A stretch of 64,000 nucleotides of DNA from Candidatus Nanoarchaeia archaeon (lineage in GTDB: Archaea; Nanobdellota; Nanobdellia; Woesearchaeales; SKIA01). The stretch covers positions 11,922 to 75,921 of the forward strand of contig JANQNG010000002.1 of NCBI GenBank assembly GCA_028279685.1. Reading direction: 5' to 3'. The notes below the pieces were generated by a model. The model searched no databases, was not told where the DNA came from, and saw only the letters and a list, made by a program, of their open reading frames with translations. Below, piece by piece: positions 1-64,000 of the stretch. The stretch's first letter is position 1. Each line of letters begins with the position of its first letter. The position numbers and the translations under genes were made by a program.

Positions 1-1057
1 CACTATGGGTGTTTACTGGACTATGAAATATCCTAATGAAAAAGACAAAGATCTCCTAGAGGAATGGGGATTTAAGCCAAAAGGACTTGATGTAAATATT
101 TACACACCACATGGCTATTATGACTCCTACAAAGAGAAAGGAATTCCTACTGATCACCCCTTTAGTGTGAAGCCATCTGAATTAGATGCAGAAGATTGGG
201 CAATAACGTTTGGTATTGATCGTCATGACACTGTTGGCGTGCTCATTGAACGTATTATTCATCGATTGAAAGAGCAGCTTGATGATTACGATATTGATGA
301 TATTATGCATGCGCTTATGGCAGACACTGAAGCTGATGAAGATACGCAACACGCAGCTAAAAATCTATTTGTGAATGCAAAAAATTGGGGTGTCTTCAAA
401 AAAGATGGCACTCCTCTAAGTGAACTAGCTAAAGGAGGACAAGTAACAGTATTAGATGTAAGCTGTTATGCAACTTTACCTGGTGGGTGGAATATCAAAA
501 ATCTTATTGTTGGATTAGTAAGTCAAAAACTATTCATTGAACGCATGGTTGAGCGTAAAGATGAAGAATTCAAAGACATCAATAAAAAAACAAAATTCTT
601 CAGCGAAGAAGAAAAGGGGAAAAAACAAGAATTTCCTCTTGTGTGGTTAGTTCTTGATGAAGCGCACGAGTTCCTGCCTGTGAAAGGAAAAACTATGGCA
701 ACAAATCCTCTAGTAACAATATTGCGAGAAGGTAGACAACCAGGCATCTCTTTGATATTAGCTACGCAGCAACCAGGAAAAATCCATACTGATGTAATGA
801 CGCAATCAGACACCATTATTGCACACCACATTACCGCAAAACTCGACACTGATGCCCTTGGAATGCTCATGCAATCATATATGCGCAGTGGATTGGATGT
901 TTTACTGAATGATCTTCCACGAGTGAAAGGTGCTGCTTTGATTCTTGATGACAACAACGAAAAAATATATCCTATCAGAATTCGCCCACGCTTTACCTGG
1001 CATGGAGGAGAATCACCAATAGCTTTACACAAAGAAAAGAAGATGTTTGATTTTTAG
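1..1057 (+). CDS. HerA/FtsK-like (DUF87-type) P-loop ATPase, C-terminal part; 5' end truncated by the window edge
   Basis: ORF 5..1057. Walker-B-like VLDEAHEF and LILATQ motifs are present, but no Walker A GxxGxGK[ST] occurs in the 350 aa, so the N-terminus must lie upstream of the window. Confidence 0.5.
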   Translation, partial: TMGVYWTMKYPNEKDKDLLEEWGFKPKGLDVNIYTPHGYYDSYKEKGIPTDHPFSVKPSELDAEDWAITFGIDRHDTVGVLIERIIHRLKEQLDDYDIDDIMHALMADTEADEDTQHAAKNLFVNAKNWGVFKKDGTPLSELAKGGQVTVLDVSCYATLPGGWNIKNLIVGLVSQKLFIERMVERKDEEFKDINKKTKFFSEEEKGKKQEFPLVWLVLDEAHEFLPVKGKTMATNPLVTILREGRQPGISLILATQQPGKIHTDVMTQSDTIIAHHITAKLDTDALGMLMQSYMRSGLDVLLNDLPRVKGAALILDDNNEKIYPIRIRPRFTWHGGESPIALHKEKKMFDF

Positions 1058-1060
1058 AAA

Positions 1061-2203
1061 ATGGAATTCATCCACTATTTTTCTGGAATGTCAAGGATGC
1101 TTAGAAGAAGGTTCAAGAAAGAGTATGATCAATTCGAAGGGAATGCTGAAGAGATCTGCAAACAAATCGTTGAGCAATGCTGGAACGGAAAGTTCTTCCA
1201 AACCAGTTTAGGACATTTCTCCGTGTTCTTCATGAGAGACTTCGGTATGTGCTGTGAAGCGTTACTTAATCTAGGCTATCGAATGAAAGTCATAAAAAGT
1301 TTAGACTATGCATTACAGTGTTTTTTCAAACATAACAAAATAGGAACCGATATTGCTCTTTCAGGAGTTCCTCTCTACAGCTTTGATTATCCTTCTGATT
1401 CATTGCCTTTTCTCTTAAGAAGTCTCCGTCTGGCAAAAGCAGATAGTTTACTAGAGAAATATAGAGAATTTCTACAGAAAAAAATCTTTGAGTATAAAGG
1501 TGTTTTGCTTGATGAAAAGAAAGGCATTGTGAAAGCAAACGCAAACCTTTCAACAAGCAAAGATCATTATCATAGACCAAGCTGTATGTATGCAAATAGT
1601 ATGCTTGGTATGGTCAATGTAGAAATCGAACGTATCAATAAAATATATCGATCACAGCTTCAAGGCAAAGATTTTTTTGAGAATCCATTTGCAGAATATA
1701 ATCTTAAGAAAATAATGAAGAAAACATTCTGGAATGGAATTTATTTCTATGATGATTTGTTCAAAGAGAAATATGTTGCAGGCGATGCCAACATCTTTCC
1801 TTTTTATTGCAATGTTTTCGATGCAAAACATGACAAAGCTATGTTGCTTTCCTGCATTCATGAGATCATAAAAACCAAGCTTGATATTCCCGTTCCTATC
1901 AAATACACAAATCACCAGGATAAGAAAAAAGAGATTTGGCCACAAACATGGGTTTCTCCAAATTATGAAGGAGACACGAATTGGGCTCATGTAGGGCTAT
2001 GTTATATGTATGTTATCTCAGAAGTTGATAAGAAGCTGCTAAAAAAATATGTGAATACATATGAAAAACAAATTCTTAAGTACAAGAATTTCTTAGAGTT
2101 ATATAATCCAGATGGAACACCCTACAAAGCAGGATTATACAATTGTGACGAAGGTATGCTCTGGGCTGCCATGTGGCTGGATTTGAAGAGGAAAGTATCA
2201 TGA
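1061..2203 (+). CDS. hypothetical protein, possibly an (alpha/alpha)6-barrel glycosidase-like fold
   Basis: A 380 aa ORF with no antisense competitor. Its stop overlaps the next start (ATGA), suggesting translational coupling. No motif could be assigned confidently. Confidence 0.45.
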   Translation: MEFIHYFSGMSRMLRRRFKKEYDQFEGNAEEICKQIVEQCWNGKFFQTSLGHFSVFFMRDFGMCCEALLNLGYRMKVIKSLDYALQCFFKHNKIGTDIALSGVPLYSFDYPSDSLPFLLRSLRLAKADSLLEKYREFLQKKIFEYKGVLLDEKKGIVKANANLSTSKDHYHRPSCMYANSMLGMVNVEIERINKIYRSQLQGKDFFENPFAEYNLKKIMKKTFWNGIYFYDDLFKEKYVAGDANIFPFYCNVFDAKHDKAMLLSCIHEIIKTKLDIPVPIKYTNHQDKKKEIWPQTWVSPNYEGDTNWAHVGLCYMYVISEVDKKLLKKYVNTYEKQILKYKNFLELYNPDGTPYKAGLYNCDEGMLWAAMWLDLKRKVS

Positions 2204-3087
2204 TAAACAGACATTATTTTTTTGTCAGTCTTGCAGGAATTTTATCAGGACTAGTTATTTTTGGAGGCAAAATATTCGCTGATTTCGGATTATCTTTGAT
2301 AGAATTAGCAACATTACCTTATTTCCTTGCAATTTTTGTCTTAGGACCTTTTGTTATGCTAAACAAAAAATTACGATGGACAAAAAAAATGATGCCAATA
2401 CTAATGCTCTACGGACTTGTCAGCATATTTATTGTGCTCACCCAATTTGGAGCAGTATTATTGAATGTGCCCGTAGCCACCATTGTATTGCTGCTCTACA
2501 CTCAACCATTGTGGACTATTCTGATAACAAGAATATTTTTCAAAGAAAAAATTACGAAATACAGCATTATAGCTTGCATCATTGTACTTTTAGGAGTATT
2601 ATTTCTTGTAAATCCTCTTGATATGATTCATACAAATTGGATAGGCATTCTTGTCGCCTTAGCTGGGGGAATCTCTCTATCTGGATGGGTTATTGTTGGA
2701 AGTTGTGCAAGCAAACAAAAGATCCCCCCTATTACTTCAAAATTCTCTGAAACGTTATTCATGATATTAGGACTCGCAATACTCTTTCCGGTATTATCTA
2801 TATTTATCAAGAATCCTGTAGTCACATCATTCTCATTATCATGGCCTTTGAAAGTATGGATTTATTTGATCTTATTCAATCTTATTGCACAAATACTCAA
2901 TCATCTTTCTTATCTCGAAGGTGTGAAAAAGGTTCCAACTTCAAATGCAGGAATTATTCTTCTATTGGAACCTGTTAGTGCAGCAGTATTGGCAGCATTA
3001 TTCTTGCACCAGCCAATAACACTAAATGTAGTTATTGGAGGTATCCTGATTCTGATTGCTAATTATTTAGTGATAAAGAAAGGGTGA
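2200..3087 (+). CDS. EamA/DMT-family membrane transporter
   Basis: About 10 predicted TM helices in two repeated halves, a hydrophobic profile typical of EamA. The ATG at 2200 overlaps the upstream TGA; the ORF track starts at GTG 2173. Confidence 0.55.
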   Translation: MINRHYFFVSLAGILSGLVIFGGKIFADFGLSLIELATLPYFLAIFVLGPFVMLNKKLRWTKKMMPILMLYGLVSIFIVLTQFGAVLLNVPVATIVLLLYTQPLWTILITRIFFKEKITKYSIIACIIVLLGVLFLVNPLDMIHTNWIGILVALAGGISLSGWVIVGSCASKQKIPPITSKFSETLFMILGLAILFPVLSIFIKNPVVTSFSLSWPLKVWIYLILFNLIAQILNHLSYLEGVKKVPTSNAGIILLLEPVSAAVLAALFLHQPITLNVVIGGILILIANYLVIKKG

Positions 3088-3122
3088 TGACTTTTTGAAG
3101 AGGAAATGTAAATTACTATGTA

Positions 3123-3578
3123 CTAAACGACTCTTTTCCAAGATCCATCTGGATAAGGGGCTTTTGTTGCTAAATCGGCATCATCAAAAATATAGTCGCT
3201 ATGTTGTGCATAATCAATTAGTTTTTCTTCAAGTTCAATAATGTTCTCTTCATCAAGATTTCCCACTTCAGGAACAACACTGGCAAATAATTCAAGTCTT
3301 TTAGCATCTTCTAATTTCAAATAATTATCAAAAAATTCAATAACACCTCCAAGCATACCACAATCAAAACACCTATATAAATTCAAGTCTTTCGCAAAAT
3401 ACAATGTTCCAACATCATATTCATTTTCCGTTCCAGGACAATACGTTACTAAATATGTCTTGTTCTTAGCAATTTCCTCTATAAAATAACTATTTGGGAA
3501 ATACTTCAAAAACAGATCCTCAATCTTTATTTTTTCCATTAATTCATCTGCTAATCTGACAATATCTTGTTTATCCAT
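3123..3578 (-). CDS. small stand-alone CHC2-type zinc-finger protein (DnaG-primase-like zinc-binding domain)
   Basis: The motif YCPGTENEY...YRCFDCGMLGGVIEF resembles the primase zinc finger CPFHxE...CFGCG. The protein is 151 aa and acidic. Confidence 0.4.
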   Translation of the reverse strand: MDKQDIVRLADELMEKIKIEDLFLKYFPNSYFIEEIAKNKTYLVTYCPGTENEYDVGTLYFAKDLNLYRCFDCGMLGGVIEFFDNYLKLEDAKRLELFASVVPEVGNLDEENIIELEEKLIDYAQHSDYIFDDADLATKAPYPDGSWKRVV

Positions 3579-3653
3579 AAAGCCAGAGATTAACCAGCAG
3601 TATATATTTCTTACGTAGTAACAACCAATCTTTATAAATAAAAATGATCCTTT

Positions 3654-6362
3654 TTGACTATGTTCTCATTTTATCAAAAAGAGGTGGGTGAGTGTTTTCA
3701 TCAGCTGCATAGCTCTGCAGAAGGACTCTCTGAACCAGAAGCAAAAAAGCGCCTCAATAAATATGGCTACAATAAACTCACAGAGAAAAAGAAAGAGACA
3801 CTATTGCACAAGCTCTTCAGTCAATTTACTGATGTACTTGTTATTGTCTTAATCGCTGCTGGATTGATCTCATTTCTCATGGGCGATAAAAGCGACGCCC
3901 TAGTTATCTTCATTATTGTATTAATCAATGCAAGCATTGGATTCTGGCAGGAATTCAAAGCGGAACGCTCACTCGAAGCGTTGAAAAAAATGGTCAAATC
4001 TGAAGTAGAAGTAATCAGGAAAGGAAAGATACAGAAGATTGATGCTAAATTCCTCGTTCCTGGAGACATCATAGCACTTCAAGAAGGTGATTCCATTCCT
4101 GCCGATGCAAGAATTATAGAAGCTGTAGAATTGAAAACAAATGAATCTGCTTTAACAGGGGAGAGTATCGCAAAACCAAAAATAATAGAGAGCATAGCCA
4201 AAAAAATATCAAACAAAAGCGATATGCATAATATGCTCTTCATGGGGACTGTGGTTACACATGGTCATGGCAAAGCTGTTGTTGACAACACAGGAATGAA
4301 TACTGAATTCGGAAAAATTGCTAAACTTACCACTGAAGTGAAAGAAGAAAAAAGCCCTCTCCAAAAAGAACTTAATCACACAGGAAAATTCATCGCTCGC
4401 ACCGTCTTGATTATCTGTATTCTTGTTTTCGTAACAGGAGTTGTATTAGGTCAATCTTGGTTCGATATGCTCTTTTTTGCTATCGCATTGGCAGTCGCAG
4501 GGGTTCCTGAAGGATTGCCTGCAACAGTAACTATAGCATTAGCGCTAGGTGTTTCACGCATGGTAAAAAATAACGCTATTATACGAAAACTTTCATCAGT
4601 GGAAACGTTAGGATCAACAACAGTCATTTGTTCTGATAAAACAGGAACGTTGACAAAAAATGAAATGACAGTGAAGAAAATATTAGTCAATAATAATGTT
4701 GTCGAGGTTACAGGAGAAGGATATGACATAGGAGGAGGCTTTCTTAAGAACGGCAAGGATTACAAGGATTCAACACTTGAATTATTATTGAAAATAGGAT
4801 ATTATTGTAATGACGCTTCATTTTCAGAGAAACATGAGCTTCTTGGAGATCCTACAGAAGGGTCATTAGTAATCTCTGCGCAGAAATATGGATTGAAAAA
4901 CACCACCCCTCGAATTGATGAGATTCCTTTTGATTCTGAGAGAAAGATGATGAGTACTATACATGAAATAGACAAGAAAAGAATGGTATTTGTCAAAGGC
5001 GCTTCAGGAAAAATTATTGATGCTTGCACCCATATTGTTATTGACGGCAAGAAAACAGCAATGACTGATGCAAAACGAAAAGCGCTTAGAAACACAGTTG
5101 AGCAATTTGCATCAGAAGCATTACGCGTGATGGGTTTCGCTTACAAAGAAATACATACACATGAGAAAAAAGATCATTACGAGAAAGATCTTATCTTTGT
5201 CGGTTTGCAGGGAATGATTGATCCTCCCCGACCAGAAGTTGCAGAAGCAGTTAAGATGTGTAAGGAAGCACATATGAGAATATTTATTGTCACAGGAGAC
5301 TACGGCAATACAGCAAAAGCTATTGCTAAACAAGTAGGTATTGCTGATAAAGATACTCAAGTCATCAAAGGATCTGCACTTGAGCATATGTCTGATACGC
5401 AGCTTAAGAAAATATTGAAAGCTCCTACTGCGATCTTTGCAAGAGTAGCCCCTGAGCATAAGATGAAGATCGTTTCAACACTTCAAGAAATGGGAGAAAT
5501 AGTTTCTGTGACTGGTGATGGCGTTAATGACGCTCCCGCATTGAAAAAAGCTAATATCGGAGTTGCTATGGGTATTGCAGGCACCGAAGTATCAAAACAA
5601 GCCGCCGACATGGTATTAATGGATGACTCATTTGCAACTATTGTAAAAGCAGTACGGGAAGGCCGTACTATCTATGATAACATTAAAAAATTCGTAATGT
5701 ATGTTTTCTCAGGCATAGGGGCAGAAATATTCTTGGTCATTGTTGCTATGCTCTTAGCATTGGTTGTTCCTGGTATGGAATTTATTGCCCCTATTACTGC
5801 TATCCAGATTCTCTTTGTGGACTTAGGTACTGAGGTATTGCCTGCATTAGCATTAGGAGTTGATAAAGCAGAAAGAGACATTATGAAGCGTAAACCTCGA
5901 AAACACAATGAAAGAATTATTGATAAGCATTCAATGGCAAGAATTATTCTTAATGCTACTTTTATTATGCTTATCTGCATGGCTGTGTTCTTACATATAA
6001 AACCAGAATCTATAGTGAAAGCACAAACAATGGTATTTGCGATTGTAATAATGTCGCAAATGTTCAATGCGTATAATTTCAGAGCTAAAGATAAATCTAT
6101 CTTCACGGTGAATATATTCAGCAACATTAAACTGATATTCGCTACACTAACATCAACGATTTTATTACTACTGCTCTTACACATTCCATTATTAATGGAA
6201 GCTTTTCATTTAGCCGCATTAACGCTTTCAGAAATGGGATTGATTCTTCTACTTGGATTTCTGATCATTCCATATAATGAAATAGTAAAGCTCTTTCTTA
6301 AAGAACGACGCCACACTACAATTCCACACCCAAAACTCCCTTCACAAGCAATCCCACAATAA
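3654..6362 (+). CDS. P-type cation-transporting ATPase (P2-type, Ca2+/cation pump-like)
   Basis: Phosphorylation motif CSDKTGTLT, hinge motif [22 protein letters not shown], and TM segments flanking a large cytoplasmic loop; 902 aa. Confidence 0.9.
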
Positions 6363-7185
6363 AACTTACAATAGCCACGCCTAATGAAATGGTAGCCATT
6401 TGAACAAATCGTGTCCAAAACTTGAGGCTCTTTGCTGTCGCAATATAGAAATTAAAGCATGCAATGACTGTGATAACAATAAGTAACATTATTCCTAAAG
6501 CTATGAATATATTACTGATAAGGAAATAAGGCAACACAAGAAGAACAACCGTAAGCAAATAAGCAAACCCTGTATATAATGAAGATTTCAAAGGTTTTTT
6601 CTTCTTATTTTGAGATTGTTCTTCTTTAGCACTCAAAAATTCTGAACCTGCCATACTCAATGACGCAGCAATACCCATGATTACTCCAGAAAGCGCAATC
6701 AACCTGCTGTTTTGAAATGCAAAAGTAAATCCTGCCAATGCTCCAGAAAGTTCAACTAATGCATCATTCATCCCCAACACAACGGAACCCGCATATTCTA
6801 ATCGCTCTTCTTCAATAAGATTAAGCATCACTTTTTCATGCTTTTGCTCATCTTTGATCAGCTTATGCACTCCTTTAATATGATACTTGTGTTGATAAAC
6901 TCTTTGCGCAACTTGCTCTCCCCGTTCCATTAGTTTTAGCGTAAATGACAATCCTAGTAATCTCGCTAAAAGCACATACCACCAGACCTTGAACGCATTT
7001 GGTTTGACCTCTTTTTTCGTCTGTGATTTCCAATACTCATAATGTCTCTTTTCATCACGAGAAATATCCCTCAATATCTTGCTATTTTTCTTATCTTTGA
7101 TAATCTTAGCAAGATCTGCATAGATATGATGTTCAGTAATCTCATTCTTCTGCGCATGCAGCATAAGTTTAGTGAGATTTGCCAT
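6316..7185 (-). CDS. VIT1/CCC1-family Fe/Mn transporter with an N-terminal ferritin/rubrerythrin-like domain
   Basis: The motif LEYAGSVVLGMNDALVELSGALAGFT matches the CCC1 signature. A C-terminal TM bundle is present. The N-terminal E/H-rich helical domain is ferritin-like. Confidence 0.7.
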   Translation of the reverse strand: MANLTKLMLHAQKNEITEHHIYADLAKIIKDKKNSKILRDISRDEKRHYEYWKSQTKKEVKPNAFKVWWYVLLARLLGLSFTLKLMERGEQVAQRVYQHKYHIKGVHKLIKDEQKHEKVMLNLIEEERLEYAGSVVLGMNDALVELSGALAGFTFAFQNSRLIALSGVIMGIAASLSMAGSEFLSAKEEQSQNKKKKPLKSSLYTGFAYLLTVVLLVLPYFLISNIFIALGIMLLIVITVIACFNFYIATAKSLKFWTRFVQMATISLGVAIVSFIVGLLVKGVLGVEL

Positions 7186-7265
7186 AGAGAACTATTGAAT
7201 ATCCTATTTAAATTGATTGCGATATTTTCCAGAAGCAAAATATGGATAAATACAACAGAAATCAC

Positions 7266-8366
7266 TTATTTTTCGTAGAGAGGATCATACTCGACCACAA
7301 ATCCATCATAGGTAGGATATTTAGTCATAACACCAACTTCTATAATCTCAGGAATCTTTCGCTTGATCACTTTCTCCACAAAATCAATATGCAGATGAAT
7401 CTTCCTTCCTTCCACGGCAATCATTTCTTTAGGGATTTTGCTCTTGAGCATTATTCTCTTTGCGCATACTTCCCGATCAGCAGATGATGTCAATTTTATA
7501 ACTCCGAACACCAACATTCCTTCATCATCAATCTCTTGATATGGTTTCTTGATATTCTTTGCGCGTAATTTTATCCTGTTTGCCATCTGCATGGCATCCT
7601 TAAGCTTACATGTACAGTAATGTGCTCGCATATTCAATTCTTTGCATCGTTCAAGAATTCTCATCGCTAATATCTCGCTTCCTTCAACAGCATACGACAT
7701 ATCGTCCTTACACACAATCTCCCGTTGCTCTTTAGTTTTCTGCCATACTTTATTATCTGCAACCTCTAATTCATTCAGATTCAAAAAATCAATTTTTCCA
7801 TTCACAAAATCAAGAAATTTATCATAATGTTCTTCAAGCCATGGAATAACTGGAATCTCTACTCCAACATCCCAAGAAAACTTCTTTGCTAATTTTATTT
7901 TCTCCCAATGTTTTTTATCATCAACATCAACATGAAATCTAATTTCATCCAATCCAGAATCAAATAATTTCTTCAACTTAGTTTCATCAACCAAATCAAG
8001 AGGAGTATAGAGATGTATATGAAACTCTTTGCCAAATTCTTTTTTCAATCTTATAATAGCACCACATACTCGATCTAACTTAACTAAAGGATCTCCCCCA
8101 GTAATACCTGCTCCTTTTGCCTCGCAAAGTTTTGTTTCCTCGATAATTTTGCTAAAATCATTTTCAAAATCAGTAATAGGAACTTCATTTGCATAAATCA
8201 CATCTTTGTATATTTTCTGATCAGAAACCGGACAGAAAGGACATCGTTTACCACATAATCCTGTAATAAAAAGTACTAACTTCCTACCTTGGACGCAAAG
8301 ATCACAGCCTTTTGCTAATCGATGAATACGCCAGGAATAATAAGGGGTTTTCTTGATATCTGCCAT
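7266..8366 (-). CDS. radical SAM protein
   Basis: The CGKRCPFCP (CxxxCxxC) 4Fe-4S cluster motif lies near the N-terminus and a glycine-rich SAM-binding segment GAGITGGDP follows. Confidence 0.75.
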   Translation of the reverse strand: MADIKKTPYYSWRIHRLAKGCDLCVQGRKLVLFITGLCGKRCPFCPVSDQKIYKDVIYANEVPITDFENDFSKIIEETKLCEAKGAGITGGDPLVKLDRVCGAIIRLKKEFGKEFHIHLYTPLDLVDETKLKKLFDSGLDEIRFHVDVDDKKHWEKIKLAKKFSWDVGVEIPVIPWLEEHYDKFLDFVNGKIDFLNLNELEVADNKVWQKTKEQREIVCKDDMSYAVEGSEILAMRILERCKELNMRAHYCTCKLKDAMQMANRIKLRAKNIKKPYQEIDDEGMLVFGVIKLTSSADREVCAKRIMLKSKIPKEMIAVEGRKIHLHIDFVEKVIKRKIPEIIEVGVMTKYPTYDGFVVEYDPLYEK

Positions 8367-8390
8367 AATAGAAAAAACATCTCATTATTT

Positions 8391-9041
8391 TTATTTCTTT
8401 TCTGTTGTTGCTTCCCAGAGATCGAACACAAAAAACCCTTTTTGCGTCTTCTTGCCAAGCAACTGCTTATATGCTTGAGAAACTGCCAACGCAGCAGTAG
8501 CATACGAGACGGTATTAATGAATCCTTCCTCTTTCTGTTTAATAAATCTCTCAAGATCATCAAATGTTGATGAAGGCGTAAAGACTTGAACTGCTCCTTT
8601 GCTCCCTCTATGATAAACACAAATATAGCCCATTTTTTTCTTTTTGCAGTACTCCCAAATAAATGCATTTAATTTTGGATCAGAACTTGCATCAATGACA
8701 AGGCTTGCATCAACCATAAAAAGTGTGTCCTCAGAAATTTCTTCATTAAATCCCTTGATATTGGCATCCTTATTGAGATTCTTCAATATTTTTTTCGCTT
8801 GATTCGCCTTAAATTTCCCTATATCAGCCTCTGTATAGAGCCCTTGGCGATCAATATCATCTAATTTGACTCTGTCTCTATCGATAATTCTTATTGGAAT
8901 TTTAGCTCTTGTCAGAATTTCTGCGCAAATACTGCCTATTCCTCCTAAACCAACTACTGTAACAGTCATGCCCTGAAGCTTTTTAATTCCTTTGGAACCG
9001 ATTTCTTTGAAATCCGCAAAATGTTTATATCCTTGTGTCAT
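8391..9041 (-). CDS. ThiF/MoeB/E1-like adenylyltransferase
   Basis: Rossmann motif VVGLGGIGS and DRDRVKLDDIDRQ (the ThiF D-x-D-x-V-x-x-S/D-N-L-N/D-R-Q box). It is short (216 aa) and no CxxC pairs were seen. Confidence 0.7.
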   Translation of the reverse strand: MTQGYKHFADFKEIGSKGIKKLQGMTVTVVGLGGIGSICAEILTRAKIPIRIIDRDRVKLDDIDRQGLYTEADIGKFKANQAKKILKNLNKDANIKGFNEEISEDTLFMVDASLVIDASSDPKLNAFIWEYCKKKKMGYICVYHRGSKGAVQVFTPSSTFDDLERFIKQKEEGFINTVSYATAALAVSQAYKQLLGKKTQKGFFVFDLWEATTEKK

Positions 9042-9156
9042 ATTTAAAAGGAGTCAATAATCCATATATAAATCTTGCTCTTCTAAACTCTCATGAAACA
9101 TTAAGATTCACAGGACAATCACCTCAATAACATTTATAATGCAATAATAATGCCAA

Positions 9157-10362
9157 TTGACAATGCCAAGATGTCCTAAATGTGGTCTCACTGACCCTGG
9201 AAAATGCAAAGATCCAAAATGTCCCATCAAAGCGAAGCTCTTCTCTCAAAAGAAGATTAATATCAAAGCAAAGGAGCACTTTGCAGGAAAAACTCCTAAT
9301 ATCTTTGTTGGACGATATGGATATCCTAATATCAATGTAGGCTTCCTTTCTACTGAAGAATATGATAAACACGATGAACCATTAACATGGAGTAAAGAGC
9401 ATTGGGACATTCCTCGAATTGTCGATAAACGCATCACTCTCATAAACTCCAGATTTAAAAATTTAAAGAATAATTTCAACAACAAATTTATGGAACTTGT
9501 TCAAGAAACAAGTCTTTCTCATAATCCTGTTGAAACAGAAATCACATTGACAAAAAAACCAACATTACAATTATCATTAAACATCGAAGCATCTCCTCAC
9601 GGACCTAATGTAGGCATTAAAAAAGCTTTTATTACTGAAAATGTAAAAATCCCTCGTGCAGTGGATAAAATTGTTGATGATACTGACTTCAAGGCAGCAC
9701 CTGCCATGACTTCACTATATGGTAAAGGATTTGATGAACATTATTTAACAAAAATCCTCAGCGCAGGAAATCTTGGTGTAAAAAAACAAAGAATATTAGT
9801 CCCTACTCGTTGGAGCATTACAGCAACAGATGACACTTTAGGAAAATCTATCGCAAAGGACATTTTTAATTACAAAGAAACTCCCTATCTCTCATTTCTT
9901 GATGGTTACTTAGGAAATAATTATTTGGTGCTATTTTTCCCAGGATTATGGAGATATGAATTAGTTGAGATGAGTGTAAGTAATGGAAAAATCACAGGAG
10001 TGTGGACAGATTATGAGAATTTCAAAGGAAGAAAAGACTATGCAAGCAATACTGTTGGAGGTTATTATGCTGCAAAACTTGCTGTGCTTGATTATATGAA
10101 AGAAAAGAAAAGAAGAGCTTCTGTTCTTGTTTTGCGCTTCATCAGCGACGAATATTACGCTCCATTAGGAGTCTGGGTTTGCCGAGAAGCATGCAGAAAA
10201 TCAATGAAATCAAAACCTATTGAATTCGACAATAAGGAACTGTTATTAGCATATGCAAAGAAAATAGCAAAAAAAAGATTCGGTATCGACATTACCTCTG
10301 TTCTTCGAAAGAGCAAGCTTCTCAAAGAACTCAAACAACAGAAGAGATTGGTTGATTATTAA
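9157..10362 (+). CDS. Nre-family (archaeal DNA repair-associated) protein with an N-terminal zinc ribbon
   Basis: N-terminal CPKCG...CKDPKCP zinc ribbon and about 400 aa. Overall architecture resembles the COG1602/Nre family; this is recalled from memory, not searched. Confidence 0.4.
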   Translation: MTMPRCPKCGLTDPGKCKDPKCPIKAKLFSQKKINIKAKEHFAGKTPNIFVGRYGYPNINVGFLSTEEYDKHDEPLTWSKEHWDIPRIVDKRITLINSRFKNLKNNFNNKFMELVQETSLSHNPVETEITLTKKPTLQLSLNIEASPHGPNVGIKKAFITENVKIPRAVDKIVDDTDFKAAPAMTSLYGKGFDEHYLTKILSAGNLGVKKQRILVPTRWSITATDDTLGKSIAKDIFNYKETPYLSFLDGYLGNNYLVLFFPGLWRYELVEMSVSNGKITGVWTDYENFKGRKDYASNTVGGYYAAKLAVLDYMKEKKRRASVLVLRFISDEYYAPLGVWVCREACRKSMKSKPIEFDNKELLLAYAKKIAKKRFGIDITSVLRKSKLLKELKQQKRLVDY

Positions 10363-10401
10363 CAACACAATCTTTTTAAATTCAGAAAAGGTTTATCCAC
10401 C

Positions 10402-11121
10402 ATGTCAATTAATTATAAGCAAGGGGTATTGAATTTTCTTATGAATAGATTCGGAAAACTTATAGGAGAAACTATTCTTGATAACTATCTTGAAGACGCA
10501 GGACTGAAATCATTGAACGATCTCCAAGAGCATGAACAAGTGAAATTCATAGATAATATCCTCGAATCAATTCTGAACAAACACTATTCAAGAGAGGAGA
10601 TAGAAAATATCAAGATTCAACTCAGTATCCAGGTCTGCATTGATCAAGCAGCTGATGCCACCACACAAGTATTAGGAGAAAAAATATCAATAGACCCTAT
10701 AAAAGTATCCCATAGATCAGATAAAGAATTCCTTGCAACGGCAGAACATCTGCTGAACGACAATGAACCTATTTATGTCAAAATAGAAGGTGATAATGAA
10801 GGAAGAGCTGTCTTCTTTATCCCGAAAGATCAAGTTGAGAAAATCAACGATGCTGTGTTAGATAAACTGATGGAAGGCCAAAGAGATTTGAGCCATCACG
10901 CGATTAAACAATTGTTTATGATGTTCTGTACCCCCTTATCAGAAGCATTTAAAGAAGTCCTTGAAAAAAACATCACACTGACAGTGACTTTAGGAAACCC
11001 TGAGAAGATGTTTAAAGAATTGCAAGAACCAACTATTGTATCAAGCGATATCACACTACATATCAAAACTGAGTCCTACAAAGGAATCATCTACATATTG
11101 ATATCGAAGAAAAACATATAA
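10402..11121 (+). CDS. hypothetical protein
   Basis: A 239 aa ORF co-directional with its neighbours; no recognisable motif. Confidence 0.45.
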   Translation: MSINYKQGVLNFLMNRFGKLIGETILDNYLEDAGLKSLNDLQEHEQVKFIDNILESILNKHYSREEIENIKIQLSIQVCIDQAADATTQVLGEKISIDPIKVSHRSDKEFLATAEHLLNDNEPIYVKIEGDNEGRAVFFIPKDQVEKINDAVLDKLMEGQRDLSHHAIKQLFMMFCTPLSEAFKEVLEKNITLTVTLGNPEKMFKELQEPTIVSSDITLHIKTESYKGIIYILISKKNI

Positions 11122-11125
11122 AACA

Positions 11126-12061
11126 ATGATTCTTCACGAAAGTATGGTATTTCCATTCATCAAAGATGGTGTTTTTATTGAAAAAAAGCTCTGGAAAGAA
11201 CACATCAGAACTCTACAAAGAGAAGTAGGAACTACATTATACAGAGATAAAGAAATTTGCATTCAACTACTAAAAAAAACATTTATGCAAATCATGGAAG
11301 AAATAACTCCTAAGAAGCCGTTTGGTATTATGTTCTCAGGAGGGGTTGATTCCGCACTGATTGCTCTAGCATGCAAAAAACTTAAGAGAAATTTCTATTG
11401 TTATACTGTGGGTTTCCAAGAAGATGGTACTAAAGAACCAGAAGATGTCACTTTCGCAAAACGAATAGCAAAACAACATAATCTTCCTTTAAAGATCAAG
11501 TTATACAACAAGAGAGAGTTGCTTTTGTTGCTGAAAGAAACGATGCAGATCCTCGGCGAAGATAATGATCCTGATGCCAATATAGTAGTAAATGCAGGAG
11601 TAGGTGCTGTATTACTGGGATGCACCAAACTTGCGAATAAAGACAACATAGCGTCACTTTTTTCAGGCATCGGCAGTGAAGAGATTTTTGCAGGTTATTT
11701 CCGCCATGTTAAAGCAGAAGATAAGCAGCAGGAATGTTGGAATGGTCTTTACCAGTTATTTGAACGAGATCTTATGCGGGATGGAAAAATTGCTTTAGCG
11801 ACTAACATTACTTTCATCACTCCCTTCCTTGAAGATGATCTTATTGATGTAGCGATGAAAATTCCTGCTTCTTTTAAAATAAAAGGAAAAAAGAAAAAAT
11901 TAATAATGAGGGATGTTGCTCAAGCATTAGGACTTGATACAAAGGCTGCACAACGACGCAAACAAGCTGCCCAATACGGCAGCAGAATTGATGCAACCAT
12001 AACTAAATTTGCACGCAATCATCCTAGCAAAAAAGCATTCCTTACGAGTCTATTACTATGA
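11126..12061 (+). CDS. PP-loop ATP pyrophosphatase, asparagine synthetase C-terminal-domain-like
   Basis: The SGGVDS PP-loop motif occurs in FSGGVDSALIA. The protein is 311 aa and no glutaminase domain is present. Confidence 0.6.
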   Translation: MILHESMVFPFIKDGVFIEKKLWKEHIRTLQREVGTTLYRDKEICIQLLKKTFMQIMEEITPKKPFGIMFSGGVDSALIALACKKLKRNFYCYTVGFQEDGTKEPEDVTFAKRIAKQHNLPLKIKLYNKRELLLLLKETMQILGEDNDPDANIVVNAGVGAVLLGCTKLANKDNIASLFSGIGSEEIFAGYFRHVKAEDKQQECWNGLYQLFERDLMRDGKIALATNITFITPFLEDDLIDVAMKIPASFKIKGKKKKLIMRDVAQALGLDTKAAQRRKQAAQYGSRIDATITKFARNHPSKKAFLTSLLL

Positions 12062-12552
12062 TTATCGAAATTATCAACAGAACATTGGACACGATCATAG
12101 CGAAATTTGTCACTGGCGTAATCATTATCATGCTCGCTATTGTCGTTGGTAATATCTTAAAGAGTCTTATTATTGAAATACTAAAACGAACTATACTCTG
12201 GACACAGAAACGAACAAAATCACTGAGTATACTTCTTGCTTCGTTAGTAAAATACTTCATTATTGCTGCAGGCATCATCGCAGGGCTTGACAGCATAGGA
12301 CTCCTTAATCTCATCATCAAGTTTGTTATTGCAGTCTTCGTTCTTCTTACTATTATCTATGCTATTCTCATAGCTGTTGATTTCCTTCCAGAAGTGATAA
12401 GTAAGAGAAAAATGAACCTGTATGAGGGTCAGAAAATCAAGAGAAAAAATATCAAAGGCATTATCGTGAAGAAAAGATTCACTTCGCTACTTCTCAGAAC
12501 AGATTCGGACGAACTTTTATTACTACGCTATACTTGGTTTAAAAATCCTTAG
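12058..12552 (+). CDS. small integral membrane protein (MscS-like N-terminal TM region?)
   Basis: Three or four hydrophobic helices followed by a basic tail. Its start overlaps the upstream stop. Confidence 0.4.
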   Translation: MIIEIINRTLDTIIAKFVTGVIIIMLAIVVGNILKSLIIEILKRTILWTQKRTKSLSILLASLVKYFIIAAGIIAGLDSIGLLNLIIKFVIAVFVLLTIIYAILIAVDFLPEVISKRKMNLYEGQKIKRKNIKGIIVKKRFTSLLLRTDSDELLLLRYTWFKNP

Positions 12553-12821
12553 GAACAGATCATCTCGAGCATAGAACTAATGCTCCATATTTTAGGTCGA
12601 ACCCCTTCAGGAAGGCTTCCTGATTCTGCAATTTCATCAAAATCAGAAAGAATTTTATGAATCTTCAGCTTGATATCGTCGCAGTTCTCTAGATCCTTGA
12701 CCATCTCGCTAATTCTTTGCTTAACGTTCTTTGGTATCCCTGATTCTTCCTGAAGATCATTAAGTGCTTCAACAATACCTGATAATTGCTCCTGATCTAC
12801 ACTAACTGCAGCCATCATCAC
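12549..12821 (-). CDS. UPF0147-family small archaeal protein
   Basis: A 90 aa helical acidic protein whose pattern ...SGIPKNVKQRISEMVKDLEN... resembles the conserved archaeal UPF0147 family. Confidence 0.5.
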   Translation of the reverse strand: MMMAAVSVDQEQLSGIVEALNDLQEESGIPKNVKQRISEMVKDLENCDDIKLKIHKILSDFDEIAESGSLPEGVRPKIWSISSMLEMICS

Positions 12822-13138
12822 TCCTCCTTCTCCTTCATATCTTTCATAATCTCTGATTGCAATTCTTCAGCTTTTTCTTTAAGCTTACTCTCTTGTTTCT
12901 CTAACGATTTAAGCCTGAGATCAATAACTTCTTTTCTTTTTGTAAGATCATCTTCAAGTTTTTTCTTTGATGAAGCAACCATGATATTACCAATAATTTT
13001 GTATCCTTTTTCGACGTTCTGCAATTCTTCTGTTGCCGATTCAATTTCAAAAAGAGCTGATTGATATTGCTGCTTCTGCGTAAGAAGAGAATGCATGTTC
13101 TGTTGCAGCATTGTCAGCTGATTAATTTTTTCTTGCAT
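12818..13138 (-). CDS. pfdB: prefoldin beta subunit
   Basis: Coiled-coil Q/L/E-rich halves flank a central beta-hairpin segment (KGYKIIGNIMVASS). The likely start is MQEKIN at 13138; the ORF track extends it to 13165. Confidence 0.65.
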   Translation of the reverse strand: MQEKINQLTMLQQNMHSLLTQKQQYQSALFEIESATEELQNVEKGYKIIGNIMVASSKKKLEDDLTKRKEVIDLRLKSLEKQESKLKEKAEELQSEIMKDMKEKEE

Positions 13139-13355
13139 ATGTATCGACCTTTTCTTTGATAACAAGATTTTTTGTGATGGTGTTGAATGCTGCTCTCAAT
13201 GAAGATGCATCCTTTGCCTTAATTATGAATACAAGCTTCTCATCTCTTTCTTCAATACTGTAGTTTGCTCGTTCTCCAATTTCTTTGTCCTCAAGCAAAA
13301 AGAGCTTTTTCGTCTGCTTGTCAAGAGGAACAATGATCTCAGCTTGATAGCTCAT
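13122..13355 (-). CDS. KEOPS complex subunit Pcc1-like
   Basis: A 77 aa protein with the ...KDASSLRAAFNTITKNLVI... pattern typical of Pcc1. It sits in the conserved archaeal position next to rpoP and L37ae. Confidence 0.5.
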   Translation of the reverse strand: MSYQAEIIVPLDKQTKKLFLLEDKEIGERANYSIEERDEKLVFIIKAKDASSLRAAFNTITKNLVIKEKVDTYARKN

Positions 13356-13488
13356 CGTGCAAGGACATGGGTGCTTCTTGTTCTTGGTTTAAAAAGCACT
13401 TTTGAGCCACAGTAAGGGCATCTCACTTTCTTCTTTACATATTGTGGCTCCACACTCTTAAGGCAAAAGAAGCACTTGTAGTCTGCCA
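13351..13488 (-). CDS. rpoP: DNA-directed RNA polymerase subunit P (RpoP/Rpb12-like)
   Basis: Not in the ORF track because it is under 60 aa. Manual translation gives MADYKCFFCLKSVEPQYVKKKVRCPYCGSKVLFKPRTRSTHVLAR, with a CxxC...CxxC zinc ribbon matching archaeal RpoP. Confidence 0.8.
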
Positions 13489-13490
13489 TA

Positions 13491-13736
13491 TTATATCTCC
13501 TCGACCTCTGTCTTGATCTGTGATGGTTTCACCGGTGCATACGCTTTACTGGTGAATTTAATACCGCATTTTTTGCAAGCCCAAACGCCTGAAAACTGTC
13601 GGATAACTTTAGGATAGGTGCAATTAGGACATACTGTATTCTTTGCACTCTCATTGTTGGCTAATCGAATCCTATTGGTCAGCCCATATCTAGGACCAAA
13701 TCGGGTCGCATATCCTTTTTTCTTCTTCTGGGCCAT
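13491..13736 (-). CDS. rpl37ae: 50S ribosomal protein L37Ae (eL43)
   Basis: MAQKKKKGYATRFGPRYGL...CPNC...GVWACKKCG is a C4 zinc ribbon. Start taken at the second Met. Confidence 0.85.
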   Translation of the reverse strand: MAQKKKKGYATRFGPRYGLTNRIRLANNESAKNTVCPNCTYPKVIRQFSGVWACKKCGIKFTSKAYAPVKPSQIKTEVEEI

Positions 13737-13782
13737 TTTCTTCAGGAGAATTATCACGCCTTTATAAAGGTAATGGTTGGAA

Positions 13783-15492
13783 TCAATGCTTCTTCAATAG
13801 AATTTGTATCATGGAGCCAAAGGCAGGTCTTGTGATAATAACACCAATAGAGACTCCAATTATGGTAGTAATAGCAAATCCTTTGAGTAGTCCCGCTCCT
13901 GCAAACATCAAAGGAACCATGGCTACGAGCGTAGTTAAATATGCTGCTGTGATAATAAAAAATGCTTTTTTGAGCTTCTCTTTCCAGCCTAGTTCAACAT
14001 TTCTTTTTCTTCCCAGAGTCTCATCAGTAATCACAATCTGATGATCTACTCCAGTACCTACTGCAATAATAATACCAGCAATAGCTGCCAGATCAAGGTT
14101 CCATCCAATTAATGAAGCAACACCTAATAGTATGAACACTTCAGAAAGCATGGTGATAGCCATTGGAATTGCTATAGTAAATCTTTTGTATCTTATAGAA
14201 ACAACAACAACCACGGCAAGAATAGCCAATAATCCGATCAGCAAAGCATTATCTATGAATTCTTCACCTAACATAGGAGAGATACTGTCTACTTTGACAA
14301 TATCAAGCTTCACCGGAAGACTTCCTGTGATCATGATTGTCTGTAATCGTTTCATACTCTGTAAGGCATCAGAAATGGCCTCTTGTTGCGTTTCTCCTGC
14401 GCCTCCTCCACTAATCTGAATGTCCGTTACAGCTCTTCCCTTAAGATCTGCGCCAATATTCAATTGATCAACAAGCTCATCATCAAGATATAATTCAATT
14501 TGACTCTCAAGATAACTCTGGCCGTTCTCATCAGTGTAAACATCGAGATCTTTCGTTGCATCAGCTTGACGTTGTGCTGCTTCTGGATCAAGCGTGATCG
14601 AGAATGCAAATTCACATTGCCAACCTCCTGCAGTACTAGGTGCGCAACCTCCTTGACGAGCAATACCTGAACATTCAGCGCTTCGGCAGACATACTTAAT
14701 ATCTTTACCCCCTACAAACACAGTTTCATTATTGATCTTTGCTTCAAACTTTCCTTGACTTGAAATTAAATCTTTGACTTCTTCATCGTTTGCCCCAGAT
14801 ACCTCAACAAGAATGAAGTTCTTACCGGAAAAATCCTTAACTGCTCTAACAATCACATCAGACAATCCATACACATTTACTCTCTGCTTGATGTTTTGGA
14901 TTATAAGATCAAGATCTTCCAAATTTACTTGTTTTTCAGGCTCAAGCAATACTCTTGTTCCTCCTTGAAGATCAAGTCCTTTTCGTATATTATTCGTTGG
15001 CACAGGATACACAACAATACCTAATGGTTCAACACCTAACGATCGTTGTTCTGATTTCTGACGCGTTTCGTATCTTGTGACATTAGTTGTTTCATTTGTG
15101 GTTTGGTTGAATAGTTCCTCAGTAATTTTGACTTGTTCAGTTTCATTAAGATAGATCGTCTCGAACATCTCTCTAGTAACAAGAGTATAACTTCCCTTAC
15201 TTGTCTTAATGCGAATTGTTCTATTAGGGCCAAAATCATCAATAATCGAGTAATACTCTTCTTCTGAGTTGACCTGCTGATTATTAACGCTTAGAATGAT
15301 TTCTCTGCTTCTTGGAAGTATATTTGCTTTTGGAGAATCCATTGCTTCTGCTGCTACTGTGTTTTTCTCTATTCCTCTAATAGCAACACCTTCAGGCATG
15401 ATATTTGGATTAATAGCAACAAGAGAGAAGAGCAAAAACACTAATAGAATGATGATCCTTACATTGGTAAAAATCTTTTTCAGTTTCCCCAT
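13783..15492 (-). CDS. secD: protein-export membrane protein SecD
   Basis: N-terminal TM helix, large periplasmic domain and C-terminal six-TM bundle. Its stop and start overlap the downstream secF partner. Confidence 0.8.
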   Translation of the reverse strand: MGKLKKIFTNVRIIILLVFLLFSLVAINPNIMPEGVAIRGIEKNTVAAEAMDSPKANILPRSREIILSVNNQQVNSEEEYYSIIDDFGPNRTIRIKTSKGSYTLVTREMFETIYLNETEQVKITEELFNQTTNETTNVTRYETRQKSEQRSLGVEPLGIVVYPVPTNNIRKGLDLQGGTRVLLEPEKQVNLEDLDLIIQNIKQRVNVYGLSDVIVRAVKDFSGKNFILVEVSGANDEEVKDLISSQGKFEAKINNETVFVGGKDIKYVCRSAECSGIARQGGCAPSTAGGWQCEFAFSITLDPEAAQRQADATKDLDVYTDENGQSYLESQIELYLDDELVDQLNIGADLKGRAVTDIQISGGGAGETQQEAISDALQSMKRLQTIMITGSLPVKLDIVKVDSISPMLGEEFIDNALLIGLLAILAVVVVVSIRYKRFTIAIPMAITMLSEVFILLGVASLIGWNLDLAAIAGIIIAVGTGVDHQIVITDETLGRKRNVELGWKEKLKKAFFIITAAYLTTLVAMVPLMFAGAGLLKGFAITTIIGVSIGVIITRPAFGSMIQILLKKH

Positions 15493-16463
15493 TAGCGTTC
15501 ACTCTTCTTCGTTTTTCGTTCTAAATATAATCTGATGATACCTACATTCTGTATCCAAGTATTAATAATATCGACAAGCAATCCAATCAGTACAATAGTC
15601 ATGATCTGTGAAATCACTTCAGATCTTGAAACAATGAGTCCTAGAGCAACAGCCACAATAGTAGTAACTTGCATAGTCAATCCTGTTTTCATTGCTCCTA
15701 TCACTCTTTTTATGATACTTCCTGATTTTTCTCTAAGTACTCTGGTGCTGAGGAGAATATCGGTATCTACTGAATAACCGATAAGCATAAGGAATGCTGC
15801 AATACCTGCTGTTGACAGACGGATATCAAGCAGGTTTATTATCGCCAATGTTACAATAATGTCCGATACTGCCGCTAAGATAACTGCAATACTTGGCACG
15901 AATGTTTTGAAATAAAGAAATACCACTATACCCATAAAGACGAAAGCAATAAGAATTGCTGTTAAAGTTTGATTGAAGAAAGACGCTCCTAAGCTCGGAC
16001 CTGTTGATTCAGCAGAATAGTCAATAATATCAATTTTGTTCTCTAATGTTGCTATCATCTCTTTTTCAGCAATATCTGAAGTATCTATAGTAACACCTGT
16101 GTGTTCTCCAAGCGTTCTTAATGATCGTACAACAACATCTCTCCCTGGAAATGTTTCCTGAAGATACTGATCAATCATTGCAGCATCAGCATCAGTCTGA
16201 ATGGTAAGTGAGAGTCCTCCTTTTAATGAAACTCCTCTATTGATGAAATCACCAGTCATAGCAACTTTGGAGATAATAAGAATAATAGCTATTAATAATA
16301 TGATGAAGGGAATAACGAGAAGCTTCTTGTAATGCTTATCATATACCTCAAGCACAGGATTAGATTTCTTTTTAAGTTCCTCTTCTTTTGTTTCTTCTTC
16401 AAAATATTTATGGTGCTTTCTCTTGAATTTCTGCTGTTTACGCTGTTTTCTCGATAATGTCAT
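15492..16463 (-). CDS. secF: protein-export membrane protein SecF
   Basis: TM1, a periplasmic loop, then a five-TM bundle in an SSD-like arrangement, immediately upstream of secD. Confidence 0.8.
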   Translation of the reverse strand: MTLSRKQRKQQKFKRKHHKYFEEETKEEELKKKSNPVLEVYDKHYKKLLVIPFIILLIAIILIISKVAMTGDFINRGVSLKGGLSLTIQTDADAAMIDQYLQETFPGRDVVVRSLRTLGEHTGVTIDTSDIAEKEMIATLENKIDIIDYSAESTGPSLGASFFNQTLTAILIAFVFMGIVVFLYFKTFVPSIAVILAAVSDIIVTLAIINLLDIRLSTAGIAAFLMLIGYSVDTDILLSTRVLREKSGSIIKRVIGAMKTGLTMQVTTIVAVALGLIVSRSEVISQIMTIVLIGLLVDIINTWIQNVGIIRLYLERKTKKSER

Positions 16464-16527
16464 CCAACCTAACCCCTAATATAAGGTCGTGAGAAAAGGA
16501 TTCCATTTATATAGGTTGTGGTGAGAC

Positions 16528-17640
16528 TTAAGAACTCATTTTCACAAATTCTCCGTTCTTGACTGTTTTAATGATAAATTCTTTTACTGCATCGCCGTTT
16601 TCATCAAATGAAAATTTACCTCCTGCACCATTGTATGCAATTTGATAGATGCAATCCTTTACCGCATCAGGAACATTATGAGCTTCTTCAATACACCAAG
16701 TCAGTATGTACAATGCATCATAAGCATTGGCTGCGAGCATCTCAGGATATGCATTGTAGCGTAAATAATACTTCTCTCTAAACACTCTCTGTATTGAATC
16801 ATCACTCTCTGCATCATACGGATACGGAAAAACCAATCCTTCAGCTGCAGATCCTGCTGTGGTAATAAGCTCTGATCCAATTGCTCCAGATGTCGCAAAG
16901 AAAATAATATCCATATCCAATTCCTTCGCTTGCATCAACATATTGCCTGCCATCTTTCTTGTCATGGCAAGAAGCACATACTTCGCATTTTGTTTTTTGA
17001 GTTTGAGCAAATACGTTCTATAATCTGTTTCCTGCACATCAATTTTCTGTATTGTTCCTATAATGAAGTCATTTGTTTCTTTATATTCATCAAAACTTTG
17101 AATTATGGAATCTGCGTATGCAGTATTCATAAGCAAGAGATGCAAAGGTTCTTCGTTAATAATAGGTTTAAGATAATCTGCAAAGAAAGAAATTTCTTGC
17201 TTTGTGTGAATTTGCGTTCTAAAAATATAATCTCCTGCTTCAGATACTTTATTGGATTGCGATGCAGGACTTATGAGTATAACTTTATTTTGTTCAGCTA
17301 TAGGAGCCATAGCTAATGTTACTGATGAACCATGTGCTCCAACAACATACTGTACTTTGTCAATATCAATAAGTTTTTTTAGTACAGTTGCACCAGTCTG
17401 AGGATTATACTGTGTGTCTTCAAAGAGTATTTCGTAATTATACTTATAATTAGGATTATTATTGATCTCTTCTAATGCCAGCAACGCTCCTTCTCTTTCA
17501 TATTCTCCTCCATCCGAACTTGGACCTGTTAATGCAACAGCCATTCCTATTTTTACTGTATTGTCGTTGACTACATTGCCTGTAGTGCAACTTATCATTA
17601 TTAGAGCTAACGCTAGCACTATACCAATTAGTAATCTCAT
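16528..17640 (-). CDS. ABC transporter substrate-binding lipoprotein, LivJ/branched-chain amino-acid-binding type (Peripla_BP_6)
   Basis: KIGMAVALTGPSSDGGEYEREGALLALEEINNN is characteristic of the type. The likely start is MRLLIGIVLALALIMISC (signal peptide plus Cys) at 17640; the ORF track extends upstream. Confidence 0.75.
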   Translation of the reverse strand: MRLLIGIVLALALIMISCTTGNVVNDNTVKIGMAVALTGPSSDGGEYEREGALLALEEINNNPNYKYNYEILFEDTQYNPQTGATVLKKLIDIDKVQYVVGAHGSSVTLAMAPIAEQNKVILISPASQSNKVSEAGDYIFRTQIHTKQEISFFADYLKPIINEEPLHLLLMNTAYADSIIQSFDEYKETNDFIIGTIQKIDVQETDYRTYLLKLKKQNAKYVLLAMTRKMAGNMLMQAKELDMDIIFFATSGAIGSELITTAGSAAEGLVFPYPYDAESDDSIQRVFREKYYLRYNAYPEMLAANAYDALYILTWCIEEAHNVPDAVKDCIYQIAYNGAGGKFSFDENGDAVKEFIIKTVKNGEFVKMSS

Positions 17641-17687
17641 AAGATCATCCTCCGAGGAGAAAAACACACATTTACTATATAAAATTG

Positions 17688-17708
17688 TGTTGTTAAAAAT
17701 TAACAACA
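17688..17708. promoter_or_regulatory. perfect 9-bp inverted repeat TGTTGTTAA-AAA-TTAACAACA between the divergent SBP and trmB promoters (candidate TrmB operator)
   Basis: Seen directly. It abuts the TATA-like AAATATAAAT at 17708-17717 (about 25 nt upstream of the trmB ATG). A second TATA-like CTATATAAAA at 17674-17684 faces the substrate-binding-protein gene. Confidence 0.5.
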
Positions 17709-17737
17709 AATATAAATGAGTAGATATTTCCGATAAA

Positions 17738-18472
17738 ATGGATAAAAGAAAGCTTAAAGAAATTGGTTTTACCGACAAAGAAGTTGATGTTTATCTCACA
17801 TTATTACGGGTACAAGAAGCTACCGTTTCTGAGATAGCTAAGAAAACCAAAATAAATAGAAGTTTGATGTATAGTGTTTTAGATAGTCTTGCTGAGAAAG
17901 GTATTTCCACATACATCATTAAGAATAATGTAAGATACTATAGAGCAGCAGAACCAGGAAAAATACAAGCTATGTTAAAAGAGAAAGAAAAAATATTTTC
18001 TTCATTGCTTCCTGAACTTATTGCATTACATAAGCCACAAAAGAAAAAACCTATTGTTGAAATTTTAGAAGGAAAAGAAGGTATAAAGACTGTGCTTAAT
18101 GATATTATGACAGTAAAAAAAGAATGGTTTGCATTTAATATTCCTGGAAAAGGTCGAGAATTATTGGGAGGAATGGTTGATGCATTTCAGAAAGAGCGTG
18201 CAGAAGAAGGAATTACTTTGCATGTTATTTATGTGAAAACTCCAAGCGGGATAAAAAGAGGTCAAGAACTCGGAAAAATCAAGAACACCTATGTTAAGTG
18301 CATGCCTGAATCATATGATAGTCCTGCATCAAATCTTATCTACGGCGATAGAATCGTTATTGTTTTCTGGTCTAAAGAACATCCTTTTGCAATACGTATT
18401 ATCGACAAAGATCTTGCAGAGAGTTATAAGAACCAATTCAAAGCCGTATGGAATATCGCTAAAAAAGAATGA
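17738..18472 (+). CDS. trmB: TrmB-family sugar-responsive transcriptional regulator
   Basis: N-terminal winged HTH (FTDKEVDVYLTLLRVQEATVSEIAKKTKINRSLMYSVLDSLAEKG) plus a C-terminal effector domain; 244 aa. Confidence 0.7.
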   Translation: MDKRKLKEIGFTDKEVDVYLTLLRVQEATVSEIAKKTKINRSLMYSVLDSLAEKGISTYIIKNNVRYYRAAEPGKIQAMLKEKEKIFSSLLPELIALHKPQKKKPIVEILEGKEGIKTVLNDIMTVKKEWFAFNIPGKGRELLGGMVDAFQKERAEEGITLHVIYVKTPSGIKRGQELGKIKNTYVKCMPESYDSPASNLIYGDRIVIVFWSKEHPFAIRIIDKDLAESYKNQFKAVWNIAKKE

Positions 18473-18477
18473 TATGC

Positions 18478-18647
18478 GCCGTGGGAGAGAACCGAGAGAA
18501 CGAAGTTCTCGTGGCACCAAAAATCTTTGATTTTTGAGTGTTTCGCCCTTGAGGTTTTATCAATCTATATCGATTCGAACCCTCACTCTGTTAGGCACAG
18601 AACTCGGTCTTGAGCCGAGCGCCAAACCTGACTAGGCTTCCACGGCA
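18478..18647 (-). tRNA. tRNA-Leu(CAA), class II, with an ~84-nt non-canonical intron in the T-loop (position 59/60)
   Basis: On the minus strand the 5' acceptor GCCGTGG pairs perfectly with the 3' CCACGGC+G that lies 169 nt away. The D-arm is GCC/GGC. The anticodon stem-loop CTCGG-CTCAAGA-CCGAG gives anticodon CAA. A variable-arm hairpin TCTGT-GCCTA-ACAGA is present. The T-arm GAGGG-TTCGAA is split from T-CTCTC by the intervening sequence. Position 8-9 is AA, which is unusual. Confidence 0.5.
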
Positions 18648-18689
18648 TAAAATAAAAAAATTTAAATAATTTGAAATCTTTACGAATAA

Positions 18690-18745
18690 TACTCTGTTAG
18701 GCATGGAATTTCTTTGAGTCGGTGCCACTGGTTAGACATCCGCTT
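18690..18745 (-). pseudogene. degenerate partial copy of the tRNA-Leu 5' half (D-arm to variable arm)
   Basis: GGCACCGACTCAAAGA...TGCCTAACAGAGT on the minus strand aligns to GGCGCTCGGCTCAAGA...TGCCTAACAGAGT of the tRNA, about 45 nt upstream of it. Confidence 0.35.
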
Positions 18746-18916
18746 TTATTTTACACATAAATTTTATAAACTTCGGAAATAATTCAACACATACTTCGGT
18801 GGAAGGAAGCTCCAGATCGAGCGACCTTTTTCTTTTTTGTTCTAGAAAACTAAATAGTACTTAAACAATTCCACCAAAAATGTCCTGTGGAAATTTACGA
18901 AGGTTTCGGAAGATAT

Positions 18917-19270
18917 TCACTCAATCCTTTCCCTTTCCTCAATACTATCGAAGAATTCAAAGTTTTTCAGTGTACGATCTGGACTGAACCATATCTTGAT
19001 ACTGCGGCCTTTATCTTGTCTTGTAAAAGTATCTTTACCTCCGAAGAAGTAGAATTCTTCATGGCTTTTATGAACAAGAATATCCAATGTGAACAAACAA
19101 CCTTCTTTTGAGCATTCCTTTTCATAATCTTCCAAGATACCTACGGTTAATCCCATTACATCATTGCGATCAATGTCTCCAGGATTTATTTCTTTAATCA
19201 GAGATCCTGCAGGTGTATCTGTACATGAAGCAATAAAAAGAAGTAAAAGAAATAATAACACATATTTCAT
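18917..19270 (-). CDS. small secreted lipoprotein, hypothetical
   Basis: Signal peptide MKYVLLFLLLLFIASC with a lipobox-like Cys; 117 aa. Confidence 0.45.
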   Translation of the reverse strand: MKYVLLFLLLLFIASCTDTPAGSLIKEINPGDIDRNDVMGLTVGILEDYEKECSKEGCLFTLDILVHKSHEEFYFFGGKDTFTRQDKGRSIKIWFSPDRTLKNFEFFDSIEERERIE

Positions 19271-20991
19271 TTTTTTAGCTGCAACCCTAACTCATCTAAC
19301 TGTTCTTTTTTCACACCAGAAGGAGCACCCATCATAAGATCTTCTGCATTCTTGGTCTTTGGGAATGCTATTACATCTCGTATTGACTCTCCTCCAGACA
19401 TCAACATAACTAAACGATCAAAGCCAAATGCAATACCTCCGTGTGGAGGAGCTCCATATTGTAATGCTTCGATCAAAAAACCAAATTTCTCATTTGCCTC
19501 TTTCTCTGATAAGCCTAACTTCTCGAATACCTTCTTCTGTATATGCATATCATGTATCCTTATAGAGCCTCCTGCAATTTCAAATCCATTCAACGTAAGA
19601 TCATAACCAAGACTTTGTATTTCTGCCAGCTCTCCGTCAAGTTCTTCCGCATCACTAATCTTTGGCATAGTGAAAGGATGATGCATACTCACATATCTTT
19701 CATCTTCTTCATTCCATTCAAACATTGGAAAATCTGTGACCCAACAAAACTGCCATTCCTCTTTCACAAGATTCAATTTATTTGCAAGTTCAATACGCAA
19801 AGCACCTAATGCTTCACAAGTAATAAGCCATTCATCAGCTACAAAAAATACAGTCTCTCCTTTTTGCAGATTCAACTTTTCAATCAGTTCTTTCTTTACA
19901 CTATCAAGGAATTTTGCAACACCACCTTCTAAATCATTGTCGTATTTCACCCAAGCTAATCCTTTTGCTTTATGCACTTTCACCACATCAGTAAGCTTAT
20001 CTATCTCTTTCCTCGAGAAATCATTTTTTACCTTAATACACTTGACTGTTTTCGCATTTTTGAAGACGTTGAACTCTGTTTTCTTCATTATATCAGTAAC
20101 ATCATACAATTCAAGATCAAATCGCAGATCAGGCTTATCACTGCCATAAATATTCATCGCATCTTTATAGCTCATACGCTGGAATGGTATGCTGATATCC
20201 TCGCCAAAGATCTCCTTCCAAAGATATTTCATGAATTTTTCATTTATGCCAATAATATCATCTTGCTCAATAAAACTCATCTCTAAATCAATTTGCGTAA
20301 ATTCTGGCTGGCGATCTTTTCTGAGATCTTCATCTCTAAAACACTTTACAATCTGCACATATTTATCATATCCTGCAATCATAAATAATTGTTTGAAAAT
20401 CTGAGGAGACTGAGGTAATGCATAAAACATACTTTTGTTAATTCTGCTAGGCACAAGATAATCACGCGCACCCTCTGGGGTCGATTTGCCAAGTATAGGT
20501 GTTTCAAGTTCAATAAATTCCTCTTTATTGAAGAAATCTCTCGTAGCTTTAAGGACCTTACTTCGGAGCATCAAAGTATCTTGCATTGGCCTTCTTCTCA
20601 GATCAAGATAGCGATGTTTCAATCTTGTATCTTCAGTCATTTCAGTATTGCCTTCAATATCAATAGGCATTTGTTTTGCAGTACTTAATACTCTTACTTC
20701 TCCATGAATCTCTATAGCTCCTGTTGCTATTTTTTTATTCGGTTGAGGTTTCTTTTTCACAACTCCTTGCACCTGAATAACAAACTCTCTCTTAATATCT
20801 CCTTCTTTAATATTCTCCGCAACTATTTGTGTGATCCCATAACGATCTCTGAGATCTATAAACGTCACATTACCATGATATCTCATAGAATGGATCCATC
20901 CAGCTAGCATAACTGCCTTTCCTTCATCTTTGATTCGCAATTCCCCGCAGGTATGTGTTCGATACATGGAATAAGAGATATGAATGCTCAT
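19267..20991 (-). CDS. aspS: aspartyl-tRNA synthetase, bacterial type with GAD insertion domain
   Basis: N-terminal OB anticodon-binding domain, class II motifs (FRDEDLRKDRQPEFTQIDLEMSF; GGSIRIHD...; GAPPHGGIAFGFDRL), and a ~574 aa length with an insertion between motifs 2 and 3. Confidence 0.9.
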   Translation of the reverse strand: MSIHISYSMYRTHTCGELRIKDEGKAVMLAGWIHSMRYHGNVTFIDLRDRYGITQIVAENIKEGDIKREFVIQVQGVVKKKPQPNKKIATGAIEIHGEVRVLSTAKQMPIDIEGNTEMTEDTRLKHRYLDLRRRPMQDTLMLRSKVLKATRDFFNKEEFIELETPILGKSTPEGARDYLVPSRINKSMFYALPQSPQIFKQLFMIAGYDKYVQIVKCFRDEDLRKDRQPEFTQIDLEMSFIEQDDIIGINEKFMKYLWKEIFGEDISIPFQRMSYKDAMNIYGSDKPDLRFDLELYDVTDIMKKTEFNVFKNAKTVKCIKVKNDFSRKEIDKLTDVVKVHKAKGLAWVKYDNDLEGGVAKFLDSVKKELIEKLNLQKGETVFFVADEWLITCEALGALRIELANKLNLVKEEWQFCWVTDFPMFEWNEEDERYVSMHHPFTMPKISDAEELDGELAEIQSLGYDLTLNGFEIAGGSIRIHDMHIQKKVFEKLGLSEKEANEKFGFLIEALQYGAPPHGGIAFGFDRLVMLMSGGESIRDVIAFPKTKNAEDLMMGAPSGVKKEQLDELGLQLKK

Positions 20992-21084
20992 TAAAAAAGC
21001 TTTGCCTGTTCTAGATTGATAAATATTCTACAGAAAAGAGGTAACAAGGCTCAGATTTATATATATTAATTGAATCCCTCTTCT

Positions 21085-21831
21085 ATGAAAAAAACACTAA
21101 AGAAATTGAAAAGAACGCTTTTTCCCGAGGAACATAGAGAAGAACAAAAGAATACCATAAGCACTCTTGATCAATTTGTCATGAATATGAATACTGGTTT
21201 ACTGTTATCAAAAAAAGAATCACTCAGCAATCTTGAAAGAGGCTTAATTGAACTAACAAATGGTCGCAGACATAGATCGAATGGATTGCTTATCACTGAA
21301 AATGGCTATTTTCTAACAGCAAGACATTGCCTTGAAAAAAAGAAATCTCCAAAAACAATACGTACTCATGATGGCAGAAAATATAATATTGAAAAAGTAT
21401 GTGTAAATGCAAAAAAATATGATCTCTGCTTAGCCAAAGCAAATATTCCTGGTAGACCAATCCCCTTCTTATACAAGATCTATAACACAAATAATCTAAA
21501 AGGAACTAGCATTATGCTACATACAAGAGAAAGTAGAGAAATAAAGAAAAAAAGTGGTTTTGTAACCTTCTATATTATGGGAAAAAATACTGAAAACTAT
21601 GTTGAGAACACTGATTTTTTTATCAATCATATGGAGTTACGTCCAGGAGATTCAGGAGGCATATTGACAAATCCTGATGGAGAGCTTATTGGCATAGCAG
21701 TCGCCACCATACAAAATAAAACAAAAATGATGGATTACACTAATGAGGGGTGGGGAGTCAGAATTGTAGCAGGATTAGATGTTATAGAATACTATAGATC
21801 TATATTGGCTAATAGAATAAACCATTTCTGA
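21085..21831 (+). CDS. trypsin-like (S1/chymotrypsin-fold) serine protease
   Basis: Catalytic triad contexts TARHC (His), DLCL (Asp) and GDSGG (Ser). The ORF track starts at TTG 21070; the first ATG is at 21085. Confidence 0.75.
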   Translation: MKKTLKKLKRTLFPEEHREEQKNTISTLDQFVMNMNTGLLLSKKESLSNLERGLIELTNGRRHRSNGLLITENGYFLTARHCLEKKKSPKTIRTHDGRKYNIEKVCVNAKKYDLCLAKANIPGRPIPFLYKIYNTNNLKGTSIMLHTRESREIKKKSGFVTFYIMGKNTENYVENTDFFINHMELRPGDSGGILTNPDGELIGIAVATIQNKTKMMDYTNEGWGVRIVAGLDVIEYYRSILANRINHF

Positions 21832-21844
21832 TTATAAAATCCCA

Positions 21845-21925
21845 AAAGGCGCAGGCACAAAGCCCGCCACCTTCTGGGAAAAAGAGGTGAACAAGGGCAT
21901 TCAGAATTAACTTTGTGCCCTTGCC
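21845..21925. other. GC-rich structured intergenic element (candidate small RNA or terminator structure)
   Basis: GGCACAAAG (21853-61) is complementary to CTTTGTGCC (21911-19). A nested hairpin AAGGGCA-N16-TGCCCTT is present. Local GC is far above background. Confidence 0.25.
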
Positions 21926-22034
21926 AGTCATTAGGATTGGCCTAGATATATTTAAAGATTATTGTTTTGTAACCATTCTAGAATAGTATATAAACCAAGA
22001 GCAACTTTAAAAATCCTCTGAAACACCAAAATTC

Positions 22035-22511
22035 ATGACACACAAGACTTCACCAGAGCTCATAGAAAAGCGATTAAGAAGACATATTAGAGTGCATAAG
22101 CTCCTCCTTGATAGCAAACAAAAATACAACATATTCTCTGACGATTCTCTTGAGTTCCATACCGCAAAAAAGATGCTTGAGCGTATTTTCAAAGGAAGGC
22201 TGAAGCTCACTGAGGTGAAGAAGAAATCCAAAGGATGTATCATCCCTATTAGTCTCGAGGAATACATCTCATGGAAATTGAGTTATTACTTTGACAATAA
22301 GCCTTTTGATGAAGAGCACCATATATTTCTTCTCCAAAATATCCTTGAGGAAGAATTATTGATGTTGAAGAAGAAATATAAGCTCAAAGGTTCTTTACAG
22401 AAAACAAAATTCAAGAGAGAAAGAGTATTTATTGAAGCTATTGCTAAAGATTATCCTGAAGTGAAATTCGGGATGCTGAAGAGTATTGAACATGTTTTAA
22501 AATATCCGTGA
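22035..22511 (+). CDS. hypothetical basic protein
   Basis: 158 aa ORF; no motif identified. Confidence 0.4.
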   Translation: MTHKTSPELIEKRLRRHIRVHKLLLDSKQKYNIFSDDSLEFHTAKKMLERIFKGRLKLTEVKKKSKGCIIPISLEEYISWKLSYYFDNKPFDEEHHIFLLQNILEEELLMLKKKYKLKGSLQKTKFKRERVFIEAIAKDYPEVKFGMLKSIEHVLKYP

Positions 22512-22565
22512 TTTCTCCGAAAAAAACTACCACAGTATTATTAATAATTTAATAATAAGAAGTAG

Positions 22566-23606
22566 ATGAGCAAAACAATCGCAGTGGTGATTATTTTTGT
22601 ATCGCTGATAGTATATTCATTATGTTCTTTCAATGTAGTGGACCCCAGAGCATTGATTGACATTATCACACAAGAATATGACTTTTCAAAGCATATTCCC
22701 TATCACATTCCTGAAGAGAACGGCTCATATGAACTATATTTTTGCCCAAGAGAAGATTGTGAGCAGATTCTGTATGATAAATTAGAAGAACACAATGATA
22801 TCAAATGCGCTTTTTTCGATCTTGATCTGGAAAAAATTGTTGATATTTTGGTCATGAAGAATGCTTCCGTACTGATTGATGAAGAAGATTATCATAATAA
22901 TGAGCATTTGTACACTGATAATTTTATTAAGATAACATCTTCTGGATTGATGCACCATAAGTTTTGTATTTTAGATCAAGAGATTGTCATTATGGGTTCT
23001 ATGAATCCTACCTTTCGCGGAACGTATAAGAACAACAACAATTTGTTTGTAATAGAATCTAAGTATTTATCGCAGAATTATCTCAATGAATTCTATCACA
23101 TTATGAGTTATGAAGGCAAATACAGGACGGATGAGCAAGAGAAAACTTATCCTGTCATCAACCATAATAACTTCATCATTAAGAACTATTTCTGTCCAAG
23201 CGATAAATGTGAAGAAAAAGTCATCGAAGAGTTGAAGAAGGCAAAGCATTCAATTTATTTCATGACTTTTAGTTTCACAAGTGATGCAATAGGCGATTAT
23301 CTGATCAATAAGAAAGATGAATTAACTATCAAAGGAATATTCGAAAAAACGCAAGCAGGAGGAAAATATTCAGAATATCATAAGATGAAAAATGCCGATA
23401 TGGATGTAATTCTGGATGCGAATAAAGCCAATATGCATCACAAAGTATTCATTATCGATAATACCACAGCGATATTTGGAAGCTACAATCCTACAAAGAA
23501 CGGTAATGAGCGCAATGATGAGAATATATTGATTATCTCAAATGAAAATACCACATCAGAATTTCTATCAGAATTTGGCTTCCTGAGAGCTCAAAAAACC
23601 AAATAA
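22566..23606 (+). CDS. phospholipase D-family (HKD) nuclease/phosphodiesterase, membrane-anchored
   Basis: Two HxK(x)4D(x)6GSxN motifs, HHKFCILDQEIVIMGSMNPT and HHKVFIIDNTTAIFGSYNPT, plus an N-terminal TM helix. Confidence 0.8.
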   Translation: MSKTIAVVIIFVSLIVYSLCSFNVVDPRALIDIITQEYDFSKHIPYHIPEENGSYELYFCPREDCEQILYDKLEEHNDIKCAFFDLDLEKIVDILVMKNASVLIDEEDYHNNEHLYTDNFIKITSSGLMHHKFCILDQEIVIMGSMNPTFRGTYKNNNNLFVIESKYLSQNYLNEFYHIMSYEGKYRTDEQEKTYPVINHNNFIIKNYFCPSDKCEEKVIEELKKAKHSIYFMTFSFTSDAIGDYLINKKDELTIKGIFEKTQAGGKYSEYHKMKNADMDVILDANKANMHHKVFIIDNTTAIFGSYNPTKNGNERNDENILIISNENTTSEFLSEFGFLRAQKTK

Positions 23607-23650
23607 CATAACCACTCTCTAGTCGTCATTATAATAACGTTTATAAATTT

Positions 23651-24742
23651 ATGAACATTTCTCTCCCTATGAATGAAGAGCCCGTACATACAGAGACTAC
23701 TGCTGTACAGCCCTATCTAGGGCATAAGCCAACATCAACTTGGGAGAAAATTCTCTGGAGTATTGGCATTTTCAGTGCCAGAAAAATAGCAAAAAACAGA
23801 GCAAAGAAACTTGAGAGAATAATAGAAACTGAAGACCTCAGACTAGCAGAAGATTTGATGCACCTCTACGGTAAAAATAGTGTCCTTCTCGCCGATGATT
23901 ATGTAAGACTTGAACATCTTCTTGAACAAAAGAAAGGACATAGAAATTTCAACAATATGCTCGAAGAAGATAATGACGAAGGAGCCAGAACTCTTGTCAA
24001 TCAATGGAAAGAAAACGGAACCTATGCTATCGCAGATATAAAATCATTCGAAGAACGCCTTTACATAAGAAGCGAAGAAGGAATGTATAAATACTTCGTT
24101 GAATCATCAGGAAATGAAAAGATAAAAGTTGGACGAGAGTATATAGAAAGATTCAGCAGAGCAGATACTTTAGAACCTAATTCCAATCACCTTAGCGACG
24201 TATCCGAAGAAACTTTTCTTCTTGAACTTGATCTCCTATCAAACAGATTAGATAAAGGCACTTTTGAAAGAAACTACACATATATGATAGACGTAAGAGA
24301 TTTTTGGCGAAAAAATTCTCCCTCTCTTGAAAAAGGAAAAGGAGAATTATCCAATATCCTTAAGAACAAATCAGACGAATTTCTGGAAAAAGGAAGAATA
24401 AAGAAGGTGGGCCATATTAGCATCGGATCAAAAGTCAGAACGAAAATAAATCACTGGACTGATTATTCAAGTAGTTATTTAGGAGACAGAAATGCTGCGT
24501 TCCCTATAGGATCCTACGGAAAAGTAATAGATCTCCGCAATGATGTAGCATCTGTTGAATTCTCTGAGTGCAAAAGCGGAAGATGGCAAATGCGATTAAA
24601 ACGATGTACTCTTTCAAAAAGCATTAATAGTGCTGACTACGTATTAGGAGAGCTCATCCTCTTATCATCTTATTCTTCTGTGGAAACCATAAAATTCAGT
24701 AATGCTATTGATGAAATTATATCCATCATTAACAGGGAATAG
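23651..24742 (+). CDS. hypothetical protein
   Basis: 363 aa ORF; no motif identified. Confidence 0.45.
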   Translation: MNISLPMNEEPVHTETTAVQPYLGHKPTSTWEKILWSIGIFSARKIAKNRAKKLERIIETEDLRLAEDLMHLYGKNSVLLADDYVRLEHLLEQKKGHRNFNNMLEEDNDEGARTLVNQWKENGTYAIADIKSFEERLYIRSEEGMYKYFVESSGNEKIKVGREYIERFSRADTLEPNSNHLSDVSEETFLLELDLLSNRLDKGTFERNYTYMIDVRDFWRKNSPSLEKGKGELSNILKNKSDEFLEKGRIKKVGHISIGSKVRTKINHWTDYSSSYLGDRNAAFPIGSYGKVIDLRNDVASVEFSECKSGRWQMRLKRCTLSKSINSADYVLGELILLSSYSSVETIKFSNAIDEIISIINRE

Positions 24743-24839
24743 TGTAAAACTACGATAATTCTATGAGAAACTTTATAAATAACTGCAGGATATTCTCGGT
24801 AGGCAATTTTGCCAAAAGAATATGGAGATATGAAATACA

Positions 24840-25289
24840 ATGTATGGAAATAGTGGATTTGGAAATAGGTCTGGTGGTCGAGGAGGCTTCCAGCAAAGGT
24901 TTTCCCCGGTTAAAGAGGGAGAAGAATATAATGTGAAGATTGAGACGGTTGGCGAAAAAGGCGATGGTCTCGCAAGGATCAAAGGTCTTGTGATTTTTGT
25001 ACCTAACACACAAGCAAATGAAGAATGTAAGATCAAGATCACTCGAGTCTTGAAGAAGGTTGCTTTCGGCGATAAACTAGGCCCTGCTGATGGTCCTGTT
25101 GTTGTGGAAGATTCCAAAGATGAGAAGAAAGAAGAATCAACCGTAGAAGAGATTGAACAACCTCAAGAAGAAGAAACATACGACACAAGCAACGACAGTG
25201 AAAGCTTTGGTGACGAAGAAGGCGATGCTGAAGAAAGCACTGTAGAAGAAATTGAAGAACCTGCAGAAGATAAAAAGAAAGAGGAGTAA
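24840..25289 (+). CDS. TRAM-domain protein with an acidic C-terminal tail
   Basis: EYNVKIETVGEKGDGLARIKGLVIFVPNTQANEECKIKITRVLKKVAFG has a TRAM-like OB fold. The N-terminus is glycine-rich and the C-terminus is E/D-rich. Confidence 0.7.
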   Translation: MYGNSGFGNRSGGRGGFQQRFSPVKEGEEYNVKIETVGEKGDGLARIKGLVIFVPNTQANEECKIKITRVLKKVAFGDKLGPADGPVVVEDSKDEKKEESTVEEIEQPQEEETYDTSNDSESFGDEEGDAEESTVEEIEEPAEDKKKEE

Positions 25290-25343
25290 AATCCTCATTT
25301 TTTATTTCTAAACATTTATTAATAATAGCTTCTTGTCTTATTC

Positions 25344-25787
25344 ATGGCCGAGAAAATAGGTGTTGGCTTTGGTGTAATGGTTCTAAAAGATAATAAAGTA
25401 CTTCTAGGTAAAAGACATGACGACCCTGAGAAAGCAGATTCTCTGCTAGAAGGAGCCGGAAAATGGACAATGCCTGGAGGCAAATTGCATTTTGGAGAGA
25501 CTTTTGAAGAAGGTGCCATTAGAGAAACAAAAGAGGAGACAGGAATTACCTTGAAAAAAATGAAAGTCATCTGTATCAATAATGATATTGTAGAGAAAGC
25601 ACATTTTGTCACTATAGGAATATTATGTGAAGACTTCGAAGGAGAACCTCAAGTGCTAGAGCCAGATGAAATTACAGAATGGAAATGGTTTCCATTAGAC
25701 AAACTCCCCTCTCCTATGTATTTTCCATCAGAAAAAGTATTAAAAAATTATAAAGAAAAAAAATTTTATATAAGAAAAAATGATTAA
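25344..25787 (+). CDS. NUDIX hydrolase
   Basis: Nudix box GGKLHFGETFEEGAIRETKEETGI (Gx5Ex7REUxEExGU). Confidence 0.8.
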   Translation: MAEKIGVGFGVMVLKDNKVLLGKRHDDPEKADSLLEGAGKWTMPGGKLHFGETFEEGAIRETKEETGITLKKMKVICINNDIVEKAHFVTIGILCEDFEGEPQVLEPDEITEWKWFPLDKLPSPMYFPSEKVLKNYKEKKFYIRKND

Positions 25788-26373
25788 AGCTGTTATTTTT
25801 GATGTTGGAGGAGTTTTAGAAAAGAAAATTCATCAGAGAATCATAAAAGAATTAGCAGATAAGCATAATCTTGATTACGAATGTATGCTAAAGAATTCTG
25901 AACCTATTTTTCATGATGTTATGATAAATAAATTGACTGAATCACAATATTATGAATACGTCATAAAACACAATAATCTCCCTGTCGAAGTTGAAGAACT
26001 TACTAAAAGATGGAAAGATCTTACAGAGCCTATTGAAGGTAGTTGGGAGATTGTAAATGAATTAAAAGGAAAATACAAATTAGGAATAATTTCAGATATG
26101 GGGATTGAGTGGGCAGAATTTAGAGAAAACAAAAATAATTTGAGAGACATCTTTGATGTCATAATCTGGTCTTATGATGTAAAAACAAAAAAACCAGGAG
26201 AGAAAATATTCAAATATGCATTGGAAAAATTAAAACTTAAAGCAGAGGAATGTATTTTTATAGACGATTATGAAAAAAATATTGAAATCTCTAAGAAATT
26301 AGGAATAAAATCAATTCTTTTTGAGAACTCGGAACAATTAAGAAAAAAATTAAAAAAATTAATCAGCCTTTAA
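25780..26373 (+). CDS. HAD-superfamily hydrolase (subfamily IA-like)
   Basis: Motif I FDVGGVL (DxDG-like) and a distal IFIDD motif. It overlaps the upstream stop by 8 nt. Confidence 0.65.
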   Translation: MIKAVIFDVGGVLEKKIHQRIIKELADKHNLDYECMLKNSEPIFHDVMINKLTESQYYEYVIKHNNLPVEVEELTKRWKDLTEPIEGSWEIVNELKGKYKLGIISDMGIEWAEFRENKNNLRDIFDVIIWSYDVKTKKPGEKIFKYALEKLKLKAEECIFIDDYEKNIEISKKLGIKSILFENSEQLRKKLKKLISL

Positions 26374-27391
26374 ATTCTTCAAATTTTTCTTCTCTGACGA
26401 AGAATGCACATTCGTTGTCAGGTAAGTTAGGAGAATCGATTAACTTCGCTACTCTGCATCCTTTCTTTCCTTTACGTAAATAAATTCTAAAGGTCGATGC
26501 ATGCGCAACAATGTTTCCACCGATTGGCTTCGTTGGATCTCCAAAGAATTGCGCGGGATCGGCGCTTACTTGATTCGTCACAAAGATTGCTAAGTTATGC
26601 ATATCTGCTAATTTAGATAACACATGCATATGCTTGTTCAGTTTCTGTTGTCGTTCAGCTAATGTTCCTCTTCCAATAAACTCTGCTCTGAAATGTGCCG
26701 TCAAACTATCAACAATAACGAGTTTAACATCAAGCCCCTGATTGTTAATCAGATCAGTAACTTTTTCTGCTAACAACATCTGATGATCAGAGTTATATGC
26801 TCTTGCCACTTTGATACGTTTCAATATCTCTTGAGGATCAACATCAGCACCTTTTGCAAATTGTGCAATTCTTTCTGGCCTAAATGTGTTTTCTGTATCA
26901 ATATACACTACAGATCCTTCAGGGCACTGTTTCAACACTCTTACTGCAAGCAAATGTCCTACTTGTGTTTTTCCTGAGCCAAATTCTCCAAATGCTTCTG
27001 TGATAGCTCCTGTTTCAAAGCCACCTCCCATAAGTTCATTAAATGAATCAACTCCTGTCGTTATCTTGATAACTTTATCTCTTTTAGCCATCAATTCATC
27101 GCCTGAGAAGAATCCCATATCTAATGCTTCACGCGCTGCATGAATCATCTTCCTTGAAACACTCTCAGATACTCCTGAAGCTTCCACAAGCTCTCCAGGA
27201 GTAGCTACTGCTACAGCCATAACAGTGTCGAAGCCAGCTAGCATCAGCTTTTCAGCTGTTGCAGGCCCTACACCTGGCAGATCAGCTACCGTAATATCCT
27301 TTTGTTTGGACTCTTTCTTTGTGGTCTTAGCCTCTTTTTTAGGAGCTTTTTCAGGTTCCATTAATATTGCCTCTTGTTTCATGGTAATCAC
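26363..27391 (-). CDS. radA: DNA repair and recombination protein RadA
   Basis: N-terminal HhH (DLPGVGPATAEKLMLAGF), Walker A GEFGSGKTQ and Walker B LVIVDS; archaeal-type RecA-family length. Confidence 0.9.
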   Translation of the reverse strand: MITMKQEAILMEPEKAPKKEAKTTKKESKQKDITVADLPGVGPATAEKLMLAGFDTVMAVAVATPGELVEASGVSESVSRKMIHAAREALDMGFFSGDELMAKRDKVIKITTGVDSFNELMGGGFETGAITEAFGEFGSGKTQVGHLLAVRVLKQCPEGSVVYIDTENTFRPERIAQFAKGADVDPQEILKRIKVARAYNSDHQMLLAEKVTDLINNQGLDVKLVIVDSLTAHFRAEFIGRGTLAERQQKLNKHMHVLSKLADMHNLAIFVTNQVSADPAQFFGDPTKPIGGNIVAHASTFRIYLRKGKKGCRVAKLIDSPNLPDNECAFFVREEKFEEFKG

Positions 27392-27440
27392 CTTCCATTT
27401 ATGTTTTTTTTTATTTAGTTGTTTTTAATATAAGTTTAGG

Positions 27441-27474
27441 TAAAAAAATGAAAAAAATGACGGCTCATGCCGTG
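27441..27474 (-). terminator. hairpin (ACGGC-TCAT-GCCGT) followed by two T7 runs on the minus strand, downstream of the PC4-like gene
   Basis: Seen directly; oligo-T tracts are the archaeal termination signal. Confidence 0.35.
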
Positions 27475-27494
27475 ATCTTTACGATCTTTAAAAG

Positions 27495-27788
27495 CTAAGC
27501 TTCTACAGGTCCATTATCGGCAAAGCTGACATATTCATACGCTTTGTTCAGAACCAAGACCAATTTAGGCAGATCCATAGCACGCATGCTGTTCGTATTC
27601 TGCCATTCATCATTCTTATCCTTGTAGGATCTCTCTATCGAGACTGTCCTAAAAGAACTCTCTTTGCCGTCTTTGGTGACGGCATTGTTTTTCCAAATAG
27701 TTGCGCAGATTGCGCCAACTCTAAACTTTTTTTCAGGTGTATTCAGCTTTGCTGAATGCTCAGAAAATTTTTTTTCTGTTGTGTTCAT
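27495..27788 (-). CDS. PC4/YdbC-like single-stranded-DNA-binding protein (tentative)
   Basis: FRVGAICATIWKNN...SFRTVSIERSY...RAMDLPKL resembles a PC4-like fold. The likely start is MNTTEKKF. Confidence 0.35.
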   Translation of the reverse strand: MNTTEKKFSEHSAKLNTPEKKFRVGAICATIWKNNAVTKDGKESSFRTVSIERSYKDKNDEWQNTNSMRAMDLPKLVLVLNKAYEYVSFADNGPVEA

Positions 27789-27844
27789 GTAGAACACCTC
27801 CACTTGCTTTTCGCTTTTTGTTTCAACTAAACACATAGTGTGTT

Positions 27845-27960
27845 TAGTGTGGAGCCTCCGTTATAGGGCACAGCTACTTGTGCTGTAAGATCCCTCTCAC
27901 AGCACAGGTGCCTAGGAGACTGGACGTGAGGTAAGAACCTCGTTGCCGACGTTTTTCAGT
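27845..27960. other. GC-rich structured intergenic region (candidate ncRNA)
   Basis: The 8-bp stem TGTGCTGT/ACAGCACA is enclosed by GGCAC/GTGCC. An additional hairpin GAGGT-TCTT-ACCTC is present. A TATA-like TTTATATAT lies at 27992-28000. GC content is far above the ~33% background. Confidence 0.3.
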
Positions 27961-28035
27961 ACAGCAACAATACCTATAGAATCGTTCTCCTTTATATATC
28001 TCACAAGCCAATGTCCAGTGGGAAGTGGGTATTTT

Positions 28036-28060
28036 CCGGAAATCTTCCGGAAGAATACGG
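28036..28060. promoter_or_regulatory. two tandem self-complementary TTCCGGAA octamers (CTTCCGGAAG, TTTCCGGAAA)
   Basis: Seen directly; this is the same half-site family found in other intergenic regions of the window. Confidence 0.35.
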
Positions 28061-28073
28061 AAAGATTACGAAA

Positions 28074-28718
28074 TTAAAACTTCAAGAATTCCATAACTTT
28101 AGCGACGTGCTGTTCATCAATTACAAAGATAGTATCAGTCCAACAACTCATTGTTTCTACTATATTTATTCCTTTTTGAGCAAACAAACCATACAAATAC
28201 CCTACTATTCCTGGAGTATTTTCAAGATCTTCCGGACTTTTCAAAGTGATCATAGCATAGTTGTTGCTTACTTTAACTAAATTCTTTTTGAAAAGCGTTT
28301 CAATATCCTTCTGATATTTTTCAGTCGTTATTATAGTAAAGACTTTTGTTCCTTCGACTGCATAAAAGGTGTCTACTTTCGATCTTACTTCTTTCTCAAT
28401 ATCAATCAAATTATCTAAATATATTTTTTTATCAATTATTGCTACAAGTATTTTATTCTTAATCTCCAATGAACTTTTTTTCAAAACTGAAAGTATTTCT
28501 TTTTCCTTTATACTTTCTTTACTTGTTTTTTGAACATATCTTCTGCAAGCAACAAGTATTGCTTCTACTGATGTTTTTTTATCTACTCCTATCTCTTTTG
28601 CTATTTTTCTAGAAAGCTTCGAATAATTAACTAAGTCATTCTTCAAACAATCCTGAATACTAGGATGTTCTTCAATATATTTTCCTGCTAACTCAGCTGT
28701 CGAAGTCATAATGCCCAA
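28074..28718 (-). CDS. hypothetical protein with a C-terminal ACT-like domain (tentative)
   Basis: PGIVGYLYGLFAQKGINIVETMSCWTDTIFVI resembles the small-molecule-binding ACT fold. Confidence 0.35.
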   Translation of the reverse strand: MGIMTSTAELAGKYIEEHPSIQDCLKNDLVNYSKLSRKIAKEIGVDKKTSVEAILVACRRYVQKTSKESIKEKEILSVLKKSSLEIKNKILVAIIDKKIYLDNLIDIEKEVRSKVDTFYAVEGTKVFTIITTEKYQKDIETLFKKNLVKVSNNYAMITLKSPEDLENTPGIVGYLYGLFAQKGINIVETMSCWTDTIFVIDEQHVAKVMEFLKF

Positions 28719-28726
28719 AATAAAAG

Positions 28727-29845
28727 CTAGTTTATAAATGTTTCATTTTGGACATTGTTGTTTATTTTAGCAAATTTTTTAGCAATTTGAACATATAATT
28801 TTGATGCTAATGGCACCTTTTCCCAAATAACAAACTCATTTGGCTTGTGGATACATGATTTCTCACCTGGTCCAATAACCACTGAAGGTATTCCTTTCTT
28901 TGTATAAAAACAAGCATCATCAGCACCCATTGCAACTGTTATTTTAGCATTAGCTTCTTTCTTAACTAACTGAAGAATAACTTCGTCATTTCCTGTTAAT
29001 GAAGGATCAGTTGGTTTACTATAATAAGTAACTTCTGCCAGATCACCTATCGCAGATTGAATAATCACAATAGCATCTTTATGCATAGCAGGTGTTGTTC
29101 TTAAATCACATATCATGTAACACGTTTCTGGAATGACATTCGGAGAATTTCCTGATGAAATCATAGTTCCAATTGCAATCGTGGGCACTCCTAAAATAGA
29201 ATCTTCATATTTTTTCAAATCCATCTTCTCTAAAATATGTGCGCATTTCATAATTTTCAAAAAAGCATTATTCTTGTTATTAGGATTGCTTGCGTGACCT
29301 CCTTCTCCTTTTGCAGTTATTTTAAAAAAAATACCTCCTCTATGTCCCTGTTCAACAGCTTTCAAACTAGTTGGTTCTGTTAGCACACAAGCCTGATTCT
29401 TGTAAGAATATTTTTTTGTAAACAAATCTAAAAAAGACGATGTTCCAGAACCATCAAGTTCTTCCTTAACAACAAATGCAAAACATAAATCACAAGGAGG
29501 ATTATCTTTCAACAAATCAATAGTGTTCACTAAGGATACAATGGAAGCTTTTTCATCGCTAGCACCCAATCCACATATCTTTTTACCATCTTCTTTAGGT
29601 TCTAGAGGATCAGAATCCCAAGATTTTGGATCAGTATTAACCGTATCCATATGAGCATTAAAATGCAATAAAGTATCTGATCCTGTTTTGAAATGGACAA
29701 TAACGTTATCGTCTTTTAAAACTACAGGAACTTTCATTTTTTTCAAGAAATTATAGAGGTATATGGCTAATTCTTTTTCATCTCCTGATATAGAAGATAT
29801 TTTCAAGATATCAAAGAAAAATTGCTTTAATTTGTCTTCGTCCAT
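28727..29845 (-). CDS. M20-family metallopeptidase (ArgE/DapE/LysK-like deacylase)
   Basis: HFNAHMDTV and GLGASDEKA metal-binding motifs; 372 aa. Confidence 0.8.
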   Translation of the reverse strand: MDEDKLKQFFFDILKISSISGDEKELAIYLYNFLKKMKVPVVLKDDNVIVHFKTGSDTLLHFNAHMDTVNTDPKSWDSDPLEPKEDGKKICGLGASDEKASIVSLVNTIDLLKDNPPCDLCFAFVVKEELDGSGTSSFLDLFTKKYSYKNQACVLTEPTSLKAVEQGHRGGIFFKITAKGEGGHASNPNNKNNAFLKIMKCAHILEKMDLKKYEDSILGVPTIAIGTMISSGNSPNVIPETCYMICDLRTTPAMHKDAIVIIQSAIGDLAEVTYYSKPTDPSLTGNDEVILQLVKKEANAKITVAMGADDACFYTKKGIPSVVIGPGEKSCIHKPNEFVIWEKVPLASKLYVQIAKKFAKINNNVQNETFIN

Positions 29846-29847
29846 GT

Positions 29848-31041
29848 TTACACCTTTTCTATTTTTTCCCAGTTCGAAATAGCATCCTGATAATCAATAC
29901 CTCCAACAAGTCCAAAGTATTTGTAAAGACCATTATCTTGGTTTGACATACACAACACCATTCCTCCTTTGTTTTCAACTTTCTGAATAACCTCTTGCGT
30001 TGAATTTGCTTTAGTGCTAGTGGATCCTAAATAAACTGCATCACCAAAAAATGGCATTAATGAATCTTTCATAAGAAATGCTGGAGTTGCTGCAGTAGGG
30101 CGTATATTTGGATCAATGACATAATATTCTCCTTGAAAATCTTTCAAAATATCGAAACCAACAATCCCGTGATATCCCATCTCAGCAACTTTTTTTGCAG
30201 CGTTTTGTCCTATCGTGAATAATTCATGTTCAGGTTCTTTTTCAAGATAACAAACCACTCCTTCATATTCTCCTTCAGAAGTCATAAATTGTTCTCCAAA
30301 GCCTATATAATGTATTTCATTACTTTTATCAATAAGAAATTGAATGCTATAATTATGATTTGCTTCAATATAATCTTCTACTATGATCTGAGATACATCA
30401 CTAAAAAATCCATTTAATTTTGCAAGATCTTTAGGTGATTTTAATATCTTTAGACCATCACCTGCCGAACCTTCTGTCTTCTTAAGAACAACAGCTTTTT
30501 GCTTGACTATATCCTCTAAGAAATTTGTATCTTGAAGAGAAAAAAGCTGACGTTGGGGTATTTGATCAGTAAACAAATGTAAGTTAGACTTATCATTTAA
30601 CATAAATAATAAATCAGGGTCGTTTGCATATACTTCTGGAGCAATATTGTCGTAAGGATGCAAAACATGCAACGATTTCTCAGGCAAAGAGTTAGCTAAA
30701 TCAGTATAGTGTTTAGCATTACTATTATCATACAATAATATAGGCGAATCATGTTTTCCTAACATTCCAGAGAGATTCGTTACTTGTTCCTCGGGAGCTT
30801 GCATAGGCATTAAGAAACCTGCTCCACTCATCATTGCTAGAGGAAGAAATCGTAATGTTTCTGCAACAATAGTAATATCACTATATCCTCCCTCTGCAAA
30901 AGGATACTTGTGAGTATCTCCTTTGTCTTTCCCATTAACTAACTCAGGATATTTCATAAAAAGATATGATCCTTTATATGTTTCTTCCAAAGCCTTCATT
31001 AAGCTTTTTTGTTGTATAGTTTCTGTTTCCATAGTGTTCAA
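29848..31041 (-). CDS. ATP-grasp domain protein (carboxylate-amine ligase)
   Basis: C-terminal ...HGIVGFDILKDFQGEYYVIDPNIRP resembles the ATP-grasp catalytic loop; 397 aa. Confidence 0.6.
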   Translation of the reverse strand: MNTMETETIQQKSLMKALEETYKGSYLFMKYPELVNGKDKGDTHKYPFAEGGYSDITIVAETLRFLPLAMMSGAGFLMPMQAPEEQVTNLSGMLGKHDSPILLYDNSNAKHYTDLANSLPEKSLHVLHPYDNIAPEVYANDPDLLFMLNDKSNLHLFTDQIPQRQLFSLQDTNFLEDIVKQKAVVLKKTEGSAGDGLKILKSPKDLAKLNGFFSDVSQIIVEDYIEANHNYSIQFLIDKSNEIHYIGFGEQFMTSEGEYEGVVCYLEKEPEHELFTIGQNAAKKVAEMGYHGIVGFDILKDFQGEYYVIDPNIRPTAATPAFLMKDSLMPFFGDAVYLGSTSTKANSTQEVIQKVENKGGMVLCMSNQDNGLYKYFGLVGGIDYQDAISNWEKIEKV

Positions 31042-31112
31042 ATCCTCCTATTTTTGATATATGTATTGACTAATCTCAAACATTTTTTCATCTATTTGTT
31101 CCATTTCAAACA

Positions 31113-32810
31113 TTACATCTCCTCAGGTAATTGAATACCTAGCAAGTCCATTGCATTATTTACTGTCGTCACATATGACTGCACAAGTGCGAGCTTTGTC
31201 TCTTTTTGATCTCCTGCATCTTTAACACTAACAGTGTTGTAAAATGCATTAAATGCTGAAGACAATTCATAGGCATAGTTTGCAATAATGTGCGGCTTGT
31301 ATTTTTCAACAGCAGCTTCCACTCTTAATGGAAACATTGCTAACTGCTTCACTAATTGCTTCTCAGAATCTGACTCAATATGAGTTACTTCATATTCAGC
31401 AGAACTTCCATTTTTTCTTAGTATGCTGCTTGCTCTGGCATGAGCATACTGAATGTATGGAGCAGAGTTTCCCTCAAAGTTAAGAGCTCTTTCCCAGCTA
31501 AACTCGATGTTTTTAGGATAGTCAACACCTAAAACCATATACTTTACCGCTCCAACACCAACCATTTTCGCAACATCTTCTTTGTTTTCAAGATCTGGAT
31601 TTTTTTCATCAATAACTTTCTTGGCCATTAATGTTGATTTATCTAGAACCTCTTCAAGATAAACAATTGTTCCCTCTCTTGTAGACATTTTTCCATCTGC
31701 AAGATTTATCATTCCAAATGAAACATGAAAGCAATCATCTGCCCAATCATTTCCTGCTTTATCTAATATCCCGAAGATTTGCTTAAAGTACTGTTCTTGT
31801 TCGTTTGCAACAACATACAATAATTTGTCAAAATCGAAATGCTCTTTACGGTATGTTGCAGCTCCAAGATCTTGTGTTGCATAAATTGCTGTTCCATCTG
31901 ATTTCAAAACAACTTTTTCTGGAAGCTTATACTCATCTAAGGATACAACAACTGCACCATCTTCAGTTTTCTCCGCAACTCCCTTTTCTAACATACTTTG
32001 AATTACTTCTTTTCCTTTGTCGGAAAATTTGCTTTGTCCAGTTATTTCATCAAACTGAACATCCAAGAGATTATACACTCTATTGAATGCATCCATGCTC
32101 ATCTCTGAAATAAAATCAAGAGTTTTTGTAGTGGCAAGATCTCCTTCCTCTATTTTCTTAGCAGTTAGTTTAGCTTTTTCTTCAAGTTCAGGATTATCTG
32201 CCATTTCTTTATTGAATCTCACATAGAGATTCAATATTTCCTCTTCAGGATTCTTAGCAAGTTTTTCTGGGCTACTCCAAAGGTCATAGGCTGCAACAGT
32301 TTTTGCTATATGCAATCCTACATCTCCTAAATAATTAATGCCAAAAGTTTCATATCCTGAAAACTGCATTATTTTTATCAGGCTGTCTCCTAATATTGTT
32401 GAACGGATATGTCCTACATGAAGAGGTTTTCCTATATTTGGCGCAGAATAATCAAAAACAACTAACTTATCTTCACCAATATTGTTTCTTCCGTAATCTT
32501 CTCCTTGCTCTATTACTTGGTCTAATGTTTGATTAGCAAGATAATCTGAATTAATAAAAAAATTCAAAAAACCATTTTGAGACTCTGCAGATATATACTC
32601 TGGAAACTCAGCATTATCTGCAATGAACTGTGCTGCTTCACCAGGATTATCAAAGCCTAAAACTTTTTGGAAAGGTGAACAATGAATTGCAAAGTCACCC
32701 ATTCCAGCTTTTTGAGGCATTTGCATCATAGCAGTTAATTTGTCTTTAGGAATAACTCCTCCAACAAATTCATTGAGTCCTTTTGCTAATTCTTGTTTTG
32801 CAGCTTTCAT
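31113..32810 (-). CDS. argS: arginyl-tRNA synthetase
   Basis: HIGH-type motif HVGHIRS, KMSTR (KMSKS variant), an N-terminal Arg_tRNA_synt_N-like region and a C-terminal DALR anticodon-binding domain. Confidence 0.9.
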   Translation of the reverse strand: MKAAKQELAKGLNEFVGGVIPKDKLTAMMQMPQKAGMGDFAIHCSPFQKVLGFDNPGEAAQFIADNAEFPEYISAESQNGFLNFFINSDYLANQTLDQVIEQGEDYGRNNIGEDKLVVFDYSAPNIGKPLHVGHIRSTILGDSLIKIMQFSGYETFGINYLGDVGLHIAKTVAAYDLWSSPEKLAKNPEEEILNLYVRFNKEMADNPELEEKAKLTAKKIEEGDLATTKTLDFISEMSMDAFNRVYNLLDVQFDEITGQSKFSDKGKEVIQSMLEKGVAEKTEDGAVVVSLDEYKLPEKVVLKSDGTAIYATQDLGAATYRKEHFDFDKLLYVVANEQEQYFKQIFGILDKAGNDWADDCFHVSFGMINLADGKMSTREGTIVYLEEVLDKSTLMAKKVIDEKNPDLENKEDVAKMVGVGAVKYMVLGVDYPKNIEFSWERALNFEGNSAPYIQYAHARASSILRKNGSSAEYEVTHIESDSEKQLVKQLAMFPLRVEAAVEKYKPHIIANYAYELSSAFNAFYNTVSVKDAGDQKETKLALVQSYVTTVNNAMDLLGIQLPEEM

Positions 32811-32811
32811 T

Positions 32812-34170
32812 TTACAACCTCAAAATAACCTGAGTCAAACAGTGTGGTCCTCCGTATGCCATATTCAAATGATTGAACGGTAAGAGAGTCTCTTCTACTC
32901 CTGCTTTTTTCAATACTGTATTATATTCAGTACTTATTTCAGCATAATTCCTTTGTTCTAATCCAGGAAGAGCTCCCAGTTTTTCTCCAAGCTTATGTAT
33001 ATTTTTGTAAAATACTTCCTTCTTAGCTATATCCACGCCGATAATCTTTCCATCTCCGACTGTCAGGAAATTAATGCCGTATGACATCTGCAGATCTTTA
33101 CTTACAGGAATAATCTCAAATCCTTCATCACGTAAGCAATCAGAAAATCTATTGTATTCTTTCATAAGCGTATATTTTCCACTAGGTTGTCGTTCATAGA
33201 CATCAACTGAAGGTTCTCTATTGTCTCCATTTTTTGCTTGGCCTACTCTGTTTTCAAGCACTATTGCTTTTCCTTTTGCAGGAATATTAAAGTAAGTATC
33301 CAAGTGCATTTCTGTTTGACTTTTCCATTCATCCTTAACTACACCAACTTTACTATAACCAAAGCAATCATTGTCAAAAAGTTGTGCTATTGCATCAGGA
33401 TTTGTTCTATGGCCTGTTCCAATAAATGCAATTTCTCCTGCAGGAATGAAATCTCCTCCTTCAAGTCTTCCTGAGCAATTAACTTTGTAAATTGGTTGAA
33501 TACCTAATTTCTTAAATGCGAGTTCTGTTATTGCAACTTCGTCTGTTCTCTCTTTTGAATTCATAGATCCAATAACAACTCCTTTATCAGTAGTTATCTG
33601 TTGATCTCTGAAAAACGTCTGATTATATACTGGTTTTATCTGCACAGATGCTGCATATTCAGAATTATTTTCATCACTATACGACAAATTATATGTCGGT
33701 TGAAGCAAAATAATCTCTACTAAATCTTCTGGAGCCATAAATTCAACTGAAAATTTCTTTTGCTGTCCAATTTTAGCCCGATCACACATGGTTTGAATTC
33801 CATCAGTTAACAAATGCATCGAATACAAAGCCATCTGCCTTAATTCATCAGTAACAGGACCTTCGATTATATTTCCAGTTGTGTCTCTAGTTCCATTAAG
33901 TAATATATCTCTAAGATGCAGCACTTCAGCTCCTTGCTTTTCAAGCTCTTGTACATATGCATCGTGCTCTTTTGCAGCCATCCTCCTATCCATAGGTCCC
34001 TCGTACAATGCTGCTGAAAAAAAAGCTGATCCGATAAGCATCTCTAATGAAGGCCTATGTACAATTATGGTTTTTGCAGTATCATACTCTGCAGTTACTT
34101 TTGGTTGTATTCCTTCCATTTTTGTTTTCCTCCTTTGTATAGCTCTCGCTAAGTGAATTGTTTTCCTCAT
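32812..34170 (-). CDS. amidinotransferase-superfamily enzyme (arginine deiminase/DDAH-like)
   Basis: C-terminal catalytic GGPHCLTQV (Cys nucleophile context as in the arginine deiminase GGGHCMT motif); 452 aa. Separated from argS by 1 nt. Confidence 0.6.
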   Translation of the reverse strand: MRKTIHLARAIQRRKTKMEGIQPKVTAEYDTAKTIIVHRPSLEMLIGSAFFSAALYEGPMDRRMAAKEHDAYVQELEKQGAEVLHLRDILLNGTRDTTGNIIEGPVTDELRQMALYSMHLLTDGIQTMCDRAKIGQQKKFSVEFMAPEDLVEIILLQPTYNLSYSDENNSEYAASVQIKPVYNQTFFRDQQITTDKGVVIGSMNSKERTDEVAITELAFKKLGIQPIYKVNCSGRLEGGDFIPAGEIAFIGTGHRTNPDAIAQLFDNDCFGYSKVGVVKDEWKSQTEMHLDTYFNIPAKGKAIVLENRVGQAKNGDNREPSVDVYERQPSGKYTLMKEYNRFSDCLRDEGFEIIPVSKDLQMSYGINFLTVGDGKIIGVDIAKKEVFYKNIHKLGEKLGALPGLEQRNYAEISTEYNTVLKKAGVEETLLPFNHLNMAYGGPHCLTQVILRL

Positions 34171-34311
34171 AATTAGCAGAGCTCACGCTAATTAGGCTAG
34201 CTTCTTATGCTCTGGTCTACTTATAAGAGAGCGCCGAGAAGGTATATATATTCGGTTCATTCATTCTCAACCATCTGGTTGAACTTCTCAGTACCCTTTC
34301 TGTTATGAGTG

Positions 34312-34767
34312 TCAGTTGAAATGATGCTCATCCGTCATGAATTGTTCATGATGGATGGTGTCTATGAGGTTGAAGACATGCTTCTCCGTGATTGAGTTGC
34401 TGTCTTCAAGATCGTCAATGAAGTCTTGCGCTTCTTTCTGATTCTTGAATATGCAATCAACATGAAAATCATGTCCTGTATTGATATGATGTATAGTGTT
34501 GACATTACTGCTTGCTTTGAAATATTCAAGCAGCGATTCTCTTTTTTCCGACGGTGTTTTCAAAGTGATAAACATCCTAATAGGAAACCCCAAACGTTCA
34601 TACGCAGGCACGGTGACATGCCTGAGCAACTTGCTCTCTTCCATTTTATGGAGGAGATCAGCCATCGACGACACAGGAAGATCGTTTTCCTTTGCAATCG
34701 CGTTAACTCTTGCTCTGCCATTCTTCCTGAGACCTATAATCAACCTTTTCTCTTTCTTGGTAAGCAT
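34312..34767 (-). CDS. lrp: Lrp/AsnC-family transcriptional regulator
   Basis: N-terminal HTH (KRLIIGLRKNGRARVNAIAKENDLPVSSMADLLHKMEE) plus a C-terminal RAM domain; 151 aa. Confidence 0.85.
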   Translation of the reverse strand: MLTKKEKRLIIGLRKNGRARVNAIAKENDLPVSSMADLLHKMEESKLLRHVTVPAYERLGFPIRMFITLKTPSEKRESLLEYFKASSNVNTIHHINTGHDFHVDCIFKNQKEAQDFIDDLEDSNSITEKHVFNLIDTIHHEQFMTDEHHFN

Positions 34768-34785
34768 TGTTCTCTCCCTTCTTTT

Positions 34786-34870
34786 CTTATTTCGGAATTA
34801 TTCATATACATTTGGGAATTATTCTCGAAGATCTTCCGTTGTTGTAACGATATCTTCCGAATAATTCGTT
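34786..34870. promoter_or_regulatory. three copies of a GAATAATTCCG(A)-like motif between two Lrp genes (candidate Lrp operator array)
   Basis: tcggaattattc (34792), gggaattattctcg (34814) and cttccgaataattcg (34856). The half-site TTCCGAA recurs elsewhere in the window. Confidence 0.4.
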
Positions 34871-34886
34871 TTTTTCCGTGATTATT

Positions 34887-35363
34887 TCATACTCTCGACG
34901 TGAGATCCATCAACACTATATCGGTCATGAATGCCTCACGTTTTATGTCTTCAACAATATAATGTATTCTACTATCTTCAATAACGAATTTATCATTAAG
35001 TTGTTCTATGAACCCTTCTGCATCTTTGATATGGTGAAATACTCCTTCAACCATGAAATCAAATCCGTTATTGATCCTGAATACTGAATTAATTGATTGA
35101 TGTTTAACCAGATGATTCATCAAAGCCTCTTTATCTTCTCTCGCCACTTTCAAATTCAATGTCGCTCTTGTATGAAATCCAAGTTTACTGAAATCAATCA
35201 ACGTTGTATGTTTCCTGATGATATTATTCTCATGAAACTTCAATCGGTCAAATATGGTTGATACCGGTATTGAGGTTTTTTTGCTAAGTTTAGTTAATGA
35301 CATCCTTGCATTGTTCCTCAATTGTGATATGATCCTTAGGTCATTTTTGTTCATGATTCTCAC
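34887..35363 (-). CDS. lrp: Lrp/AsnC-family transcriptional regulator
   Basis: HTH_AsnC plus RAM domain. It is a clear paralog of 61847..62329, sharing ...IPVSTIFDR...FSKLGFH...INNG(F/Y)DF(M/L)VEGVF.... Confidence 0.85.
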   Translation of the reverse strand: MRIMNKNDLRIISQLRNNARMSLTKLSKKTSIPVSTIFDRLKFHENNIIRKHTTLIDFSKLGFHTRATLNLKVAREDKEALMNHLVKHQSINSVFRINNGFDFMVEGVFHHIKDAEGFIEQLNDKFVIEDSRIHYIVEDIKREAFMTDIVLMDLTSRV

Positions 35364-35516
35364 TCGAAATTATTATCTCCGTATTGAATTACTTCTTAGA
35401 ATGTTGGAAATATTATATATTTTTGCCAATTATAATTATTACTCGTAATTATATAATTACAAAAGGAAAAAATATATAAATAATGGAATATTTCCTTATT
35501 TCAAGGTAAAATTACA

Positions 35517-36455
35517 ATGAAACGAAAAATCAATAGAGTAGGACAAAACACACTTACAGTGAGTCTACCCAGCAAATGGGCTAAAGAGAAGGAATTACAG
35601 CAAGGAGACGAAATTGAGCTCACAGAGCTTCCAGAAGGCCTTCTACTTCAACAAGAGGGAAAAAGCAGAGAATCTAAGCGTATTTCTATTAATATAGACC
35701 ACTTTGCGTATTATTCACTATCTCGCTATCTTACTGTGTTATATAGGGCTGGCTATGATAAAATAACGCTTATTCATAATAAGCATGAGACGTTTAATGA
35801 TAAGAAAGGAAAATACCTAAAAACACAGGATGTTATTAAGAAATTAGTCAATAGATTTGTTGGTTCTGAAATTATTTCACAAACAAGTTCAAAAACTGAG
35901 ATAGAATGTCTTGTTACAGAGAAACAACAAGATCTGAATAAAATCCAGAAAAGGATCTACTTTCTTATTAAAGAGACTTTTAGCGAGATTCTTAATGCAG
36001 TTAATGAAGATTATGCTACCTTTCACGATTCTATTTATAGTCATCATGATCATATTGCAAAATTCATTAATTATTATTTGCGAGAACTTATTGCTTCTGA
36101 TACACCTGCTGCAGAGAAGCATATGAGTTATTCACTCTATATGATTATTGATAAGCTTATTGATAAAATAAGACATATTAGTGAGAAAATTCATGAATAC
36201 GGCTGTAGTAAGAAAATACATAATCATCTTGGACAGATCTTTGAAATAATAAGCGATCAGTTCTTAAGTTTATATAAACAAGAATATACAAGAGATCTTG
36301 TGAAGAAACGATATAATCTTGTGAAGAAAATTGAGAAAGAGAAATACACACCGTCAGAGCTCCAAGTTATCTCAGAAGCGAAGATATTCTTGGATACGAT
36401 CAATGACTTCACAGAATTGATTGTCTGTCAGAATTTGAAAAAGATGGAAGAGTGA
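35517..36455 (+). CDS. AbrB/SpoVT-type swapped-hairpin DNA-binding domain fused to a PhoU-like helical domain (tentative)
   Basis: N-terminal RVGQNTLTVSLPSKWAKEKELQQGDEIEL is AbrB/MazE-like. The remaining ~250 aa are helical repeats, as in archaeal PhoU-like regulators. Confidence 0.45.
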   Translation: MKRKINRVGQNTLTVSLPSKWAKEKELQQGDEIELTELPEGLLLQQEGKSRESKRISINIDHFAYYSLSRYLTVLYRAGYDKITLIHNKHETFNDKKGKYLKTQDVIKKLVNRFVGSEIISQTSSKTEIECLVTEKQQDLNKIQKRIYFLIKETFSEILNAVNEDYATFHDSIYSHHDHIAKFINYYLRELIASDTPAAEKHMSYSLYMIIDKLIDKIRHISEKIHEYGCSKKIHNHLGQIFEIISDQFLSLYKQEYTRDLVKKRYNLVKKIEKEKYTPSELQVISEAKIFLDTINDFTELIVCQNLKKMEE

Positions 36456-36456
36456 A

Positions 36457-38574
36457 TTAATCAAGTTTTTCGAAATTTGATTCCATATACTCTTCTACTA
36501 AACACTTTTCAAACATTCTATACATTTTTTTATAATGATGATTTTTTGCAATTAGACAAGATTTAATTAAATCTCTGAGGTTATTATCTTTTATATTATC
36601 ATCGACTTTCTGCAGATACGGCTTTAAACGTTCGCCTGTAGTATCAGCGTAGACTTCATCACGTTCATCCTTAATATTATGCGCATGAATAGACAATTCC
36701 ATACTAGGAGATTCAGCAAAAATATGCTCATCAGTAGCCATCTTATACATCACTTGACCTAACGAAACAAGATCATTAGGCATCTGGCCTTTACCACCAT
36801 ATCTCCTATTATACCCCTTCTGCAACGCATACTTATCAGTCGTCGCAGTACCAAAATCAATAATCACAGCTCTATCTTTCTGCTCATCAACCATAATATT
36901 TGCAGGCCTAATATCTCTGTGAAACCAAATACTTGCCTGACGCATCTCGAAAAGACCGTTCATAATATCAGAAGCATAACGCAATACATCCTCTGAAGAT
37001 AATTCTTTCTTTTTTATTGTACTTTCTAAAGTATCTCCTTTAATATATTCAATTTTTACTCCAATATCTTCCTTGTGATCTAAATAACTAGTTTTGCTAA
37101 ATCCATCATCACTAATTACATCGCCAGGTTCTCCCAGAACTTTAATAATATTTTTTTGTTTTCCTTCAAACCTTTTATTAATCATATCTAAAAACTTATA
37201 CTCTTTCTGTATTTCCTTAGAGAACTTCCAAGCATCATTTTCAGCTCTAAGCACTATGCCATTAGCTCCCGTTCCAATACAACCAAGATTTTCAACTTTG
37301 CTCGTAACATCCCTATAGTTGTATAATGAATCTAGGAGCTTAAGTAGATTATGATGATTTTTAATTTTATTAGGATCAATTCCAAGTCTTGCAATTACAG
37401 GTATCTGGTAACTCTTAACTTCCCCAGGGTAAGAATCTGCAACCTCTGGAGAAACATCAAACATAAAAAATTTAGCAATAGTAAATCCATCAAATCTTTC
37501 AGGATAAAAGTTAGCTCTTTCTGGATCTACTCCTGCAAAAAACAACCTTTTTATCATCCATGCTGAGAATCTTTTGCCGCAAACAGCAACATATGGATTA
37601 GCATCATCAGGATGGACAAACCCCATAGATTCTCCACGATCCCAAGTATTTGCTAGTACTGAAGCTTCTTCCCAATCAAAAGAAGCATCATATTTATTCG
37701 CAATCTCATGAGAAACACCATACAATATAAACTCTCGAATTGAAACCCCACCATACCTTTCATCATATTTATCAGCTTCTTCAGGCGACACATTACCGTC
37801 AATCAGATATCCAATTTCGTAAGCATTAAACCTTTTGTTGTACGTAAGCACTTTTTCAATTGTAACATTTTCCTTTCTCTCAAAATCAACATTTTTAAAA
37901 AAAAGTGTTTCTATATCATCTTTGTTAAATCGTTCTGTTATCTCTATTGATTGTTCAGGAAGAATATCTACAAAGAGTTGCATACCTAATTGATAATCAC
38001 TAAGGCTATTAGGATATAACGATGCTCTCTCAGCATCAACATCTAATTTTTTCAACTTAGCAATATGTACTCCTCTAAATCTTTTATCATAACATATCGC
38101 TTCTTCATTTAGAACATTACCTCTATGAAGAATTGCAATATCCCATCCTGTAAATCTATTATCATAACTTTCTGCAATAATATGATCGATTCCTTCATTT
38201 ACCATATACTCAATTTCAGATCCACAAAATCTTGAATTAAATGTGATTGCCTTTTCATTTAGGACATTTGCTTTTATTAACTGAACAATATCATAACCAT
38301 TAAATCTTTTATCATATACTTCTGCTTGTTCAGGTGTTATTTCATTCTCATAAAGATTAGCAATATCCCAACCACTAAACCAAGAAGGATATTTATTTAC
38401 CACCTCTGGAAGTAAAGTCTTAAAATAAAGAAAATGACTAAGATCTTCCTCTCCAAATCTAGCATCATATGTATTTGCAACTTCAGGAGAAACTCCATGT
38501 TTAGCTAATTTCTCCTTATATTTGCCAAAGCGATCATCATATTCCTCAAGCGCAAACTCATCAATACTCATCAA
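36457..38574 (-). CDS. Ser/Thr protein kinase (Hanks-type catalytic domain) with ~12 N-terminal ~35-aa Y-x-x-R-F-x-G repeats
   Basis: Catalytic loop HRDIRPANIMV and IIDFGTATTD (DFG) in the C-terminal third. The N-terminus carries repeated YDARFGEEDL / YDKRFNGYDI / YDNRFTGWDI / YDKRFRGVHI / YNKRFNAYEI / YDERYGGVSI / CGKRFSAWMI / YPERFDGFTI units. Confidence 0.7.
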   Translation of the reverse strand: MMSIDEFALEEYDDRFGKYKEKLAKHGVSPEVANTYDARFGEEDLSHFLYFKTLLPEVVNKYPSWFSGWDIANLYENEITPEQAEVYDKRFNGYDIVQLIKANVLNEKAITFNSRFCGSEIEYMVNEGIDHIIAESYDNRFTGWDIAILHRGNVLNEEAICYDKRFRGVHIAKLKKLDVDAERASLYPNSLSDYQLGMQLFVDILPEQSIEITERFNKDDIETLFFKNVDFERKENVTIEKVLTYNKRFNAYEIGYLIDGNVSPEEADKYDERYGGVSIREFILYGVSHEIANKYDASFDWEEASVLANTWDRGESMGFVHPDDANPYVAVCGKRFSAWMIKRLFFAGVDPERANFYPERFDGFTIAKFFMFDVSPEVADSYPGEVKSYQIPVIARLGIDPNKIKNHHNLLKLLDSLYNYRDVTSKVENLGCIGTGANGIVLRAENDAWKFSKEIQKEYKFLDMINKRFEGKQKNIIKVLGEPGDVISDDGFSKTSYLDHKEDIGVKIEYIKGDTLESTIKKKELSSEDVLRYASDIMNGLFEMRQASIWFHRDIRPANIMVDEQKDRAVIIDFGTATTDKYALQKGYNRRYGGKGQMPNDLVSLGQVMYKMATDEHIFAESPSMELSIHAHNIKDERDEVYADTTGERLKPYLQKVDDNIKDNNLRDLIKSCLIAKNHHYKKMYRMFEKCLVEEYMESNFEKLD

Positions 38575-38700
38575 CCATACCTCTCACAGCCTCTAAAAAT
38601 AGGAATTGAAGCTAGTTTATATCTCTGCTTTTCTATCGCTTTCTATGTTTATAAAATTTACTACTTTTTAGTAGTTTCTTAATTATTTTCCATATAGAAT

Positions 38701-39501
38701 TTATAATATGTTTTTCACATCGTAAATAGATGGTACGCGAATAACATTCTCCTGTTCTGGATATTCATCTGTAGAAATATGAATTACGTTCATACCAAGA
38801 GAGGTTGCAGGGACAACATCGCTATGATATAAGTCACCAACATAGACAATCTCTGAAGGATGTGCTCCAGTGATTTCAAGAATTTTTTCAAATGGTTCTA
38901 ATGATGGTTTTTTATCTTTAACAACTTCTGAACAAATAACAAGAAATGGTGTGTCTGTTTTCATATGAAATGCAGAAAGCGGTATTGCAAGTGCATTGGT
39001 TACTTTTTCAACGGTAGAAAATACTTCTGATGTCATAATACCTAATTGATATTTATCGTCGAGATATTCTACTAAACCACACAACTCTTTATCTTCTGCA
39101 AGTATTGATGCAAAATCAGTATTACCCACAAGTCTTGCTACAAATCCAGCATCAGTATCAAAAATATTAGTGAATAATTTTCCATTCGAATGATATTGTT
39201 CAAGAAGATTATCATAATGCATTTTCATTTCTTCAGGAAATGATGCAATCGCTTCTAGTAAAGTATTATTTTGAATATGTTCTTTGTATTCTTGTATTAC
39301 TTCATTAGCTAATGCTTCAGGATCAGGAATACCTTCTTCTCTTGCTTTTGAGAAAGCAGAATATCTAAAGAACTCATGAGAATTCTGCACCGTACCTCTA
39401 CCAGGAATGTATTCTCTCTTCTTCCCATACAATGTACCATCAACATCAAAAATAACATATTTGATATTTTTCCAATTCATATGCACACCAATGTTCTCCA
39501 T
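38701..39501 (-). CDS. HAD-superfamily hydrolase/phosphatase
   Basis: Motif I FDVDGTLY, a distal VYVGD motif and a cap domain. It is embedded between kinase genes. Confidence 0.7.
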   Translation of the reverse strand: MENIGVHMNWKNIKYVIFDVDGTLYGKKREYIPGRGTVQNSHEFFRYSAFSKAREEGIPDPEALANEVIQEYKEHIQNNTLLEAIASFPEEMKMHYDNLLEQYHSNGKLFTNIFDTDAGFVARLVGNTDFASILAEDKELCGLVEYLDDKYQLGIMTSEVFSTVEKVTNALAIPLSAFHMKTDTPFLVICSEVVKDKKPSLEPFEKILEITGAHPSEIVYVGDLYHSDVVPATSLGMNVIHISTDEYPEQENVIRVPSIYDVKNIL

Positions 39502-39543
39502 TTTATAAAGTTTTCCATTTTTATTCCTGATTGGTAGTAATAA

Positions 39544-42183
39544 TTACGAAGGAACTATCGCTAAATCAATCTGACTATACTCCAACGTATCTCTATCTAT
39601 CAAGTATCTCTTCCCCACATCTGAGACAATAACGCCTTGCTCTGTAGGAACAATATCAAATCGAGGATAAGCTACAACACTCTTTTCTCTTTGTGCAAAC
39701 AGCCTTCTTCTAAATCTATCAGTCAGTATACCTTTATCTATAAAATCAAGAAACATTACCTCAATCTCTTCCCTCTTTTCAGAATATTTTTCTTTCGAAA
39801 TTCCAAGCATATGAAGCAATAAATACCAATTACGATTAAGAATCACATGATACTTTTTTACACACTCATTCATATCAAACCCAGAATCATACATAAGTTT
39901 CATTTCCCATCCATCAACATGCACATCATATTTTCCAACATAAGAATCAGGAATATCTTCTTGGATAAAGAAATGAATCTCTTCAGGAGAATATCTTAAC
40001 TTCTCTTTGAGAATCGTATTCTTGAAAATATATTTTTCTGCTTTTTCAAGAGGAACATTGTTATTCATAAAATAGGCAAGCGCATACAAATCAAAATCAG
40101 GGTGTTTCTTTTCAAGTATTTCTGATGGAAGTTGCTCATTGATGACTTGCCCTATTTTTTTCTTATCACTATCTTCTAAATACTTAACAATCCACTCATC
40201 CTCTCCACAATCATCATCCTTTAGCAAATATTCTATGCGTCCTTCATATTCAGGATGTCTTTTGGCTATAATATTATCAGATCCTACCGCTTTACTAACA
40301 ATCTCCTCAACATTCTCAGGAATGTAGTCAGCATATTCGAGCAATTCATACCATTCAAACATACGTTTCACTTCACGAATTTTCTCAATAGAAGGTTGCT
40401 TCCAAAGATCGTCATAAATCATATACAAGATTATTTTCTTCAAAGATTTTTGTTTTCCAGGAAAACTTATTCTGTCCTTAACAAAAGAAGCTGACCAAAA
40501 CATATTATCTCTTTCATATCGACTTTCTCCAAAAGGAGCATCCATGATTTTTTTAATATATTCTTCTGAAAGACGACCTAATGAATATGCCTTTTCTCTT
40601 TCTTCCCGAACATCATCTTTATAATCATCAGTACTATCAAATTCCTCGCTGAACAAATTATGAGTTGTCGCTAATTTGTAAAGAATTAATCCTAAGGAAA
40701 GAAGATCATTATTACCACCATACGCACGATTCAATGGATGAATCTCTTCAGGATTAGTTGTAGCTGCTCCTAAATCAATCAAAGTAGCGTTCATTGTTTT
40801 TTTATCATACATAATATTAAGAGGATGAAGATCTCTATAATAGAGCCCTCCTTCTCTAAGTTCTTCAAATCCAAGAATCACTCCTAACCCTACATTTAAT
40901 ATGTCTTCCTCTTGTAAAGGTTCAGGAGAAATATATTCTGTTCTCCAATTCCAGCCTAATTCAGGAGTTAATGTTTCAATGAGAGGTCTCCCTTCTACAT
41001 GCTTAAGAACTAACATACCTTTCTCTTTATCATATCGCTTACATTGAACAACATGCTTCGCATTCGGAATTCTTTGATAAAAACTGAATTCTTCATCAAG
41101 ATCATCACCAAATTTGTACGCTTCTTTGTTGAAAGGATCAATTAGCACATATGTTCCAGAACCAGGATGAGTAATATCGAGTAATGTATCAAGATCCTCT
41201 CCTTTTATCGCTCTTCTAAGTTCTTTCCGTATCACACTTTTTAACCTTGTAAAAAAATACTTAGAAGGACTTATTCCTCTTTGAGACAGCATTGGAAATA
41301 TTTCCAATTGATTAGCAATTCTGCCAAAGTACGTTTTATGAGAAGGAAGTTCATTATCGCAGTCCAGTTTATTCCAGATATCTATCACCTCTTGGATTTG
41401 CTGAGCATTCATAAATGCAGAAAGTCTTAGTGTAGAACGGAAACGATCAAAATGTATTTTTCTATCAAACTCATGATCATATGGATCATGAGGATCTCTC
41501 TGCCAATCCACATGACAAACGCTAAAAAATGATTCATTCTTTTCAAGAAGTTTATTGAATCTTTTAATTGCCTGTTGATTATAATCAGTCATCAATACAT
41601 TCATTCTCCCAAGGATACGTTCAACAACAGTTAATACATCCATATGCTCAGTTTTGTATGCAACATCGATAGCCTGTTGAAGAATATTTTTTATTTCAGG
41701 GACAGCCATAAGACCCATCCAATGTTCATGAATCTCACCCATATGATCAAATTGTTCAAGAACCTCTTTATAGTACGTACTTGTTTGTTCCTCAGCAAAT
41801 GCTTTTCTTTCTTCTTCTGTTTCTAGATCATACATCTTGACTATATCAAAAGAAATAAATTCTGTATCGGAATAATGATGAAAATGATATGCCATTTTAT
41901 GACCTATTCTATCAATAAGAAGAGGTTCATCATGATATAACTCAAGTATTTGTATGTATTGATCTTGAAGTTTAACATTATTTGGATATCGATCAAACCA
42001 TCTCATCCAATCAACAGCCCATTCAAATAATTGTTCCTTATATCTATCTTCATAGTAATCTTTCATCTCTTCGAAAAGAACCGTTAAAGCAGAGGTAAAA
42101 CGTTCTTTTTTTGTTTCTTCTAGAACTAATTTCTCAAGAGGTGCAATATCTTTAACATGCAATGAAATTTTTTCAATACTCAT
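39544..42183 (-). CDS. large protein with a central atypical protein-kinase-like domain
   Basis: YYRDLHPLNIMY (HRD-loop variant) and IDLGAATT (DFG variant), followed by NRAYGGNNDL, which is shared with the 42180..43979 kinase; 879 aa. Confidence 0.55.
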   Translation of the reverse strand: MSIEKISLHVKDIAPLEKLVLEETKKERFTSALTVLFEEMKDYYEDRYKEQLFEWAVDWMRWFDRYPNNVKLQDQYIQILELYHDEPLLIDRIGHKMAYHFHHYSDTEFISFDIVKMYDLETEEERKAFAEEQTSTYYKEVLEQFDHMGEIHEHWMGLMAVPEIKNILQQAIDVAYKTEHMDVLTVVERILGRMNVLMTDYNQQAIKRFNKLLEKNESFFSVCHVDWQRDPHDPYDHEFDRKIHFDRFRSTLRLSAFMNAQQIQEVIDIWNKLDCDNELPSHKTYFGRIANQLEIFPMLSQRGISPSKYFFTRLKSVIRKELRRAIKGEDLDTLLDITHPGSGTYVLIDPFNKEAYKFGDDLDEEFSFYQRIPNAKHVVQCKRYDKEKGMLVLKHVEGRPLIETLTPELGWNWRTEYISPEPLQEEDILNVGLGVILGFEELREGGLYYRDLHPLNIMYDKKTMNATLIDLGAATTNPEEIHPLNRAYGGNNDLLSLGLILYKLATTHNLFSEEFDSTDDYKDDVREEREKAYSLGRLSEEYIKKIMDAPFGESRYERDNMFWSASFVKDRISFPGKQKSLKKIILYMIYDDLWKQPSIEKIREVKRMFEWYELLEYADYIPENVEEIVSKAVGSDNIIAKRHPEYEGRIEYLLKDDDCGEDEWIVKYLEDSDKKKIGQVINEQLPSEILEKKHPDFDLYALAYFMNNNVPLEKAEKYIFKNTILKEKLRYSPEEIHFFIQEDIPDSYVGKYDVHVDGWEMKLMYDSGFDMNECVKKYHVILNRNWYLLLHMLGISKEKYSEKREEIEVMFLDFIDKGILTDRFRRRLFAQREKSVVAYPRFDIVPTEQGVIVSDVGKRYLIDRDTLEYSQIDLAIVPS

Positions 42184-43979
42184 GATTTATACCTCTCGAA
42201 CATCGCTTTTGCTTCAATAACATCTTCTAACTCAGGTTGCACCCACAAATCACCATCCAACAAATCAACAATAATATCGGCCAACACAGAATCAGCAACA
42301 TCCTCACGAATTTTACACAAATACTCCTGCAACAACTCAGGATCATCATACACTTCCTCTCTCTTAGTTTTAACACCTTTCTTCACAACACTATAACAGG
42401 TGAATCCAGGGCCTTCATTAAACAAATTACGACCAGTAGCCATCTTATACATCAACTGACCAACACTAATTAAATCATTATTACCACCATAAGAACGATT
42501 CAAAGAATGAATCTCAGAAGAATCAGTAGTCGCAACACCCAAATCAATTACAACAGCACGATCTTTTTTCTCATCTATGAGTATATTCCTATCGTGTATG
42601 TCTCTATGATAAATTCCTACTTCTCTTAACTCAATAATCCCATTAATAACATCTTTAGTGTAGGAAAATGTTTTCTCTATTAGGAAAGGCTTTCTGCTCA
42701 AAAGCTTCTTCTCTAATGTTTCTCCAAAAATGCGCTCTATCTTTATTGCTAGATTATGCTCCTGTATCGATCTTTTAGCATAATCTGGTTTGTCCAACAG
42801 CCTAACAACATTTGATTTTTCCTTTTGTTTCTTTCGAAGCAACTCTAATAATTCATATTCATGATCAATACCATATGAGAATTTCCAACTAATATCTTCT
42901 TCATTAAAAATAAATGATTCTCCTCCTGAAGCAAATAAACTTAATGTCTTGTAAAGTGTATTAAAAAAAACTTTCGATTCAACTATATCTTCAAGTAAAT
43001 AAGATAAACCTTGGCTTTTATATTCTTTATACCCATCATAATTTATACCTAAATGCCGAAGCATTCTAAGCTGCATTAACCCCAAAGTATTCCTTTCGCT
43101 GTAAAATCCATTCGCTTCTTCAGGAGTATATCTTTCTGAGAAAAAATATTCAAACTTTTCAAAATCATTTAACATTTCATACTTTTGAACATATTCTGGA
43201 GAAATATTTTCATTTATAATTTTCAATATTGTATTCGAAGTAATAGTATTTTTTTTAGAGCGAAATCTTATATCAGTTTCAAACATAAATTTTCTTATAT
43301 TTTTTACCGATTGAACATTATTATCTTTTCTAATATCAAAATCTTTTCTTCGTCTTTTTAGTAATGAAAGAGCAGCATTATGCATTTCCTTACTAGTAAG
43401 AGGCTTCCTATTCTGATAAATAGAAGGGTTTTGATTAAGATGAACTTTTATTATTTCATCTGCTTTTTCAGCAGAAACATTATTTTCTATCAACTCAAAT
43501 ACACTATGCGGAGTTATTCGAGAATCATAAATATTAACTTCCCGAGCTTTGACACCATTAAGAACACAATTTAGTATCTGATACGCATCAAACCTTTTAC
43601 TATACTGATTTATGTGACTCGGAAACTTTCCAAGCTTTCTTAAGAGAATTAATATATCTGATCGTCTATTAACAACATCATTAGCACGTCCAAAGATTTC
43701 TTGTTTCATTTGCAGCATTTCATAAGCAATTCCCCCAGCATGATCCTCTCTATGAGCTAACTTTTCAAGTAAACTTTCAAGGCCTACTCGTTTTCCCCTA
43801 AATCTTTTCCCATACGCATTTGCGGTAGAAGGAGGTATTTTATTCTTATAGAGAAAGACAATATCTTCTCCTTCAAATTTATGATGATATTCATTAAAAG
43901 CAACAGGAGGTATGTTGAATTCTTTCATTATTTCTTCATTTGACATAAGCATTAATCTTATTGATTCATCACTATTCAT
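42180..43979 (-). CDS. protein kinase with N-terminal Y-x-x-R-F repeats (paralog of 36457..38574)
   Basis: IYHRDIHDRNILI, VIDLGVATTD and NRSYGGNNDL. N-terminal YGKRFRGKRV / YSKRFDAYQI repeats. The stop overlaps the downstream start. Confidence 0.65.
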   Translation of the reverse strand: MNSDESIRLMLMSNEEIMKEFNIPPVAFNEYHHKFEGEDIVFLYKNKIPPSTANAYGKRFRGKRVGLESLLEKLAHREDHAGGIAYEMLQMKQEIFGRANDVVNRRSDILILLRKLGKFPSHINQYSKRFDAYQILNCVLNGVKAREVNIYDSRITPHSVFELIENNVSAEKADEIIKVHLNQNPSIYQNRKPLTSKEMHNAALSLLKRRRKDFDIRKDNNVQSVKNIRKFMFETDIRFRSKKNTITSNTILKIINENISPEYVQKYEMLNDFEKFEYFFSERYTPEEANGFYSERNTLGLMQLRMLRHLGINYDGYKEYKSQGLSYLLEDIVESKVFFNTLYKTLSLFASGGESFIFNEEDISWKFSYGIDHEYELLELLRKKQKEKSNVVRLLDKPDYAKRSIQEHNLAIKIERIFGETLEKKLLSRKPFLIEKTFSYTKDVINGIIELREVGIYHRDIHDRNILIDEKKDRAVVIDLGVATTDSSEIHSLNRSYGGNNDLISVGQLMYKMATGRNLFNEGPGFTCYSVVKKGVKTKREEVYDDPELLQEYLCKIREDVADSVLADIIVDLLDGDLWVQPELEDVIEAKAMFERYKS

Positions 43980-43991
43980 TCAACATACCCC

Positions 43992-46694
43992 TCAATCATT
44001 ATTTTTGAACGGACCGCTCATATCAAATATCTTCCCCCTGCAACTATTGTTAGTTTCATCAGATTCTCTATAATTATTATCAGAATCTACTATAAAACAA
44101 AAAGACAATAAAGCATTGCCATGCTTTTCATAATATTGTTTAACTTTATCAAATGGAACATACGGTCCTAGATACATTTGATCTTTATTTCCAGGTTCTA
44201 AGGAAATCTTACTATCCAACATTAAATCTATTTCAGGAATCCCAAATTTTATCGGAATATTTTCTAAATAATATGGACTATCATTGTAAAAATTAGCTCT
44301 AACTTGATACATAAAATGCTCTTCTCCAGATCTACTAGGACTAAAAGTCTCATAACTGTATGGATCTGCCCTTAAATCAATAGGTTCATCAGAAACATTT
44401 AATCCACCTACACACACCTCACTTTTCCTACCATCACTTACAGAAAAAACAACATGATAATAACCATTATGCTGAGAATTTGGGGTAAATGTAAACTTCT
44501 TCCCTTGACTAATCACTCTCGTACTATCTGTTAATAAAGTGACATTCGAACCTAAGGAAATATGCTCTTCAAAAACATCTTCTCCTTCTTCTTTCTCTTG
44601 AAGAACAACCCATTTATAATACAACGAATCACCATCCAGATCTTCGACATTAGCTGCAAAATTTATTGGAACTCCTATTGGAACATCAGGATAAGGATCT
44701 CCTTTAAAGAAACGTTCAGGAAATACAGTAATAATACTTGGAGAATAATTACCTTTAACTAAAACATTCCATTCTTGAGTCGATTCAAATACACCATCAT
44801 TTACCACACACTTTACTCTGTGGTTACCAGGATCAATAACCTGAAAATCTAGTTTTACCCTGTCTTTATCATTTGAAAGAGGAACATTATCAAGAAACCA
44901 AGAAAATGAAACATCATCTCTTGATATAAGATCAACCAGAGAAAAATATGCTTCGTCACCTTTTCCAAATTTATGTTTAAGCCTATATGGTCTAAGCTCA
45001 TCTTTTACATCTACCTTAAATTCAACAGGTTTATCTTTCTCTGAAGTCTCAAAAAACCTTTTTTCAGGTTTATATGCATCAATACGAGGAGCTCTATTTT
45101 CATATGATATAAAAATTATTTTCGTATAAATATCTGCTAATCTATCTGAAACAGTTCTTGTCGAAGAAGTATCAGTTTCCATCTGTGCATTTCGTATAAA
45201 ATAAACAATCTCATCATTTTCCTGTCTTTTCTTAAAATCAAATGAGAATCCATATACATAATGACTGCTTTTATCTCTTCTAAGAAACTCAGCCTCTTGC
45301 TTCTTCTTAAGAACACCATTCAATATCCAATAACACGTAGCTCCTTCAAGATTAGCAGAAGTAATTAAAATTTCAGGAAGATCATCTGCCAAACAATACA
45401 TTGGCTGTTCAAATGTTTTTACTGCTTTATTTCGCTCATTTCTTAAAGCCAAATTAGTCGTATCGCTTTGATCATCCCAAATCCATTTAACATAAGAAGT
45501 GTCAGCTCCTCCTTCTATTATAAAATTTTCACCACCATCATTAAAATAAGATTCAAAAGTAGGATATTTATTTCTAAACTCTAGAGCATCTTCAATCCAA
45601 CCTCGTTCATTAGCACGCCATTTTTCATATTCTTTAATTATTCTATTTCCTTCAAATCTTCTCCAAGAAGCATCTCCTGTCAAAAACAAGCCATACAATG
45701 CTGCTGAGCCCAGAAGTATATAAGCAGGAATCTTAATTTTATTCCAAACAGCTTTTCCTATCTTTCCAAAGTTTATTTTTTTTAACTTTCTTCGAAAGCG
45801 ACGTACTTTTCCAAAATCTCTTCCCAACTCACCAACACTTTGAAATCGCTCATCAGGGTCGTAGCGAAGACATTTTCTTAATATTCTTTGAATTCTTTTA
45901 TTTTTTATTCCTTCAAGCTTTCTCTCTAAACTATCATAACTCTTAGGATTATTCAAAACATCTTTCATTTCAGATTTCTTCTCGCATTGGAAAGGGCGTT
46001 CTCTCAGGCAAAGTTCATACAACAACACTCCTAACGACCAAACCTCTGAACGCGCATCAAATTTACCATCAAGCGTTTCAGGTGCTTGATATTCTCTATC
46101 ACCAGAATAGTCTCCTGTAATATCATCACCCATAGCAATACCATAATCAACAACCTTCACCAAACCAGATTTTTCAAGCATAATATTCTCTGGTTTAATA
46201 TCCCTATGAAAGAATCCAGCATGATGAATAGCAGCTACTCCTTTAGTAGTTTGCGAAAATATTGAAACAATCTCACCAAGAGATAATTCCTTCTTTCGCT
46301 CTTGCAAAGAAAGAAGTGTCTCTCCACGAATAATATCAAACAATAAACCATCTACCTTTCTTTCCCTTTCTATCCCATCATTCTCTTCAACAATAGTAAT
46401 ATCATTAATATTTGCTCTATAATTTGCAAGATTAGGATGTTTCAGCATTGAAAGCACATAACCTGTTCTTGATTCAACTTGAGAAAGATCTATTCCTTCT
46501 TTTCTCCTAACTCCTTCAAGCATACGATACGCATTTGAACTATCTCTCAAAGGATTTCCTGGAATAATTTTTAGAGCAAAGATATTATCTTTATTCTTAT
46601 CATCCTGAACTTCAAAGTAATTTCCCGTAGCACCTTCTCCTAATCTCTCAATAACATTATATCCAGGTGCTTCCACGGAAATAATTCTAATCAT
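43992..46694 (-). CDS. transmembrane receptor-like Ser/Thr protein kinase with a large extracytoplasmic beta-rich (Ig/PKD-like) domain
   Basis: N-terminal canonical kinase: GEGATGNYF (Gly loop), ALKII (VAIK Lys), HRDIKPENIML, VVDYG (DFG) and APETL (APE). A single TM helix lies at ~aa 323-341, followed by an ~550-aa extracellular region. Confidence 0.85.
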   Translation of the reverse strand: MIRIISVEAPGYNVIERLGEGATGNYFEVQDDKNKDNIFALKIIPGNPLRDSSNAYRMLEGVRRKEGIDLSQVESRTGYVLSMLKHPNLANYRANINDITIVEENDGIERERKVDGLLFDIIRGETLLSLQERKKELSLGEIVSIFSQTTKGVAAIHHAGFFHRDIKPENIMLEKSGLVKVVDYGIAMGDDITGDYSGDREYQAPETLDGKFDARSEVWSLGVLLYELCLRERPFQCEKKSEMKDVLNNPKSYDSLERKLEGIKNKRIQRILRKCLRYDPDERFQSVGELGRDFGKVRRFRRKLKKINFGKIGKAVWNKIKIPAYILLGSAALYGLFLTGDASWRRFEGNRIIKEYEKWRANERGWIEDALEFRNKYPTFESYFNDGGENFIIEGGADTSYVKWIWDDQSDTTNLALRNERNKAVKTFEQPMYCLADDLPEILITSANLEGATCYWILNGVLKKKQEAEFLRRDKSSHYVYGFSFDFKKRQENDEIVYFIRNAQMETDTSSTRTVSDRLADIYTKIIFISYENRAPRIDAYKPEKRFFETSEKDKPVEFKVDVKDELRPYRLKHKFGKGDEAYFSLVDLISRDDVSFSWFLDNVPLSNDKDRVKLDFQVIDPGNHRVKCVVNDGVFESTQEWNVLVKGNYSPSIITVFPERFFKGDPYPDVPIGVPINFAANVEDLDGDSLYYKWVVLQEKEEGEDVFEEHISLGSNVTLLTDSTRVISQGKKFTFTPNSQHNGYYHVVFSVSDGRKSEVCVGGLNVSDEPIDLRADPYSYETFSPSRSGEEHFMYQVRANFYNDSPYYLENIPIKFGIPEIDLMLDSKISLEPGNKDQMYLGPYVPFDKVKQYYEKHGNALLSFCFIVDSDNNYRESDETNNSCRGKIFDMSGPFKNND

Positions 46695-46790
46695 ACCACT
46701 ATACCGGAATTCAAATCCTTATAAATAGCTTACGAATATACTAACTGTAAAGTAGTATTCTTAATTATTTTCCATATGGAAATTTGTTCT

Positions 46791-47225
46791 TCAAATCACA
46801 AACCCTTCTCGCTTGATTTCATCGAGAATGAAGATCTCGTTGAGACTCGTAATATTAAACTGCTGCAAGGCATCTTTAAAGCCACCCATCTCTTTCATAT
46901 CCTTAAAAATACATTCAGCATAGAAATCATATCCATCCACCAGCGAAGACAACGTATTCACATGCAGACATTCCGAAAGATACTTCTTCAACTGTTCTTT
47001 CTTTTCTGCTTTAATAGCAAAATTGACCTTCACTGAAAAACCAATCTTCTCATAATCTAGCAACGAAACATGCTTTACAATCACATCACCTTCAAGTGCT
47101 TTCATCCTGTTGAATAATGTTGAGACAGGAACATCTATTTCTTTTGAAATCTGCGCGAGACTCTTCCTTGAATCATCACGTAAATGTTTCAATAATGCTT
47201 TTTCGCTCGACGTTATAACAACCAT
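46791..47225 (-). CDS. lrp: Lrp/AsnC-family transcriptional regulator
   Basis: HTH (EKALLKHLRDDSRKSLAQISKEIDVPVSTLFNRMKALE) plus a RAM domain; 144 aa. Confidence 0.8.
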   Translation of the reverse strand: MVVITSSEKALLKHLRDDSRKSLAQISKEIDVPVSTLFNRMKALEGDVIVKHVSLLDYEKIGFSVKVNFAIKAEKKEQLKKYLSECLHVNTLSSLVDGYDFYAECIFKDMKEMGGFKDALQQFNITSLNEIFILDEIKREGFVI

Positions 47226-47269
47226 TTTCTAATTATGTAATATATTCCATTCTTTATATGTCTTGCCTG

Positions 47270-47308
47270 TGATTTTCTGAAAATCTTCTGGATAAATCAG
47301 GAAAATCA
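47270..47308. promoter_or_regulatory. inverted repeat TGATTTTCTGA...TCAGGAAAATCA upstream of the Lrp promoter
   Basis: Seen directly. A minus-strand TATA-like ACATATAAAG (47252-47260) lies about 30 nt upstream of the Lrp start at 47225. Confidence 0.3.
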
Positions 47309-48493
47309 TCTTCTTAGGACATATTTGTTATTTTTCGGACGAGGAGATACAATTTTCTTTTCCCCTCTTGCTGTCTTCATATACATACTTTCATTCATTT
47401 CAATGCGAGGTATTCTATTCTTATTACAATAACCGAAGTTTGCTGAATAAGCAATCCCTTCCCATGCATGAAAACTAGCATCATAATACTCTAATACAAG
47501 CTCCCATTTCTCTAATGCCTCTTGAGAAATAATCTTACTCTGTCCTTCAGGTAAACTTCCTCCTGGAAACGCAAATATATCACTAATTCTTGAAGGATCA
47601 TCAACGCAACTCTCTAATGCGTTCTTCGTCATTTCAAATTCTTTTCTGATCTGTTCAGGCGATGCATGCTCTAGTCGTACATGGTGATAAGTATGATGTC
47701 CTATATTGAACCCCATATCAAGCAGTTGATTAATCTTCATAGCACCAAATCCTTCCTGGCAAAAAGGTTCTTCATATGATCCATTGAATGCTTTATCGTT
47801 ATTAGCAAAATCTATGAAGAAAATCCCTTTCAATCCCCAATCTGGATGCTTTTTATTGAATTCCTTCATAAGAGAGACAGCACAATGTTCATCAAGCATA
47901 GGCTCTCCTGACTCCTCATAAAGAGGCTCATCTCCGTTAATGATATACTCCATCTGTCCTCTATTAGCATCATCAAAGGTTAAAAGAATTGGTCTTGTTC
48001 CTTCAGGAAGATCATAACTATTGGTGATAAACTCTTCATAACTAATTGGTCTAAATCCATATCGATAATAGGTTTCAAGATGATTCCAAAAGCTTTCCGG
48101 ACTTGTTGTGTAATTATCACCATGATGATCATCAATGACATGATACATCGGAATAGGAATGGTTGTTATGTTCGGATTGCGTTGAGATGTAATCACCATA
48201 GAAGGCGTTTTCCGATGAATAGGATCTTGTCTTAATTTCCAAGCCCATTGGAAATCAATAAATTCCTGATAATCAACAGGATTGATAGTGCAGACCACTT
48301 GCGTATCCGAGGAAGCATACAATGTAGAATCAATCATTGGACGGACAATCTCAACATAGAAAGACTTGTTGGAAAATAATTTTTCTTGAACATCGTTATT
48401 GTGAATAGTAGCATCGTGAGCAAATAAAGTTGTTGTACCTAACACAAACGCCAGTGCTGCTCCAAAGATTCCTTTTTTTATTACATTCATCAT
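47306..48493 (-). CDS. secreted polysaccharide deacetylase (NodB homology/CE4 family)
   Basis: Signal peptide; LLTFDDA (TFDDG motif), HHTYHH His motif. Confidence 0.75.
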   Translation of the reverse strand: MMNVIKKGIFGAALAFVLGTTTLFAHDATIHNNDVQEKLFSNKSFYVEIVRPMIDSTLYASSDTQVVCTINPVDYQEFIDFQWAWKLRQDPIHRKTPSMVITSQRNPNITTIPIPMYHVIDDHHGDNYTTSPESFWNHLETYYRYGFRPISYEEFITNSYDLPEGTRPILLTFDDANRGQMEYIINGDEPLYEESGEPMLDEHCAVSLMKEFNKKHPDWGLKGIFFIDFANNDKAFNGSYEEPFCQEGFGAMKINQLLDMGFNIGHHTYHHVRLEHASPEQIRKEFEMTKNALESCVDDPSRISDIFAFPGGSLPEGQSKIISQEALEKWELVLEYYDASFHAWEGIAYSANFGYCNKNRIPRIEMNESMYMKTARGEKKIVSPRPKNNKYVLRR

Positions 48494-49374
48494 AATGTAT
48501 TCACTTGAAGATATTGTTTATGTTCTATAAGCTCAGGAGGCATCCTGATACGCTCTTTCTTGTATGGTGTAAAATTAGAAGGATCTCCACTCTTTGTTCT
48601 TCTCTTCTTATAGACTTTGTTGAATTTGCTATTGAACTCAAAGATATCATCATAATATTCTTCATCGCCTGCAACTTTTTTTGCAATAGCTCTGAGCGAC
48701 TCCTTACCAGTTGCCTCATAATATTCTCGAGGAATATAATCTTCAAGCGATTTCTTTTCTCCCGAAGTAAAACTATATTGCACAACCTCTGACTTGTTTT
48801 TCACTATGTCGGAAGGGATCCTTAGTATCTGCGCTTTCTCAATCACATTAGATTTCAGTTTATTGTGATCATAGATTCTTTTCCAAAGACTTCCATCTCC
48901 TGATATTTTCTTTGCAATCATAACAAGATATTCATCAGGCTGCACAACATAGAGATGTTCTTTCCTTGCTGTGTTGATAGGAATTGCAGGTGCTATCTCT
49001 TTTGGAGAAGGCTTCTTTGTCGTTTGCATGGGAACAGTATTTTGTTTCTCTTCTTTTTTTCTCAATAAAGTATACTCTCCCTTAAGACGCTTATGCTCAT
49101 CCTTGATGCTGTCTTTCTCAGCCTTCAAACGATCATACTTTGCCTGAACTTCCTTTGCACGTTGTTTCTCAATTTGATATTCCGTCAGATAAGTCCTTGT
49201 AGTCTGTACAACTTCTTTCTCATCAAATTTATTATTGATCCATATTCCTCCTGTGACTCCTCCTGCAATCAGCAAAGCAGTCATAACTACTCTTCCAAAA
49301 CGCCTCTTTTTCTGTCTAGAACCCATCCTATTTCCAGGACTTTCATGAGGTTTATTATCTGCGAAGAATCTCAT
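48490..49374 (-). CDS. membrane-anchored LysM-domain protein with a coiled-coil
   Basis: TM helix VMTALLIAGGVTGGIWI, a coiled-coil, and LysM-like YVVQPDEYLVMIAKKISGDGSLWKRIYDHNKL...ILRIP. Confidence 0.55.
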   Translation of the reverse strand: MRFFADNKPHESPGNRMGSRQKKRRFGRVVMTALLIAGGVTGGIWINNKFDEKEVVQTTRTYLTEYQIEKQRAKEVQAKYDRLKAEKDSIKDEHKRLKGEYTLLRKKEEKQNTVPMQTTKKPSPKEIAPAIPINTARKEHLYVVQPDEYLVMIAKKISGDGSLWKRIYDHNKLKSNVIEKAQILRIPSDIVKNKSEVVQYSFTSGEKKSLEDYIPREYYEATGKESLRAIAKKVAGDEEYYDDIFEFNSKFNKVYKKRRTKSGDPSNFTPYKKERIRMPPELIEHKQYLQVNTL

Positions 49375-50627
49375 ACTACCACCTTCTCATACATAGCATC
49401 AATATGTTTACTTAGTTTCTTTTCTGTCATATTCGGTATGTTTTTTGATAGAAAAAAAGGTTTAATGTATTCTATCTCTTTTTGCAGACTACGCACTGTT
49501 TGATAAGCTGCATCAATAGTAAAACAAACATCAAACTCAGTTGAATTTCTTTCACTTTCAAAAGATTTTGACACATCACATCTAGAAAAATCATGAAAAT
49601 GCTCTTTAAAATATGCTATTTCTCTTTTCATTTTGTTATGCATCATTCCCACTTTCGAATCATAAGGTGAAGCAATAAGATAATCATTTACTGTACGAAT
49701 AAACGTTCTTAGTTTCGATATATACTGTCTGGTATTTTCTAATGCGCTTTGAAGGTCAGTACAACTGTTCTTTTGATCCTTGTATAATCTCTCTCTATAT
49801 TGTTCTGTTCGAGGATCATGAAAGTTTATTATTCTATATGCTGCTTCGAGAACTTTTTCAGCAGGATTTAATAACTCATACGAAGCACATAATTCTTGTT
49901 GTCTTTCGATGAAATCTTTAATTTCATTAACTAATACTTTACTAGTGATGTTAGATATAGATGTCTTCGCACTCATCATTCTATTATAATTCTCGCCAAG
50001 TGATGTTGATTCTGTTGTTTCCATCACAACTTCTTTTTTGGCAGAATCATCAGTAACCCATTTTACTCTTTCTAGAGATATAGATACTTTTTCCGCTCTT
50101 TTTTTGAGTAACGCAATCATGCTCTCCTCAGGACATATATTAGAAGCTATCACATCCTCAATAGTATCTTTATCAATATTATCGATGAATGCATCTATCA
50201 TCAGTATTGCTTTAAGATCATGAATATCAGAAGCGTTCTTGATAAGTGATCTGGCCATTGTACTATTAATCATACTCGAATATTGAGATCCTGCAATATG
50301 AGATTCTATATTGGAAATAGATATATTCTTTTTTCTCTTTGATAATGAATTTCCATTTCGTCTATTTGCAGCATAAGTAAATAAATCAAGAAGATGTTTG
50401 TTATTCGCAAAAAGTATATTCGAAGGTATTTTTTTTTGATCACTTATTCTCTTAAAATAATCGCAAGCGACAGCATTTCGCAGATTATGTGCTCCCACGT
50501 GGCGATGTCTTGATAATTCTGGAGCAAAATAACTTAAAAATAAAGAAGATCCGAGAGGAAGGCTATGATTTACTTCTGCTTTTCTTTCTACTGCTCCTAT
50601 AATATGTGCAATTGTCATAATCATCAC
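49371..50627 (-). CDS. hypothetical protein
   Basis: 418 aa ORF whose stop and start overlap its neighbours (operonic). Confidence 0.5.
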   Translation of the reverse strand: MMIMTIAHIIGAVERKAEVNHSLPLGSSLFLSYFAPELSRHRHVGAHNLRNAVACDYFKRISDQKKIPSNILFANNKHLLDLFTYAANRRNGNSLSKRKKNISISNIESHIAGSQYSSMINSTMARSLIKNASDIHDLKAILMIDAFIDNIDKDTIEDVIASNICPEESMIALLKKRAEKVSISLERVKWVTDDSAKKEVVMETTESTSLGENYNRMMSAKTSISNITSKVLVNEIKDFIERQQELCASYELLNPAEKVLEAAYRIINFHDPRTEQYRERLYKDQKNSCTDLQSALENTRQYISKLRTFIRTVNDYLIASPYDSKVGMMHNKMKREIAYFKEHFHDFSRCDVSKSFESERNSTEFDVCFTIDAAYQTVRSLQKEIEYIKPFFLSKNIPNMTEKKLSKHIDAMYEKVVV

Positions 50628-51334
50628 TCTTTGATTTGTAATTCAACTATGCCATTAATCTTATGTAGTGCATTAAGTCCATCTTTCTTGATATCGATAT
50701 TATGTGCATTGAATACTTCATCAACCATTGTTATTCTTTCTTTTACACTATCACATAATCCGTTCACATCACTATAAGCGGGATGAATACGAAGAAGATA
50801 GTCACACAACACCACCATGTGATGCTCTTCAGCAGAGATCTTTTCTAAGTACTTATCAAATGAAAGCTGAACATATTTGTGAATAACATTCTCTGCCATC
50901 TCCTGTTCAATTGATTTCATAGGCTGCCTTCCGCCACGCTGTACTCTTCTGATAAAATTATTGAGCTTCTTTGAGCATGATTGAGCAACATAAGCTGCCC
51001 AATAAGAGGGAGATATGTGTTGTTCCAGAAAATCATAGAGCTGCTTATCTCCATACTCCTGAGCATAGACATCAGACATGAGTAATACTGCTGTGTTCTT
51101 TGAAAAATCAATTTTATCTACATCCAAATGCTTAAGATAATATTTTGATAATAGATGTTCCTCTAATGTAAGCCCCTCTTCTGAGCACTTCTTCGTTGGT
51201 TCAGCTATAATGCCTTGTTCGAAAGATATCTTTCTTTGATAAACACCTCTAGGAATTCTTTTTCCTTTACCCTGTACTTTAATATTATGAGATCTTGCTT
51301 TCAGTAGCTGTCTTACATCAACCATAGCTTTCAC
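50624..51334 (-). CDS. hypothetical protein
   Basis: 236 aa ORF; overlaps both neighbours. Confidence 0.5.
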   Translation of the reverse strand: MKAMVDVRQLLKARSHNIKVQGKGKRIPRGVYQRKISFEQGIIAEPTKKCSEEGLTLEEHLLSKYYLKHLDVDKIDFSKNTAVLLMSDVYAQEYGDKQLYDFLEQHISPSYWAAYVAQSCSKKLNNFIRRVQRGGRQPMKSIEQEMAENVIHKYVQLSFDKYLEKISAEEHHMVVLCDYLLRIHPAYSDVNGLCDSVKERITMVDEVFNAHNIDIKKDGLNALHKINGIVELQIKE

Positions 51335-52628
51335 TCGATTTAGTTTTTTTAATACCTTTACCTGATTTTTTCGAAATCTTTCCGGATTTCTTCATAATTC
51401 GTCTAATTTTCTTCAATTTAGTTGCATGTTTTTTCTTTGCATATCTGTTCTTACTAAGAATATTTTTCAATTCATTTCTAGTATCTTTCGTTATCTCATC
51501 AAATTCCTCTTTATGCTGCTTGTAAATTTCTTTCATTGCTTCAATACGCTTATCCCATCTCCATATCCTCGTGCCTCTTTCCACATAATCACCTTTTTTT
51601 ATATCTCCGACATTACCACGATATTCTCCTGCAAGTATTTTTGAGACTATTCCAAGCACTCTCTCTCCTTTATTCTCTGACTGTTGTAATTTTTGATAAT
51701 ACTTTGTAATCAATGAACGATATCTTCTCTTTGGTATTTGTTCTTCAGAAAAGGTTTTCTCTTTCAGCACATTCTTCGTCTTAATTTTTGTTTCTAGATC
51801 ATCACCAACTTGCTTTTTTGAATCATCATCATTTTTTCCAACAACTTGATATTCTCCCAGTCTTTTTCCATCTCTACCAATAATCACTCTTTCTTTCAAT
51901 TGAGTCACAATATCTTCTTTTTCCTCATCATCTGGAGTAAAATGACCTTCTTCTATGATATTCAAAGGAATATGTTCATAGCGATTTCTTATTGCTATTC
52001 TCTCTCCTTCTTGAATTTGAGGATACGCTATATTCATTGTCGCATATGGTGTGTCATTATGTTGGTTCATCACAAGACCGTAAGTATACTCAAGATAATA
52101 TTGTTCGCCATCCTCCTGCTCAACAGGAATATCTTTGAACATCCTATAATCAGTAAGAAAATTTTCAAATGTTCTGACATCCCTGCCAGAGAAAAAATTA
52201 GAAAATTTTCCATGAGAATGAGCCCATCCTGCAATTCGTTTATTGAGATTATGTTTAATATCTCTCTCTGATGTAATAGCACCTCCCCCTGATATTGTAC
52301 AATATCCTGGATAGACCGTCTGATCATGTGCAATATACGCATCATTGATAACAGGTTTTCCTTCTCTAACTGTATCTTTCTCCGCAAGAAGATAAATTGC
52401 CATTTCATGCGAAGGTAAATGAGCCTCTTGAGTTATATTCCCAAATGCACTAATAATATGTTCAAGTTTTTCTTTCGCATAAGCTGTTATATTAATTCCT
52501 TCAGCAGCAAAAGCATTAGCATGCTCTCTTATTTCAGCATTTTCCTCATCAACAGTAGTATATCCAAGCATTATTTCACCTTCTTGCATTACGTTCAACA
52601 TAGATTCGTTGAGGTAATTCCGTAGCAT
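51318..52628 (-). CDS. JAB/MPN (JAMM) metalloprotease-domain protein with a long C-terminal extension and Lys-rich tail
   Basis: Complete JAMM motif: E (SHEMAIYLL) ... HSHGKFSNFFSGRD (HxHx7Sx2D). The C-terminus is KKKHATKLKKIRRIMKKSGKISKKSGKGIKK. Confidence 0.75.
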   Translation of the reverse strand: MLRNYLNESMLNVMQEGEIMLGYTTVDEENAEIREHANAFAAEGINITAYAKEKLEHIISAFGNITQEAHLPSHEMAIYLLAEKDTVREGKPVINDAYIAHDQTVYPGYCTISGGGAITSERDIKHNLNKRIAGWAHSHGKFSNFFSGRDVRTFENFLTDYRMFKDIPVEQEDGEQYYLEYTYGLVMNQHNDTPYATMNIAYPQIQEGERIAIRNRYEHIPLNIIEEGHFTPDDEEKEDIVTQLKERVIIGRDGKRLGEYQVVGKNDDDSKKQVGDDLETKIKTKNVLKEKTFSEEQIPKRRYRSLITKYYQKLQQSENKGERVLGIVSKILAGEYRGNVGDIKKGDYVERGTRIWRWDKRIEAMKEIYKQHKEEFDEITKDTRNELKNILSKNRYAKKKHATKLKKIRRIMKKSGKISKKSGKGIKKTKSSESYG

Positions 52629-54057
52629 AACTCATAGGACCATCAATGACATTTTTCATTGAATTATAATCAAGTACATGAATCATCTCTCCAACCATGG
52701 CTGCAGCGATAATTTCATTAGACATTACTACACTAGGATTAGGACCATCGCAAATATTTCCCCCTTCTGGAAAACCTTCAAGATCTAGTTGATCTCCTAT
52801 TGAAGAAGTTACACCAGGTATATAGACAGCAACTTGCCCTGCTTTTGGATGTGTTCCTCCATCTATATAAGGTACGTTGTGTTTTTTAGTGAATGTATTC
52901 ATCCAAATTCTTGCATGCTTATTATCTACACATCCAAGCACCACATCATATTGCTTTTTAGTAAGTTCCTTTTCAGAAATTAATTTTATATTCTCTCTCT
53001 TATCTTCTCTAGAAAGCACATCTCCTAATTTTCCATTATAGACATCTGATTTTATCTTATGATCTATATTGCGAACACGCATAGAAAGCACTTCAGCCTT
53101 ATTGTGTCCGATGAAATTTCTCAATTCTGTCTGTCTATTAAGATTTTTGTGTTCTGCAACATCATAATCAACAAAATCAATCCTGCCAATTCCAAGATAG
53201 CGTAAATAAATCGAAGCCCAATTTCCTAATGCTCCCGCACCAACCACCAGCACATTATTCTTTCTATAAGTCGGAAGATTATTCTTTCTTAGATTAGATT
53301 TTAATCCTTTTCTATTCTTACTATATAAGTTATAGATAAGACGATGATTACTTGGAAGATGAGCATCATCATCGTTATACTTAAATGCATATTTCCTCAC
53401 TTCTTCAACAGCTATACCAGAAACAATTCCACTTGTAAAGCCTCCTTGATCCTTTCCATTGAATTCCTCATGTACAAGAGCATCAAGATCAGGATTCTCT
53501 TTAAGCACATTTACTCTTCCTTTATTCTTTGGCCAATAGCAAGCAATAGCGCTTCTATCTTCATCTGATGATAACGAAATAACAGGTATAGGGTTGTTCT
53601 TTCTCCTAAATGCGTAGCGAAGCACTTTTTCTTTCGAAACAACTTCATTTGTAGCATCGATAAGTATATCTGGGTTAAACCCCATGATAAACGCTTCAGC
53701 AAATCTACCATGTCTTTTGATCGTTGGAGGTGTATGGTCAATTTGATGTAATGCCTCAAAAACCATATCACTCTGCTTTTTTCCTGCAATTTTTTCTCTC
53801 TTTCCATAGAGAAATCCTTTGTCTTTTGAAGTAACTGAACGTGAATTATCAAAATAATAAATATTCCTAACACCTAAACCATAAAGTGATGCAAGCACCA
53901 TTTGCCCAAGCAAATTAGTACCCACTACAGCCACTTTTAGCTTATTTACCATCTCCTGCCTTTCATTACCCAGCATACCATCTCCGAATGCAACACTATT
54001 ACAAACATGAATTTCAGAAACCGCATCTACGTCACCCATTCGCATCGACCCCCACAA
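52576..54057 (-). CDS. E1-like (ThiF/MoeB/UBA-family) activating enzyme with two tandem Rossmann/adenylation-like domains
   Basis: The C-terminal active-type domain has VLVVGAGALGNWASIYLRYLGIGRIDFVDYDVAEHKNLNRQ. The N-terminal degenerate domain has VAVVGTNLLGQMVLASLYGLGVRNIYYFDN. Its start overlaps the upstream JAB gene. Confidence 0.75.
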   Translation of the reverse strand: MWGSMRMGDVDAVSEIHVCNSVAFGDGMLGNERQEMVNKLKVAVVGTNLLGQMVLASLYGLGVRNIYYFDNSRSVTSKDKGFLYGKREKIAGKKQSDMVFEALHQIDHTPPTIKRHGRFAEAFIMGFNPDILIDATNEVVSKEKVLRYAFRRKNNPIPVISLSSDEDRSAIACYWPKNKGRVNVLKENPDLDALVHEEFNGKDQGGFTSGIVSGIAVEEVRKYAFKYNDDDAHLPSNHRLIYNLYSKNRKGLKSNLRKNNLPTYRKNNVLVVGAGALGNWASIYLRYLGIGRIDFVDYDVAEHKNLNRQTELRNFIGHNKAEVLSMRVRNIDHKIKSDVYNGKLGDVLSREDKRENIKLISEKELTKKQYDVVLGCVDNKHARIWMNTFTKKHNVPYIDGGTHPKAGQVAVYIPGVTSSIGDQLDLEGFPEGGNICDGPNPSVVMSNEIIAAAMVGEMIHVLDYNSMKNVIDGPMSYATELPQRIYVERNARR

Positions 54058-55388
54058 CCATTATTGTAATATTCTCTTTCATATGTTTTGATAAGATTTA
54101 GCATAGACTCACAAACATCTCTTTTCTGCTCGAGTTTCTTAATTCCGATCACCCAACCAGGAAATACATTATTACTTATCCTTCCATTAATCAAATCATG
54201 AACATCATCAATATATTTTTTCTTTGGCACTAATACATCTAATAATTCATTGAATCTTGTATCAAGAATTGAAGTCTGTTTATTGCGGTGGTCTTTATCA
54301 GACATAATGACGGTTTGTGCATCACATATAACACCATAGACTTCCTCTATTGGATTAAAAGAATTAACCCCTTTGATATTATTAAAATTATGAGAAACAA
54401 TATTTGTTGCTTCATGAATTCTTTTATAGATCGAGTCATAAGTACTATTAAAAAAATCTAATTGTTTTTTCTTATGAGAATTTGTCTTTGCAAATTTATC
54501 TTCTTCTACATACAACGTTCTTTCTCTATTGAAAATTCCTGCTGGAATACCTTTTTTCTTGACCAGATTTTTATCTCTAGTAACAATTATGCGTTCTCTA
54601 ATCTGATTGACCCTTGATTTAATCTGCTGATCAATATCTTCTGTTTTAATACAAGGCACTTGCTCTTCTTCGATCTCTTCAAAAGGAACATTTTCAATTA
54701 GTGTAATTCCATTTCCCTTAGAGTAGCCAATTACTGTAAATGGCCTATCATTATCAGCATTGAATACCATTCCATATGTGTATTGCACCTCTGCAGAACC
54801 GTAAGACATAACTGTTAAAGGATGATTCTTTACCTTCTTAAGATCGAACTTATCAAAAAAACTGGAACGAACCATCTTCTGTTTATTTGGTTCCACTTGA
54901 AGATACGTTTTCCCCTTGTGTTTTACAAAACGCACATCGTCTTCTTTTTCAGTTTCTTGCATTTCAACATCAAGAAACATCTTATTGTCTTCGAGAAAAT
55001 AATTGAATGTTTTTCTATCTCTTTTTGAAAAGAAAGTGGAAATATCCCCATGCGAATGCCCCCATCCAACAACACGCATTCTTAGATTATTCTTGATATC
55101 CCTCATAGAAGTAATCAACCCATCACCTGATATAATACAATAATCAGGATACGCCTCTTGATCATGGGCAATATAGACATCACTAATAAGAGGTCTGTTC
55201 TTTTTTGCTTCTTCTTTTGTAGCAAGCATCAAAAATCCTATCTCATATGTTGGCAGACTTAAAGAAGAACAAATTGCTTTCACTCTTCGTGCAATAAGCT
55301 CACTTTTCATTTTTGCACGAGAAGTAATCCTGATAGGCGAGATCATGCTTTCAATCTTTTTATCTAATGTTGTCTCCCTCATTTTCAA
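54027..55388 (-). CDS. JAB/MPN (JAMM) metalloprotease-domain protein, paralog of 51318..52628
   Basis: VVGWGHSHGDISTFFSKRD is a perfect HxHx7Sx2D. It shares the context DVYIAHDQEAYPDYCIISGDG with DAYIAHDQTVYPGYCTISGGG in the paralog. Confidence 0.75.
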   Translation of the reverse strand: MKMRETTLDKKIESMISPIRITSRAKMKSELIARRVKAICSSLSLPTYEIGFLMLATKEEAKKNRPLISDVYIAHDQEAYPDYCIISGDGLITSMRDIKNNLRMRVVGWGHSHGDISTFFSKRDRKTFNYFLEDNKMFLDVEMQETEKEDDVRFVKHKGKTYLQVEPNKQKMVRSSFFDKFDLKKVKNHPLTVMSYGSAEVQYTYGMVFNADNDRPFTVIGYSKGNGITLIENVPFEEIEEEQVPCIKTEDIDQQIKSRVNQIRERIIVTRDKNLVKKKGIPAGIFNRERTLYVEEDKFAKTNSHKKKQLDFFNSTYDSIYKRIHEATNIVSHNFNNIKGVNSFNPIEEVYGVICDAQTVIMSDKDHRNKQTSILDTRFNELLDVLVPKKKYIDDVHDLINGRISNNVFPGWVIGIKKLEQKRDVCESMLNLIKTYEREYYNNGCGGRCEWVT

Positions 55389-56695
55389 TTCTTAAAGATT
55401 CTTTCCTCAGATATACCATGTTTTTTTGCATAGTCTTTTGCATCATCCTCATTTAACGCAATAGGAGTATAATTAGAGATGCTATGCACAGGAGTCAGCG
55501 TATTACCAATATATCCTGTTGTAATATTTCCTGTTGCTTCCCAGAGCATAAGTGCAACTCTTCGTGCTAATCCTTTATCTTTTATAGAATACTTATGAAG
55601 AAACTTAACATTAAGGTAAGACCATCTTTCCGCACCTGCAAAACAAATTCTTCCACTTGGATAGACAAAAGGATGATTATATGGCATATCACGTAATGTC
55701 GGCTCATTCTTAATAGTAACATATCTATCAGTAATATCTAGTGTTGTACCTACTCGAACACGTTTACTTCCTTCTTTTCCTTCTTCATTGAATGCATAAT
55801 ATTTCCCATCCTTCTCAAGCAAATAAGGCTCAATCTCTGCATAGAACAAATACTCATTATTGCCTCTAGGTTCATATCTTATATTACCTACTTTCTTTCG
55901 AGTTTTTTTTACTTTTTTTTTAGAAATATTTGCATCAATTTCTTTTTCTTTTTTATACAATAATAAAATTTGATTCTTAAATTTTTTACCATGTTGCAAC
56001 GCAACTTGTTCTACATCTGCACGAAGACGCAATCTATATTCATCTGCTAGCTTCTGAAGAGGCATTAATGGCTTAAGCGAATAATCTGTTCCTTTGAATG
56101 TTAAAGTTCCGTTTCTTCTAGCTTTAGAAGAAATAAGTTCATAACATGTACCAGCAATAGTCACAATACCTGGACGAGGAATTAAATCATAAATACGCGT
56201 TTCTATGTTATGTAAGTCATCTAATGCAGGATAACTATTTATTGCTGTATCGATCTTAGGATCTTCAATAACAACTTCCTTCTTTTTTTCTCTTTGATAA
56301 TTATAAATCTTAAAAACATCTTGAATAAACCTATCAAGAGATTGCTCTTTCATAGAACCATAGTAATTTATTTTTTTCGAAACTTGTGAGGATAGTTCTT
56401 TGAGTCTTCTAATAAGTTTAAAATCAATAACCCAACTCATATACTCCTTAAGATCATCTTCATTATCTTTGAATAATTCTCTCTGAAAAAGAGAAAGCTC
56501 ATCAGACTCAAAGAGAGGATATTGCTCCTTAAGATATTTCCATGCATTACCATTTGCTGAAGGAGTATTCCTTTCAATAGTATAGATACGAGAATCTAAC
56601 AACGCAAATGTTTCTCCAGACATCATGAACTTATCTAATATTGTTGGAGCTAAACAAATCTCTTTTTTCATAATACCCCCTCTACAAAAAAGCAC
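55385..56695 (-). CDS. large protein with a C-terminal ubiquitin-conjugating-enzyme (E2/UBC)-like domain
   Basis: MPYNHPFVYPSGRICFAGAERWSY matches the UBC active-site signature HPN[IV]xxxGxIC[LF]xxLxxxW, including the catalytic Cys. The N-terminal ~300 aa has no assignable domain. Confidence 0.5.
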   Translation of the reverse strand: MLFCRGGIMKKEICLAPTILDKFMMSGETFALLDSRIYTIERNTPSANGNAWKYLKEQYPLFESDELSLFQRELFKDNEDDLKEYMSWVIDFKLIRRLKELSSQVSKKINYYGSMKEQSLDRFIQDVFKIYNYQREKKKEVVIEDPKIDTAINSYPALDDLHNIETRIYDLIPRPGIVTIAGTCYELISSKARRNGTLTFKGTDYSLKPLMPLQKLADEYRLRLRADVEQVALQHGKKFKNQILLLYKKEKEIDANISKKKVKKTRKKVGNIRYEPRGNNEYLFYAEIEPYLLEKDGKYYAFNEEGKEGSKRVRVGTTLDITDRYVTIKNEPTLRDMPYNHPFVYPSGRICFAGAERWSYLNVKFLHKYSIKDKGLARRVALMLWEATGNITTGYIGNTLTPVHSISNYTPIALNEDDAKDYAKKHGISEERIFKN

Positions 56696-56704
56696 ATAAC
56701 ATGC

Positions 56705-57184
56705 CTAATCACAGAGCTTGTCCTCAAGGTTCACATACGCTGATGTTCCTCCAGGCACACTTCTTCTGGCAATAAAATCAATCAATTTATACTTCTCTTT
56801 AGCGTTGGTTTCAGAATCAATTTCTTCCTTTGTTCTAATAATCGAATCATATTCAGCAACTCGACCATCTAAATCCAAAGGTATTGGTTCTCCATTATCA
56901 ACTATTGCCTTGATCGAGACCTTGTAGTTATCAGGATCCGCATTCATATCTCTGAACCATTTACTCACTGTATTTGCTACATCTCTTTCTTCCGCATTGT
57001 ACGCTTCATTCAATGCATCTGCTTCTGGATCGATAAGTTTTCTAATCAAATCCTCCACAGTTCCTTCAAGATAAGTCTGTTCAACTTTCTTCACCAGTAA
57101 GACACCCTCATCATTGTCCTTTATCGGGACCATAGCATCAAGAGTGACATATATTGGCTTGTCATCCATAATATCAACCTCCAA
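56705..57184 (-). CDS. small acidic protein; candidate ubiquitin-like modifier precursor (internal Gly-Gly followed by a 13-aa tail)
   Basis: The ORF is robust: 159 aa, the first gene after a hairpin+T8 element, immediately upstream of the E2-like gene. The Ubl call itself is inferential. It rests on the ...ARRSVPGG|TSAYVNLEDKLCD C-terminus and beta-strand-like segments (KPIYVTL, YKVSIKAIV). Confidence 0.3.
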   Translation of the reverse strand: MEVDIMDDKPIYVTLDAMVPIKDNDEGVLLVKKVEQTYLEGTVEDLIRKLIDPEADALNEAYNAEERDVANTVSKWFRDMNADPDNYKVSIKAIVDNGEPIPLDLDGRVAEYDSIIRTKEEIDSETNAKEKYKLIDFIARRSVPGGTSAYVNLEDKLCD

Positions 57185-57228
57185 AAGTTATACTATACTA
57201 ATATCGTAATCATTCATAAGTCTTTACC

Positions 57229-57264
57229 AAAAAAAACCGCAAAATTTCCGTCGAGAAACGGAAG
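57229..57264 (-). terminator. hairpin CTTCCG-N8-CGGAAA followed by T8 on the minus strand, directly after the ATP-grasp stop codon
   Basis: Plus strand reads A8-CCG-CAAAAT-TTCCG-TCGAGAAA-CGGAAG; the TAA stop of 57267..58211 abuts it. Confidence 0.45.
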
Positions 57265-57266
57265 AA

Positions 57267-58211
57267 TTACATTCTATATTTCTTTCCTTGTGCAATATGC
57301 ATTAAGCGTCTTCCTATGAGTCTATTGAAATCATGCATATTCTCAAAATCAGGATGATCAAAGAATTTCCGGTCAATAACTCCGTATCTCCCATCACAAT
57401 CACATTCAATCACATAATTGTTTCTCTCGTGATCCTGTACAATATCAACCACACCAATATCAAATCCAACAGCATCTGCAGCCTGCAAAGCAATCCTCCT
57501 GAGATCTTCTGATGGCTCCATAAACACATAATGCGCTCCTCTAGCGATATTGATAATAGCTTCGCCAGGAGTATTAACATGTTCCTTTTCTCGTATGGTT
57601 CCAAAAGGCACCTCGTCTCCTAGCACATACATTCTCAATACACTTTTGTTAAAATCCCCATTATCTCCTATATATTCTTGCAGAAGATAAGGAGCAGCAA
57701 TAACAGAATCACCTATCTCAACATATCTTTCCTTTTCTACAATATCATATTTTCCTTCGTTATTATAAGCTACATAATTACCATGCTCCTTCATCAATAC
57801 AAAATGCTTATTTCCTGCACAATCATAAGGATACTTCAGCATAGCAATATCTCTTGTACTCATGAAAACATCTATCGCCCTCTTATTAGAGCAAAGCTCA
57901 AAGAAAGGATGGGAAATGTTGTTCTTCTTGAATAACTCATTAGATTTTATTTTATTCATGGCAATCTCTTGAGCACTATATGCGTTTATAATGGGCGTCC
58001 TCTGAGACCACCTCTCAAAATCGAATTTTGGACCGTGCATCATCATATAAGCAACATCATATCCTTCTAGCAGTTCTACATTCCCTTCTGTAAGACGATC
58101 ACATACAAACCCTTCCCTACGTATAGTCTGCTGAAGAGGCTCTACAAAATGTACATCATAATACGTATCTTTCCCCGCAATAATAGCAAATTTCAAACTG
58201 ATCCCCTCCAT
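57267..58211 (-). CDS. ATP-grasp amidoligase (RimK/glutathione-synthetase-like)
   Basis: MLKYPYDCAGNKHFVLMKEHGNY, LLQEYIGDNG...LRMYVLGDEV, and VGFDIGVVDIV...YVIECDCDG (ATP-grasp C-terminal VLEVN-type motif). Confidence 0.6.
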   Translation of the reverse strand: MEGISLKFAIIAGKDTYYDVHFVEPLQQTIRREGFVCDRLTEGNVELLEGYDVAYMMMHGPKFDFERWSQRTPIINAYSAQEIAMNKIKSNELFKKNNISHPFFELCSNKRAIDVFMSTRDIAMLKYPYDCAGNKHFVLMKEHGNYVAYNNEGKYDIVEKERYVEIGDSVIAAPYLLQEYIGDNGDFNKSVLRMYVLGDEVPFGTIREKEHVNTPGEAIINIARGAHYVFMEPSEDLRRIALQAADAVGFDIGVVDIVQDHERNNYVIECDCDGRYGVIDRKFFDHPDFENMHDFNRLIGRRLMHIAQGKKYRM

Positions 58212-58852
58212 TCTTCATACCAATGACTCGCCTCTCCATCAAGCAATACTTTTACTTCTTTATGTTTGACATCATACGTGTGATAAGCAGGATCAATAAA
58301 AAGATCTCCTGGTTCAAGATCAACCCAAGCACATGCGTGTTTTACATTTCTTCCAAAACAATCTACTTTTACACTAGTGTAATGACTTGTTAATCCTACT
58401 GTTCTTGCCATAACAACATACAAGTAAGCCATCTCTCCACAAACACCTTCACGATCACGCATTACCTCTTCTGCATTCTTATATCCATTGGTTCTCATTG
58501 ATTTTCCATAATCTATATTATTCTGCATCCAATCAAAAATACTTCTTGCTTTCTCTTGTAATGTAGAAAGTTGTATTACTTCTTTCTTTAGAAAGTTAGC
58601 AGCATTCACAGGCATGCCAAAAGGACTCTGTATGGTATCATCAACAATAAGCACTCTGTAATTACTGTTGATCTTGCTTAAGTCAAGAGTAGTATCTATC
58701 TGTTTCCTTTTCTTGAGCTTAAACCGAATATGAGATGTATCATCACAATAAGGATTAACCTGCGTTCTTCTTTTTTTCAGCGATTCTCTGATAGTACTAT
58801 CATTGTGCATTCTTCCATGAAGCTTTCGCTTAATAAGTACATTAAGAGTCAT
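58193..58852 (-). CDS. transglutaminase-like cysteine peptidase-fold protein
   Basis: GVCGEMAYLYVVMARTVGL (catalytic Cys context of the transglutaminase-like core), with downstream His/Asp candidates (HACAWVDLEPGDLFIDP). Confidence 0.6.
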   Translation of the reverse strand: MTLNVLIKRKLHGRMHNDSTIRESLKKRRTQVNPYCDDTSHIRFKLKKRKQIDTTLDLSKINSNYRVLIVDDTIQSPFGMPVNAANFLKKEVIQLSTLQEKARSIFDWMQNNIDYGKSMRTNGYKNAEEVMRDREGVCGEMAYLYVVMARTVGLTSHYTSVKVDCFGRNVKHACAWVDLEPGDLFIDPAYHTYDVKHKEVKVLLDGEASHWYEEWRGSV

Positions 58853-58861
58853 ATATTCTCC

Positions 58862-59923
58862 TCATGAAAGATATCTCATCGAATCTGTGAGATTTGCTCT
58901 CTGGACATCTCCTAAGAGCTGTGCCATCACAGCATTCTGTCTATCAGCAGCATCTAACCCTGGATGTGACTGTATAGTATCTCTTATATTTTCCAATGCG
59001 GAACTATAGCTCGCATTAAGATCGTCCTGATATTGTTGGAGCATACCAATACCTGTTGAAACTATACTCATCATATCTGAAAGTTCTACAACAGGCTCTA
59101 CTGATCCTGCAAGATCATCAAGATGTTCTTGATAAAATGAAGTGAGTGTTGACATTCTCTGTGCACCTTCAATAACAGCAGCAAATAATCGTTCAGAGAG
59201 CCATATATTCCAAATACGCTGCCTAATATGAGTAACGCTCATCGCTGAATTAAAAAACTCTCCTGTCGTATCACTTTTCTCTCTCACTACTTTCATATAT
59301 TGTTGAAGCGCATCACTATGTTTTTCGGGATCAGCATCCGGATCCAACCCTTGTAACGTTTCCTGAAGCGATTTCTCATTATACACTTGTTTAGGAACTT
59401 CCTCTTCAAGAAATTTTTTTCTCAAAGTCTCATCTCTGTTTTCAGGAATAAGCGTATCTAATGTTCCTTTTACCTCATCAAGCTTGCTTGAATATGACTC
59501 AACCATCGAATCAAGAATTGAATTTAATTGTCGCACTCTTTCCTGCTGTTCAGGGAAAATTTGATGTAAATCACGGCGATTTATGGGTTGTCTTACTATT
59601 TTATCAGCAAAATAATATTTAACATCAAGCATAGTTTTTTTCAATGGTCTTGCTTCTCTGTATTCAACATATCTTTCAAGTTCTTGCTGTCCTTTATCTA
59701 TCCCTTTAATAATATAATTAACATCTTCCATTCGAGGATTAACATTAACTGCTGTTGAACCCCCTAAGTAAGGGAGCACATCAGTTCTTGTTCGACCTAT
59801 TCTCATAGGATCTCCTGTCTGATTTCTTGGACTTGTTTGCGTTCTTGTTGTAAGAGAATTATCTTTTGTATTAACAACTACTTTTCTTCTTAATTTAAGA
59901 CTATCTTTTATTGAATCGACCAT
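58862..59923 (-). CDS. hypothetical alpha-helical acidic protein (possible Alpha-E-like partner of ATP-grasp/TGase systems)
   Basis: 353 aa from the first ATG (the ORF track starts at GTG 59932). It leads the three-gene group and is preceded by a TATA-like ATATAAAA and an AAAGGTGG ribosome-binding site. Confidence 0.45.
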   Translation of the reverse strand: MVDSIKDSLKLRRKVVVNTKDNSLTTRTQTSPRNQTGDPMRIGRTRTDVLPYLGGSTAVNVNPRMEDVNYIIKGIDKGQQELERYVEYREARPLKKTMLDVKYYFADKIVRQPINRRDLHQIFPEQQERVRQLNSILDSMVESYSSKLDEVKGTLDTLIPENRDETLRKKFLEEEVPKQVYNEKSLQETLQGLDPDADPEKHSDALQQYMKVVREKSDTTGEFFNSAMSVTHIRQRIWNIWLSERLFAAVIEGAQRMSTLTSFYQEHLDDLAGSVEPVVELSDMMSIVSTGIGMLQQYQDDLNASYSSALENIRDTIQSHPGLDAADRQNAVMAQLLGDVQRANLTDSMRYLS

Positions 59924-59989
59924 AGCAACCACCTTTTATTTAAATTAAACATAATATCAACGATCAAAACTATTTTATATGTCTTCGCT

Positions 59990-60024
59990 AAAAAAAACCG
60001 AAACAATTCCGACAGTGATCGGAA
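59990..60024 (-). terminator. hairpin TTCCGA-CAGTGA-TCGGAA adjacent to an A8/T8 run
   Basis: Seen directly. On the minus strand the order is hairpin, then T8, then the BRE/TATA of the next gene. Confidence 0.45.
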
Positions 60025-60041
60025 AAACTTCAATATACTCT

Positions 60042-60323
60042 TTAATCAATTATCTTATCACCAATTGAATAAGCTGGCATCTGTTCTACAACAGTATATG
60101 CAGATTGCTGCATCGTCATGCCGTTTGCTTCTTCACAACCGTTCATAAGACTCCCTACAATTATTCCTCCAAGAACCAATCCTTCAATATACAATGCCAT
60201 ATCAAGTTTTGTGCGCTCTCCTTTATCGTATTTTTCTTCATAGATGTAATTTCCTCTGACATCACCGCCAGTTTTAGCACGCTTTGCCAAACGATACAAT
60301 GCATTAAACGCTAATACTATCAT
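60042..60323 (-). CDS. hypothetical small protein with a Gly-rich hydrophobic segment
   Basis: 93 aa; LVLGGIIVGSLMNG is a possible TM or glycine zipper. Confidence 0.4.
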   Translation of the reverse strand: MIVLAFNALYRLAKRAKTGGDVRGNYIYEEKYDKGERTKLDMALYIEGLVLGGIIVGSLMNGCEEANGMTMQQSAYTVVEQMPAYSIGDKIID

Positions 60324-60652
60324 TGTTTTCCCTCATATTCACTATTTTTGTCCTTTCTCTTTTGAAGACTATACGGCAATGATGTTTGAGCAGGCATAAC
60401 CCCTTCCATATCATTTTGAACCAAAGGCTGCTTCTTCAAAGTATAGGGTGCAATTTTAAGTTCTTTTTCTAGTCTCTCGCGCTCATCAAGAGGCAGATCA
60501 TTCTTCAGTAGTTTATATGCACCATGACCAAACATTCCTGCCAATGATGATAAAAAAAAGCTACTAACAATCGAGTCTGATTTCACTGTCTTCTTTGTAC
60601 ACTGATAAAATCCTCCTAAACAACCATACCCGATAAGCTTTCCAAGACCCAT
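60320..60652 (-). CDS. hypothetical small protein
   Basis: Likely start MGLGKLIGYGCLGG, preceded by GGGGAAAAT. The ORF track extends it to 60784. Confidence 0.4.
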   Translation of the reverse strand: MGLGKLIGYGCLGGFYQCTKKTVKSDSIVSSFFLSSLAGMFGHGAYKLLKNDLPLDERERLEKELKIAPYTLKKQPLVQNDMEGVMPAQTSLPYSLQKRKDKNSEYEGKQ

Positions 60653-60662
60653 ATTTTCCCCT

Positions 60663-60854
60663 TTATTCGAGAAGCTCTTCAAGTGATTTCTCATATGTTG
60701 TATCTGGCATTGCAGTCGTATCTGCAATAGTAATTTCAGCTGTTGATTCAGCAACCCCTTTCTGATAGCCAATATTATATACAACAGGAGAAACTATAAG
60801 AGAGGCTAAAGCTCCATAAAATACAAAACGCTTAGCATAAGTAAATACACTCAT
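60663..60854 (-). CDS. small membrane protein, hypothetical
   Basis: 63 aa with one TM helix (FVFYGALASLIVSPVVY). Confidence 0.35.
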   Translation of the reverse strand: MSVFTYAKRFVFYGALASLIVSPVVYNIGYQKGVAESTAEITIADTTAMPDTTYEKSLEELLE

Positions 60855-61339
60855 TCTCCTTTCACCTTTTTAACAATGTAATCTTTTGCCTCTTGCATTT
60901 TCTCCCAGACTAACTCTCCTTTCTCTTTAGCAACTTTTCCTGCCTCTTCAAACGCATCATCGATACTCCCCATAGCGTCATCAATCACTTGTTTCTTCAT
61001 ATAGGCTTTCGCTTTTGATCCAAAATGATCTATCAACTCAGGCTGTTCTTCTACTTTTTCTTTTACATATTCAAACATTATCTTCCTCGTCTTCATGTTT
61101 ATATCATCGTATTCGAGCGAAGTAATTCCAAGATATGCTATTCTATTTGCATAAGTAGGATGCTCTGCAAGAACCTCTTGCTTTGCTTCAAGTTTCGATA
61201 CTAAGGCATCAAGTGCTTCATCTTCCGAGCGGCCAAGGCAAGAATACAATCCTACAGCACATAATAATGCGATTCCTGTATAGACAACAAATTTTCCAGC
61301 CCTTTCTTTTTTTGGTTTTCGAGTGTGTGTTGTTTTCAT
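60851..61339 (-). CDS. membrane-anchored hypothetical protein
   Basis: N-terminal basic stretch plus TM helix with Cys (IALLCAVGLYSC), then an acidic helical domain. Confidence 0.45.
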   Translation of the reverse strand: MKTTHTRKPKKERAGKFVVYTGIALLCAVGLYSCLGRSEDEALDALVSKLEAKQEVLAEHPTYANRIAYLGITSLEYDDINMKTRKIMFEYVKEKVEEQPELIDHFGSKAKAYMKKQVIDDAMGSIDDAFEEAGKVAKEKGELVWEKMQEAKDYIVKKVKGE

Positions 61340-61377
61340 AACAACAGATTAAATAGTATTCTTTTAATGTCTTGCCC

Positions 61378-61400
61378 AAAAAAAATCGGAAGAATTCCGA
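61378..61400 (-). terminator. A8/T8 run plus hairpin TCGGAA-GA-ATTCCGA, ~20 nt downstream of the 61419..61760 stop
   Basis: Seen directly. Confidence 0.45.
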
Positions 61401-61418
61401 AACACTCCAGAAAATATG

Positions 61419-61760
61419 CTAAAGATAATATTTTTTTAGATGCGTGTTAAAATCAACAACCATATTTTTAAAATATTCACTGTTTTCATCAAATCCTAAC
61501 AACGCAAGATTAGCGGCACCTTTCTGTTGGATGGTACAGTCATTATACTTATTAGTGAAATTAATAGTATTTCCATTCGACGATCGAATAAAATATATTG
61601 TTCCTTTATTCATAATCTCGAAAATCTCATACAAACATCCAGAAAAACTTGTACTTGATTTACTTCTAGCATCATATTTTCGAAAAAGTTTTCTCACCTC
61701 TCTTTCAAGCTCTGAAGAGTTGTTCGGCATCAATGACTGTAACATAATATTGACTCCCAT
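61419..61760 (-). CDS. hypothetical protein
   Basis: 113 aa ORF bounded by A8/T8 elements on both sides. Confidence 0.45.
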   Translation of the reverse strand: MGVNIMLQSLMPNNSSELEREVRKLFRKYDARSKSSTSFSGCLYEIFEIMNKGTIYFIRSSNGNTINFTNKYNDCTIQQKGAANLALLGFDENSEYFKNMVVDFNTHLKKYYL

Positions 61761-61846
61761 ATGCGCATATATATCTGGTTGTTTTTATGACTTACCTAAA
61801 AAAAACCGTAAAACTTCCGAAAAAACTAGAATAATCTTGTCAGTTT

Positions 61847-62329
61847 TCACAATGATTCTTTTGCTGTTTCCATCAAATTAAACAACATAATATCAGTCAT
61901 GAACGCTTCTTTCTTGATATCGTCAACAATATAATAGATTTGCGTTGATTCTATCTTAAATGCATCCTCTAATGATTCTTTGAACGCCTCCATATCTTTG
62001 ATCTGCTTGAAAACACCCTCAACAAGAAAATCATAGCCGTTATTAATCTGATACATGCTATTCACCGAAGGATGCTTGAAGAGATGCTTCTGCAGGTTCT
62101 TTCTATCTTCTCTATTGACTTTAATGAAGAGCTGTGCTTTTGCATGAAACCCAAGCTTAGAGAAATCAACAAGGCTGGTGTGCTTTGTGATAATATTTTC
62201 TTCATGTTGTTTCATTCTATCAAAGATAGTTGAGACAGGTATCCCTGTCTTTTTACTCATCTTAGTCAGTGCAATTCGTGCATTTGATCTCAATTGTGCC
62301 AGTATTTTCAGATCGTTTTGATTCACCAA
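61847..62329 (-). CDS. lrp: Lrp/AsnC-family transcriptional regulator (paralog of 34887..35363)
   Basis: HTH_AsnC plus RAM domain; 160 aa. Confidence 0.85.
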   Translation of the reverse strand: MVNQNDLKILAQLRSNARIALTKMSKKTGIPVSTIFDRMKQHEENIITKHTSLVDFSKLGFHAKAQLFIKVNREDRKNLQKHLFKHPSVNSMYQINNGYDFLVEGVFKQIKDMEAFKESLEDAFKIESTQIYYIVDDIKKEAFMTDIMLFNLMETAKESL

Positions 62330-62395
62330 CGAACACCTCTACATATCCTATATCTTTTATCATTCAAGAACTTTTGCCCTTGAAAACTGAAAATA

Positions 62396-62413
62396 TTCCG
62401 GTGTAGACCGGAA
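62396..62413. promoter_or_regulatory. palindrome TTCCGG-TGTAGA-CCGGAA (extended AATATTCCGG...CCGGAAATAT) in the divergent region between two Lrp-family genes
   Basis: Seen directly; it lies about 70 nt upstream of the 61847..62329 start. Confidence 0.4.
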
Positions 62414-62614
62414 ATATGAATTCATAGCAATAATCATGTTTGTATAGCTATCTCTAGTTCGTTGTTTCTAGAAAAATACTGCCCAAAAAACTCGCGTAAT
62501 TGTCCCCGAAAACTTTGTATTATACATTCTTCAGGGAAACTCATATTTTAAGATTCTTATCAAAATTTTGTGAAAAATAACAAAATTTATATAATAAATG
62601 TCATTATTTATTAT

Positions 62615-63595
62615 ATGAGAAGGGATAAACTAAAAATCGATCTTCTTGATCGTAAGATCCTTTACTATCTTGACATCAATGCGCGGCAGCCAACCACCAC
62701 ATTAGCAAAAAAAGTCCGTGCTAGCCCCGCAACTGTTGAATACAGGATCAAACGTATGGAACGAGGAGGGTTAATAAAGAATTATATGACCTTTCTTGAT
62801 GCGGGAAAGATAGGATACATGGTTTGGAATGTCTATCTTGAACTGCATAATGTTACAGAAAAAGAGGAATCTGAGCTGTTCACATATCTTTGTAATTTAG
62901 AGAATAGTTGGTGGGTTGCTCGTTGTGCAGGAAAATGGGACGCAGTCTATAGTATAGGAGTCAAAAACATCAAAGAGTTTTACCGTACAGTAACTGATGT
63001 CTGGAATAGATTCAGCAAGTATATCATCAGACAAAGTATTGAAGCGCATGTTGAACTTGCAGTAATATCAAGAGGCTATTTTCTAAACAAGCCAGGCATT
63101 AGTGTTCCTTGGTATACAACATTTCAGCAAGAGATACTAACAGAAATAGAAAGAAAAATACTTAAAACTATCTCGGAAAACGCAAGAATGCCAACCACAG
63201 AAATCGCAAGAAAAACTACGTTGACTCCTAAAATCGTCTCTTATCATCTCAAAGATCTTGAACGAAGAGGAATTATTAGTAGATACAGACTTCAACTTGA
63301 TGTTTCGAAAATTGGATTCAAATTCTTCAAAGCAATTGTCTATCTAAAGGTTTTTACCTATGAAATGAATATGCAACTCAAAGAATACTGTATTCAAGAA
63401 GGTAATATCTTTCATTATGAGCAAAAAATAGGACACTGGATGCTTGAACTCGAACTTGATGCAAGAGATTTCGAGCGTGCAGATAGCCAGATGAAGAAAC
63501 TGAAAGAGCGTTTCCCTGACTTTATTAGAAATTATGAATTGCTACTCATCACAGAAGAACTCAAAGGAGACCTTGACTTTAGTAAGGTATTGTAG
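62615..63595 (+). CDS. internally duplicated (tandem) Lrp/AsnC-like regulator
   Basis: Two HTH_AsnC-like units (LDRKILYYLDINARQPTTTLAKKV...IKRMERGGLI and IERKILKTISENARMPTTEIARKT...LKDLERRGII), each followed by a RAM-like segment. Start taken at MRRDKL. Confidence 0.7.
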   Translation: MRRDKLKIDLLDRKILYYLDINARQPTTTLAKKVRASPATVEYRIKRMERGGLIKNYMTFLDAGKIGYMVWNVYLELHNVTEKEESELFTYLCNLENSWWVARCAGKWDAVYSIGVKNIKEFYRTVTDVWNRFSKYIIRQSIEAHVELAVISRGYFLNKPGISVPWYTTFQQEILTEIERKILKTISENARMPTTEIARKTTLTPKIVSYHLKDLERRGIISRYRLQLDVSKIGFKFFKAIVYLKVFTYEMNMQLKEYCIQEGNIFHYEQKIGHWMLELELDARDFERADSQMKKLKERFPDFIRNYELLLITEELKGDLDFSKVL

Positions 63596-63656
63596 ATTAC
63601 TGAGGCAGTATTGTACAAGGAAATCAAGAAGTTATCGTGATGAGCATAAGCTATTC

Positions 63657-64000
63657 TTAATCAATGTGAATAAAAATATCCTCATAATCTGTTGTCGTTG
63701 TATTAGTGGCTGTACAATTCACAACATAATTACCTCCGCTATCATACTCGTGTTTCATATAAATGAAAGAACTGTCGTCTATAGTGAGATTCTCTAGGCT
63801 CTCAATAGTGTTATTATCTCCCATGTCACAAGACCAGGAAATATTTCCGATAGTGTAATTTACATTGTTATTGATGCTAAAGGCAAATATCAAAGGCAAT
63901 TTGGAAAGCCTATGCATTATATCAAGGCCAAAAATAGGAATGGTCTGTGTCATTGATTCTTGAGCAGAGTAAACATCATCTTCCACTGTAGCACCTACGG
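63657..64000 (-). CDS. C-terminal part of a beta-rich (PKD/Ig-like) surface protein; N-terminus beyond the window edge
   Basis: NISWSCDMGDNNTI and YVVNCTATNTTT resemble PKD-domain strands. The ORF is open to the window end. Confidence 0.35.
   Translation of the reverse strand, partial: VGATVEDDVYSAQESMTQTIPIFGLDIMHRLSKLPLIFAFSINNNVNYTIGNISWSCDMGDNNTIESLENLTIDDSSFIYMKHEYDSGGNYVVNCTATNTTTTDYEDIFIHID

What the first reader, a model, noticed from the sequence alone, without database searches (positions are those of the whole stretch)
56705..57184. Candidate ubiquitin-like precursor with internal di-glycine and 13-aa C-terminal extension
The small gene at the head of the operon ends ...KLIDFIARRSVPGG-TSAYVNLEDKLCD. 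Archaeal and bacterial Ubl precursors that need JAB processing expose their GG in the same way. Two JAMM peptidases are encoded just downstream. The protein is longer (159 aa) than a single beta-grasp, so it could be a tandem or N-terminally extended Ubl, or it may not be a Ubl at all.
Basis: inference. Interest (0 to 1): 0.55.

Follow-up and report, generated by a model that had tools for sequence, protein, structure and literature searches.

The report
Archaeal ubiquitin-like precursor with conjugation enzymes
The small gene encodes a new, unannotated family of ubiquitin-fold proteins from tiny DPANN archaea; it carries a removable tail after a conserved glycine and always sits beside E1-, E2- and deubiquitinase-like genes, so it is very probably a ubiquitin-style protein tag.

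Summary
The gene lies on the minus strand and ends ...RRSVPGG-TSAYVNLEDKLCD. The real start is the ATG at 57169, giving 154 aa rather than 159.

- **Family.** An exhaustive HMMER search found 73 homolog clusters of 124-166 aa. None has a Pfam, NCBIfam or PADLOC family or a functional name. In 53 of 70 aligned members a Gly occupies the column of Gly141, preceded by G, S or N. The tail after it runs 0-27 residues, as in Ubl precursors.
- **Context.** In every related locus with enough flanking DNA, the gene sits beside three partners. These are a protein with an E2-type HPF..IC..W motif, a two-domain E1, and one or two JAMM peptidases with intact motifs. The labelled loci are Woesearchaeota and Nanoarchaeota. 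A transglutaminase-fold protein recurs in four of seven neighbourhoods.

The likely mechanism, inferred and not demonstrated, is JAMM cleavage after Gly141, then E1 adenylation, E2 thioester formation and conjugation to lysines. It works like Bil or Caldiarchaeum ubiquitin operons, but I could not show sequence membership. I rate it a new variant of a known kind.

The parts
56705..57169 (-). Ubl precursor gene (154 aa plus TAG stop). It is a single beta-grasp with a helical insert and founds an unannotated DPANN-archaeal family.
56747..56752 (-). Codons for Gly140-Gly141. Gly141 is the predicted mature C-terminus and activation site.
   Evidence: Coordinates. 53 of 70 family members have Gly in the Gly141 column; the preceding residue is G in 45, S in 10 and N in 3.
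56708..56746 (-). 13-residue C-terminal propeptide TSAYVNLEDKLCD, predicted to be removed.
   Evidence: pLDDT falls from 91 to 58 after residue 140. Tail length across the family is 0-27 with median 6, and three members end exactly at the Gly. Close relatives share a weak [LI]-[ED]-[DS]-x-L motif.
57170..57266 (-). Spacer upstream of the Ubl gene. It contains a hairpin (57246-57263), a T8 run (57229-57236), the TATA-like TATAGTATAA (57188-57197) and GGAGGT (57177-57182).
   Evidence: Read directly from the sequence. The bacterial-type terminator scan found nothing, so the transcription signals are inferred only.
55385..56671 (-). E2-like protein (428 aa). An unknown N-terminal region of about 270 aa precedes a C-terminal UBC-like domain with HPFVYPSGRIC (residues 333-343, 55643-55675). 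Cys343 is the predicted thioester site.
   Evidence: Y-x-HPFV...IC...W is invariant in 6 homologs. hhalign against human E2s aligns the active site, E 2.8e-4, probability 41%. UBC E2s appear at E about 1 in a PDB profile search. A homolog hits Pfam UEV at E 0.006.
54027..55388 (-). JAMM/MPN+ peptidase 1 (453 aa), with HSHGDISTFFSKRD at residues 111-124.
   Evidence: Motif. Weak Pfam Prok-JAB and JAB hits. Family profile hits Rpn11 at E 0.001, plus Caldiarchaeum Rpn11-like, BRCC36 and AMSH.
52576..54057 (-). E1-like activating enzyme (493 aa). It has an N-terminal degenerate adenylation domain (VVGTNLLGQ) and a C-terminal active one (VVGAGALGN, NLNRQ, GCVDN, PYIDGGT). The conserved Cys436 region is the candidate thioester site.
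   Evidence: Pfam ThiF at 1.7e-42 in two stretches. Best PDB hit is UBA5 at 1e-11. All NCBIfam hits fall below their cut-offs. Motifs and the conserved Cys.
51318..52628 (-). JAMM/MPN+ peptidase 2 (436 aa), with HSHGKFSNFFSGRD at residues 137-150. This is the paralog kept in the most distant loci.
   Evidence: The single JAB in L006 and in L009 is closer to this paralog.
58193..58852 (-). Transglutaminase-core protein (219 aa) with Cys138, His172 and Asp187 in the expected positions. It is a recurrent accessory partner.
   Evidence: Pfam Transglut_core at 3.4e-13. Orthologs sit beside the Ubl gene in L008, L009 and L011/L012. The triad was read by eye.
58862..59932 (-). 356-aa protein of unknown function, a conserved neighbour.
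   Evidence: Homologs occur in L002, L008 and L011. No family hit.
57267..58211 (-). RimK-type ATP-grasp ligase (314 aa) in the variable slot just upstream of the Ubl gene. It is probably not core to the system.
   Evidence: Pfam RimK at 5.6e-10. The slot holds a vWA-like gene in L002 and L011 and nothing in L008.

Best explanation
The gene encodes the precursor of a ubiquitin-like protein modifier belonging to a self-contained conjugation cassette: Ubl, E2, JAMM, E1, JAMM. The cassette lies on the chromosome of a DPANN (Woesearchaeota/Nanoarchaeota-type) archaeon.

Proposed cycle:
1. One of the two adjacent JAMM metallopeptidases cuts after Gly141. This removes the 13-residue tail and exposes ...RRSVPGG-COOH.
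2. The C-terminal, active adenylation domain of the E1 adenylates Gly141. The Ubl is then taken up as a thioester, probably on the conserved Cys436 region of the short crossover loop.
3. The Ubl passes to Cys343 of the E2-like protein (HPFVYPSGRIC).
4. The E2-like protein attaches it through an isopeptide bond to lysines of target proteins.
5. The JAMM peptidases also reverse the modification.

The large N-terminal region of the E2-like protein and the recurrent transglutaminase-fold protein may supply target choice or a second (de)conjugating activity.

What is shown computationally: the beta-grasp fold, the conserved terminal Gly with variable tails, the enzyme identities and motifs, and the conserved linkage. 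What is inferred: cleavage, activation, conjugation, the targets and the biological role.
For: - **Family.** There are 73 clusters at E<=1e-3 among 1.84 billion representatives. Gly is conserved in one column in 53 of 70 aligned members, followed by tails of 0-27 residues; three members end exactly at the Gly.
- **Linkage.** The Ubl gene sits beside E2-like, E1 and JAMM genes in L002, L006, L009, L010 and L012, at Ubl identities down to 25%. L011 shows Ubl, E2 and JAB1 before the contig ends; L008 shows Ubl, E2 and a JAB without a recognisable E1 on the contig. In L003, a member ending exactly in GG is followed by the N-terminus of the E2-like protein.
- **E2.** The HPFV..IC..W motif is invariant. 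hhalign aligns it to the E2 active site. A homolog hits Pfam UEV.
- **JAMM.** All 10 homologs carry HxHx7Sx2D, and the family profile hits Rpn11, AMSH and BRCC36.
- **E1.** It has the IAD plus AAD architecture with intact ATP-binding motifs.
- **Precedent.** JAMM pre-processing of a Ubl to expose its terminal Gly has been shown for BilC/BilA (PMC10557695) and for CsRpn11/CsUb (PMC6043591, abstract).
- **No rival gene.** No other member of the family and no GG-tailed candidate occurs in the window.
Against: - There is no experimental evidence of cleavage or conjugation.
- The E2 assignment rests on several weak signals: hhalign probability 41%, PDB E about 1, and UEV E 0.006.
- About 17 of 70 family members lack a Gly in that alignment column. 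Several of these still have a GG/GA nearby and are probably misaligned, but some end in Cys-rich tails instead, so not every member can work this way.
- The E1 has no large CYS-domain insertion, and in this sublineage it has lost the CxxC zinc motif.
- The most conserved part of the Ubl is the insert loop DPxxDxxNxxYN. Its role is unknown and could point to a function beyond tagging.
- The Foldseek E-values are marginal (3e-3).
Confidence: 0.72

Rival explanations
1. The same Ubl system, but the tail is removed by the transglutaminase-fold (papain-like Cys-His-Asp) protein, which also reverses or catalyses the isopeptide links. The JAMMs would then act only as deconjugases or on other substrates.
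For: The transglutaminase-core gene is a neighbour of the Ubl gene in the window, L008, L009 and L011/L012, including loci where the Ubl is only 25-27% identical. Cys, His and Asp sit in the expected order. From general knowledge, many eukaryotic Ubl proteases are thiol proteases.
Against: The gene is absent near the Ubl gene in L002, L006 and L003, whereas a JAMM is present wherever the flank is long enough. Known prokaryotic E2-containing systems use JAMM for pre-processing.
Confidence: 0.12
2. The protein is a beta-grasp sulfur carrier or dual-function SAMP/Urm1-like protein. Its terminal Gly would be thiocarboxylated by the E1 for cofactor or tRNA thiolation rather than mainly conjugated.
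Against: An E2-like protein with a conserved Cys is always linked. The E1 has no rhodanese domain, and it scores far below the ThiF, MoeB and UbaA cut-offs. No thiamine, molybdopterin or tRNA-thiolation genes were seen among the neighbours examined. ThiS and MoaD are about 66-90 aa and lack such inserts (general knowledge).
Confidence: 0.05
3. The protein is a non-conjugated ubiquitin-fold adaptor or regulator. It would bind the E2-like, E1 or JAMM proteins or form assemblies through its conserved DPxxDxxNxxYN insert. The near-terminal Gly would be structural and the tail never removed.
For: The most conserved residues (D51, Y57, N54, N58, E61) lie in the insert, not at the C-terminus. Some family members have no xG motif. 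Bacterial Ubls can self-assemble through metal sites (PMC11601603, abstract).
Against: A structural Gly would not be followed by tails that vary from 0 to 27 residues, with some members ending exactly at it. An intact adenylating E1, a Cys-bearing E2 and JAMM enzymes have no obvious role without a conjugatable substrate.
Confidence: 0.08

Closest known systems
Bacterial BilABCD (Bil, 'bacterial ISG15-like') ubiquitination-type antiphage operons
   Different: - No sequence-level membership. BilD is not among the 56 PDB hits of the E1 at E<=1e-3, where UBA5 is best.
- The E2 and JAMM proteins alone have no PDB sequence hits, and no PADLOC model matches the Ubl, E2 or JAMM proteins.
- This E1 has no roughly 80-aa CYS-domain insertion.
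- The E2 carries a roughly 270-aa N-terminal region.
- There are two JAMM paralogs with long C-terminal extensions.
- The Ubl has an internal helical insert.
- The host is archaeal and the locus is chromosomal, with no compositional sign of an island.
- A transglutaminase-like partner is present.
Caldiarchaeum subterraneum-type archaeal ubiquitin operon (Ub, E1, E2, small RING E3, Rpn11)
   Same: It is an archaeal operon with an E2-containing cascade, and its Ub precursor is processed by an Rpn11-like JAMM (PMC5654768 and PMC6043591). The JAMM family profile built here hits the CsRpn11-like protein 6fjv at E 0.0085.
   Different: No RING E3 was detected here. The Ubl is 141 aa when mature and contains an insert, against a roughly 76-aa ubiquitin look-alike. 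All proteins are far more divergent, with no Pfam UQ_con or ubiquitin hit. The lineage differs: DPANN rather than Aigarchaeota or Asgard.
Haloarchaeal SAMP / UbaA / HvJAMM1 sampylation
   Different: Sampylation has no E2. UbaA is a single-domain E1; the E1 here scores 55 bits against the UbaA model, whose cut-off is 450. From general knowledge, SAMPs are small, mostly end at GG without a propeptide, and double as sulfur carriers.
Bub operons (bacterial ubiquitination-like; DUF6527 serine protease)
   Same: These are Ubl, E1 and E2 cassettes whose Ubls are architecturally diverse (PMC11601603).
   Different: Bub systems use a DUF6527 serine protease and fused Ubl-E2 or E2-E1 proteins. Neither feature is present here.

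Membership tests
Ubiquitin-like (beta-grasp) protein modifiers, generic | Beta-grasp (ubiquitin superfold) domain | tested here: met
Ubiquitin-like (beta-grasp) protein modifiers, generic | Flexible C-terminal tail ending in Gly after the last strand, either exposed or followed by a removable extension | tested here: met
   The last strand spans residues 124-137 and is followed by SVPGG141. pLDDT drops after residue 140. Gly is conserved in 53 of 70 members, with tails of 0-27 residues.
Ubiquitin-like (beta-grasp) protein modifiers, generic | Genetic linkage to an E1 adenylating enzyme, and to an E2 for true conjugation systems | tested here: met
   Ubl, E2-like, E1 and JAMM genes occur together in the window, L002, L006, L009, L010 and L012.
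Ubiquitin-like (beta-grasp) protein modifiers, generic | Covalent attachment to targets through the C-terminal Gly | not testable with these tools
   This needs mass spectrometry or in vitro reconstitution.
Bil (BilABCD) systems | Sequence homology of the components to BilA-D families or defence-system models | tested here: not met
   PADLOC has no hit for the Ubl, E2 or JAMM proteins; the E1 hits only generic CBASS E1-E2 models. BilD is absent from the E1's PDB hits at E<=1e-3. The PADLOC 2023 library may predate the Bil models.
Bil (BilABCD) systems | E1 with IAD, AAD and an inserted helical CYS domain | tested here: inconclusive
   IAD and AAD are present. The crossover region is short, with a conserved Cys but no roughly 80-aa insertion. 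No structure model was available.
Bil (BilABCD) systems | Antiphage function or defence-island context | tested here: inconclusive
   Neighbours include housekeeping genes: ribosomal L15e in L003, and RNA polymerase with ribosomal proteins in L008. GC content is uniform. No relative was found in viral contigs. Function was not tested.
UBC/E2 superfamily (for the 428-aa neighbour) | HPN-type motif followed 7-8 residues later by the catalytic Cys, then a conserved Trp, within a UBC fold | tested here: inconclusive
   The motif HPFVYPSGRIC...W is invariant. hhalign aligns it to the E2 active site with E 2.8e-4 and probability 41%. PDB E2 hits have E about 1.2. A homolog hits UEV at E 0.006. The fold was not modelled.
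JAMM/MPN+ deubiquitinase-type peptidases (for both neighbours) | Glu ... H-x-H-x7-S-x2-D zinc site within an MPN domain | tested here: met
   The motif is present in all 10 homologs. The family profile hits Rpn11 at E 0.001, and nearly all the other listed hits are JAMM deubiquitinases. Single-sequence Pfam hits fall below the gathering score.
ThiS/MoaD sulfur carriers | Small (about 66-90 aa) beta-grasp ending in GG, linked to a ThiF/MoeB E1 and sulfur-transfer or cofactor genes, with no E2 | tested here: not met
   The mature protein is 141 aa with an insert and is made with a propeptide. An E2-like gene is always linked. The E1 scores below the ThiF and MoeB cut-offs. No cofactor genes were seen among the neighbours examined.

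The most novel reading that the evidence does not exclude
DPANN archaea (Woesearchaeota/Nanoarchaeota) carry their own deeply divergent and so far undescribed ubiquitin-type conjugation system on the chromosome. Its parts would be:
- an insert-bearing Ubl precursor;
- a large E2, paired in some genomes with Cys-to-Asp UEV-like variants;
- a pseudo-dimeric E1 without a CYS domain;
- two Rpn11-like JAMMs;
- a transglutaminase-fold partner.

This would be a third archaeal route to protein tagging, beside SAMPs and the Caldiarchaeum/Asgard ubiquitin operon. It could serve proteostasis or host-symbiont or virus conflict in these reduced-genome cells. A sister subfamily with Cys-rich tails may be anchored or used differently.
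Probability: 0.55. Interest if true: 0.72.

Novelty: new variant of a known kind. Interest (0 to 1): 0.62.

Why it matters
Complete Ubl, E1, E2 and deubiquitinase cascades outside eukaryotes are known from only a few lineages: Bil, Bub and CBASS in bacteria, and Caldiarchaeum and Asgard operons in archaea. They are central to the debate on where ubiquitination arose.

A further, sequence-distinct cascade in DPANN archaea would widen the known diversity of ubiquitin-type tagging. Its Ubl, E2 and JAMM proteins are absent from Pfam, NCBIfam and PADLOC and are named only 'hypothetical'.

It would also supply new reagents that can be tested directly: a precursor Ubl, two JAMMs and a compact two-domain E1. 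And it raises the question of what such a system does in organisms with minimal genomes. The recurring transglutaminase-fold and inactive-E2 partners hint at mechanisms not seen in the bacterial systems.

Tried and rejected
- **Sequence searches with the single protein** found nothing: PDB, Pfam, PADLOC and NCBIfam.
- **The word-indexed homolog search** found only the protein itself plus one 51% relative. Repeating it with the family profile gave six hits. The exhaustive HMMER search was needed to find the family.
- **AlphaFold2 with a 2-sequence alignment was useless** (pLDDT 37.7). The 70-sequence alignment fixed this.
- **afdb50 was unavailable**.
- **Locus scans with broad alignments failed** for lack of conserved stretches. 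The narrow alignment gave one genome locus and nothing in metagenome or viral contigs. An E2-based metagenome scan gave two loci.
- **The tandem-Ubl idea is rejected.** The model is one compact domain (pTM 0.82) with six strands and two long helices.
- **An N-terminal extension is rejected.** Strand 1 starts at residue 6.
- **The ATP-grasp as a core component is rejected.** Relatives have a vWA-like gene or nothing in that slot.
- **The bacterial terminator scan found no site**. The hairpin and T8 run are noted only as sequence features.
- **Literature searches** for DPANN or Woesearchaeota with ubiquitin, JAMM, E1 or E2 terms found no description of this system in the held library.

Full report
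**1. Observation**

The ORF at 56705..57184 on the minus strand is real and ends ...KLIDFIARRSVPGG-TSAYVNLEDKLCD, followed by a TAG stop. The 159-aa reading starts at a TTG that lies inside a GGAGGT Shine-Dalgarno-like element. The ATG at 57169 sits 7 nt after that element. It matches the public gene call (P0001, 154 aa) and the MDDKP... start of the closest homologs. The gene is therefore 56705-57169. The GG codons are 56747-56752 and the 13-residue tail is 56708-46.

Upstream lies an 82-nt spacer. Reading from the stop of the preceding ATP-grasp gene, it contains a 6-bp hairpin, a T8 run and a TATA-like TATAGTATAA. Downstream, the genes overlap or abut one another. The gene plausibly heads a Ubl-to-JAB2 transcription unit, but this is inferred only. 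The bacterial terminator scan found nothing.

**2. What the neighbours are**

Running downstream on the same strand:

- **A 428-aa protein with no family hit.** Its C-terminal domain carries HPFVYPSGRIC...W.
- **JAMM peptidase 1** (453 aa).
- **A two-domain ThiF-type E1** (493 aa).
- **JAMM peptidase 2** (436 aa).
- **Unknown proteins** of 236 and 418 aa.

Both JAMM proteins and all eight homologs examined carry H-x-H-x7-S-x2-D. A profile of the family hits yeast Rpn11 (E 0.001), the Caldiarchaeum Rpn11-like protein, BRCC36 and AMSH, and essentially nothing else.

The E1 has a degenerate N-terminal nucleotide loop (VVGTNLLGQ). Its C-terminal adenylation domain is intact (VVGAGALGN, NLNRQ, GCVDN, PYIDGGT). 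A conserved Cys lies about six residues before (N/D)PS(V/I)V, and there is no large CYS-domain insertion. Its best solved relative is UBA5 at 1e-11. It scores far below the NCBIfam cut-offs for ThiF, MoeB and UbaA.

The E2 call rests on four weak but convergent signals:

- The motif Y-x-HPFV-x(4-6)-IC-x(6)-W is invariant in six homologs.
- hhalign against UBE2D2, UBC9 and UBC13 aligns exactly the HPN-Cys-Trp active-site segment, with E 2.8e-4 and probability 41%.
- UBC E2s appear at E about 1.2 in a PDB profile search, at the same segment.
- A 611-aa homolog hits Pfam UEV at E 0.006.

Upstream lie a RimK-type ATP-grasp, a transglutaminase-core protein and a 356-aa unknown.

**3. The protein itself**

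Alone, it matches nothing in the PDB, Pfam, PADLOC or NCBIfam. The word-indexed search found only one relative, at 51% identity, which ends VPSG-LESKL. That already shows that only the second Gly is conserved and that the tail length differs.

An exhaustive HMMER search of 1.84 billion representative proteins found 73 clusters at E<=1e-3. Nearly all are 124-166 aa. In a 70-sequence alignment:

- 53 members have Gly in the column of Gly141.
- The preceding residue is G in 45, S in 10 and N in 3.
- What follows is a tail of 0 to 27 residues, median 6.
- Three members stop exactly at the Gly.

Among close relatives the tails share a weak [LI]-[ED]-[DS]-x-L pattern. This is the signature of Ubl precursors.

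A first AlphaFold2 run with two sequences failed (pLDDT 37.7). With the 70-sequence alignment the model reached pLDDT 91.8 and pTM 0.82. Confidence fell to 58 exactly after residue 140.

The secondary structure runs: strand 6-11, strand 24-29, helices 31-45, a conserved loop 46-58, helix 59-77, strands 83-89, 95-98, 112-117 and 124-137, then SVPGG. This is one compact beta-grasp enlarged by an internal loop-plus-helix insert and an extra hairpin. It is neither a tandem nor an N-terminal extension.

The most conserved residues of the family (D51, Y57, N54, N58, E61) lie in that insert. Their role is unexplained.

**4. Linkage elsewhere**

| Locus | Source | Gene order |
|---|---|---|
| L002 | Candidatus Woesearchaeota MAG; Ubl 64% identical, ends VPGG-NSLDGVVENCYEI | Ubl, E2, E2 fragment, JAB1, E1, JAB2 |
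| L011/L012 | metagenome contigs | 356-like, transglutaminase, vWA-like, Ubl (VPGG-GLAEIVAMYR), E2, JAB1, E1, JAB2 |
| L006 | Ubl 35% identical | Ubl, E2, E1, JAB |
| L008 | Ubl 27% identical | 356-like, transglutaminase, Ubl, E2, JAB |
| L009 | labelled Nanoarchaeota; Ubl 25% identical | transglutaminase ... E2 domain, Ubl, E1, JAB, second Ubl paralog |
| L010 | metagenome contig | Ubl, JAB, E2, E1 |
| L003 | member ending exactly in GG | beside ribosomal protein L15e; followed by the E2 N-terminus |

The core is therefore Ubl, E2, E1 and a JAMM. The transglutaminase-fold protein recurs in 4 of 7 distinct neighbourhoods. The slot just upstream of the Ubl gene is variable: ATP-grasp here, vWA-like elsewhere, or nothing.

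Several observations point to ordinary chromosomal DNA of a DPANN archaeon:

- The window carries archaeal Nre, AspRS, ArgRS and SecDF genes.
- GC content is uniform at 0.32-0.38.
- Pattern scans found no relatives in viral contigs.
- The family HMM finds no second member in the window.
- No other small ORF has a credible GG tail.

**5. Mechanism**

The best-supported reading has five steps:

1. A JAMM peptidase cuts after Gly141.
2. The active domain of the E1 adenylates Gly141 and takes the Ubl as a thioester, with the Cys436 region as the candidate site.
3. The Ubl moves to Cys343 of the E2-like protein.
4. The E2-like protein attaches it to target lysines.
5. The JAMMs reverse the modification.

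What has been shown computationally is the fold, the conserved Gly with variable tails, the catalytic motifs and the gene linkage. All the chemistry is inferred by analogy with two systems in which a JAMM pre-processes the Ubl: BilABCD (PMC10557695) and the Caldiarchaeum operon (PMC6043591 and PMC5654768).

The rivals are processing by the transglutaminase-fold protein, a sulfur-carrier role, and a non-conjugated adaptor. They are listed separately with their evidence, and none is favoured.

**6. Comparison with known systems and novelty**

In function and gene order this is closest to Bil. It also has the IAD-plus-AAD type of E1. Membership could not be shown, for these reasons:

- BilD is not among the E1's PDB hits at E<=1e-3.
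- No defence-system model matches the Ubl, E2 or JAMM proteins.
- The E1 lacks the CYS-domain insertion.
- The E2 has a large N-terminal region.
- There are two long JAMM paralogs.
- The Ubl carries an insert.

It differs from sampylation in having an E2 and a propeptide. It differs from the Caldiarchaeum type in lacking a detectable RING E3 and in its extreme divergence.

Full-text searches of the held library found no paper describing such a system in DPANN or Woesearchaeota. That library is incomplete, so prior description elsewhere cannot be excluded.

I classify it as a new variant of a known kind. My confidence is about 0.9 that it is a beta-grasp Ubl and about 0.72 for the full precursor-and-conjugation model.

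Noticed in passing
L002:5778-6311; L009:5163-5759 and L009:8284-8898: Related loci carry extra E2-domain-only genes in which the catalytic Cys is replaced by Asp (HPFVYDNGSID, HPLVYADNTID). They sit beside an active copy (HPFVLDGNEIC). This resembles the eukaryotic UEV/Mms2 pairing with Ubc13.
   Followed up: partly
L009:12388-12888 (P0075); also P0030, P0043, P0068, P0021: A subset of the Ubl family lacks the xG motif and ends in Cys-rich tails (..CCCCRYDR..CDCRG..MCC..CSCCFCVGSVR). P0075 is a second paralog in the same locus as an SG-type member, and an Rce1-like CAAX-protease gene (L009:12932-13528) follows it. Possible lipid anchoring or metal binding is untested.
   Followed up: partly
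window 58193-58852; L008:8303-8977; L009:6996-7676; L011:1292-1993: A transglutaminase-core (Cys-His-Asp) protein recurs next to the Ubl gene, even where the Ubl is only 25-27% identical. Its role in the system is unknown.
   Followed up: partly
window 57267-58211; L002:3050-3907; L011:2067-2831: The gene slot immediately upstream of the Ubl gene varies. It holds a RimK-type ATP-grasp ligase in the window and a vWA-like protein in two relatives.
   Followed up: partly
window 36457-46694 (minus strand): Four large proteins with Ser/Thr protein-kinase domains (705, 879, 599 and 900 aa) lie further downstream on the same strand as the Ubl cassette, with a HAD-hydrolase gene among them. The 900-aa protein also has Ig/PKD-like repeats.
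   Followed up: no
window 61847-62329 (-) and 62570-63595 (+); L009:1363-2471: AsnC/Lrp-type regulators flank the conserved neighbourhood, including a tandem two-module 341-aa form. The AsnC gene is 50% identical between the window and L009, suggesting a conserved regulator of the region.
   Followed up: no
window 52576-54057; L006, L009, L010 E1 genes: The E1 of the window, L002 and L012 has lost the CxxC zinc motif (SSIGDQ), which the more distant homologs keep (HCVDCQ, RCVDCQ, SCIKCK).
   Followed up: no
window 56705-57169, residues 46-61: The most conserved segment of the Ubl family is the loop DPxxDxxNxxYNxxE, inside the insert between the two helices, and not the beta-grasp core or the C-terminus. 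Its acidic/Asn pattern could be a metal-binding or enzyme-docking site.
   Followed up: no
window 19267-20991: The aspartyl-tRNA synthetase carries a GAD insertion domain (Pfam GAD, 2.8e-20). From general knowledge this is typical of bacterial-type AspRS, and it is unusual in an archaeal genome.
   Followed up: no

What the first reader, a model, noticed from the sequence alone, without database searches (positions are those of the whole stretch)
57229..62413. Family of TTCCG/CGGAA palindromic elements, often coupled to an exact A8/T8 tract, recurring in intergenic regions
At 57229-57264, 59990-60024, 61378-61400, 61798-61820 and 62396-62413 the intergenic DNA carries an inverted repeat built from the same half-site (TTCCG ... 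CGGAA). The spacers are 2-8 nt. Four of the five copies are followed on the minus (coding) strand by exactly eight T residues and then a TATA-like box for the next gene. Related copies occur at 28036-28060 and 34786-34870. Hairpin plus oligo-U can act as a terminator, but using one shared stem sequence for every terminator is not expected by chance. The elements could be binding sites for one of the many Lrp paralogs, a small dispersed repeat, or combined terminator/operator modules. Copies are densest around the Ubl and peptide-tagging locus.
Basis: seen in the sequence. Interest (0 to 1): 0.55.

Follow-up and report, generated by a model that had tools for sequence, protein, structure and literature searches.

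The report
Repeated Lrp-type operator–promoter cassette
The repeated TTCCG/CGGAA elements are parts of a roughly 50-bp control cassette (a regulator-binding box, a run of eight T's and a promoter) placed in front of each transcription unit of one archaeal gene cluster, most likely so that a cluster-encoded Lrp-family regulator can switch the units together; this is a tidy new example of a known kind of regulation, not a new kind of element.

Summary
On the minus (coding) strand, four near-identical cassettes (57211-57263, 59972-60024, 61360-61412, 61780-61832) read [TTCCG]-N8-[CGGAA-N3-TTnCG]-N1-T8-[rGnnAAGn]-[TATA-like]. Weaker copies without a T run lie at 62361-62413, 51345-51397 and 47251-47303. 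All seven lie in one Ubl-like/E1/ATP-grasp cluster, each upstream of a gene start. The copy at 61798-61820 is not an inverted repeat.

Cassettes sit at orthologous positions in clusters of other archaeal MAGs, two labelled Woesearchaeota, whose proteins are only 24-53% identical. They are absent from 73 kb of control loci. The core box shows no compensatory changes. It has the 5-3-5 form of archaeal Lrp/FFRP sites (FL11 optimum CCGAAA-WWW-TTTCGG). The closest solved relative of the cluster Lrp is FL11, and it shares the base-contacting residues. The box lies at a fixed distance upstream of the BRE/TATA, as in Ptr2/LysM/Ss-LrpB activation.

Best reading: an Lrp-type operator fused to a promoter, with T8 as a fixed spacer and probably the U-tract terminator of the preceding unit. 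Binding, start sites and 3' ends are untested. New member of a known kind; moderate-to-low interest.

The parts
57211..57263 (-). Cassette e1. It reads H1 TTCCG (57263-57259), N8, H2 CGGAA (57250-57246), ATT, H3 TTGCG (57242-57238), G, T8 (57236-57229), GGTAAAGA (57228-57221), then the TATA-like CTTATGAATG (57220-57211). It starts 3 nt after the stop codon of the ATP-grasp gene and lies upstream of the 154-aa '...PGG' Ubl-like gene (ATG at 57169, preceded by GGAGGT).
   Evidence: It scores 40.3 bits with a PWM built only from non-window copies, against a null maximum of 9.2. Positional orthologs are L006 4015-4036, the L031 copy upstream of 9205 and the L035 copy upstream of 2549.
59972..60024 (-). 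Cassette e2. It reads TTCCG (60024-60020), N8, CGGAA (60011-60007), TTG, TTTCG (60003-59999), G, T8 (59997-59990), AGCGAAGA, CATATAAAAT. It lies upstream of the 353-aa / transglutaminase-like / ATP-grasp operon.
   Evidence: PWM score 30.3 bits. The ortholog L006 7933-7961 precedes a 353-aa gene and a transglutaminase-like gene (33% identical).
61360..61412 (-). Cassette e3. It reads TTCTG, N8, CGGAA (61399-61395), TTC, TTCCG (61391-61387), A, T8 (61385-61378), GGGCAAGA, CATTAAAAGA. It lies upstream of the 162-aa gene (ATG 61339), whose mRNA is probably leaderless.
   Evidence: PWM score 42.8 bits. This is the only window copy in which the 13-mer is a perfect palindrome abutting the T8.
61780..61832 (-). 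Cassette e4. It reads CGGAA (61819-61815), GTT, TTACG (61811-61807), G, T8 (61805-61798), AGGTAAGT, CATAAAAACA. There is no upstream half-site. It lies between the Lrp-A stop codon (61847) and the 108/113-aa gene (ATG 61745 or 61760).
   Evidence: PWM score 33.2 bits.
62361..62413 (-). Cassette e5, a degenerate copy. It reads TTCCG-N8-CGGAA (62413-62396), TAT, TTTCA, G, TTTTCAAG (no T8), GGCAAAAG. It lies in the divergent region upstream of the Lrp-A gene and is a candidate autoregulatory site.
   Evidence: (7.5 bits).
51345..51397 (-). Cassette m51, a weaker copy. It reads CGGAA (51384-51380), AGA, TTTCG, A, AAAAATCA (no T run), GGTAAAGG, TATTAAAAAA. It lies inside the 3' end of the 423-aa gene, just upstream of the 233-aa gene.
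   Evidence: (12.8 bits against a null maximum of 9.2).
47251..47303 (-). Cassette m47, a degenerate copy. It reads TTCCT-N8-CAGAA (47290-47286), GAT, TTTCA, G, AAAATCAC, AGGCAAGA, CATATAAAGA. It lies upstream of Lrp-B (46791-47225).
   Evidence: (the best BRE+TATA score in the window).
61847..62329 (-). Lrp-A, an Lrp/AsnC-family regulator (HTH plus RAM domain). Its best solved relative is FL11/PH1519. The residues aligned to the FL11 base contacts are L24, P34, V35, S36, T37 and F39.
46791..47225 (-). Lrp-B, a short (144 aa) Lrp-type regulator at the other end of the cluster. It carries the same PVSTxF recognition loop. It is the probable ortholog (41% identical, same length) of the Lrp that heads the L031 cluster.
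28036..28062 (.). An isolated perfect core box, CCGGAAATCTTCCGG (28036-28050), overlapping TTCCG-N8-CGGAA (28045-28062). There is no T8. It lies between the stop of gene 28074-28718 and an unannotated, structured non-coding stretch.
   Evidence: and (the box-only PWM gives 23.6 bits against a null maximum of 18.3).
34786..34878 (-). A cluster of CGGAA/TTCCG half-sites between two further Lrp paralog genes (34887-35363 and 34312-34767). It is not a full cassette.

Best explanation
Each element is part of a fixed-geometry cis-regulatory cassette that precedes a transcription unit of a conserved archaeal gene cluster. The cluster encodes a Ubl-like '...PGG' protein, a ThiF/E1-like protein, an ATP-grasp protein, a transglutaminase-like protein and several proteins of unknown function.

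Read on the coding strand, the cassette has these parts:
1. An optional auxiliary half-site, TTCCG.
2. Eight base pairs of spacer.
3. A 13-bp core box, CGrAA-N3-TTyCG.
4. One base.
5. An 8-bp T tract.
6. A purine-rich BRE-like octamer, rGnnAAGn.
7. A TATA box.

Proposed mechanism, with the status of each step:
- Inferred: a dimer of a cluster-encoded Lrp/AsnC (FFRP) regulator binds the core box. The candidates are Lrp-A and/or Lrp-B, which share the L24/P34/V35/S36/T37/F39 recognition surface.
- Inferred: because the box sits at an invariant distance just upstream of BRE/TATA, the bound dimer acts on TBP/TFB recruitment. This would be activation in the manner of Ptr2, LysM and Ss-LrpB.
- Inferred: the auxiliary TTCCG lies two helical turns (21 bp) from the proximal arm and helps a second dimer or a higher oligomer to bind.
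- Inferred: degenerate copies in the promoters of the two Lrp genes give autoregulation.
- Inferred: the T8 keeps the box-to-promoter spacing exact. Where a co-directional gene ends just upstream, it also acts as the archaeal U-tract terminator that insulates the units.
- Shown: the sequence architecture, its statistical significance, its restriction to the cluster, its conservation at orthologous positions, and the lack of covariation.
- Not shown: protein binding, the direction of regulation, transcription start sites and 3' ends.
For: 1. The block is far beyond chance. The pattern CGGAA-N6-CGG-T8-nGnnAAG gives 4 matches against 0.00 expected. A PWM built only from 11 copies in other genomes scores the four window copies at 30-43 bits, against a shuffle maximum of 9.2. 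The next-best hits are the m51, e5 and m47 copies, all in the same cluster.

2. It is specific to the cluster. No other promoter in the 64-kb window has the box or the T8, although those promoters do have ordinary TATA boxes. A window-only PWM finds copies only inside the orthologous clusters of L031, L035 and L006, plus two copies in L010 and one in L005. It finds none in 73 kb of unrelated control loci.

3. It is conserved at orthologous positions. Copies lie upstream of the '...PGG' gene in the window, L006, L031 and L035, and upstream of the 353-aa/transglutaminase pair in the window and L006. The proteins there are only 24-53% identical.

4. It is a protein site, not a structure. Cells pairing in the putative stem are 80.4% against 79.5 +/- 1.3% in column shuffles, and compensatory changes do not exceed the shuffles. 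Position c' of the proximal arm takes all four bases while CGGAA stays fixed.

5. It matches the Lrp/FFRP site form abcdeWWWe'd'c'b'a'. The FL11 optimum is CCGAAA[AAT/ATT]TTTCGG (PMC2715240). FL11 is the best solved relative of Lrp-A (E = 3e-12). The aligned contact residues S36 (G at b), T37/P34 (C or T at a), L24 (A·T at d and e) and hydrophobic F39 (pyrimidine opposite c) fit CG[G/A]AA (inference).

6. An Lrp gene is a conserved member of the cluster and carries a cassette in its own promoter in both the window and L031.

7. The position fits activation. The review PMC2995911 describes activating archaeal Lrps as binding a dimer site just upstream of BRE at a highly constrained position, with extra sites two or three helical turns away. 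Here the gap between box and BRE-like octamer is always 1 + 8 bp.

8. T8 is plausible as a terminator. [quoted passage not shown] Other transcription-unit ends in the window carry T6-T7 runs.
Against: - No binding, start-site or 3'-end data exist. The assignment of the regulator is an inference.
- The central triplet is only 73% A/T (for example ATC, ACT, TTC), where the FFRP rule expects WWW.
- The Lrp that heads the L031 cluster has a different recognition loop (PAAAIY), yet the L031 boxes are similar.
- At least three window paralogs share the PVSTxF loop, so the regulator cannot be singled out.
- Copies in L005 and L010 lie outside any recognisable Ubl/E1 cluster. The regulon may therefore be wider, or the cassette may be a more general strong promoter of the lineage.
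- The role of the T tract is unresolved. It is present in two divergent-promoter copies with no upstream gene to terminate (L031 upstream of 5658, L035 upstream of 1602). It is absent from the intergenic m47 copy. Sense-strand T8 runs also occur inside coding regions, for example at 60552-60559.
- Only 64 kb of this genome was available.
Confidence: 0.55

Rival explanations
1. The elements are hairpin plus oligo-U (bacterial-style intrinsic) terminators that share one stem sequence. The adjacent promoter is incidental.
For: Each of e1-e4 lies directly after a co-directional stop codon and has a T8 on the sense strand. The consensus scan flags e3, e2 and e5 as terminator-like. e1 and L010 fold better than shuffles, with z = -2.6 and -3.0.
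Against: The stem next to the T8 is broken in e1 (G·G) and e4 (G·A). The stable hairpin of e1 and e2 is the other, 18-bp palindrome, and it ends 11 nt before the T run. There is no compensatory covariation across 17 copies. The spacing to BRE/TATA is invariant, which a terminator does not need. Cassettes occur in divergent promoter regions and inside a gene without the T run. Archaeal termination needs the U tract, not a hairpin (PMC8716108).
Confidence: 0.1
2. The box is an operator for a regulator that is not an Lrp-A/B-type protein. One candidate is the divergently encoded tandem double-HTH protein (62615-63595), possibly reading the 18-bp TTCCG-N8-CGGAA. Another is a factor encoded elsewhere.
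For: In the window the 18-bp palindrome is exact in e1, e2, e5 and at 28045. The double-HTH gene adjoins e5. The L031 cluster Lrp has a divergent recognition loop.
Against: The 18-bp arrangement is not conserved. In other lineages the upstream half-site lies at N7 or N1, or is absent, whereas the 13-bp core is present everywhere. No homolog of the double-HTH protein was seen in the L031 cluster. Its aligned recognition residues (T24/S34/P35/A36/T37/E39 and T24/T34/P35/K36/I37/S39) do not fit the FL11-type code (by inspection).
Confidence: 0.2
3. The cassette is a lineage-wide extended (strong) promoter read by the basal machinery, perhaps by a particular TFB/TBP variant. It would not be the operator of a specific regulon.
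For: The whole 41-bp block, including the BRE-like and TATA parts, is conserved as a unit. Copies exist in L005 and L010 outside any recognisable cluster.
Against: In 64 kb of the window and in the 11 kb flanking the L031 cluster, ordinary promoters lack it. The exact pattern occurs only once per MAG in the three archaeal MAGs found among 185,579 species genomes.
Confidence: 0.12
4. The copies are a small dispersed or mobile repeat (MITE-like), or a recently duplicated segment.
For: Four copies that are about 70-80% identical lie within 4.6 kb.
Against: There are no terminal inverted repeats or target duplications. The copies are always in one orientation relative to the downstream gene. They are conserved at orthologous positions in genomes whose proteins are 24-53% identical. 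Viral contigs gave no matches.
Confidence: 0.03

Closest known systems
FL11 (Pyrococcus PH1519) and other archaeal FFRP/Lrp operator boxes of the form abcdeWWWe'd'c'b'a'
   Same: Both are 13-15-bp 5-3-5 palindromes. The half-site here, (C)CGrAA, is nearly identical to the FL11 SELEX optimum CCGAAA. The adjacent regulator's best solved relative is FL11, and it shares L24, S36 and T37.
   Different: Position c is mostly G, where FL11 prefers A. Residue 39 is Phe, not His. The central triplet often contains a C or G. The promoter-proximal arm is degenerate. Binding has not been tested.
Activating upstream sites of Ptr2 (M. jannaschii), LysM and Ss-LrpB
   Same: In both cases a dimer site lies just upstream of BRE at a tightly constrained position. 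Auxiliary sites are phased by two helical turns. The regulator gene is itself targeted (PMC2995911).
   Different: Here the gap is a conserved exact T8. The cassette is repeated 5-7 times within one gene cluster. Activation versus repression is not known.
Archaeal U-tract terminators (aCPSF1/FttA-assisted)
   Same: A sense-strand run of eight T's (equivalent to two U4 tracts) lies 20-45 nt after the stop codon.
   Different: The run is of fixed length and at a fixed distance from the next promoter. It is also present where there is nothing upstream to terminate, and absent from some copies.

Membership tests
Archaeal Lrp/FFRP operator box | A 13-bp inverted repeat with 5-bp arms and a 3-bp centre (abcde-NNN-e'd'c'b'a') | tested here: met
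   In 17 aligned copies the distal arm is CG[G/A]AA (C, A and A invariant; G in 16 of 17). The proximal arm is TTnCG-like, and 80% of cells are complementary.
Archaeal Lrp/FFRP operator box | An A/T-only central triplet (WWW) | tested here: inconclusive
   37 of 51 central bases are A or T (73%, against about 65% background). Typical triplets are ATC, ACT, ATT and TTC (counted by hand).
Archaeal Lrp/FFRP operator box | An Lrp/AsnC-family regulator whose base-contacting residues are compatible with the half-site | tested here: met
   Lrp-A, Lrp-B and the paralog at 34887-35363 carry L24, P34, V35, S36, T37 and F39 when aligned to FL11. Under the published contact pattern this fits C/T-G-(G/A)-A-A. 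This is a compatibility argument, not a proof. The Lrp of the L031 cluster has PAAAIY instead.
Archaeal Lrp/FFRP operator box | Demonstrated binding by the regulator | not testable with these tools
   This needs EMSA, footprinting or ChIP.
Lrp-type upstream activating site (Ptr2/LysM/Ss-LrpB type) | A core dimer site immediately upstream of BRE at a constrained distance | tested here: met
   The gap from the box to the BRE-like octamer is 1 + 8 bp in all 17 aligned copies. Two further copies appear shifted by 1 nt.
Lrp-type upstream activating site (Ptr2/LysM/Ss-LrpB type) | Stimulation of transcription through TBP/TFB recruitment | not testable with these tools
   This needs in vitro transcription or expression data.
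Bacterial-type intrinsic terminator | A stable stem directly abutting the U tract, maintained by compensatory changes | tested here: not met
   Only e3, L006, L010 and L005 have an intact stem next to the T8. It is broken in e1 and e4. No measure of covariation exceeds the shuffles.
Archaeal U-tract terminator | A run of at least 4-7 T on the sense strand shortly after the stop codon | tested here: met
   e1-e4 have a T8 20-45 nt after the upstream stop codon. Other unit ends in the window have T6-T7 runs. Actual 3' ends have not been mapped.
MITE / dispersed repeat | Terminal inverted repeats, target-site duplication and variable insertion sites | tested here: not met
   The orientation relative to the downstream gene is fixed, and the positions are orthologous across distant genomes.

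The most novel reading that the evidence does not exclude
The cassette is a lineage-specific, bifunctional insulator-activator unit of Woesearchaeota-like (DPANN) archaea. An exact T8 would both terminate the preceding transcript and act as a rigid A-tract spacer that sets the contact between the Lrp and TBP. One small Lrp could then coordinate 5-7 separately insulated transcription units of an uncharacterised Ubl/E1-like conjugation system. The non-coding cassette is conserved better than the proteins it controls.
Probability: 0.25. Interest if true: 0.5.

Novelty: new member of a known kind. Interest (0 to 1): 0.33.

Why it matters
- It gives a concrete, testable regulon for an uncultivated DPANN-type archaeon. 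It names a box, candidate regulators, and 5-7 promoters that define the transcription units of a conserved but uncharacterised cluster (Ubl-like, E1, ATP-grasp, transglutaminase-like).
- The cassette is a compact probe for finding further members of the regulon in related MAGs.
- It may be a natural example of a U-tract terminator and an activator-dependent promoter packed into about 50 bp.
- It does not change what is known about how archaeal Lrp regulators work.

Tried and rejected
- Rfam and tRNA scans of the window found nothing at or near the elements.
- The exact-pattern scan of 185,579 species genomes gave 10 hits. Three are archaeal and true. The other seven come from bacterial MAGs and were not inspected; I take them to be chance matches.
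- The same pattern in JGI metagenomes gave 10 hits, of which only one is a true copy (L012, the same locus as L010). The others lack the TATA part and lie in GC-richer, probably bacterial contigs.
- Two viral-contig scans gave nothing.
- Homologs of the transglutaminase-like protein mostly led to unrelated contexts without cassettes (L023-L030). I used these as negative controls.
- The hairpin/terminator reading was tested by folding and by pair counting and was rejected as the main function.
- A second full Lrp box upstream was looked for and not found. Only the half-site TTCCG is conserved there; the expected distal arm is not (inspection).
- The PADLOC defence models matched only the E1 domain.
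- ARAGORN and Rfam did not confirm the tRNA-like sequence downstream of the L005 copy.
- The NCBI contig that holds the window (144.8 kb) could not be fetched beyond the window.

Full report
**Source and setting.** The window has 35% G+C and is archaeal: it encodes RadA at 26363-27391 and Nre at 9157-10362. An identical stretch is found on a metagenome contig from run SRR20820740. From about 62.4 kb down to 46.8 kb the minus strand carries one long gene cluster. Its genes, in order, are:
- an Lrp/AsnC regulator (Lrp-A);
- five small proteins;
- a 353-aa protein, a transglutaminase-like protein and an ATP-grasp protein;
- a 154-aa protein ending in ...PGG plus a short tail (Ubl-like);
- proteins of 428 and 451 aa, a ThiF/E1-like protein, and proteins of 423, 233, 415 and 294 aa;
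- a polysaccharide-deacetylase-like protein;
- a second, short Lrp (Lrp-B).

**Checking the observation.** TTCCG-N(0-10)-CGGAA occurs 5 times against 0.12 expected. With the spacing fixed at N8 there are four exact copies (57246, 60007, 62396, 28045) and one copy with a single mismatch (61395). Exact A8 runs lie at 57229, 59990, 61378 and 61798.

Aligning the four A8-linked copies on the coding (minus) strand shows that the conserved object is a linear block of about 45 bp, not a stem. It reads CGGAA-N3-TTnCG-N1-T8-rGnnAAGn-CAT(A/T)(A/T)AAA. This pattern has 4 matches against 0.00 expected.

One is the 18-bp TTCCG-N8-CGGAA (e1, e2, e5). The other is the 13-bp CGGAA-N3-TTCCG that abuts the T8, which is perfect only in e3. 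The copy at 61798-61820 has just one good half-site. TTCCG/CGGAA pentamers are enriched 3.5-fold in non-coding DNA.

**Position relative to genes.** Each cassette begins a few to about 20 nt after the stop codon of the preceding co-directional gene. Each ends in a TATA-like box 25-55 nt before the next start codon. Three of those starts have a GGAGG-like ribosome-binding site, and one looks leaderless. Ordinary promoters elsewhere in the window have similar TATA boxes with an 'aaac'-type BRE, but no box and no T8.

**Related sequences.**
- An exact-pattern scan of 185,579 species genomes returned three archaeal MAG contigs, two of them labelled Woesearchaeota. Each has the same cassette, including the unspecified TATA part: CCGGAA-N3-TTCCGG-T8-GGnnAAGnCATAT. 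The seven bacterial-MAG hits of that scan were not inspected.
- The metagenome scan added only a duplicate of one of these loci.
- L006 turned out to be an orthologous cluster: transglutaminase-like protein 33% identical, ATP-grasp 39%, '...PGG' protein 24%. It has two cassettes at the positions of e2 and e1.
- A search with the 428-aa protein found further orthologous clusters.
- L031 has diverged cassettes in front of five units, including its own Lrp gene. L035 has two.
- In these copies the T tract is interrupted (TTTTTCTT, TTTTTATT and so on) but stays 8 bp long.

**Independent scoring.** A PWM built only from the 11 non-window copies scores e1-e4 at 30-43 bits, against a shuffle maximum of 9.2. 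It also reveals weaker copies:
- m51 (51345-51397), which is intragenic and has no T run;
- e5;
- m47 (47251-47303), upstream of Lrp-B.

All of these lie in the same cluster. Conversely, a window-only PWM finds copies only within the clusters of L031, L035 and L006, two in L010 and one in L005. It finds none in 73 kb of unrelated loci.

**Structure or protein site?** Across 17 aligned copies, 80.4% of cells in the putative 6-bp stem pair. Column shuffles give 79.5 +/- 1.3%, and compensatory changes do not exceed the shuffles. So the palindrome reflects conserved arm sequences, not a maintained helix.

The third position of the proximal arm takes G, T, C and A in e1-e4, while CGGAA never changes. 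RNA folding is inconsistent. In e1 and e2 the stable hairpin is the 18-bp palindrome, and it ends 11 nt before the T run. Only e3 has a stem abutting the T8, and e4 has none. A shared terminator stem is therefore not the explanation.

**Which protein?** Archaeal Lrp/FFRP proteins bind sites of the form abcdeWWWe'd'c'b'a'. The SELEX optimum for FL11 is CCGAAA[AAT/ATT]TTTCGG (PMC2715240), almost the same as the box here, (C)CGrAA-N3-TTyCG(G).

The best solved relative of Lrp-A is FL11 itself. The residues aligned to the FL11 base contacts are L24, P34, V35, S36, T37 and F39. Under the published contact pattern these fit C/T at a, G at b, a pyrimidine opposite c, and A·T at d and e. This is my inference. 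Lrp-B and one more paralog share this loop. The tandem double-HTH protein next door does not.

An Lrp gene is a conserved member of the cluster. Lrp-B is 41% identical to the Lrp heading the L031 cluster, and both have a cassette in their own promoter.

The review PMC2995911 describes activating archaeal Lrps (Ptr2, LysM, Ss-LrpB) as using a dimer site just upstream of BRE at a highly constrained position, with auxiliary sites two or three helical turns away, and as commonly autoregulating. Here the distance from box to promoter is invariant. The auxiliary TTCCG lies 21 bp from the proximal arm in the window, and 20 bp away in L005 and L031.

[quoted passage not shown] Other transcription-unit ends in this window carry T6-T7 runs. 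A sense-strand T8 right after a stop codon is therefore a credible terminator.

Several facts complicate this:
- T tracts also occur in cassettes with no upstream co-directional gene (L031 upstream of 5658, L035 upstream of 1602).
- They are missing from the intergenic copy m47 and from the intragenic copy m51.
- Sense-strand T8 runs exist inside genes.

I conclude that the 8-bp length is constrained by spacing. T-richness probably serves termination and/or DNA geometry. This part remains unresolved.

**Verdict.** The finding is a real, conserved, cluster-specific cis-regulatory cassette. It is most likely an Lrp-type operator fused at fixed geometry to a promoter, with a T8 that probably doubles as the terminator of the preceding unit. 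It is a new example of a known regulatory design, in a poorly studied lineage and in front of an uncharacterised Ubl/E1-like system. Binding, the direction of regulation, start sites and 3' ends are all untested.

Noticed in passing
window 46791-62329 (minus strand); L006, L031, L035, L036: A conserved gene cluster of Woesearchaeota-like archaea. It encodes a ~150-aa protein ending in ...PGG plus a short tail (Ubl-like), a ThiF/E1-like protein, ATP-grasp and transglutaminase-like proteins, and several 415-450-aa proteins with no Pfam or PADLOC match. Only 4 homologs of the 428-aa protein were found among 5.8 billion sequences.
   Followed up: partly
window 27837-28030: A GC-rich, visibly self-complementary non-coding stretch. 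It has its own TATA-like box (about 27990-28000, minus strand) downstream of the perfect box at 28036-28050. It has no Rfam or tRNA match and may be an unannotated RNA gene.
   Followed up: partly
L005 3085-3215: The cassette in this Woesearchaeota MAG is followed by a sequence with a tRNA-like 3' end (GGGTTCAAATCCCAGCGC), not by an ORF. ARAGORN and Rfam do not call it. It could be an intron-containing or split tRNA.
   Followed up: partly
window 39544-46694 (minus strand): Three consecutive large genes (879, 599 and 900 aa), each with a eukaryote-type Ser/Thr protein kinase domain, lie directly downstream of the cluster.
   Followed up: no
window 62615-63595 (plus strand): A 326-aa protein made of two tandem Lrp-type HTH modules, like a fused pseudo-dimer. 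It is transcribed divergently from Lrp-A. Its recognition-loop residues differ from those of the other Lrp paralogs.
   Followed up: partly
window 34312-35363: Two more Lrp paralog genes lie in tandem, with a cluster of CGGAA/TTCCG and GAATTATTC repeats between them (34786-34878). This may be a second, separate Lrp control region.
   Followed up: no
window 19267-20991 (minus strand): An aspartyl-tRNA synthetase with a GAD insertion domain, which is the bacterial-type architecture, on an archaeal contig.
   Followed up: no
window 60552-60559, 29324-31, 34017-24, 37897-904, 42963-70: T8 runs on the sense strand inside predicted coding regions of minus-strand genes. A T8 alone may therefore not be a complete terminator in this organism.
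   Followed up: no
window 13166-13782 and 18473-18916: Two unusually long stretches (617 and 444 bp) without an ORF of 90 aa or more. They were not examined.
   Followed up: no

Follow-up and report, generated by a model that had tools for sequence, protein, structure and literature searches.

The window analysed here is a 64,000-nt stretch of a Candidatus Nanoarchaeia archaeon chromosome (GCA_028279685.1, JANQNG010000002.1:11922-75921), within which a conserved island of ~12 kb, holding at least 14 genes, extends over approximately 49.4-61.4 kb. Inside this island, the genes for a helical protein, a transglutaminase-like (TGL) enzyme and an ATP-grasp ligase constitute one block of transcription-unit size. 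From the highest coordinate downward, the genes are:

60042..61339, minus strand: upstream unit of four small genes
60851..61339, minus strand: F5, with one TM segment; kept ahead of the helical gene in other loci
60663..60854, minus strand: F9, with one TM segment; other loci keep it in this position as well
60320..60652 and 60042..60323, minus strand: two small genes of the upstream unit, not conserved in other loci
58862..59923, minus strand: helical protein, 353 aa; ATG start, with AAGGTGG ahead of the ATG
58193..58852, minus strand: TGL Cys-His-Asp enzyme, 219 aa; PF01841 and PF04473
57267..58211, minus strand: RimK/LysX-like ATP-grasp ligase, 314 aa (309 aa is more probable, with TTG 58196 as start); PF08443
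56705..57169, minus strand: candidate ubiquitin-like (Ubl) modifier S150, 154 aa; C-terminal GG, beta-grasp model
55385..56671, minus strand: E2-like protein, 428 aa; invariant motif (alignment A4) at residues 331-346
54027..55382, minus strand: JAMM/JAB metallopeptidase 1; HSHGDISTFFSKRD (HxHx7Sx2D) at residue 109
52576..54045, minus strand: E1-like ThiF adenylyltransferase, carrying an additional Rossmann-like domain at its N terminus; PF00899 over two stretches, 145.7 bits
51318..52589, minus strand: JAMM/JAB metallopeptidase 2; HSHGKFSNFFSGRD at residue 124
50624..51325, minus strand: F11, a conserved island gene (N terminus MVDVRQLLK); homologues at the same position in L003, L005 and L017
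49371..50618, minus strand: F8, a conserved island gene; homologues at the same position in L003, L005 and L017

An earlier note on this DNA had described the helical, TGL and ATP-grasp genes as three overlapping minus-strand genes. All three ORFs stand, in position and in strand; overlap is confined to the TGL and ATP-grasp genes, with a 9-nt gap separating the helical and TGL genes. The helical ORF could be extended to a GTG at 59932. For the ATP-grasp gene, TTG 58196 is the most likely start, preferred because of a GGAGGGG RBS, an overlap of 4 nt with the stop codon upstream (seen also in L005) and matching N termini among homologues. Since homologues of the three ORFs keep the same order in other contigs, these are not chance reading frames. 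A viral or mobile origin was rejected, the window carrying aaRS, SecDF and Nre genes and being part of a cellular archaeal chromosome; searches of IMG/VR yielded no relatives of the ATP-grasp or TGL protein.

The helical protein founds a DPANN-specific family of long helix-bundle proteins of ~340 aa, for which an exhaustive HMMER search recovered 44 cluster representatives. Its AlphaFold (AF2) model is all-alpha (mean pLDDT 79.8, helices at residues 119-192 and 199-275) and corresponds to a generic long helix bundle; fold searches were non-specific, returning generic helix bundles only, and the protein matched no Pfam family and no PDB sequence. Its proposed identity as an Alpha-E partner did not survive profile comparison, as PF04168 was matched by none of 41 family members (threshold E<=0.01, or E<=0.1 for the window protein). 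An LXG/WXG match (17 bits where the cut-off is 26.5; E 0.005) was judged to be noise and, along with sporadic coiled-coil matches, was dismissed, each occurring in only one or two of the 41 family members. The family alignment (A1) contains the motifs LFxxQQxNVxxLN and YQxxL; Q126 of LFxxQQxNV is nearly invariant across the family, in which an N-terminal LK motif is also present. In the window protein the N terminus reads MVDSIKDSLK, with disorder predicted at residues 13-57. An N-terminal MxDxIxxxLK motif is common to the helical protein and several unrelated island proteins, and the motif Lys is present in many island proteins.

The assignment of the second gene to a transglutaminase-like Cys-peptidase is upheld by Pfam matches above curated cut-offs, to Transglut_core (PF01841, 50.3 bits, cut-off 23) and DUF553 (PF04473, 23.8 bits, cut-off 20.5). 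The catalytic triad is intact (C138, codon at 58439..58441; H172, 58337..58339; D187, 58292..58294) and is kept in all five full-length orthologues, with the Cys aligned to the GVC motif of 3ISR and to the catalytic-Cys region of the PNGase 2F4M. A basic N-terminal region carries three I-x3-L-K/H repeats, and neither a signal nor a TM segment was predicted. The TGL enzyme is probably an (iso)peptidase.

The third gene was likewise correctly called RimK-like: PF08443 (39.6 bits, cut-off 21) is the sole Pfam match at E<=0.1. In NCBIfam the protein falls below every equivalog cut-off (TIGR00768, 46 against 143.4; MptN, 44.5 against 350; LysX, 39.2 against 275.6; CofF, 22 against 300), all matches being RimK/MptN/LysX/CofF-like; a weak match to archaeal pseudomurein-type ATP-grasp was also recorded. 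By profile search, the closest solved relatives are LysX (1UC8), then RimK and ArgX, with 3VPD and RimK 4IWX/5ZCT also found. Close relatives number only five among 5.8 billion proteins, and genome and metagenome scans gave only one and two short loci, respectively. The ATP-grasp represents an island-specific subfamily, marked by invariant GFDIGVVD and VIECDCDG, whose invariant ATP/Mg-binding set comprises K121 in LK.P..CAG (numbered from TTG 58196; K126 when ATG 58211 is taken as the start), Q(E)[FY]I, R.YV.G, N.A.GA, GVVD and E-C-D, the last replacing the Mg-binding E-x-N motif.

Adjacent to the block, the E1/E2/JAB Ubl operon recognised earlier is confirmed, encoding the Ubl-like S150, an E1, two JAMM peptidases and an E2-like protein. 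S150 bears Gly139-Gly140 followed by a 14-residue tail that is disordered in its model, the fold of which is a beta-grasp with insertions that matches BilA and SAMP1. The GG is found in 6/9 members of the S150 family, and one member ends exactly in GG; the tails that follow lack a conserved acidic C terminus such as RimK or LysX would use. For the E2-like protein, alignment A4 reveals the invariant motif Y-x-HPFV-(x5-9)-C-x-x-G; the protein has no Pfam or PDB sequence match, and in L015_16397 its core is fused to an S150 domain. The E1 has NCBIfam and PADLOC E1 matches, and no curated family threshold was reached by the E2-like, Ubl or JAB proteins. A known defence system (PADLOC; Bil or CBASS Cap2 type) was rejected, given that only the E1 adenylation domain matches E1-E2 models; PADLOC returned nothing for the helical/TGL/ATP-grasp trio, and no meaningful match for S150, the E2-like protein or the JABs.

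A recurrent palindrome with a T-run links these units. The hairpin and T8 placed by the earlier note at 57229..57264 is present (57229..57263), and a near-copy upstream of the helical gene (59990..60024) means that the trio is bracketed by the same element. The copies in the window are:

59970..60024, minus strand: element upstream of the helical gene; TTCCG-N8-CGGAA-N4-TTTCGG, then T8, AGCGAAGAC and ATATAAAA
57211..57263, minus strand: element between the ATP-grasp and S150 genes; TTCCG-N8-CGGAA-N4-TTGCGG, then T8, GGTAAAGAC and TTATGAAT
61361..61399: operator-like element at the upstream small-gene unit
about 51343..51384: weaker copy inside the 3' end of the JAMM 2 gene

A conserved CGGAA-N3-5-TTCCG palindrome with a T-run and a BRE/TATA-like element lies ahead of each of four island units (that of the membrane proteins, the trio, that of S150/E2/JAB/E1 and that of F11), and the sequence CGGTTTTTTTT occurs three times against an expectation of 0.09. 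In L003, L005, L015 and L017, the Ubl genes have equivalent copies upstream of them. Within the window the element is restricted to the island, except for an incomplete match at 28049, in which the T-run, GGnnAAGnC and the TATA-like portion are missing. Its stems have modest stability (-8 to -10 kcal/mol, z -1.3 to -2.3; only -8.3 kcal/mol for that at 59970..60024) and stand 7-9 nt from the T-run, and conservation resides in the CGGAA half-sites, the T-run, GGnnAAGnC and the TATA-like box. For these reasons a plain intrinsic terminator was rejected and the element was read, by sequence resemblance, as a promoter/operator, which may also double as an oligo-T terminator.

The gene order recurs in contigs from other DPANN (Woesearchaeota/Nanoarchaeia) members at 20-40% protein identity, and in the genomes sampled the island is confined to DPANN archaea. 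One gene order is common to the window, L003 and L005: helical - TGL - ATP-grasp - S150 - E2-like - JAB - E1 - (JAB) - F11 - F8. Beyond the window, the trio is contiguous in L005 and in no other locus: L003 has one inserted gene within it (with L003_2164 identified as a helical-family member by profile A1), and in L015 it is dispersed, the ATP-grasp gene being embedded among five S150 paralogues in a sequence that ends before any E1 could appear. L017 and L021 display helical - TGL - E2-like - S150 without the ATP-grasp, L014 holds the helical and TGL genes without it, L012 has only adjacent helical and E2-like genes, and L019 has a helical gene with neither TGL nor ATP-grasp. No E1 or JAB was detected within the retrieved flanks of the minimal islands L021, L012 and L014. 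In this small sample of eight informative loci, helical, TGL, E2-like and S150 genes form the recurrent core across divergent loci, with ATP-grasp, E1 and JAB genes limited to larger island versions.

The adjacency to the Ubl operon is therefore kept in divergent genomes, with the same cis element ahead of both units. The view of the trio as a module of its own is not sustained: helical and TGL genes occur without the ATP-grasp (L017, L021), the helical gene occurs with that of the E2-like protein alone (L012), and the ATP-grasp gene tracks the Ubl genes rather than the helical gene, being directly upstream of the gene(s) for S150, the small GG-protein, wherever it is present. The trio is not a self-contained tagging module; it is the front end of a larger undescribed DPANN island around a Ubl protein, centred on S150 with its C-terminal Gly-Gly and tail, the E2-like protein, the E1 and the JAMM peptidases. 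Two coupled tagging chemistries, as first proposed, are possible, yet accessory enzymes of one Ubl system fit better than an independent second system.

We consider it somewhat probable that the peptidase processes or deconjugates the Ubl and that the ligase modifies a carboxylate on it, with the substrates of both inferred solely from gene order. The TGL enzyme would act as a cysteine (iso)peptidase on S150, removing the tail after Gly-Gly to expose a carboxylate and/or cleaving S150-Lys isopeptides; in minimal islands it would be the sole peptidase. The ATP-grasp would activate a carboxylate of S150, most likely the C terminus, as an acyl-phosphate and amidate it with an amino acid or amine. 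Addition and removal in a cycle of this kind would control whether S150 can enter the E1-E2 pathway, in the way that tubulin tyrosine ligase and vasohibin act at the C terminus of tubulin. The helical bundle protein, which has no catalytic signature, may serve as scaffold, adaptor or substrate, and the MxDxIxxxLK N-terminal peptide could be a docking or acceptor-lysine motif. The two JAMM peptidases of the window could carry out processing and deconjugation instead of the TGL enzyme. TGL is paired less tightly with S150 than with the helical gene, and its true substrate may therefore be the helical protein.

The cis element and the N-terminal peptide can be joined to this Ubl-processing scheme in a broader reading, which we put forward tentatively and regard as possible but doubtful in its entirety, namely of an undescribed DPANN Ubl island combining Ubl-tail writing and erasure, N-terminal-peptide docking and a single operator regulon. 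Here, the ATP-grasp would write, and the TGL enzyme erase, a modification of the Ubl C-terminal tail that controls entry to the E1/E2-like pathway; the amphipathic MxDxIxxxLK peptide would mark substrates or partners and dock on the helix-bundle or E2-like protein; and the whole set would form one regulon driven by the dedicated CGGAA-N3-5-TTCCG operator. In minimal islands, conjugation might run through the TGL enzyme alone.

In an unlikely alternative, the TGL protein is a true transamidase and the ATP-grasp an optional extra. Either (a) the invariant helical Gln would be joined to the Lys of the N-terminal LK motif to give a covalent scaffold, for which the nearly invariant Q126 in LFxxQQxNV, the LK motif of the same family and the motif Lys of many island proteins speak, or (b) the S150 tail would be cleaved and the Gly-Gly acyl-enzyme passed to a lysine in the manner of a sortase or transglutaminase, independently of E1, with the peptide bond of the precursor tail as a conceivable source of energy. 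The flanks of L021, L012 and L014, in which TGL and/or E2-like, S150 and helical genes are kept without E1/JAB, would accord with such chemistry; however, E1 and JAB genes may lie elsewhere in these small genomes, Transglut_core proteins of prokaryotes are for the most part considered to be peptidases (PMC3495828), and the match of DUF553 type points to isopeptidase-like relatives (PMC2989375).

We regard it as decidedly improbable that the trio is an autonomous system resembling Alpha-E-Anbu, with a peptide tag of its own added and removed in parallel to the Ubl system. The ligase of the Alpha-E system is a circularly permuted ATP-grasp (Pfam CP_ATPgrasp families), whereas that of the island is RimK-type and not permuted. 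As reported in PMC3495828 and PMC5666114, an ATP-grasp/Alpha-E/TGL operon, often with Anbu, was predicted by Iyer et al. 2009, i.e., a tagging system of ATP-grasp, TGL and helical proteins, and for the TGL domains the prediction is that they reverse peptide tags added by the ATP-grasp (PMC3495828). The window resembles the system thus outlined in combining, in one block, an ATP-grasp amide ligase, an opposing TGL Cys peptidase and an all-helical protein; its three genes run in one direction, lie close together and have the same element on either side, and they recur contiguously in L005, interrupted by one gene in L003, and dispersed in L015. It differs from those accounts in that the helical protein is not Alpha-E (0/41 family members matching), Anbu is absent and the trio is not inherited as a unit, helical and TGL genes occurring without the ATP-grasp in L017, L021 and L014, and the helical gene without either in L012 and L019. 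Furthermore, the ATP-grasp always adjoins S150 genes, the helical protein is paired with the E2-like one, and the block, unlike the bacterial Alpha-E system as presented there, is archaeal (DPANN) and set within an E1/E2-like/JAB/Ubl system with a shared cis element. Highly improbable, finally, is action of the ATP-grasp and TGL proteins on a small molecule or cell-envelope peptide (e.g., cofactor glutamylation or pseudomurein-like peptide turnover) with Ubl adjacency devoid of functional meaning: the closest named ATP-grasp families are cofactor or amino-acid ligases (MptN, CofF, LysX, RimK), with a weak match to the pseudomurein-type enzyme, and LysM and polysaccharide-deacetylase genes lie 8-10 kb downstream, but all equivalog scores are far under cut-offs, the ATP-grasp subfamily is found only in these islands, gene order is kept across loci at 20-40% identity with the same cis element ahead of both units, and the LysM/deacetylase genes are outside the conserved island.

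Several known systems can be set beside the island and the proposed processing of the S150 tail, our preferred reading. The substrate of LysX is the small carrier LysW, whose C-terminal residue it amidates, and the island resembles LysW-LysX and RimK-S6 in that the ligase gene adjoins that of a small protein, its candidate substrate, with LysX and RimK as the closest solved relatives; it departs from them in equivalog scores far under cut-offs, E-C-D in place of E-x-N, and an S150 without the LysW zinc-ribbon or acidic C terminus. In the tubulin tyrosine ligase/vasohibin-SVBP cycle, an ATP-grasp adds a C-terminal residue that a TGL-type protease with a small helical partner removes, vasohibin acting, as a Cys protease of transglutaminase-like type, against an ATP-grasp ligase (PMC6937246, PMC6642083). 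This is analogy only, with no detectable sequence relationship and a Ubl, not tubulin, as the proposed substrate. PeiW and PeiP, TGL-type Cys-His-Asp enzymes of archaeal viruses, cleave an epsilon-Lys isopeptide bond (PMC2989375, PMC4592898), and thus a transglutaminase-type fold can act as an isopeptidase. The window TGL, likened to them via a shared Pfam clan, has the same type of catalytic triad and an archaeal setting; the Pei enzymes, however, are secreted lysins of methanogen viruses, whereas the window protein has no signal or TM segment. As in bacterial BilABCD/E1-E2-JAB operons (PMC1779556) and archaeal SAMP-UbaA-JAMM, the island has a ThiF-family E1 and HxHx7Sx2D JAMM peptidases; its S150, like BilA and SAMP1, is a beta-grasp with C-terminal GG, and an E2-like HPx...C motif is present in its 428-aa protein. 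It stands apart from the Bil and SAMP systems in that S150 has 154 aa with insertions and PADLOC recognises the E1 domain only, and we found no description for those systems of a TGL enzyme, RimK-like ligase, helix bundle, small membrane proteins or N-terminal motif such as the island carries.

Prokaryotic Ubl systems are now mined as antiviral defences and as models for the origin of eukaryotic ubiquitin signalling. To these the island adds an archaeal (DPANN) version in which nearly every family is unannotated, two further enzymes (an ATP-grasp ligase and a peptidase of papain/transglutaminase fold) tied physically, and apparently regulatorily, to a Ubl, a candidate short recognition motif and a candidate operator. 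Were the ligase and peptidase to act on the Ubl tail, this would represent a prokaryotic form of C-terminal "tail editing" controlling a Ubl modifier, mechanistically parallel to the tubulin tyrosination cycle. Retention of a 12-kb island in genomes of ~1 Mb (L012 derives from a complete genome of 1.16 Mb) suggests that its role is important, possibly in the host-dependent lifestyle of DPANN cells.

All three minus-strand ORFs that the earlier note had read as an Alpha-E-like tagging module are present, and the ATP-grasp and transglutaminase-like (TGL) calls both exceed curated Pfam thresholds:

58862..59923, minus: helical protein; ATG after AAGGTGG (a GTG at 59932 lengthens the ORF by three codons)
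58193..58852, minus: TGL protein; Pfam Transglut_core PF01841, 50.3 bits (threshold 23), and DUF553 PF04473, 23.8 (threshold 20.5)
57267..58211, minus: ATP-grasp; Pfam RimK PF08443, 39.6 bits (threshold 21)

Described as three overlapping genes, the trio does contain a TGL/ATP-grasp overlap, but the helical and TGL genes are separated by 9 nt. Translation of the ATP-grasp probably begins at a TTG at 58196, given its GGAGGGG ribosome-binding site, its 4-nt overlap with the TGL stop codon, the same overlap in the orthologues of contig L005, and its fit to the N termini of all homologues. The window (35% GC) is cellular archaeal chromosome, with genes for aspartyl- and arginyl-tRNA synthetases, SecD/F, and archaeal Nre; searches of it for tRNA genes and Rfam families were negative.

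Gene order was compared across contigs encoding ATP-grasp or helical relatives, with genes grouped by phmmer. Here, S150 denotes a 154-aa ubiquitin-like (Ubl) protein encoded at 56705..57169 in the window, E2-like its 428-aa neighbour, F5 and F9 small one-TM genes, and F11 and F8 two families at the opposite end of the island.

Gene order in the window and in other DPANN contigs
Window: F5(TM) - F9(TM) - x - x / helical - TGL - ATP-grasp / S150 - E2-like - JAB - E1 - JAB - F11 - F8
L005: the window's order, with two S150 paralogues and a single JAB
L003 (Woesearchaeota MAG): the window's order, with one additional gene between TGL and ATP-grasp
L017: F5 - F9 - helical - TGL - E2-like - S150 - E1 - JAB - F8; without ATP-grasp
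L021: AsnC-type HTH - helical - TGL - E2-like - S150 - E2-like; without ATP-grasp, no E1/JAB nearby
L015: F5 - x - helical - TGL - four small genes - E2-like - S150 - (E2 core + S150 fusion) - ATP-grasp - S150 - S150 - S150
L012 (1.16-Mb complete genome): helical - E2-like only, as in CP010425
L014: helical - TGL, contig end directly after
L019: 133-aa gene - helical only

With pairwise identities of only 20-40%, these loci represent old, independent samples. Other loci preserve the association of the trio with the Ubl/E1 operon, a positive outcome for the main check set by the earlier note; the trio itself is not the conserved unit, the recurrent core instead being helical, TGL, E2-like, and S150. 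ATP-grasp is optional, and wherever it occurs (4/4 loci), S150 gene(s) lie immediately downstream. The additional L003 gene (3934..5022) encodes a 362-aa product without a Pfam match and has a 4-nt overlap with the ATP-grasp start.

The previously noted hairpin followed by T8 is present at 57229..57263 and forms part of a longer conserved element comprising the palindrome CGGAA-N3-5-TTCCG (with TTTCGG/TTGCGG as variants), six to eight consecutive T, the sequence GGnnAAGnC, and a TATA-like box, WTATWAAA. Full copies in the window (i.e., palindrome, T/A-run, GGnnAAGnC-like sequence, and TATA-like box) are confined to the minus strand.

Copies of the element in the window and in other loci
61781..61819, minus: full; precedes ORF 61419..61760
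61361..61399, minus: full; precedes the F5 (membrane-protein) unit
59970..60024 (60011), minus: full; precedes the trio, with a sister hairpin copy at 59990..60024, upstream of the helical gene
57211..57263 (57250), minus: full; precedes the S150 unit
about 51343..51384, minus: weaker copy; precedes F11
L003, 2069, 5994, and 12475: precede the helical gene, S150, and F11
L017, 8943 and 12978: precede F5 and S150
L015, 15883, 18414, 18979, and 19603: precede each of four S150 paralogues
L005, 11347: precedes the second S150

At 28049 in the window, there is one partial match, to the CGGAA/TTCCG part alone. The element recurs at equivalent positions despite the low protein identity between loci. 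Its predicted RNA hairpins have low stability (-8 to -10 kcal/mol), and 7-9 nt separate them from the T-run; the element is accordingly best read as a putative regulon-specific promoter with operator, which may in addition act as an oligo-T terminator, and not as a terminator alone. On this promoter/operator reading, the trio would constitute its own transcription unit, yet fall in the same regulon as the Ubl operon. AsnC/Lrp-type HTH regulators, one in a tandem double-domain form, flank the island (61847..62329, 46791..47225, and 62570..63595), and in L021 a homologue (9462..9896) immediately precedes the helical gene; such regulators are candidates for binding the palindrome.

The proposed Alpha-E identity of the helical partner did not hold, as Alpha-E was matched by 0/41 aligned family members. 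The window protein has no Pfam match, no other Pfam family was matched consistently across the 41 members, and the family profile gave nothing meaningful against PDB sequences. In an exhaustive HMMER search of 1.8 billion cluster representatives, 44 relatives (E up to 0.001) emerged, mostly of ~340 aa; all those with a source name are labelled Woesearchaeota or Nanoarchaeia. In the AlphaFold model of the window protein (mean pLDDT 79.8), residues 13-57 form a basic, disordered N-terminal stretch ahead of long helices (including 119-192 and 199-275); together with the lack of a consistent family or PDB match, the predicted fold is that of a generic elongated bundle. Only F123, Q126, N134, and L295 are near-invariant, which is not a catalytic signature.

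By sequence, both enzymes of the trio look active. The TGL catalytic residues C138 (GVCGEM), H172 (KHACAW), and D187 (FIDPAY) form an intact triad, kept in all five full-length orthologues aligned. In alignments, the Cys falls in the region of the nucleophile of 3ISR (a putative TGL protease) and of peptide N-glycanase. For the ATP-grasp, the nearest solved relatives are LysX (1UC8), 3VPD (deposited as ribosomal protein S6 modification protein), RimK, and ArgX; scores far under every NCBIfam equivalog cut-off mark a separate subfamily, with only five close relatives among 5.8 billion proteins searched. Its invariant motifs are LK.P..CAG..H, Q-E/R-F/Y-I, R.YVVG, N.A.GA.Y, GFDIGVVD, and VIECDCDG, with E-C-D in place of the usual E-x-N. 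Counted from the ATG at 58211, the GVVD Asp is D256 and the acidic residues of E-C-D are E269 and D271. A second, unrelated ATP-grasp gene (ATP-grasp_3, 29848..31041) neighbours the genes for arginyl-tRNA synthetase (31113..32810) and, one step further, arginine deiminase (32812..34170).

S150 is ubiquitin-like and a candidate modifier. A C-terminal Gly-Gly is found in 6/9 family members, one ending exactly at GG and the others bearing tails of 2-14 residues; in the window protein, PGG139-140 is followed by TSAYVNLEDKLCD. The adjacent E2-like protein, for which Pfam and PDB sequence searches gave no family match, contains an invariant Y-x-HPFV-x(5-9)-C-x-x-G, reminiscent of the HPN...C core in E2 enzymes, with Cys343 as its candidate thioester-forming residue. 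A direct link between these two families is provided by a 356-aa fusion in L015 (16397..17467), in which an E2-like catalytic core (YDHPFVFNDNSICYGG) is joined to a C-terminal S150 domain without GG; at least five S150 paralogues surround the ATP-grasp there. Both JAB proteins have HxHx7Sx2D, and E1 scores 145.7 bits on ThiF. In the E1 protein (52576..54045), GDGMLG at residue 21, a weak 2-Hacid_dh_C match, and two ThiF stretches indicate a further Rossmann-like region at the N terminus, a layout recalling the inactive and active adenylation domains of eukaryotic-type E1s.

Unrelated island families (at least six) share an N-terminal peptide, M-x-D-(P/x)-I-x-x-[KRQ]-L-K. It is carried by all helical members examined, several TGL proteins (where it also occurs internally, in 3-5 tandem copies), F11, the extra L003 gene, several small L015 genes, and, in L019, the gene preceding the solitary helical one; ATP-grasp, Ubl, E2-like, JAB, and E1 proteins lack it.

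Positions of the motif
59894..59923: helical N terminus
58700..58852: TGL N-terminal region
51299..51325: F11 N terminus
L003: 2164, 3220, 3934, 12535
L005: 8138, 9189, 15982
L015: 8293, 8983, 10001, 11322, 12013, 12488, 12956
L019: 9603, 10001

Matches occur in 19/76 island ORFs versus 5/282 ORFs elsewhere, a comparison whose p-value is inflated by homologous proteins being counted separately. The motif may be a docking, degron, or acceptor-lysine signal.

The ATP-grasp belongs to the RimK family, whose enzymes target the C-terminal carboxylates of small proteins, and would most likely amidate a carboxylate of S150. TGL, the sole peptidase present in minimal islands, would serve as the system's cysteine (iso)peptidase, trimming the S150 tail after GG and/or deconjugating the modifier. 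TGL-type Cys-His-Asp enzymes are known as isopeptidases in PeiW/PeiP (PMC2989375, PMC4592898) and have been predicted to antagonise ATP-grasp peptide ligases (PMC3495828). By analogy with tubulin tyrosine ligase versus vasohibin-SVBP (PMC6937246, PMC6642083), an ATP-grasp/TGL add/remove cycle on S150 would gate access to E1. The helical protein would have no catalytic part, serving as a scaffold, adaptor, or substrate with ties to the E2-like protein. Alternatively, TGL could be a true transamidase that cross-links the helical protein or conjugates S150 without E1, as favoured by islands where neither an E1 nor a JAB gene is seen. Further alternatives, each considered unlikely, are an autonomous second tagging module formed by the trio (the earlier reading) and an unrelated metabolic role for ATP-grasp and TGL.

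Our trio departs from the Alpha-E/ATP-grasp/TGL system in three of the four features that define the latter. The island is alike in logic to prokaryotic E1-E2-JAB-Ubl systems; only its E1 attains the family threshold, and PADLOC recognises E1 alone. In full-text literature searches, no archaeal Ubl system was described as having a RimK-type ATP-grasp or a TGL enzyme attached.

After the island, a LysM-containing protein and a polysaccharide deacetylase (47306..49374) are encoded, neither conserved in the other loci. Just downstream of the island (36457..46694, minus) are four consecutive large Ser/Thr protein-kinase-domain genes, broken up by one for a HAD hydrolase (38701..39501). In L015 and L017, too, the islands are flanked by kinase genes, one being homologous to 43992..46694 of the window, and a regulatory link to the island is possible.
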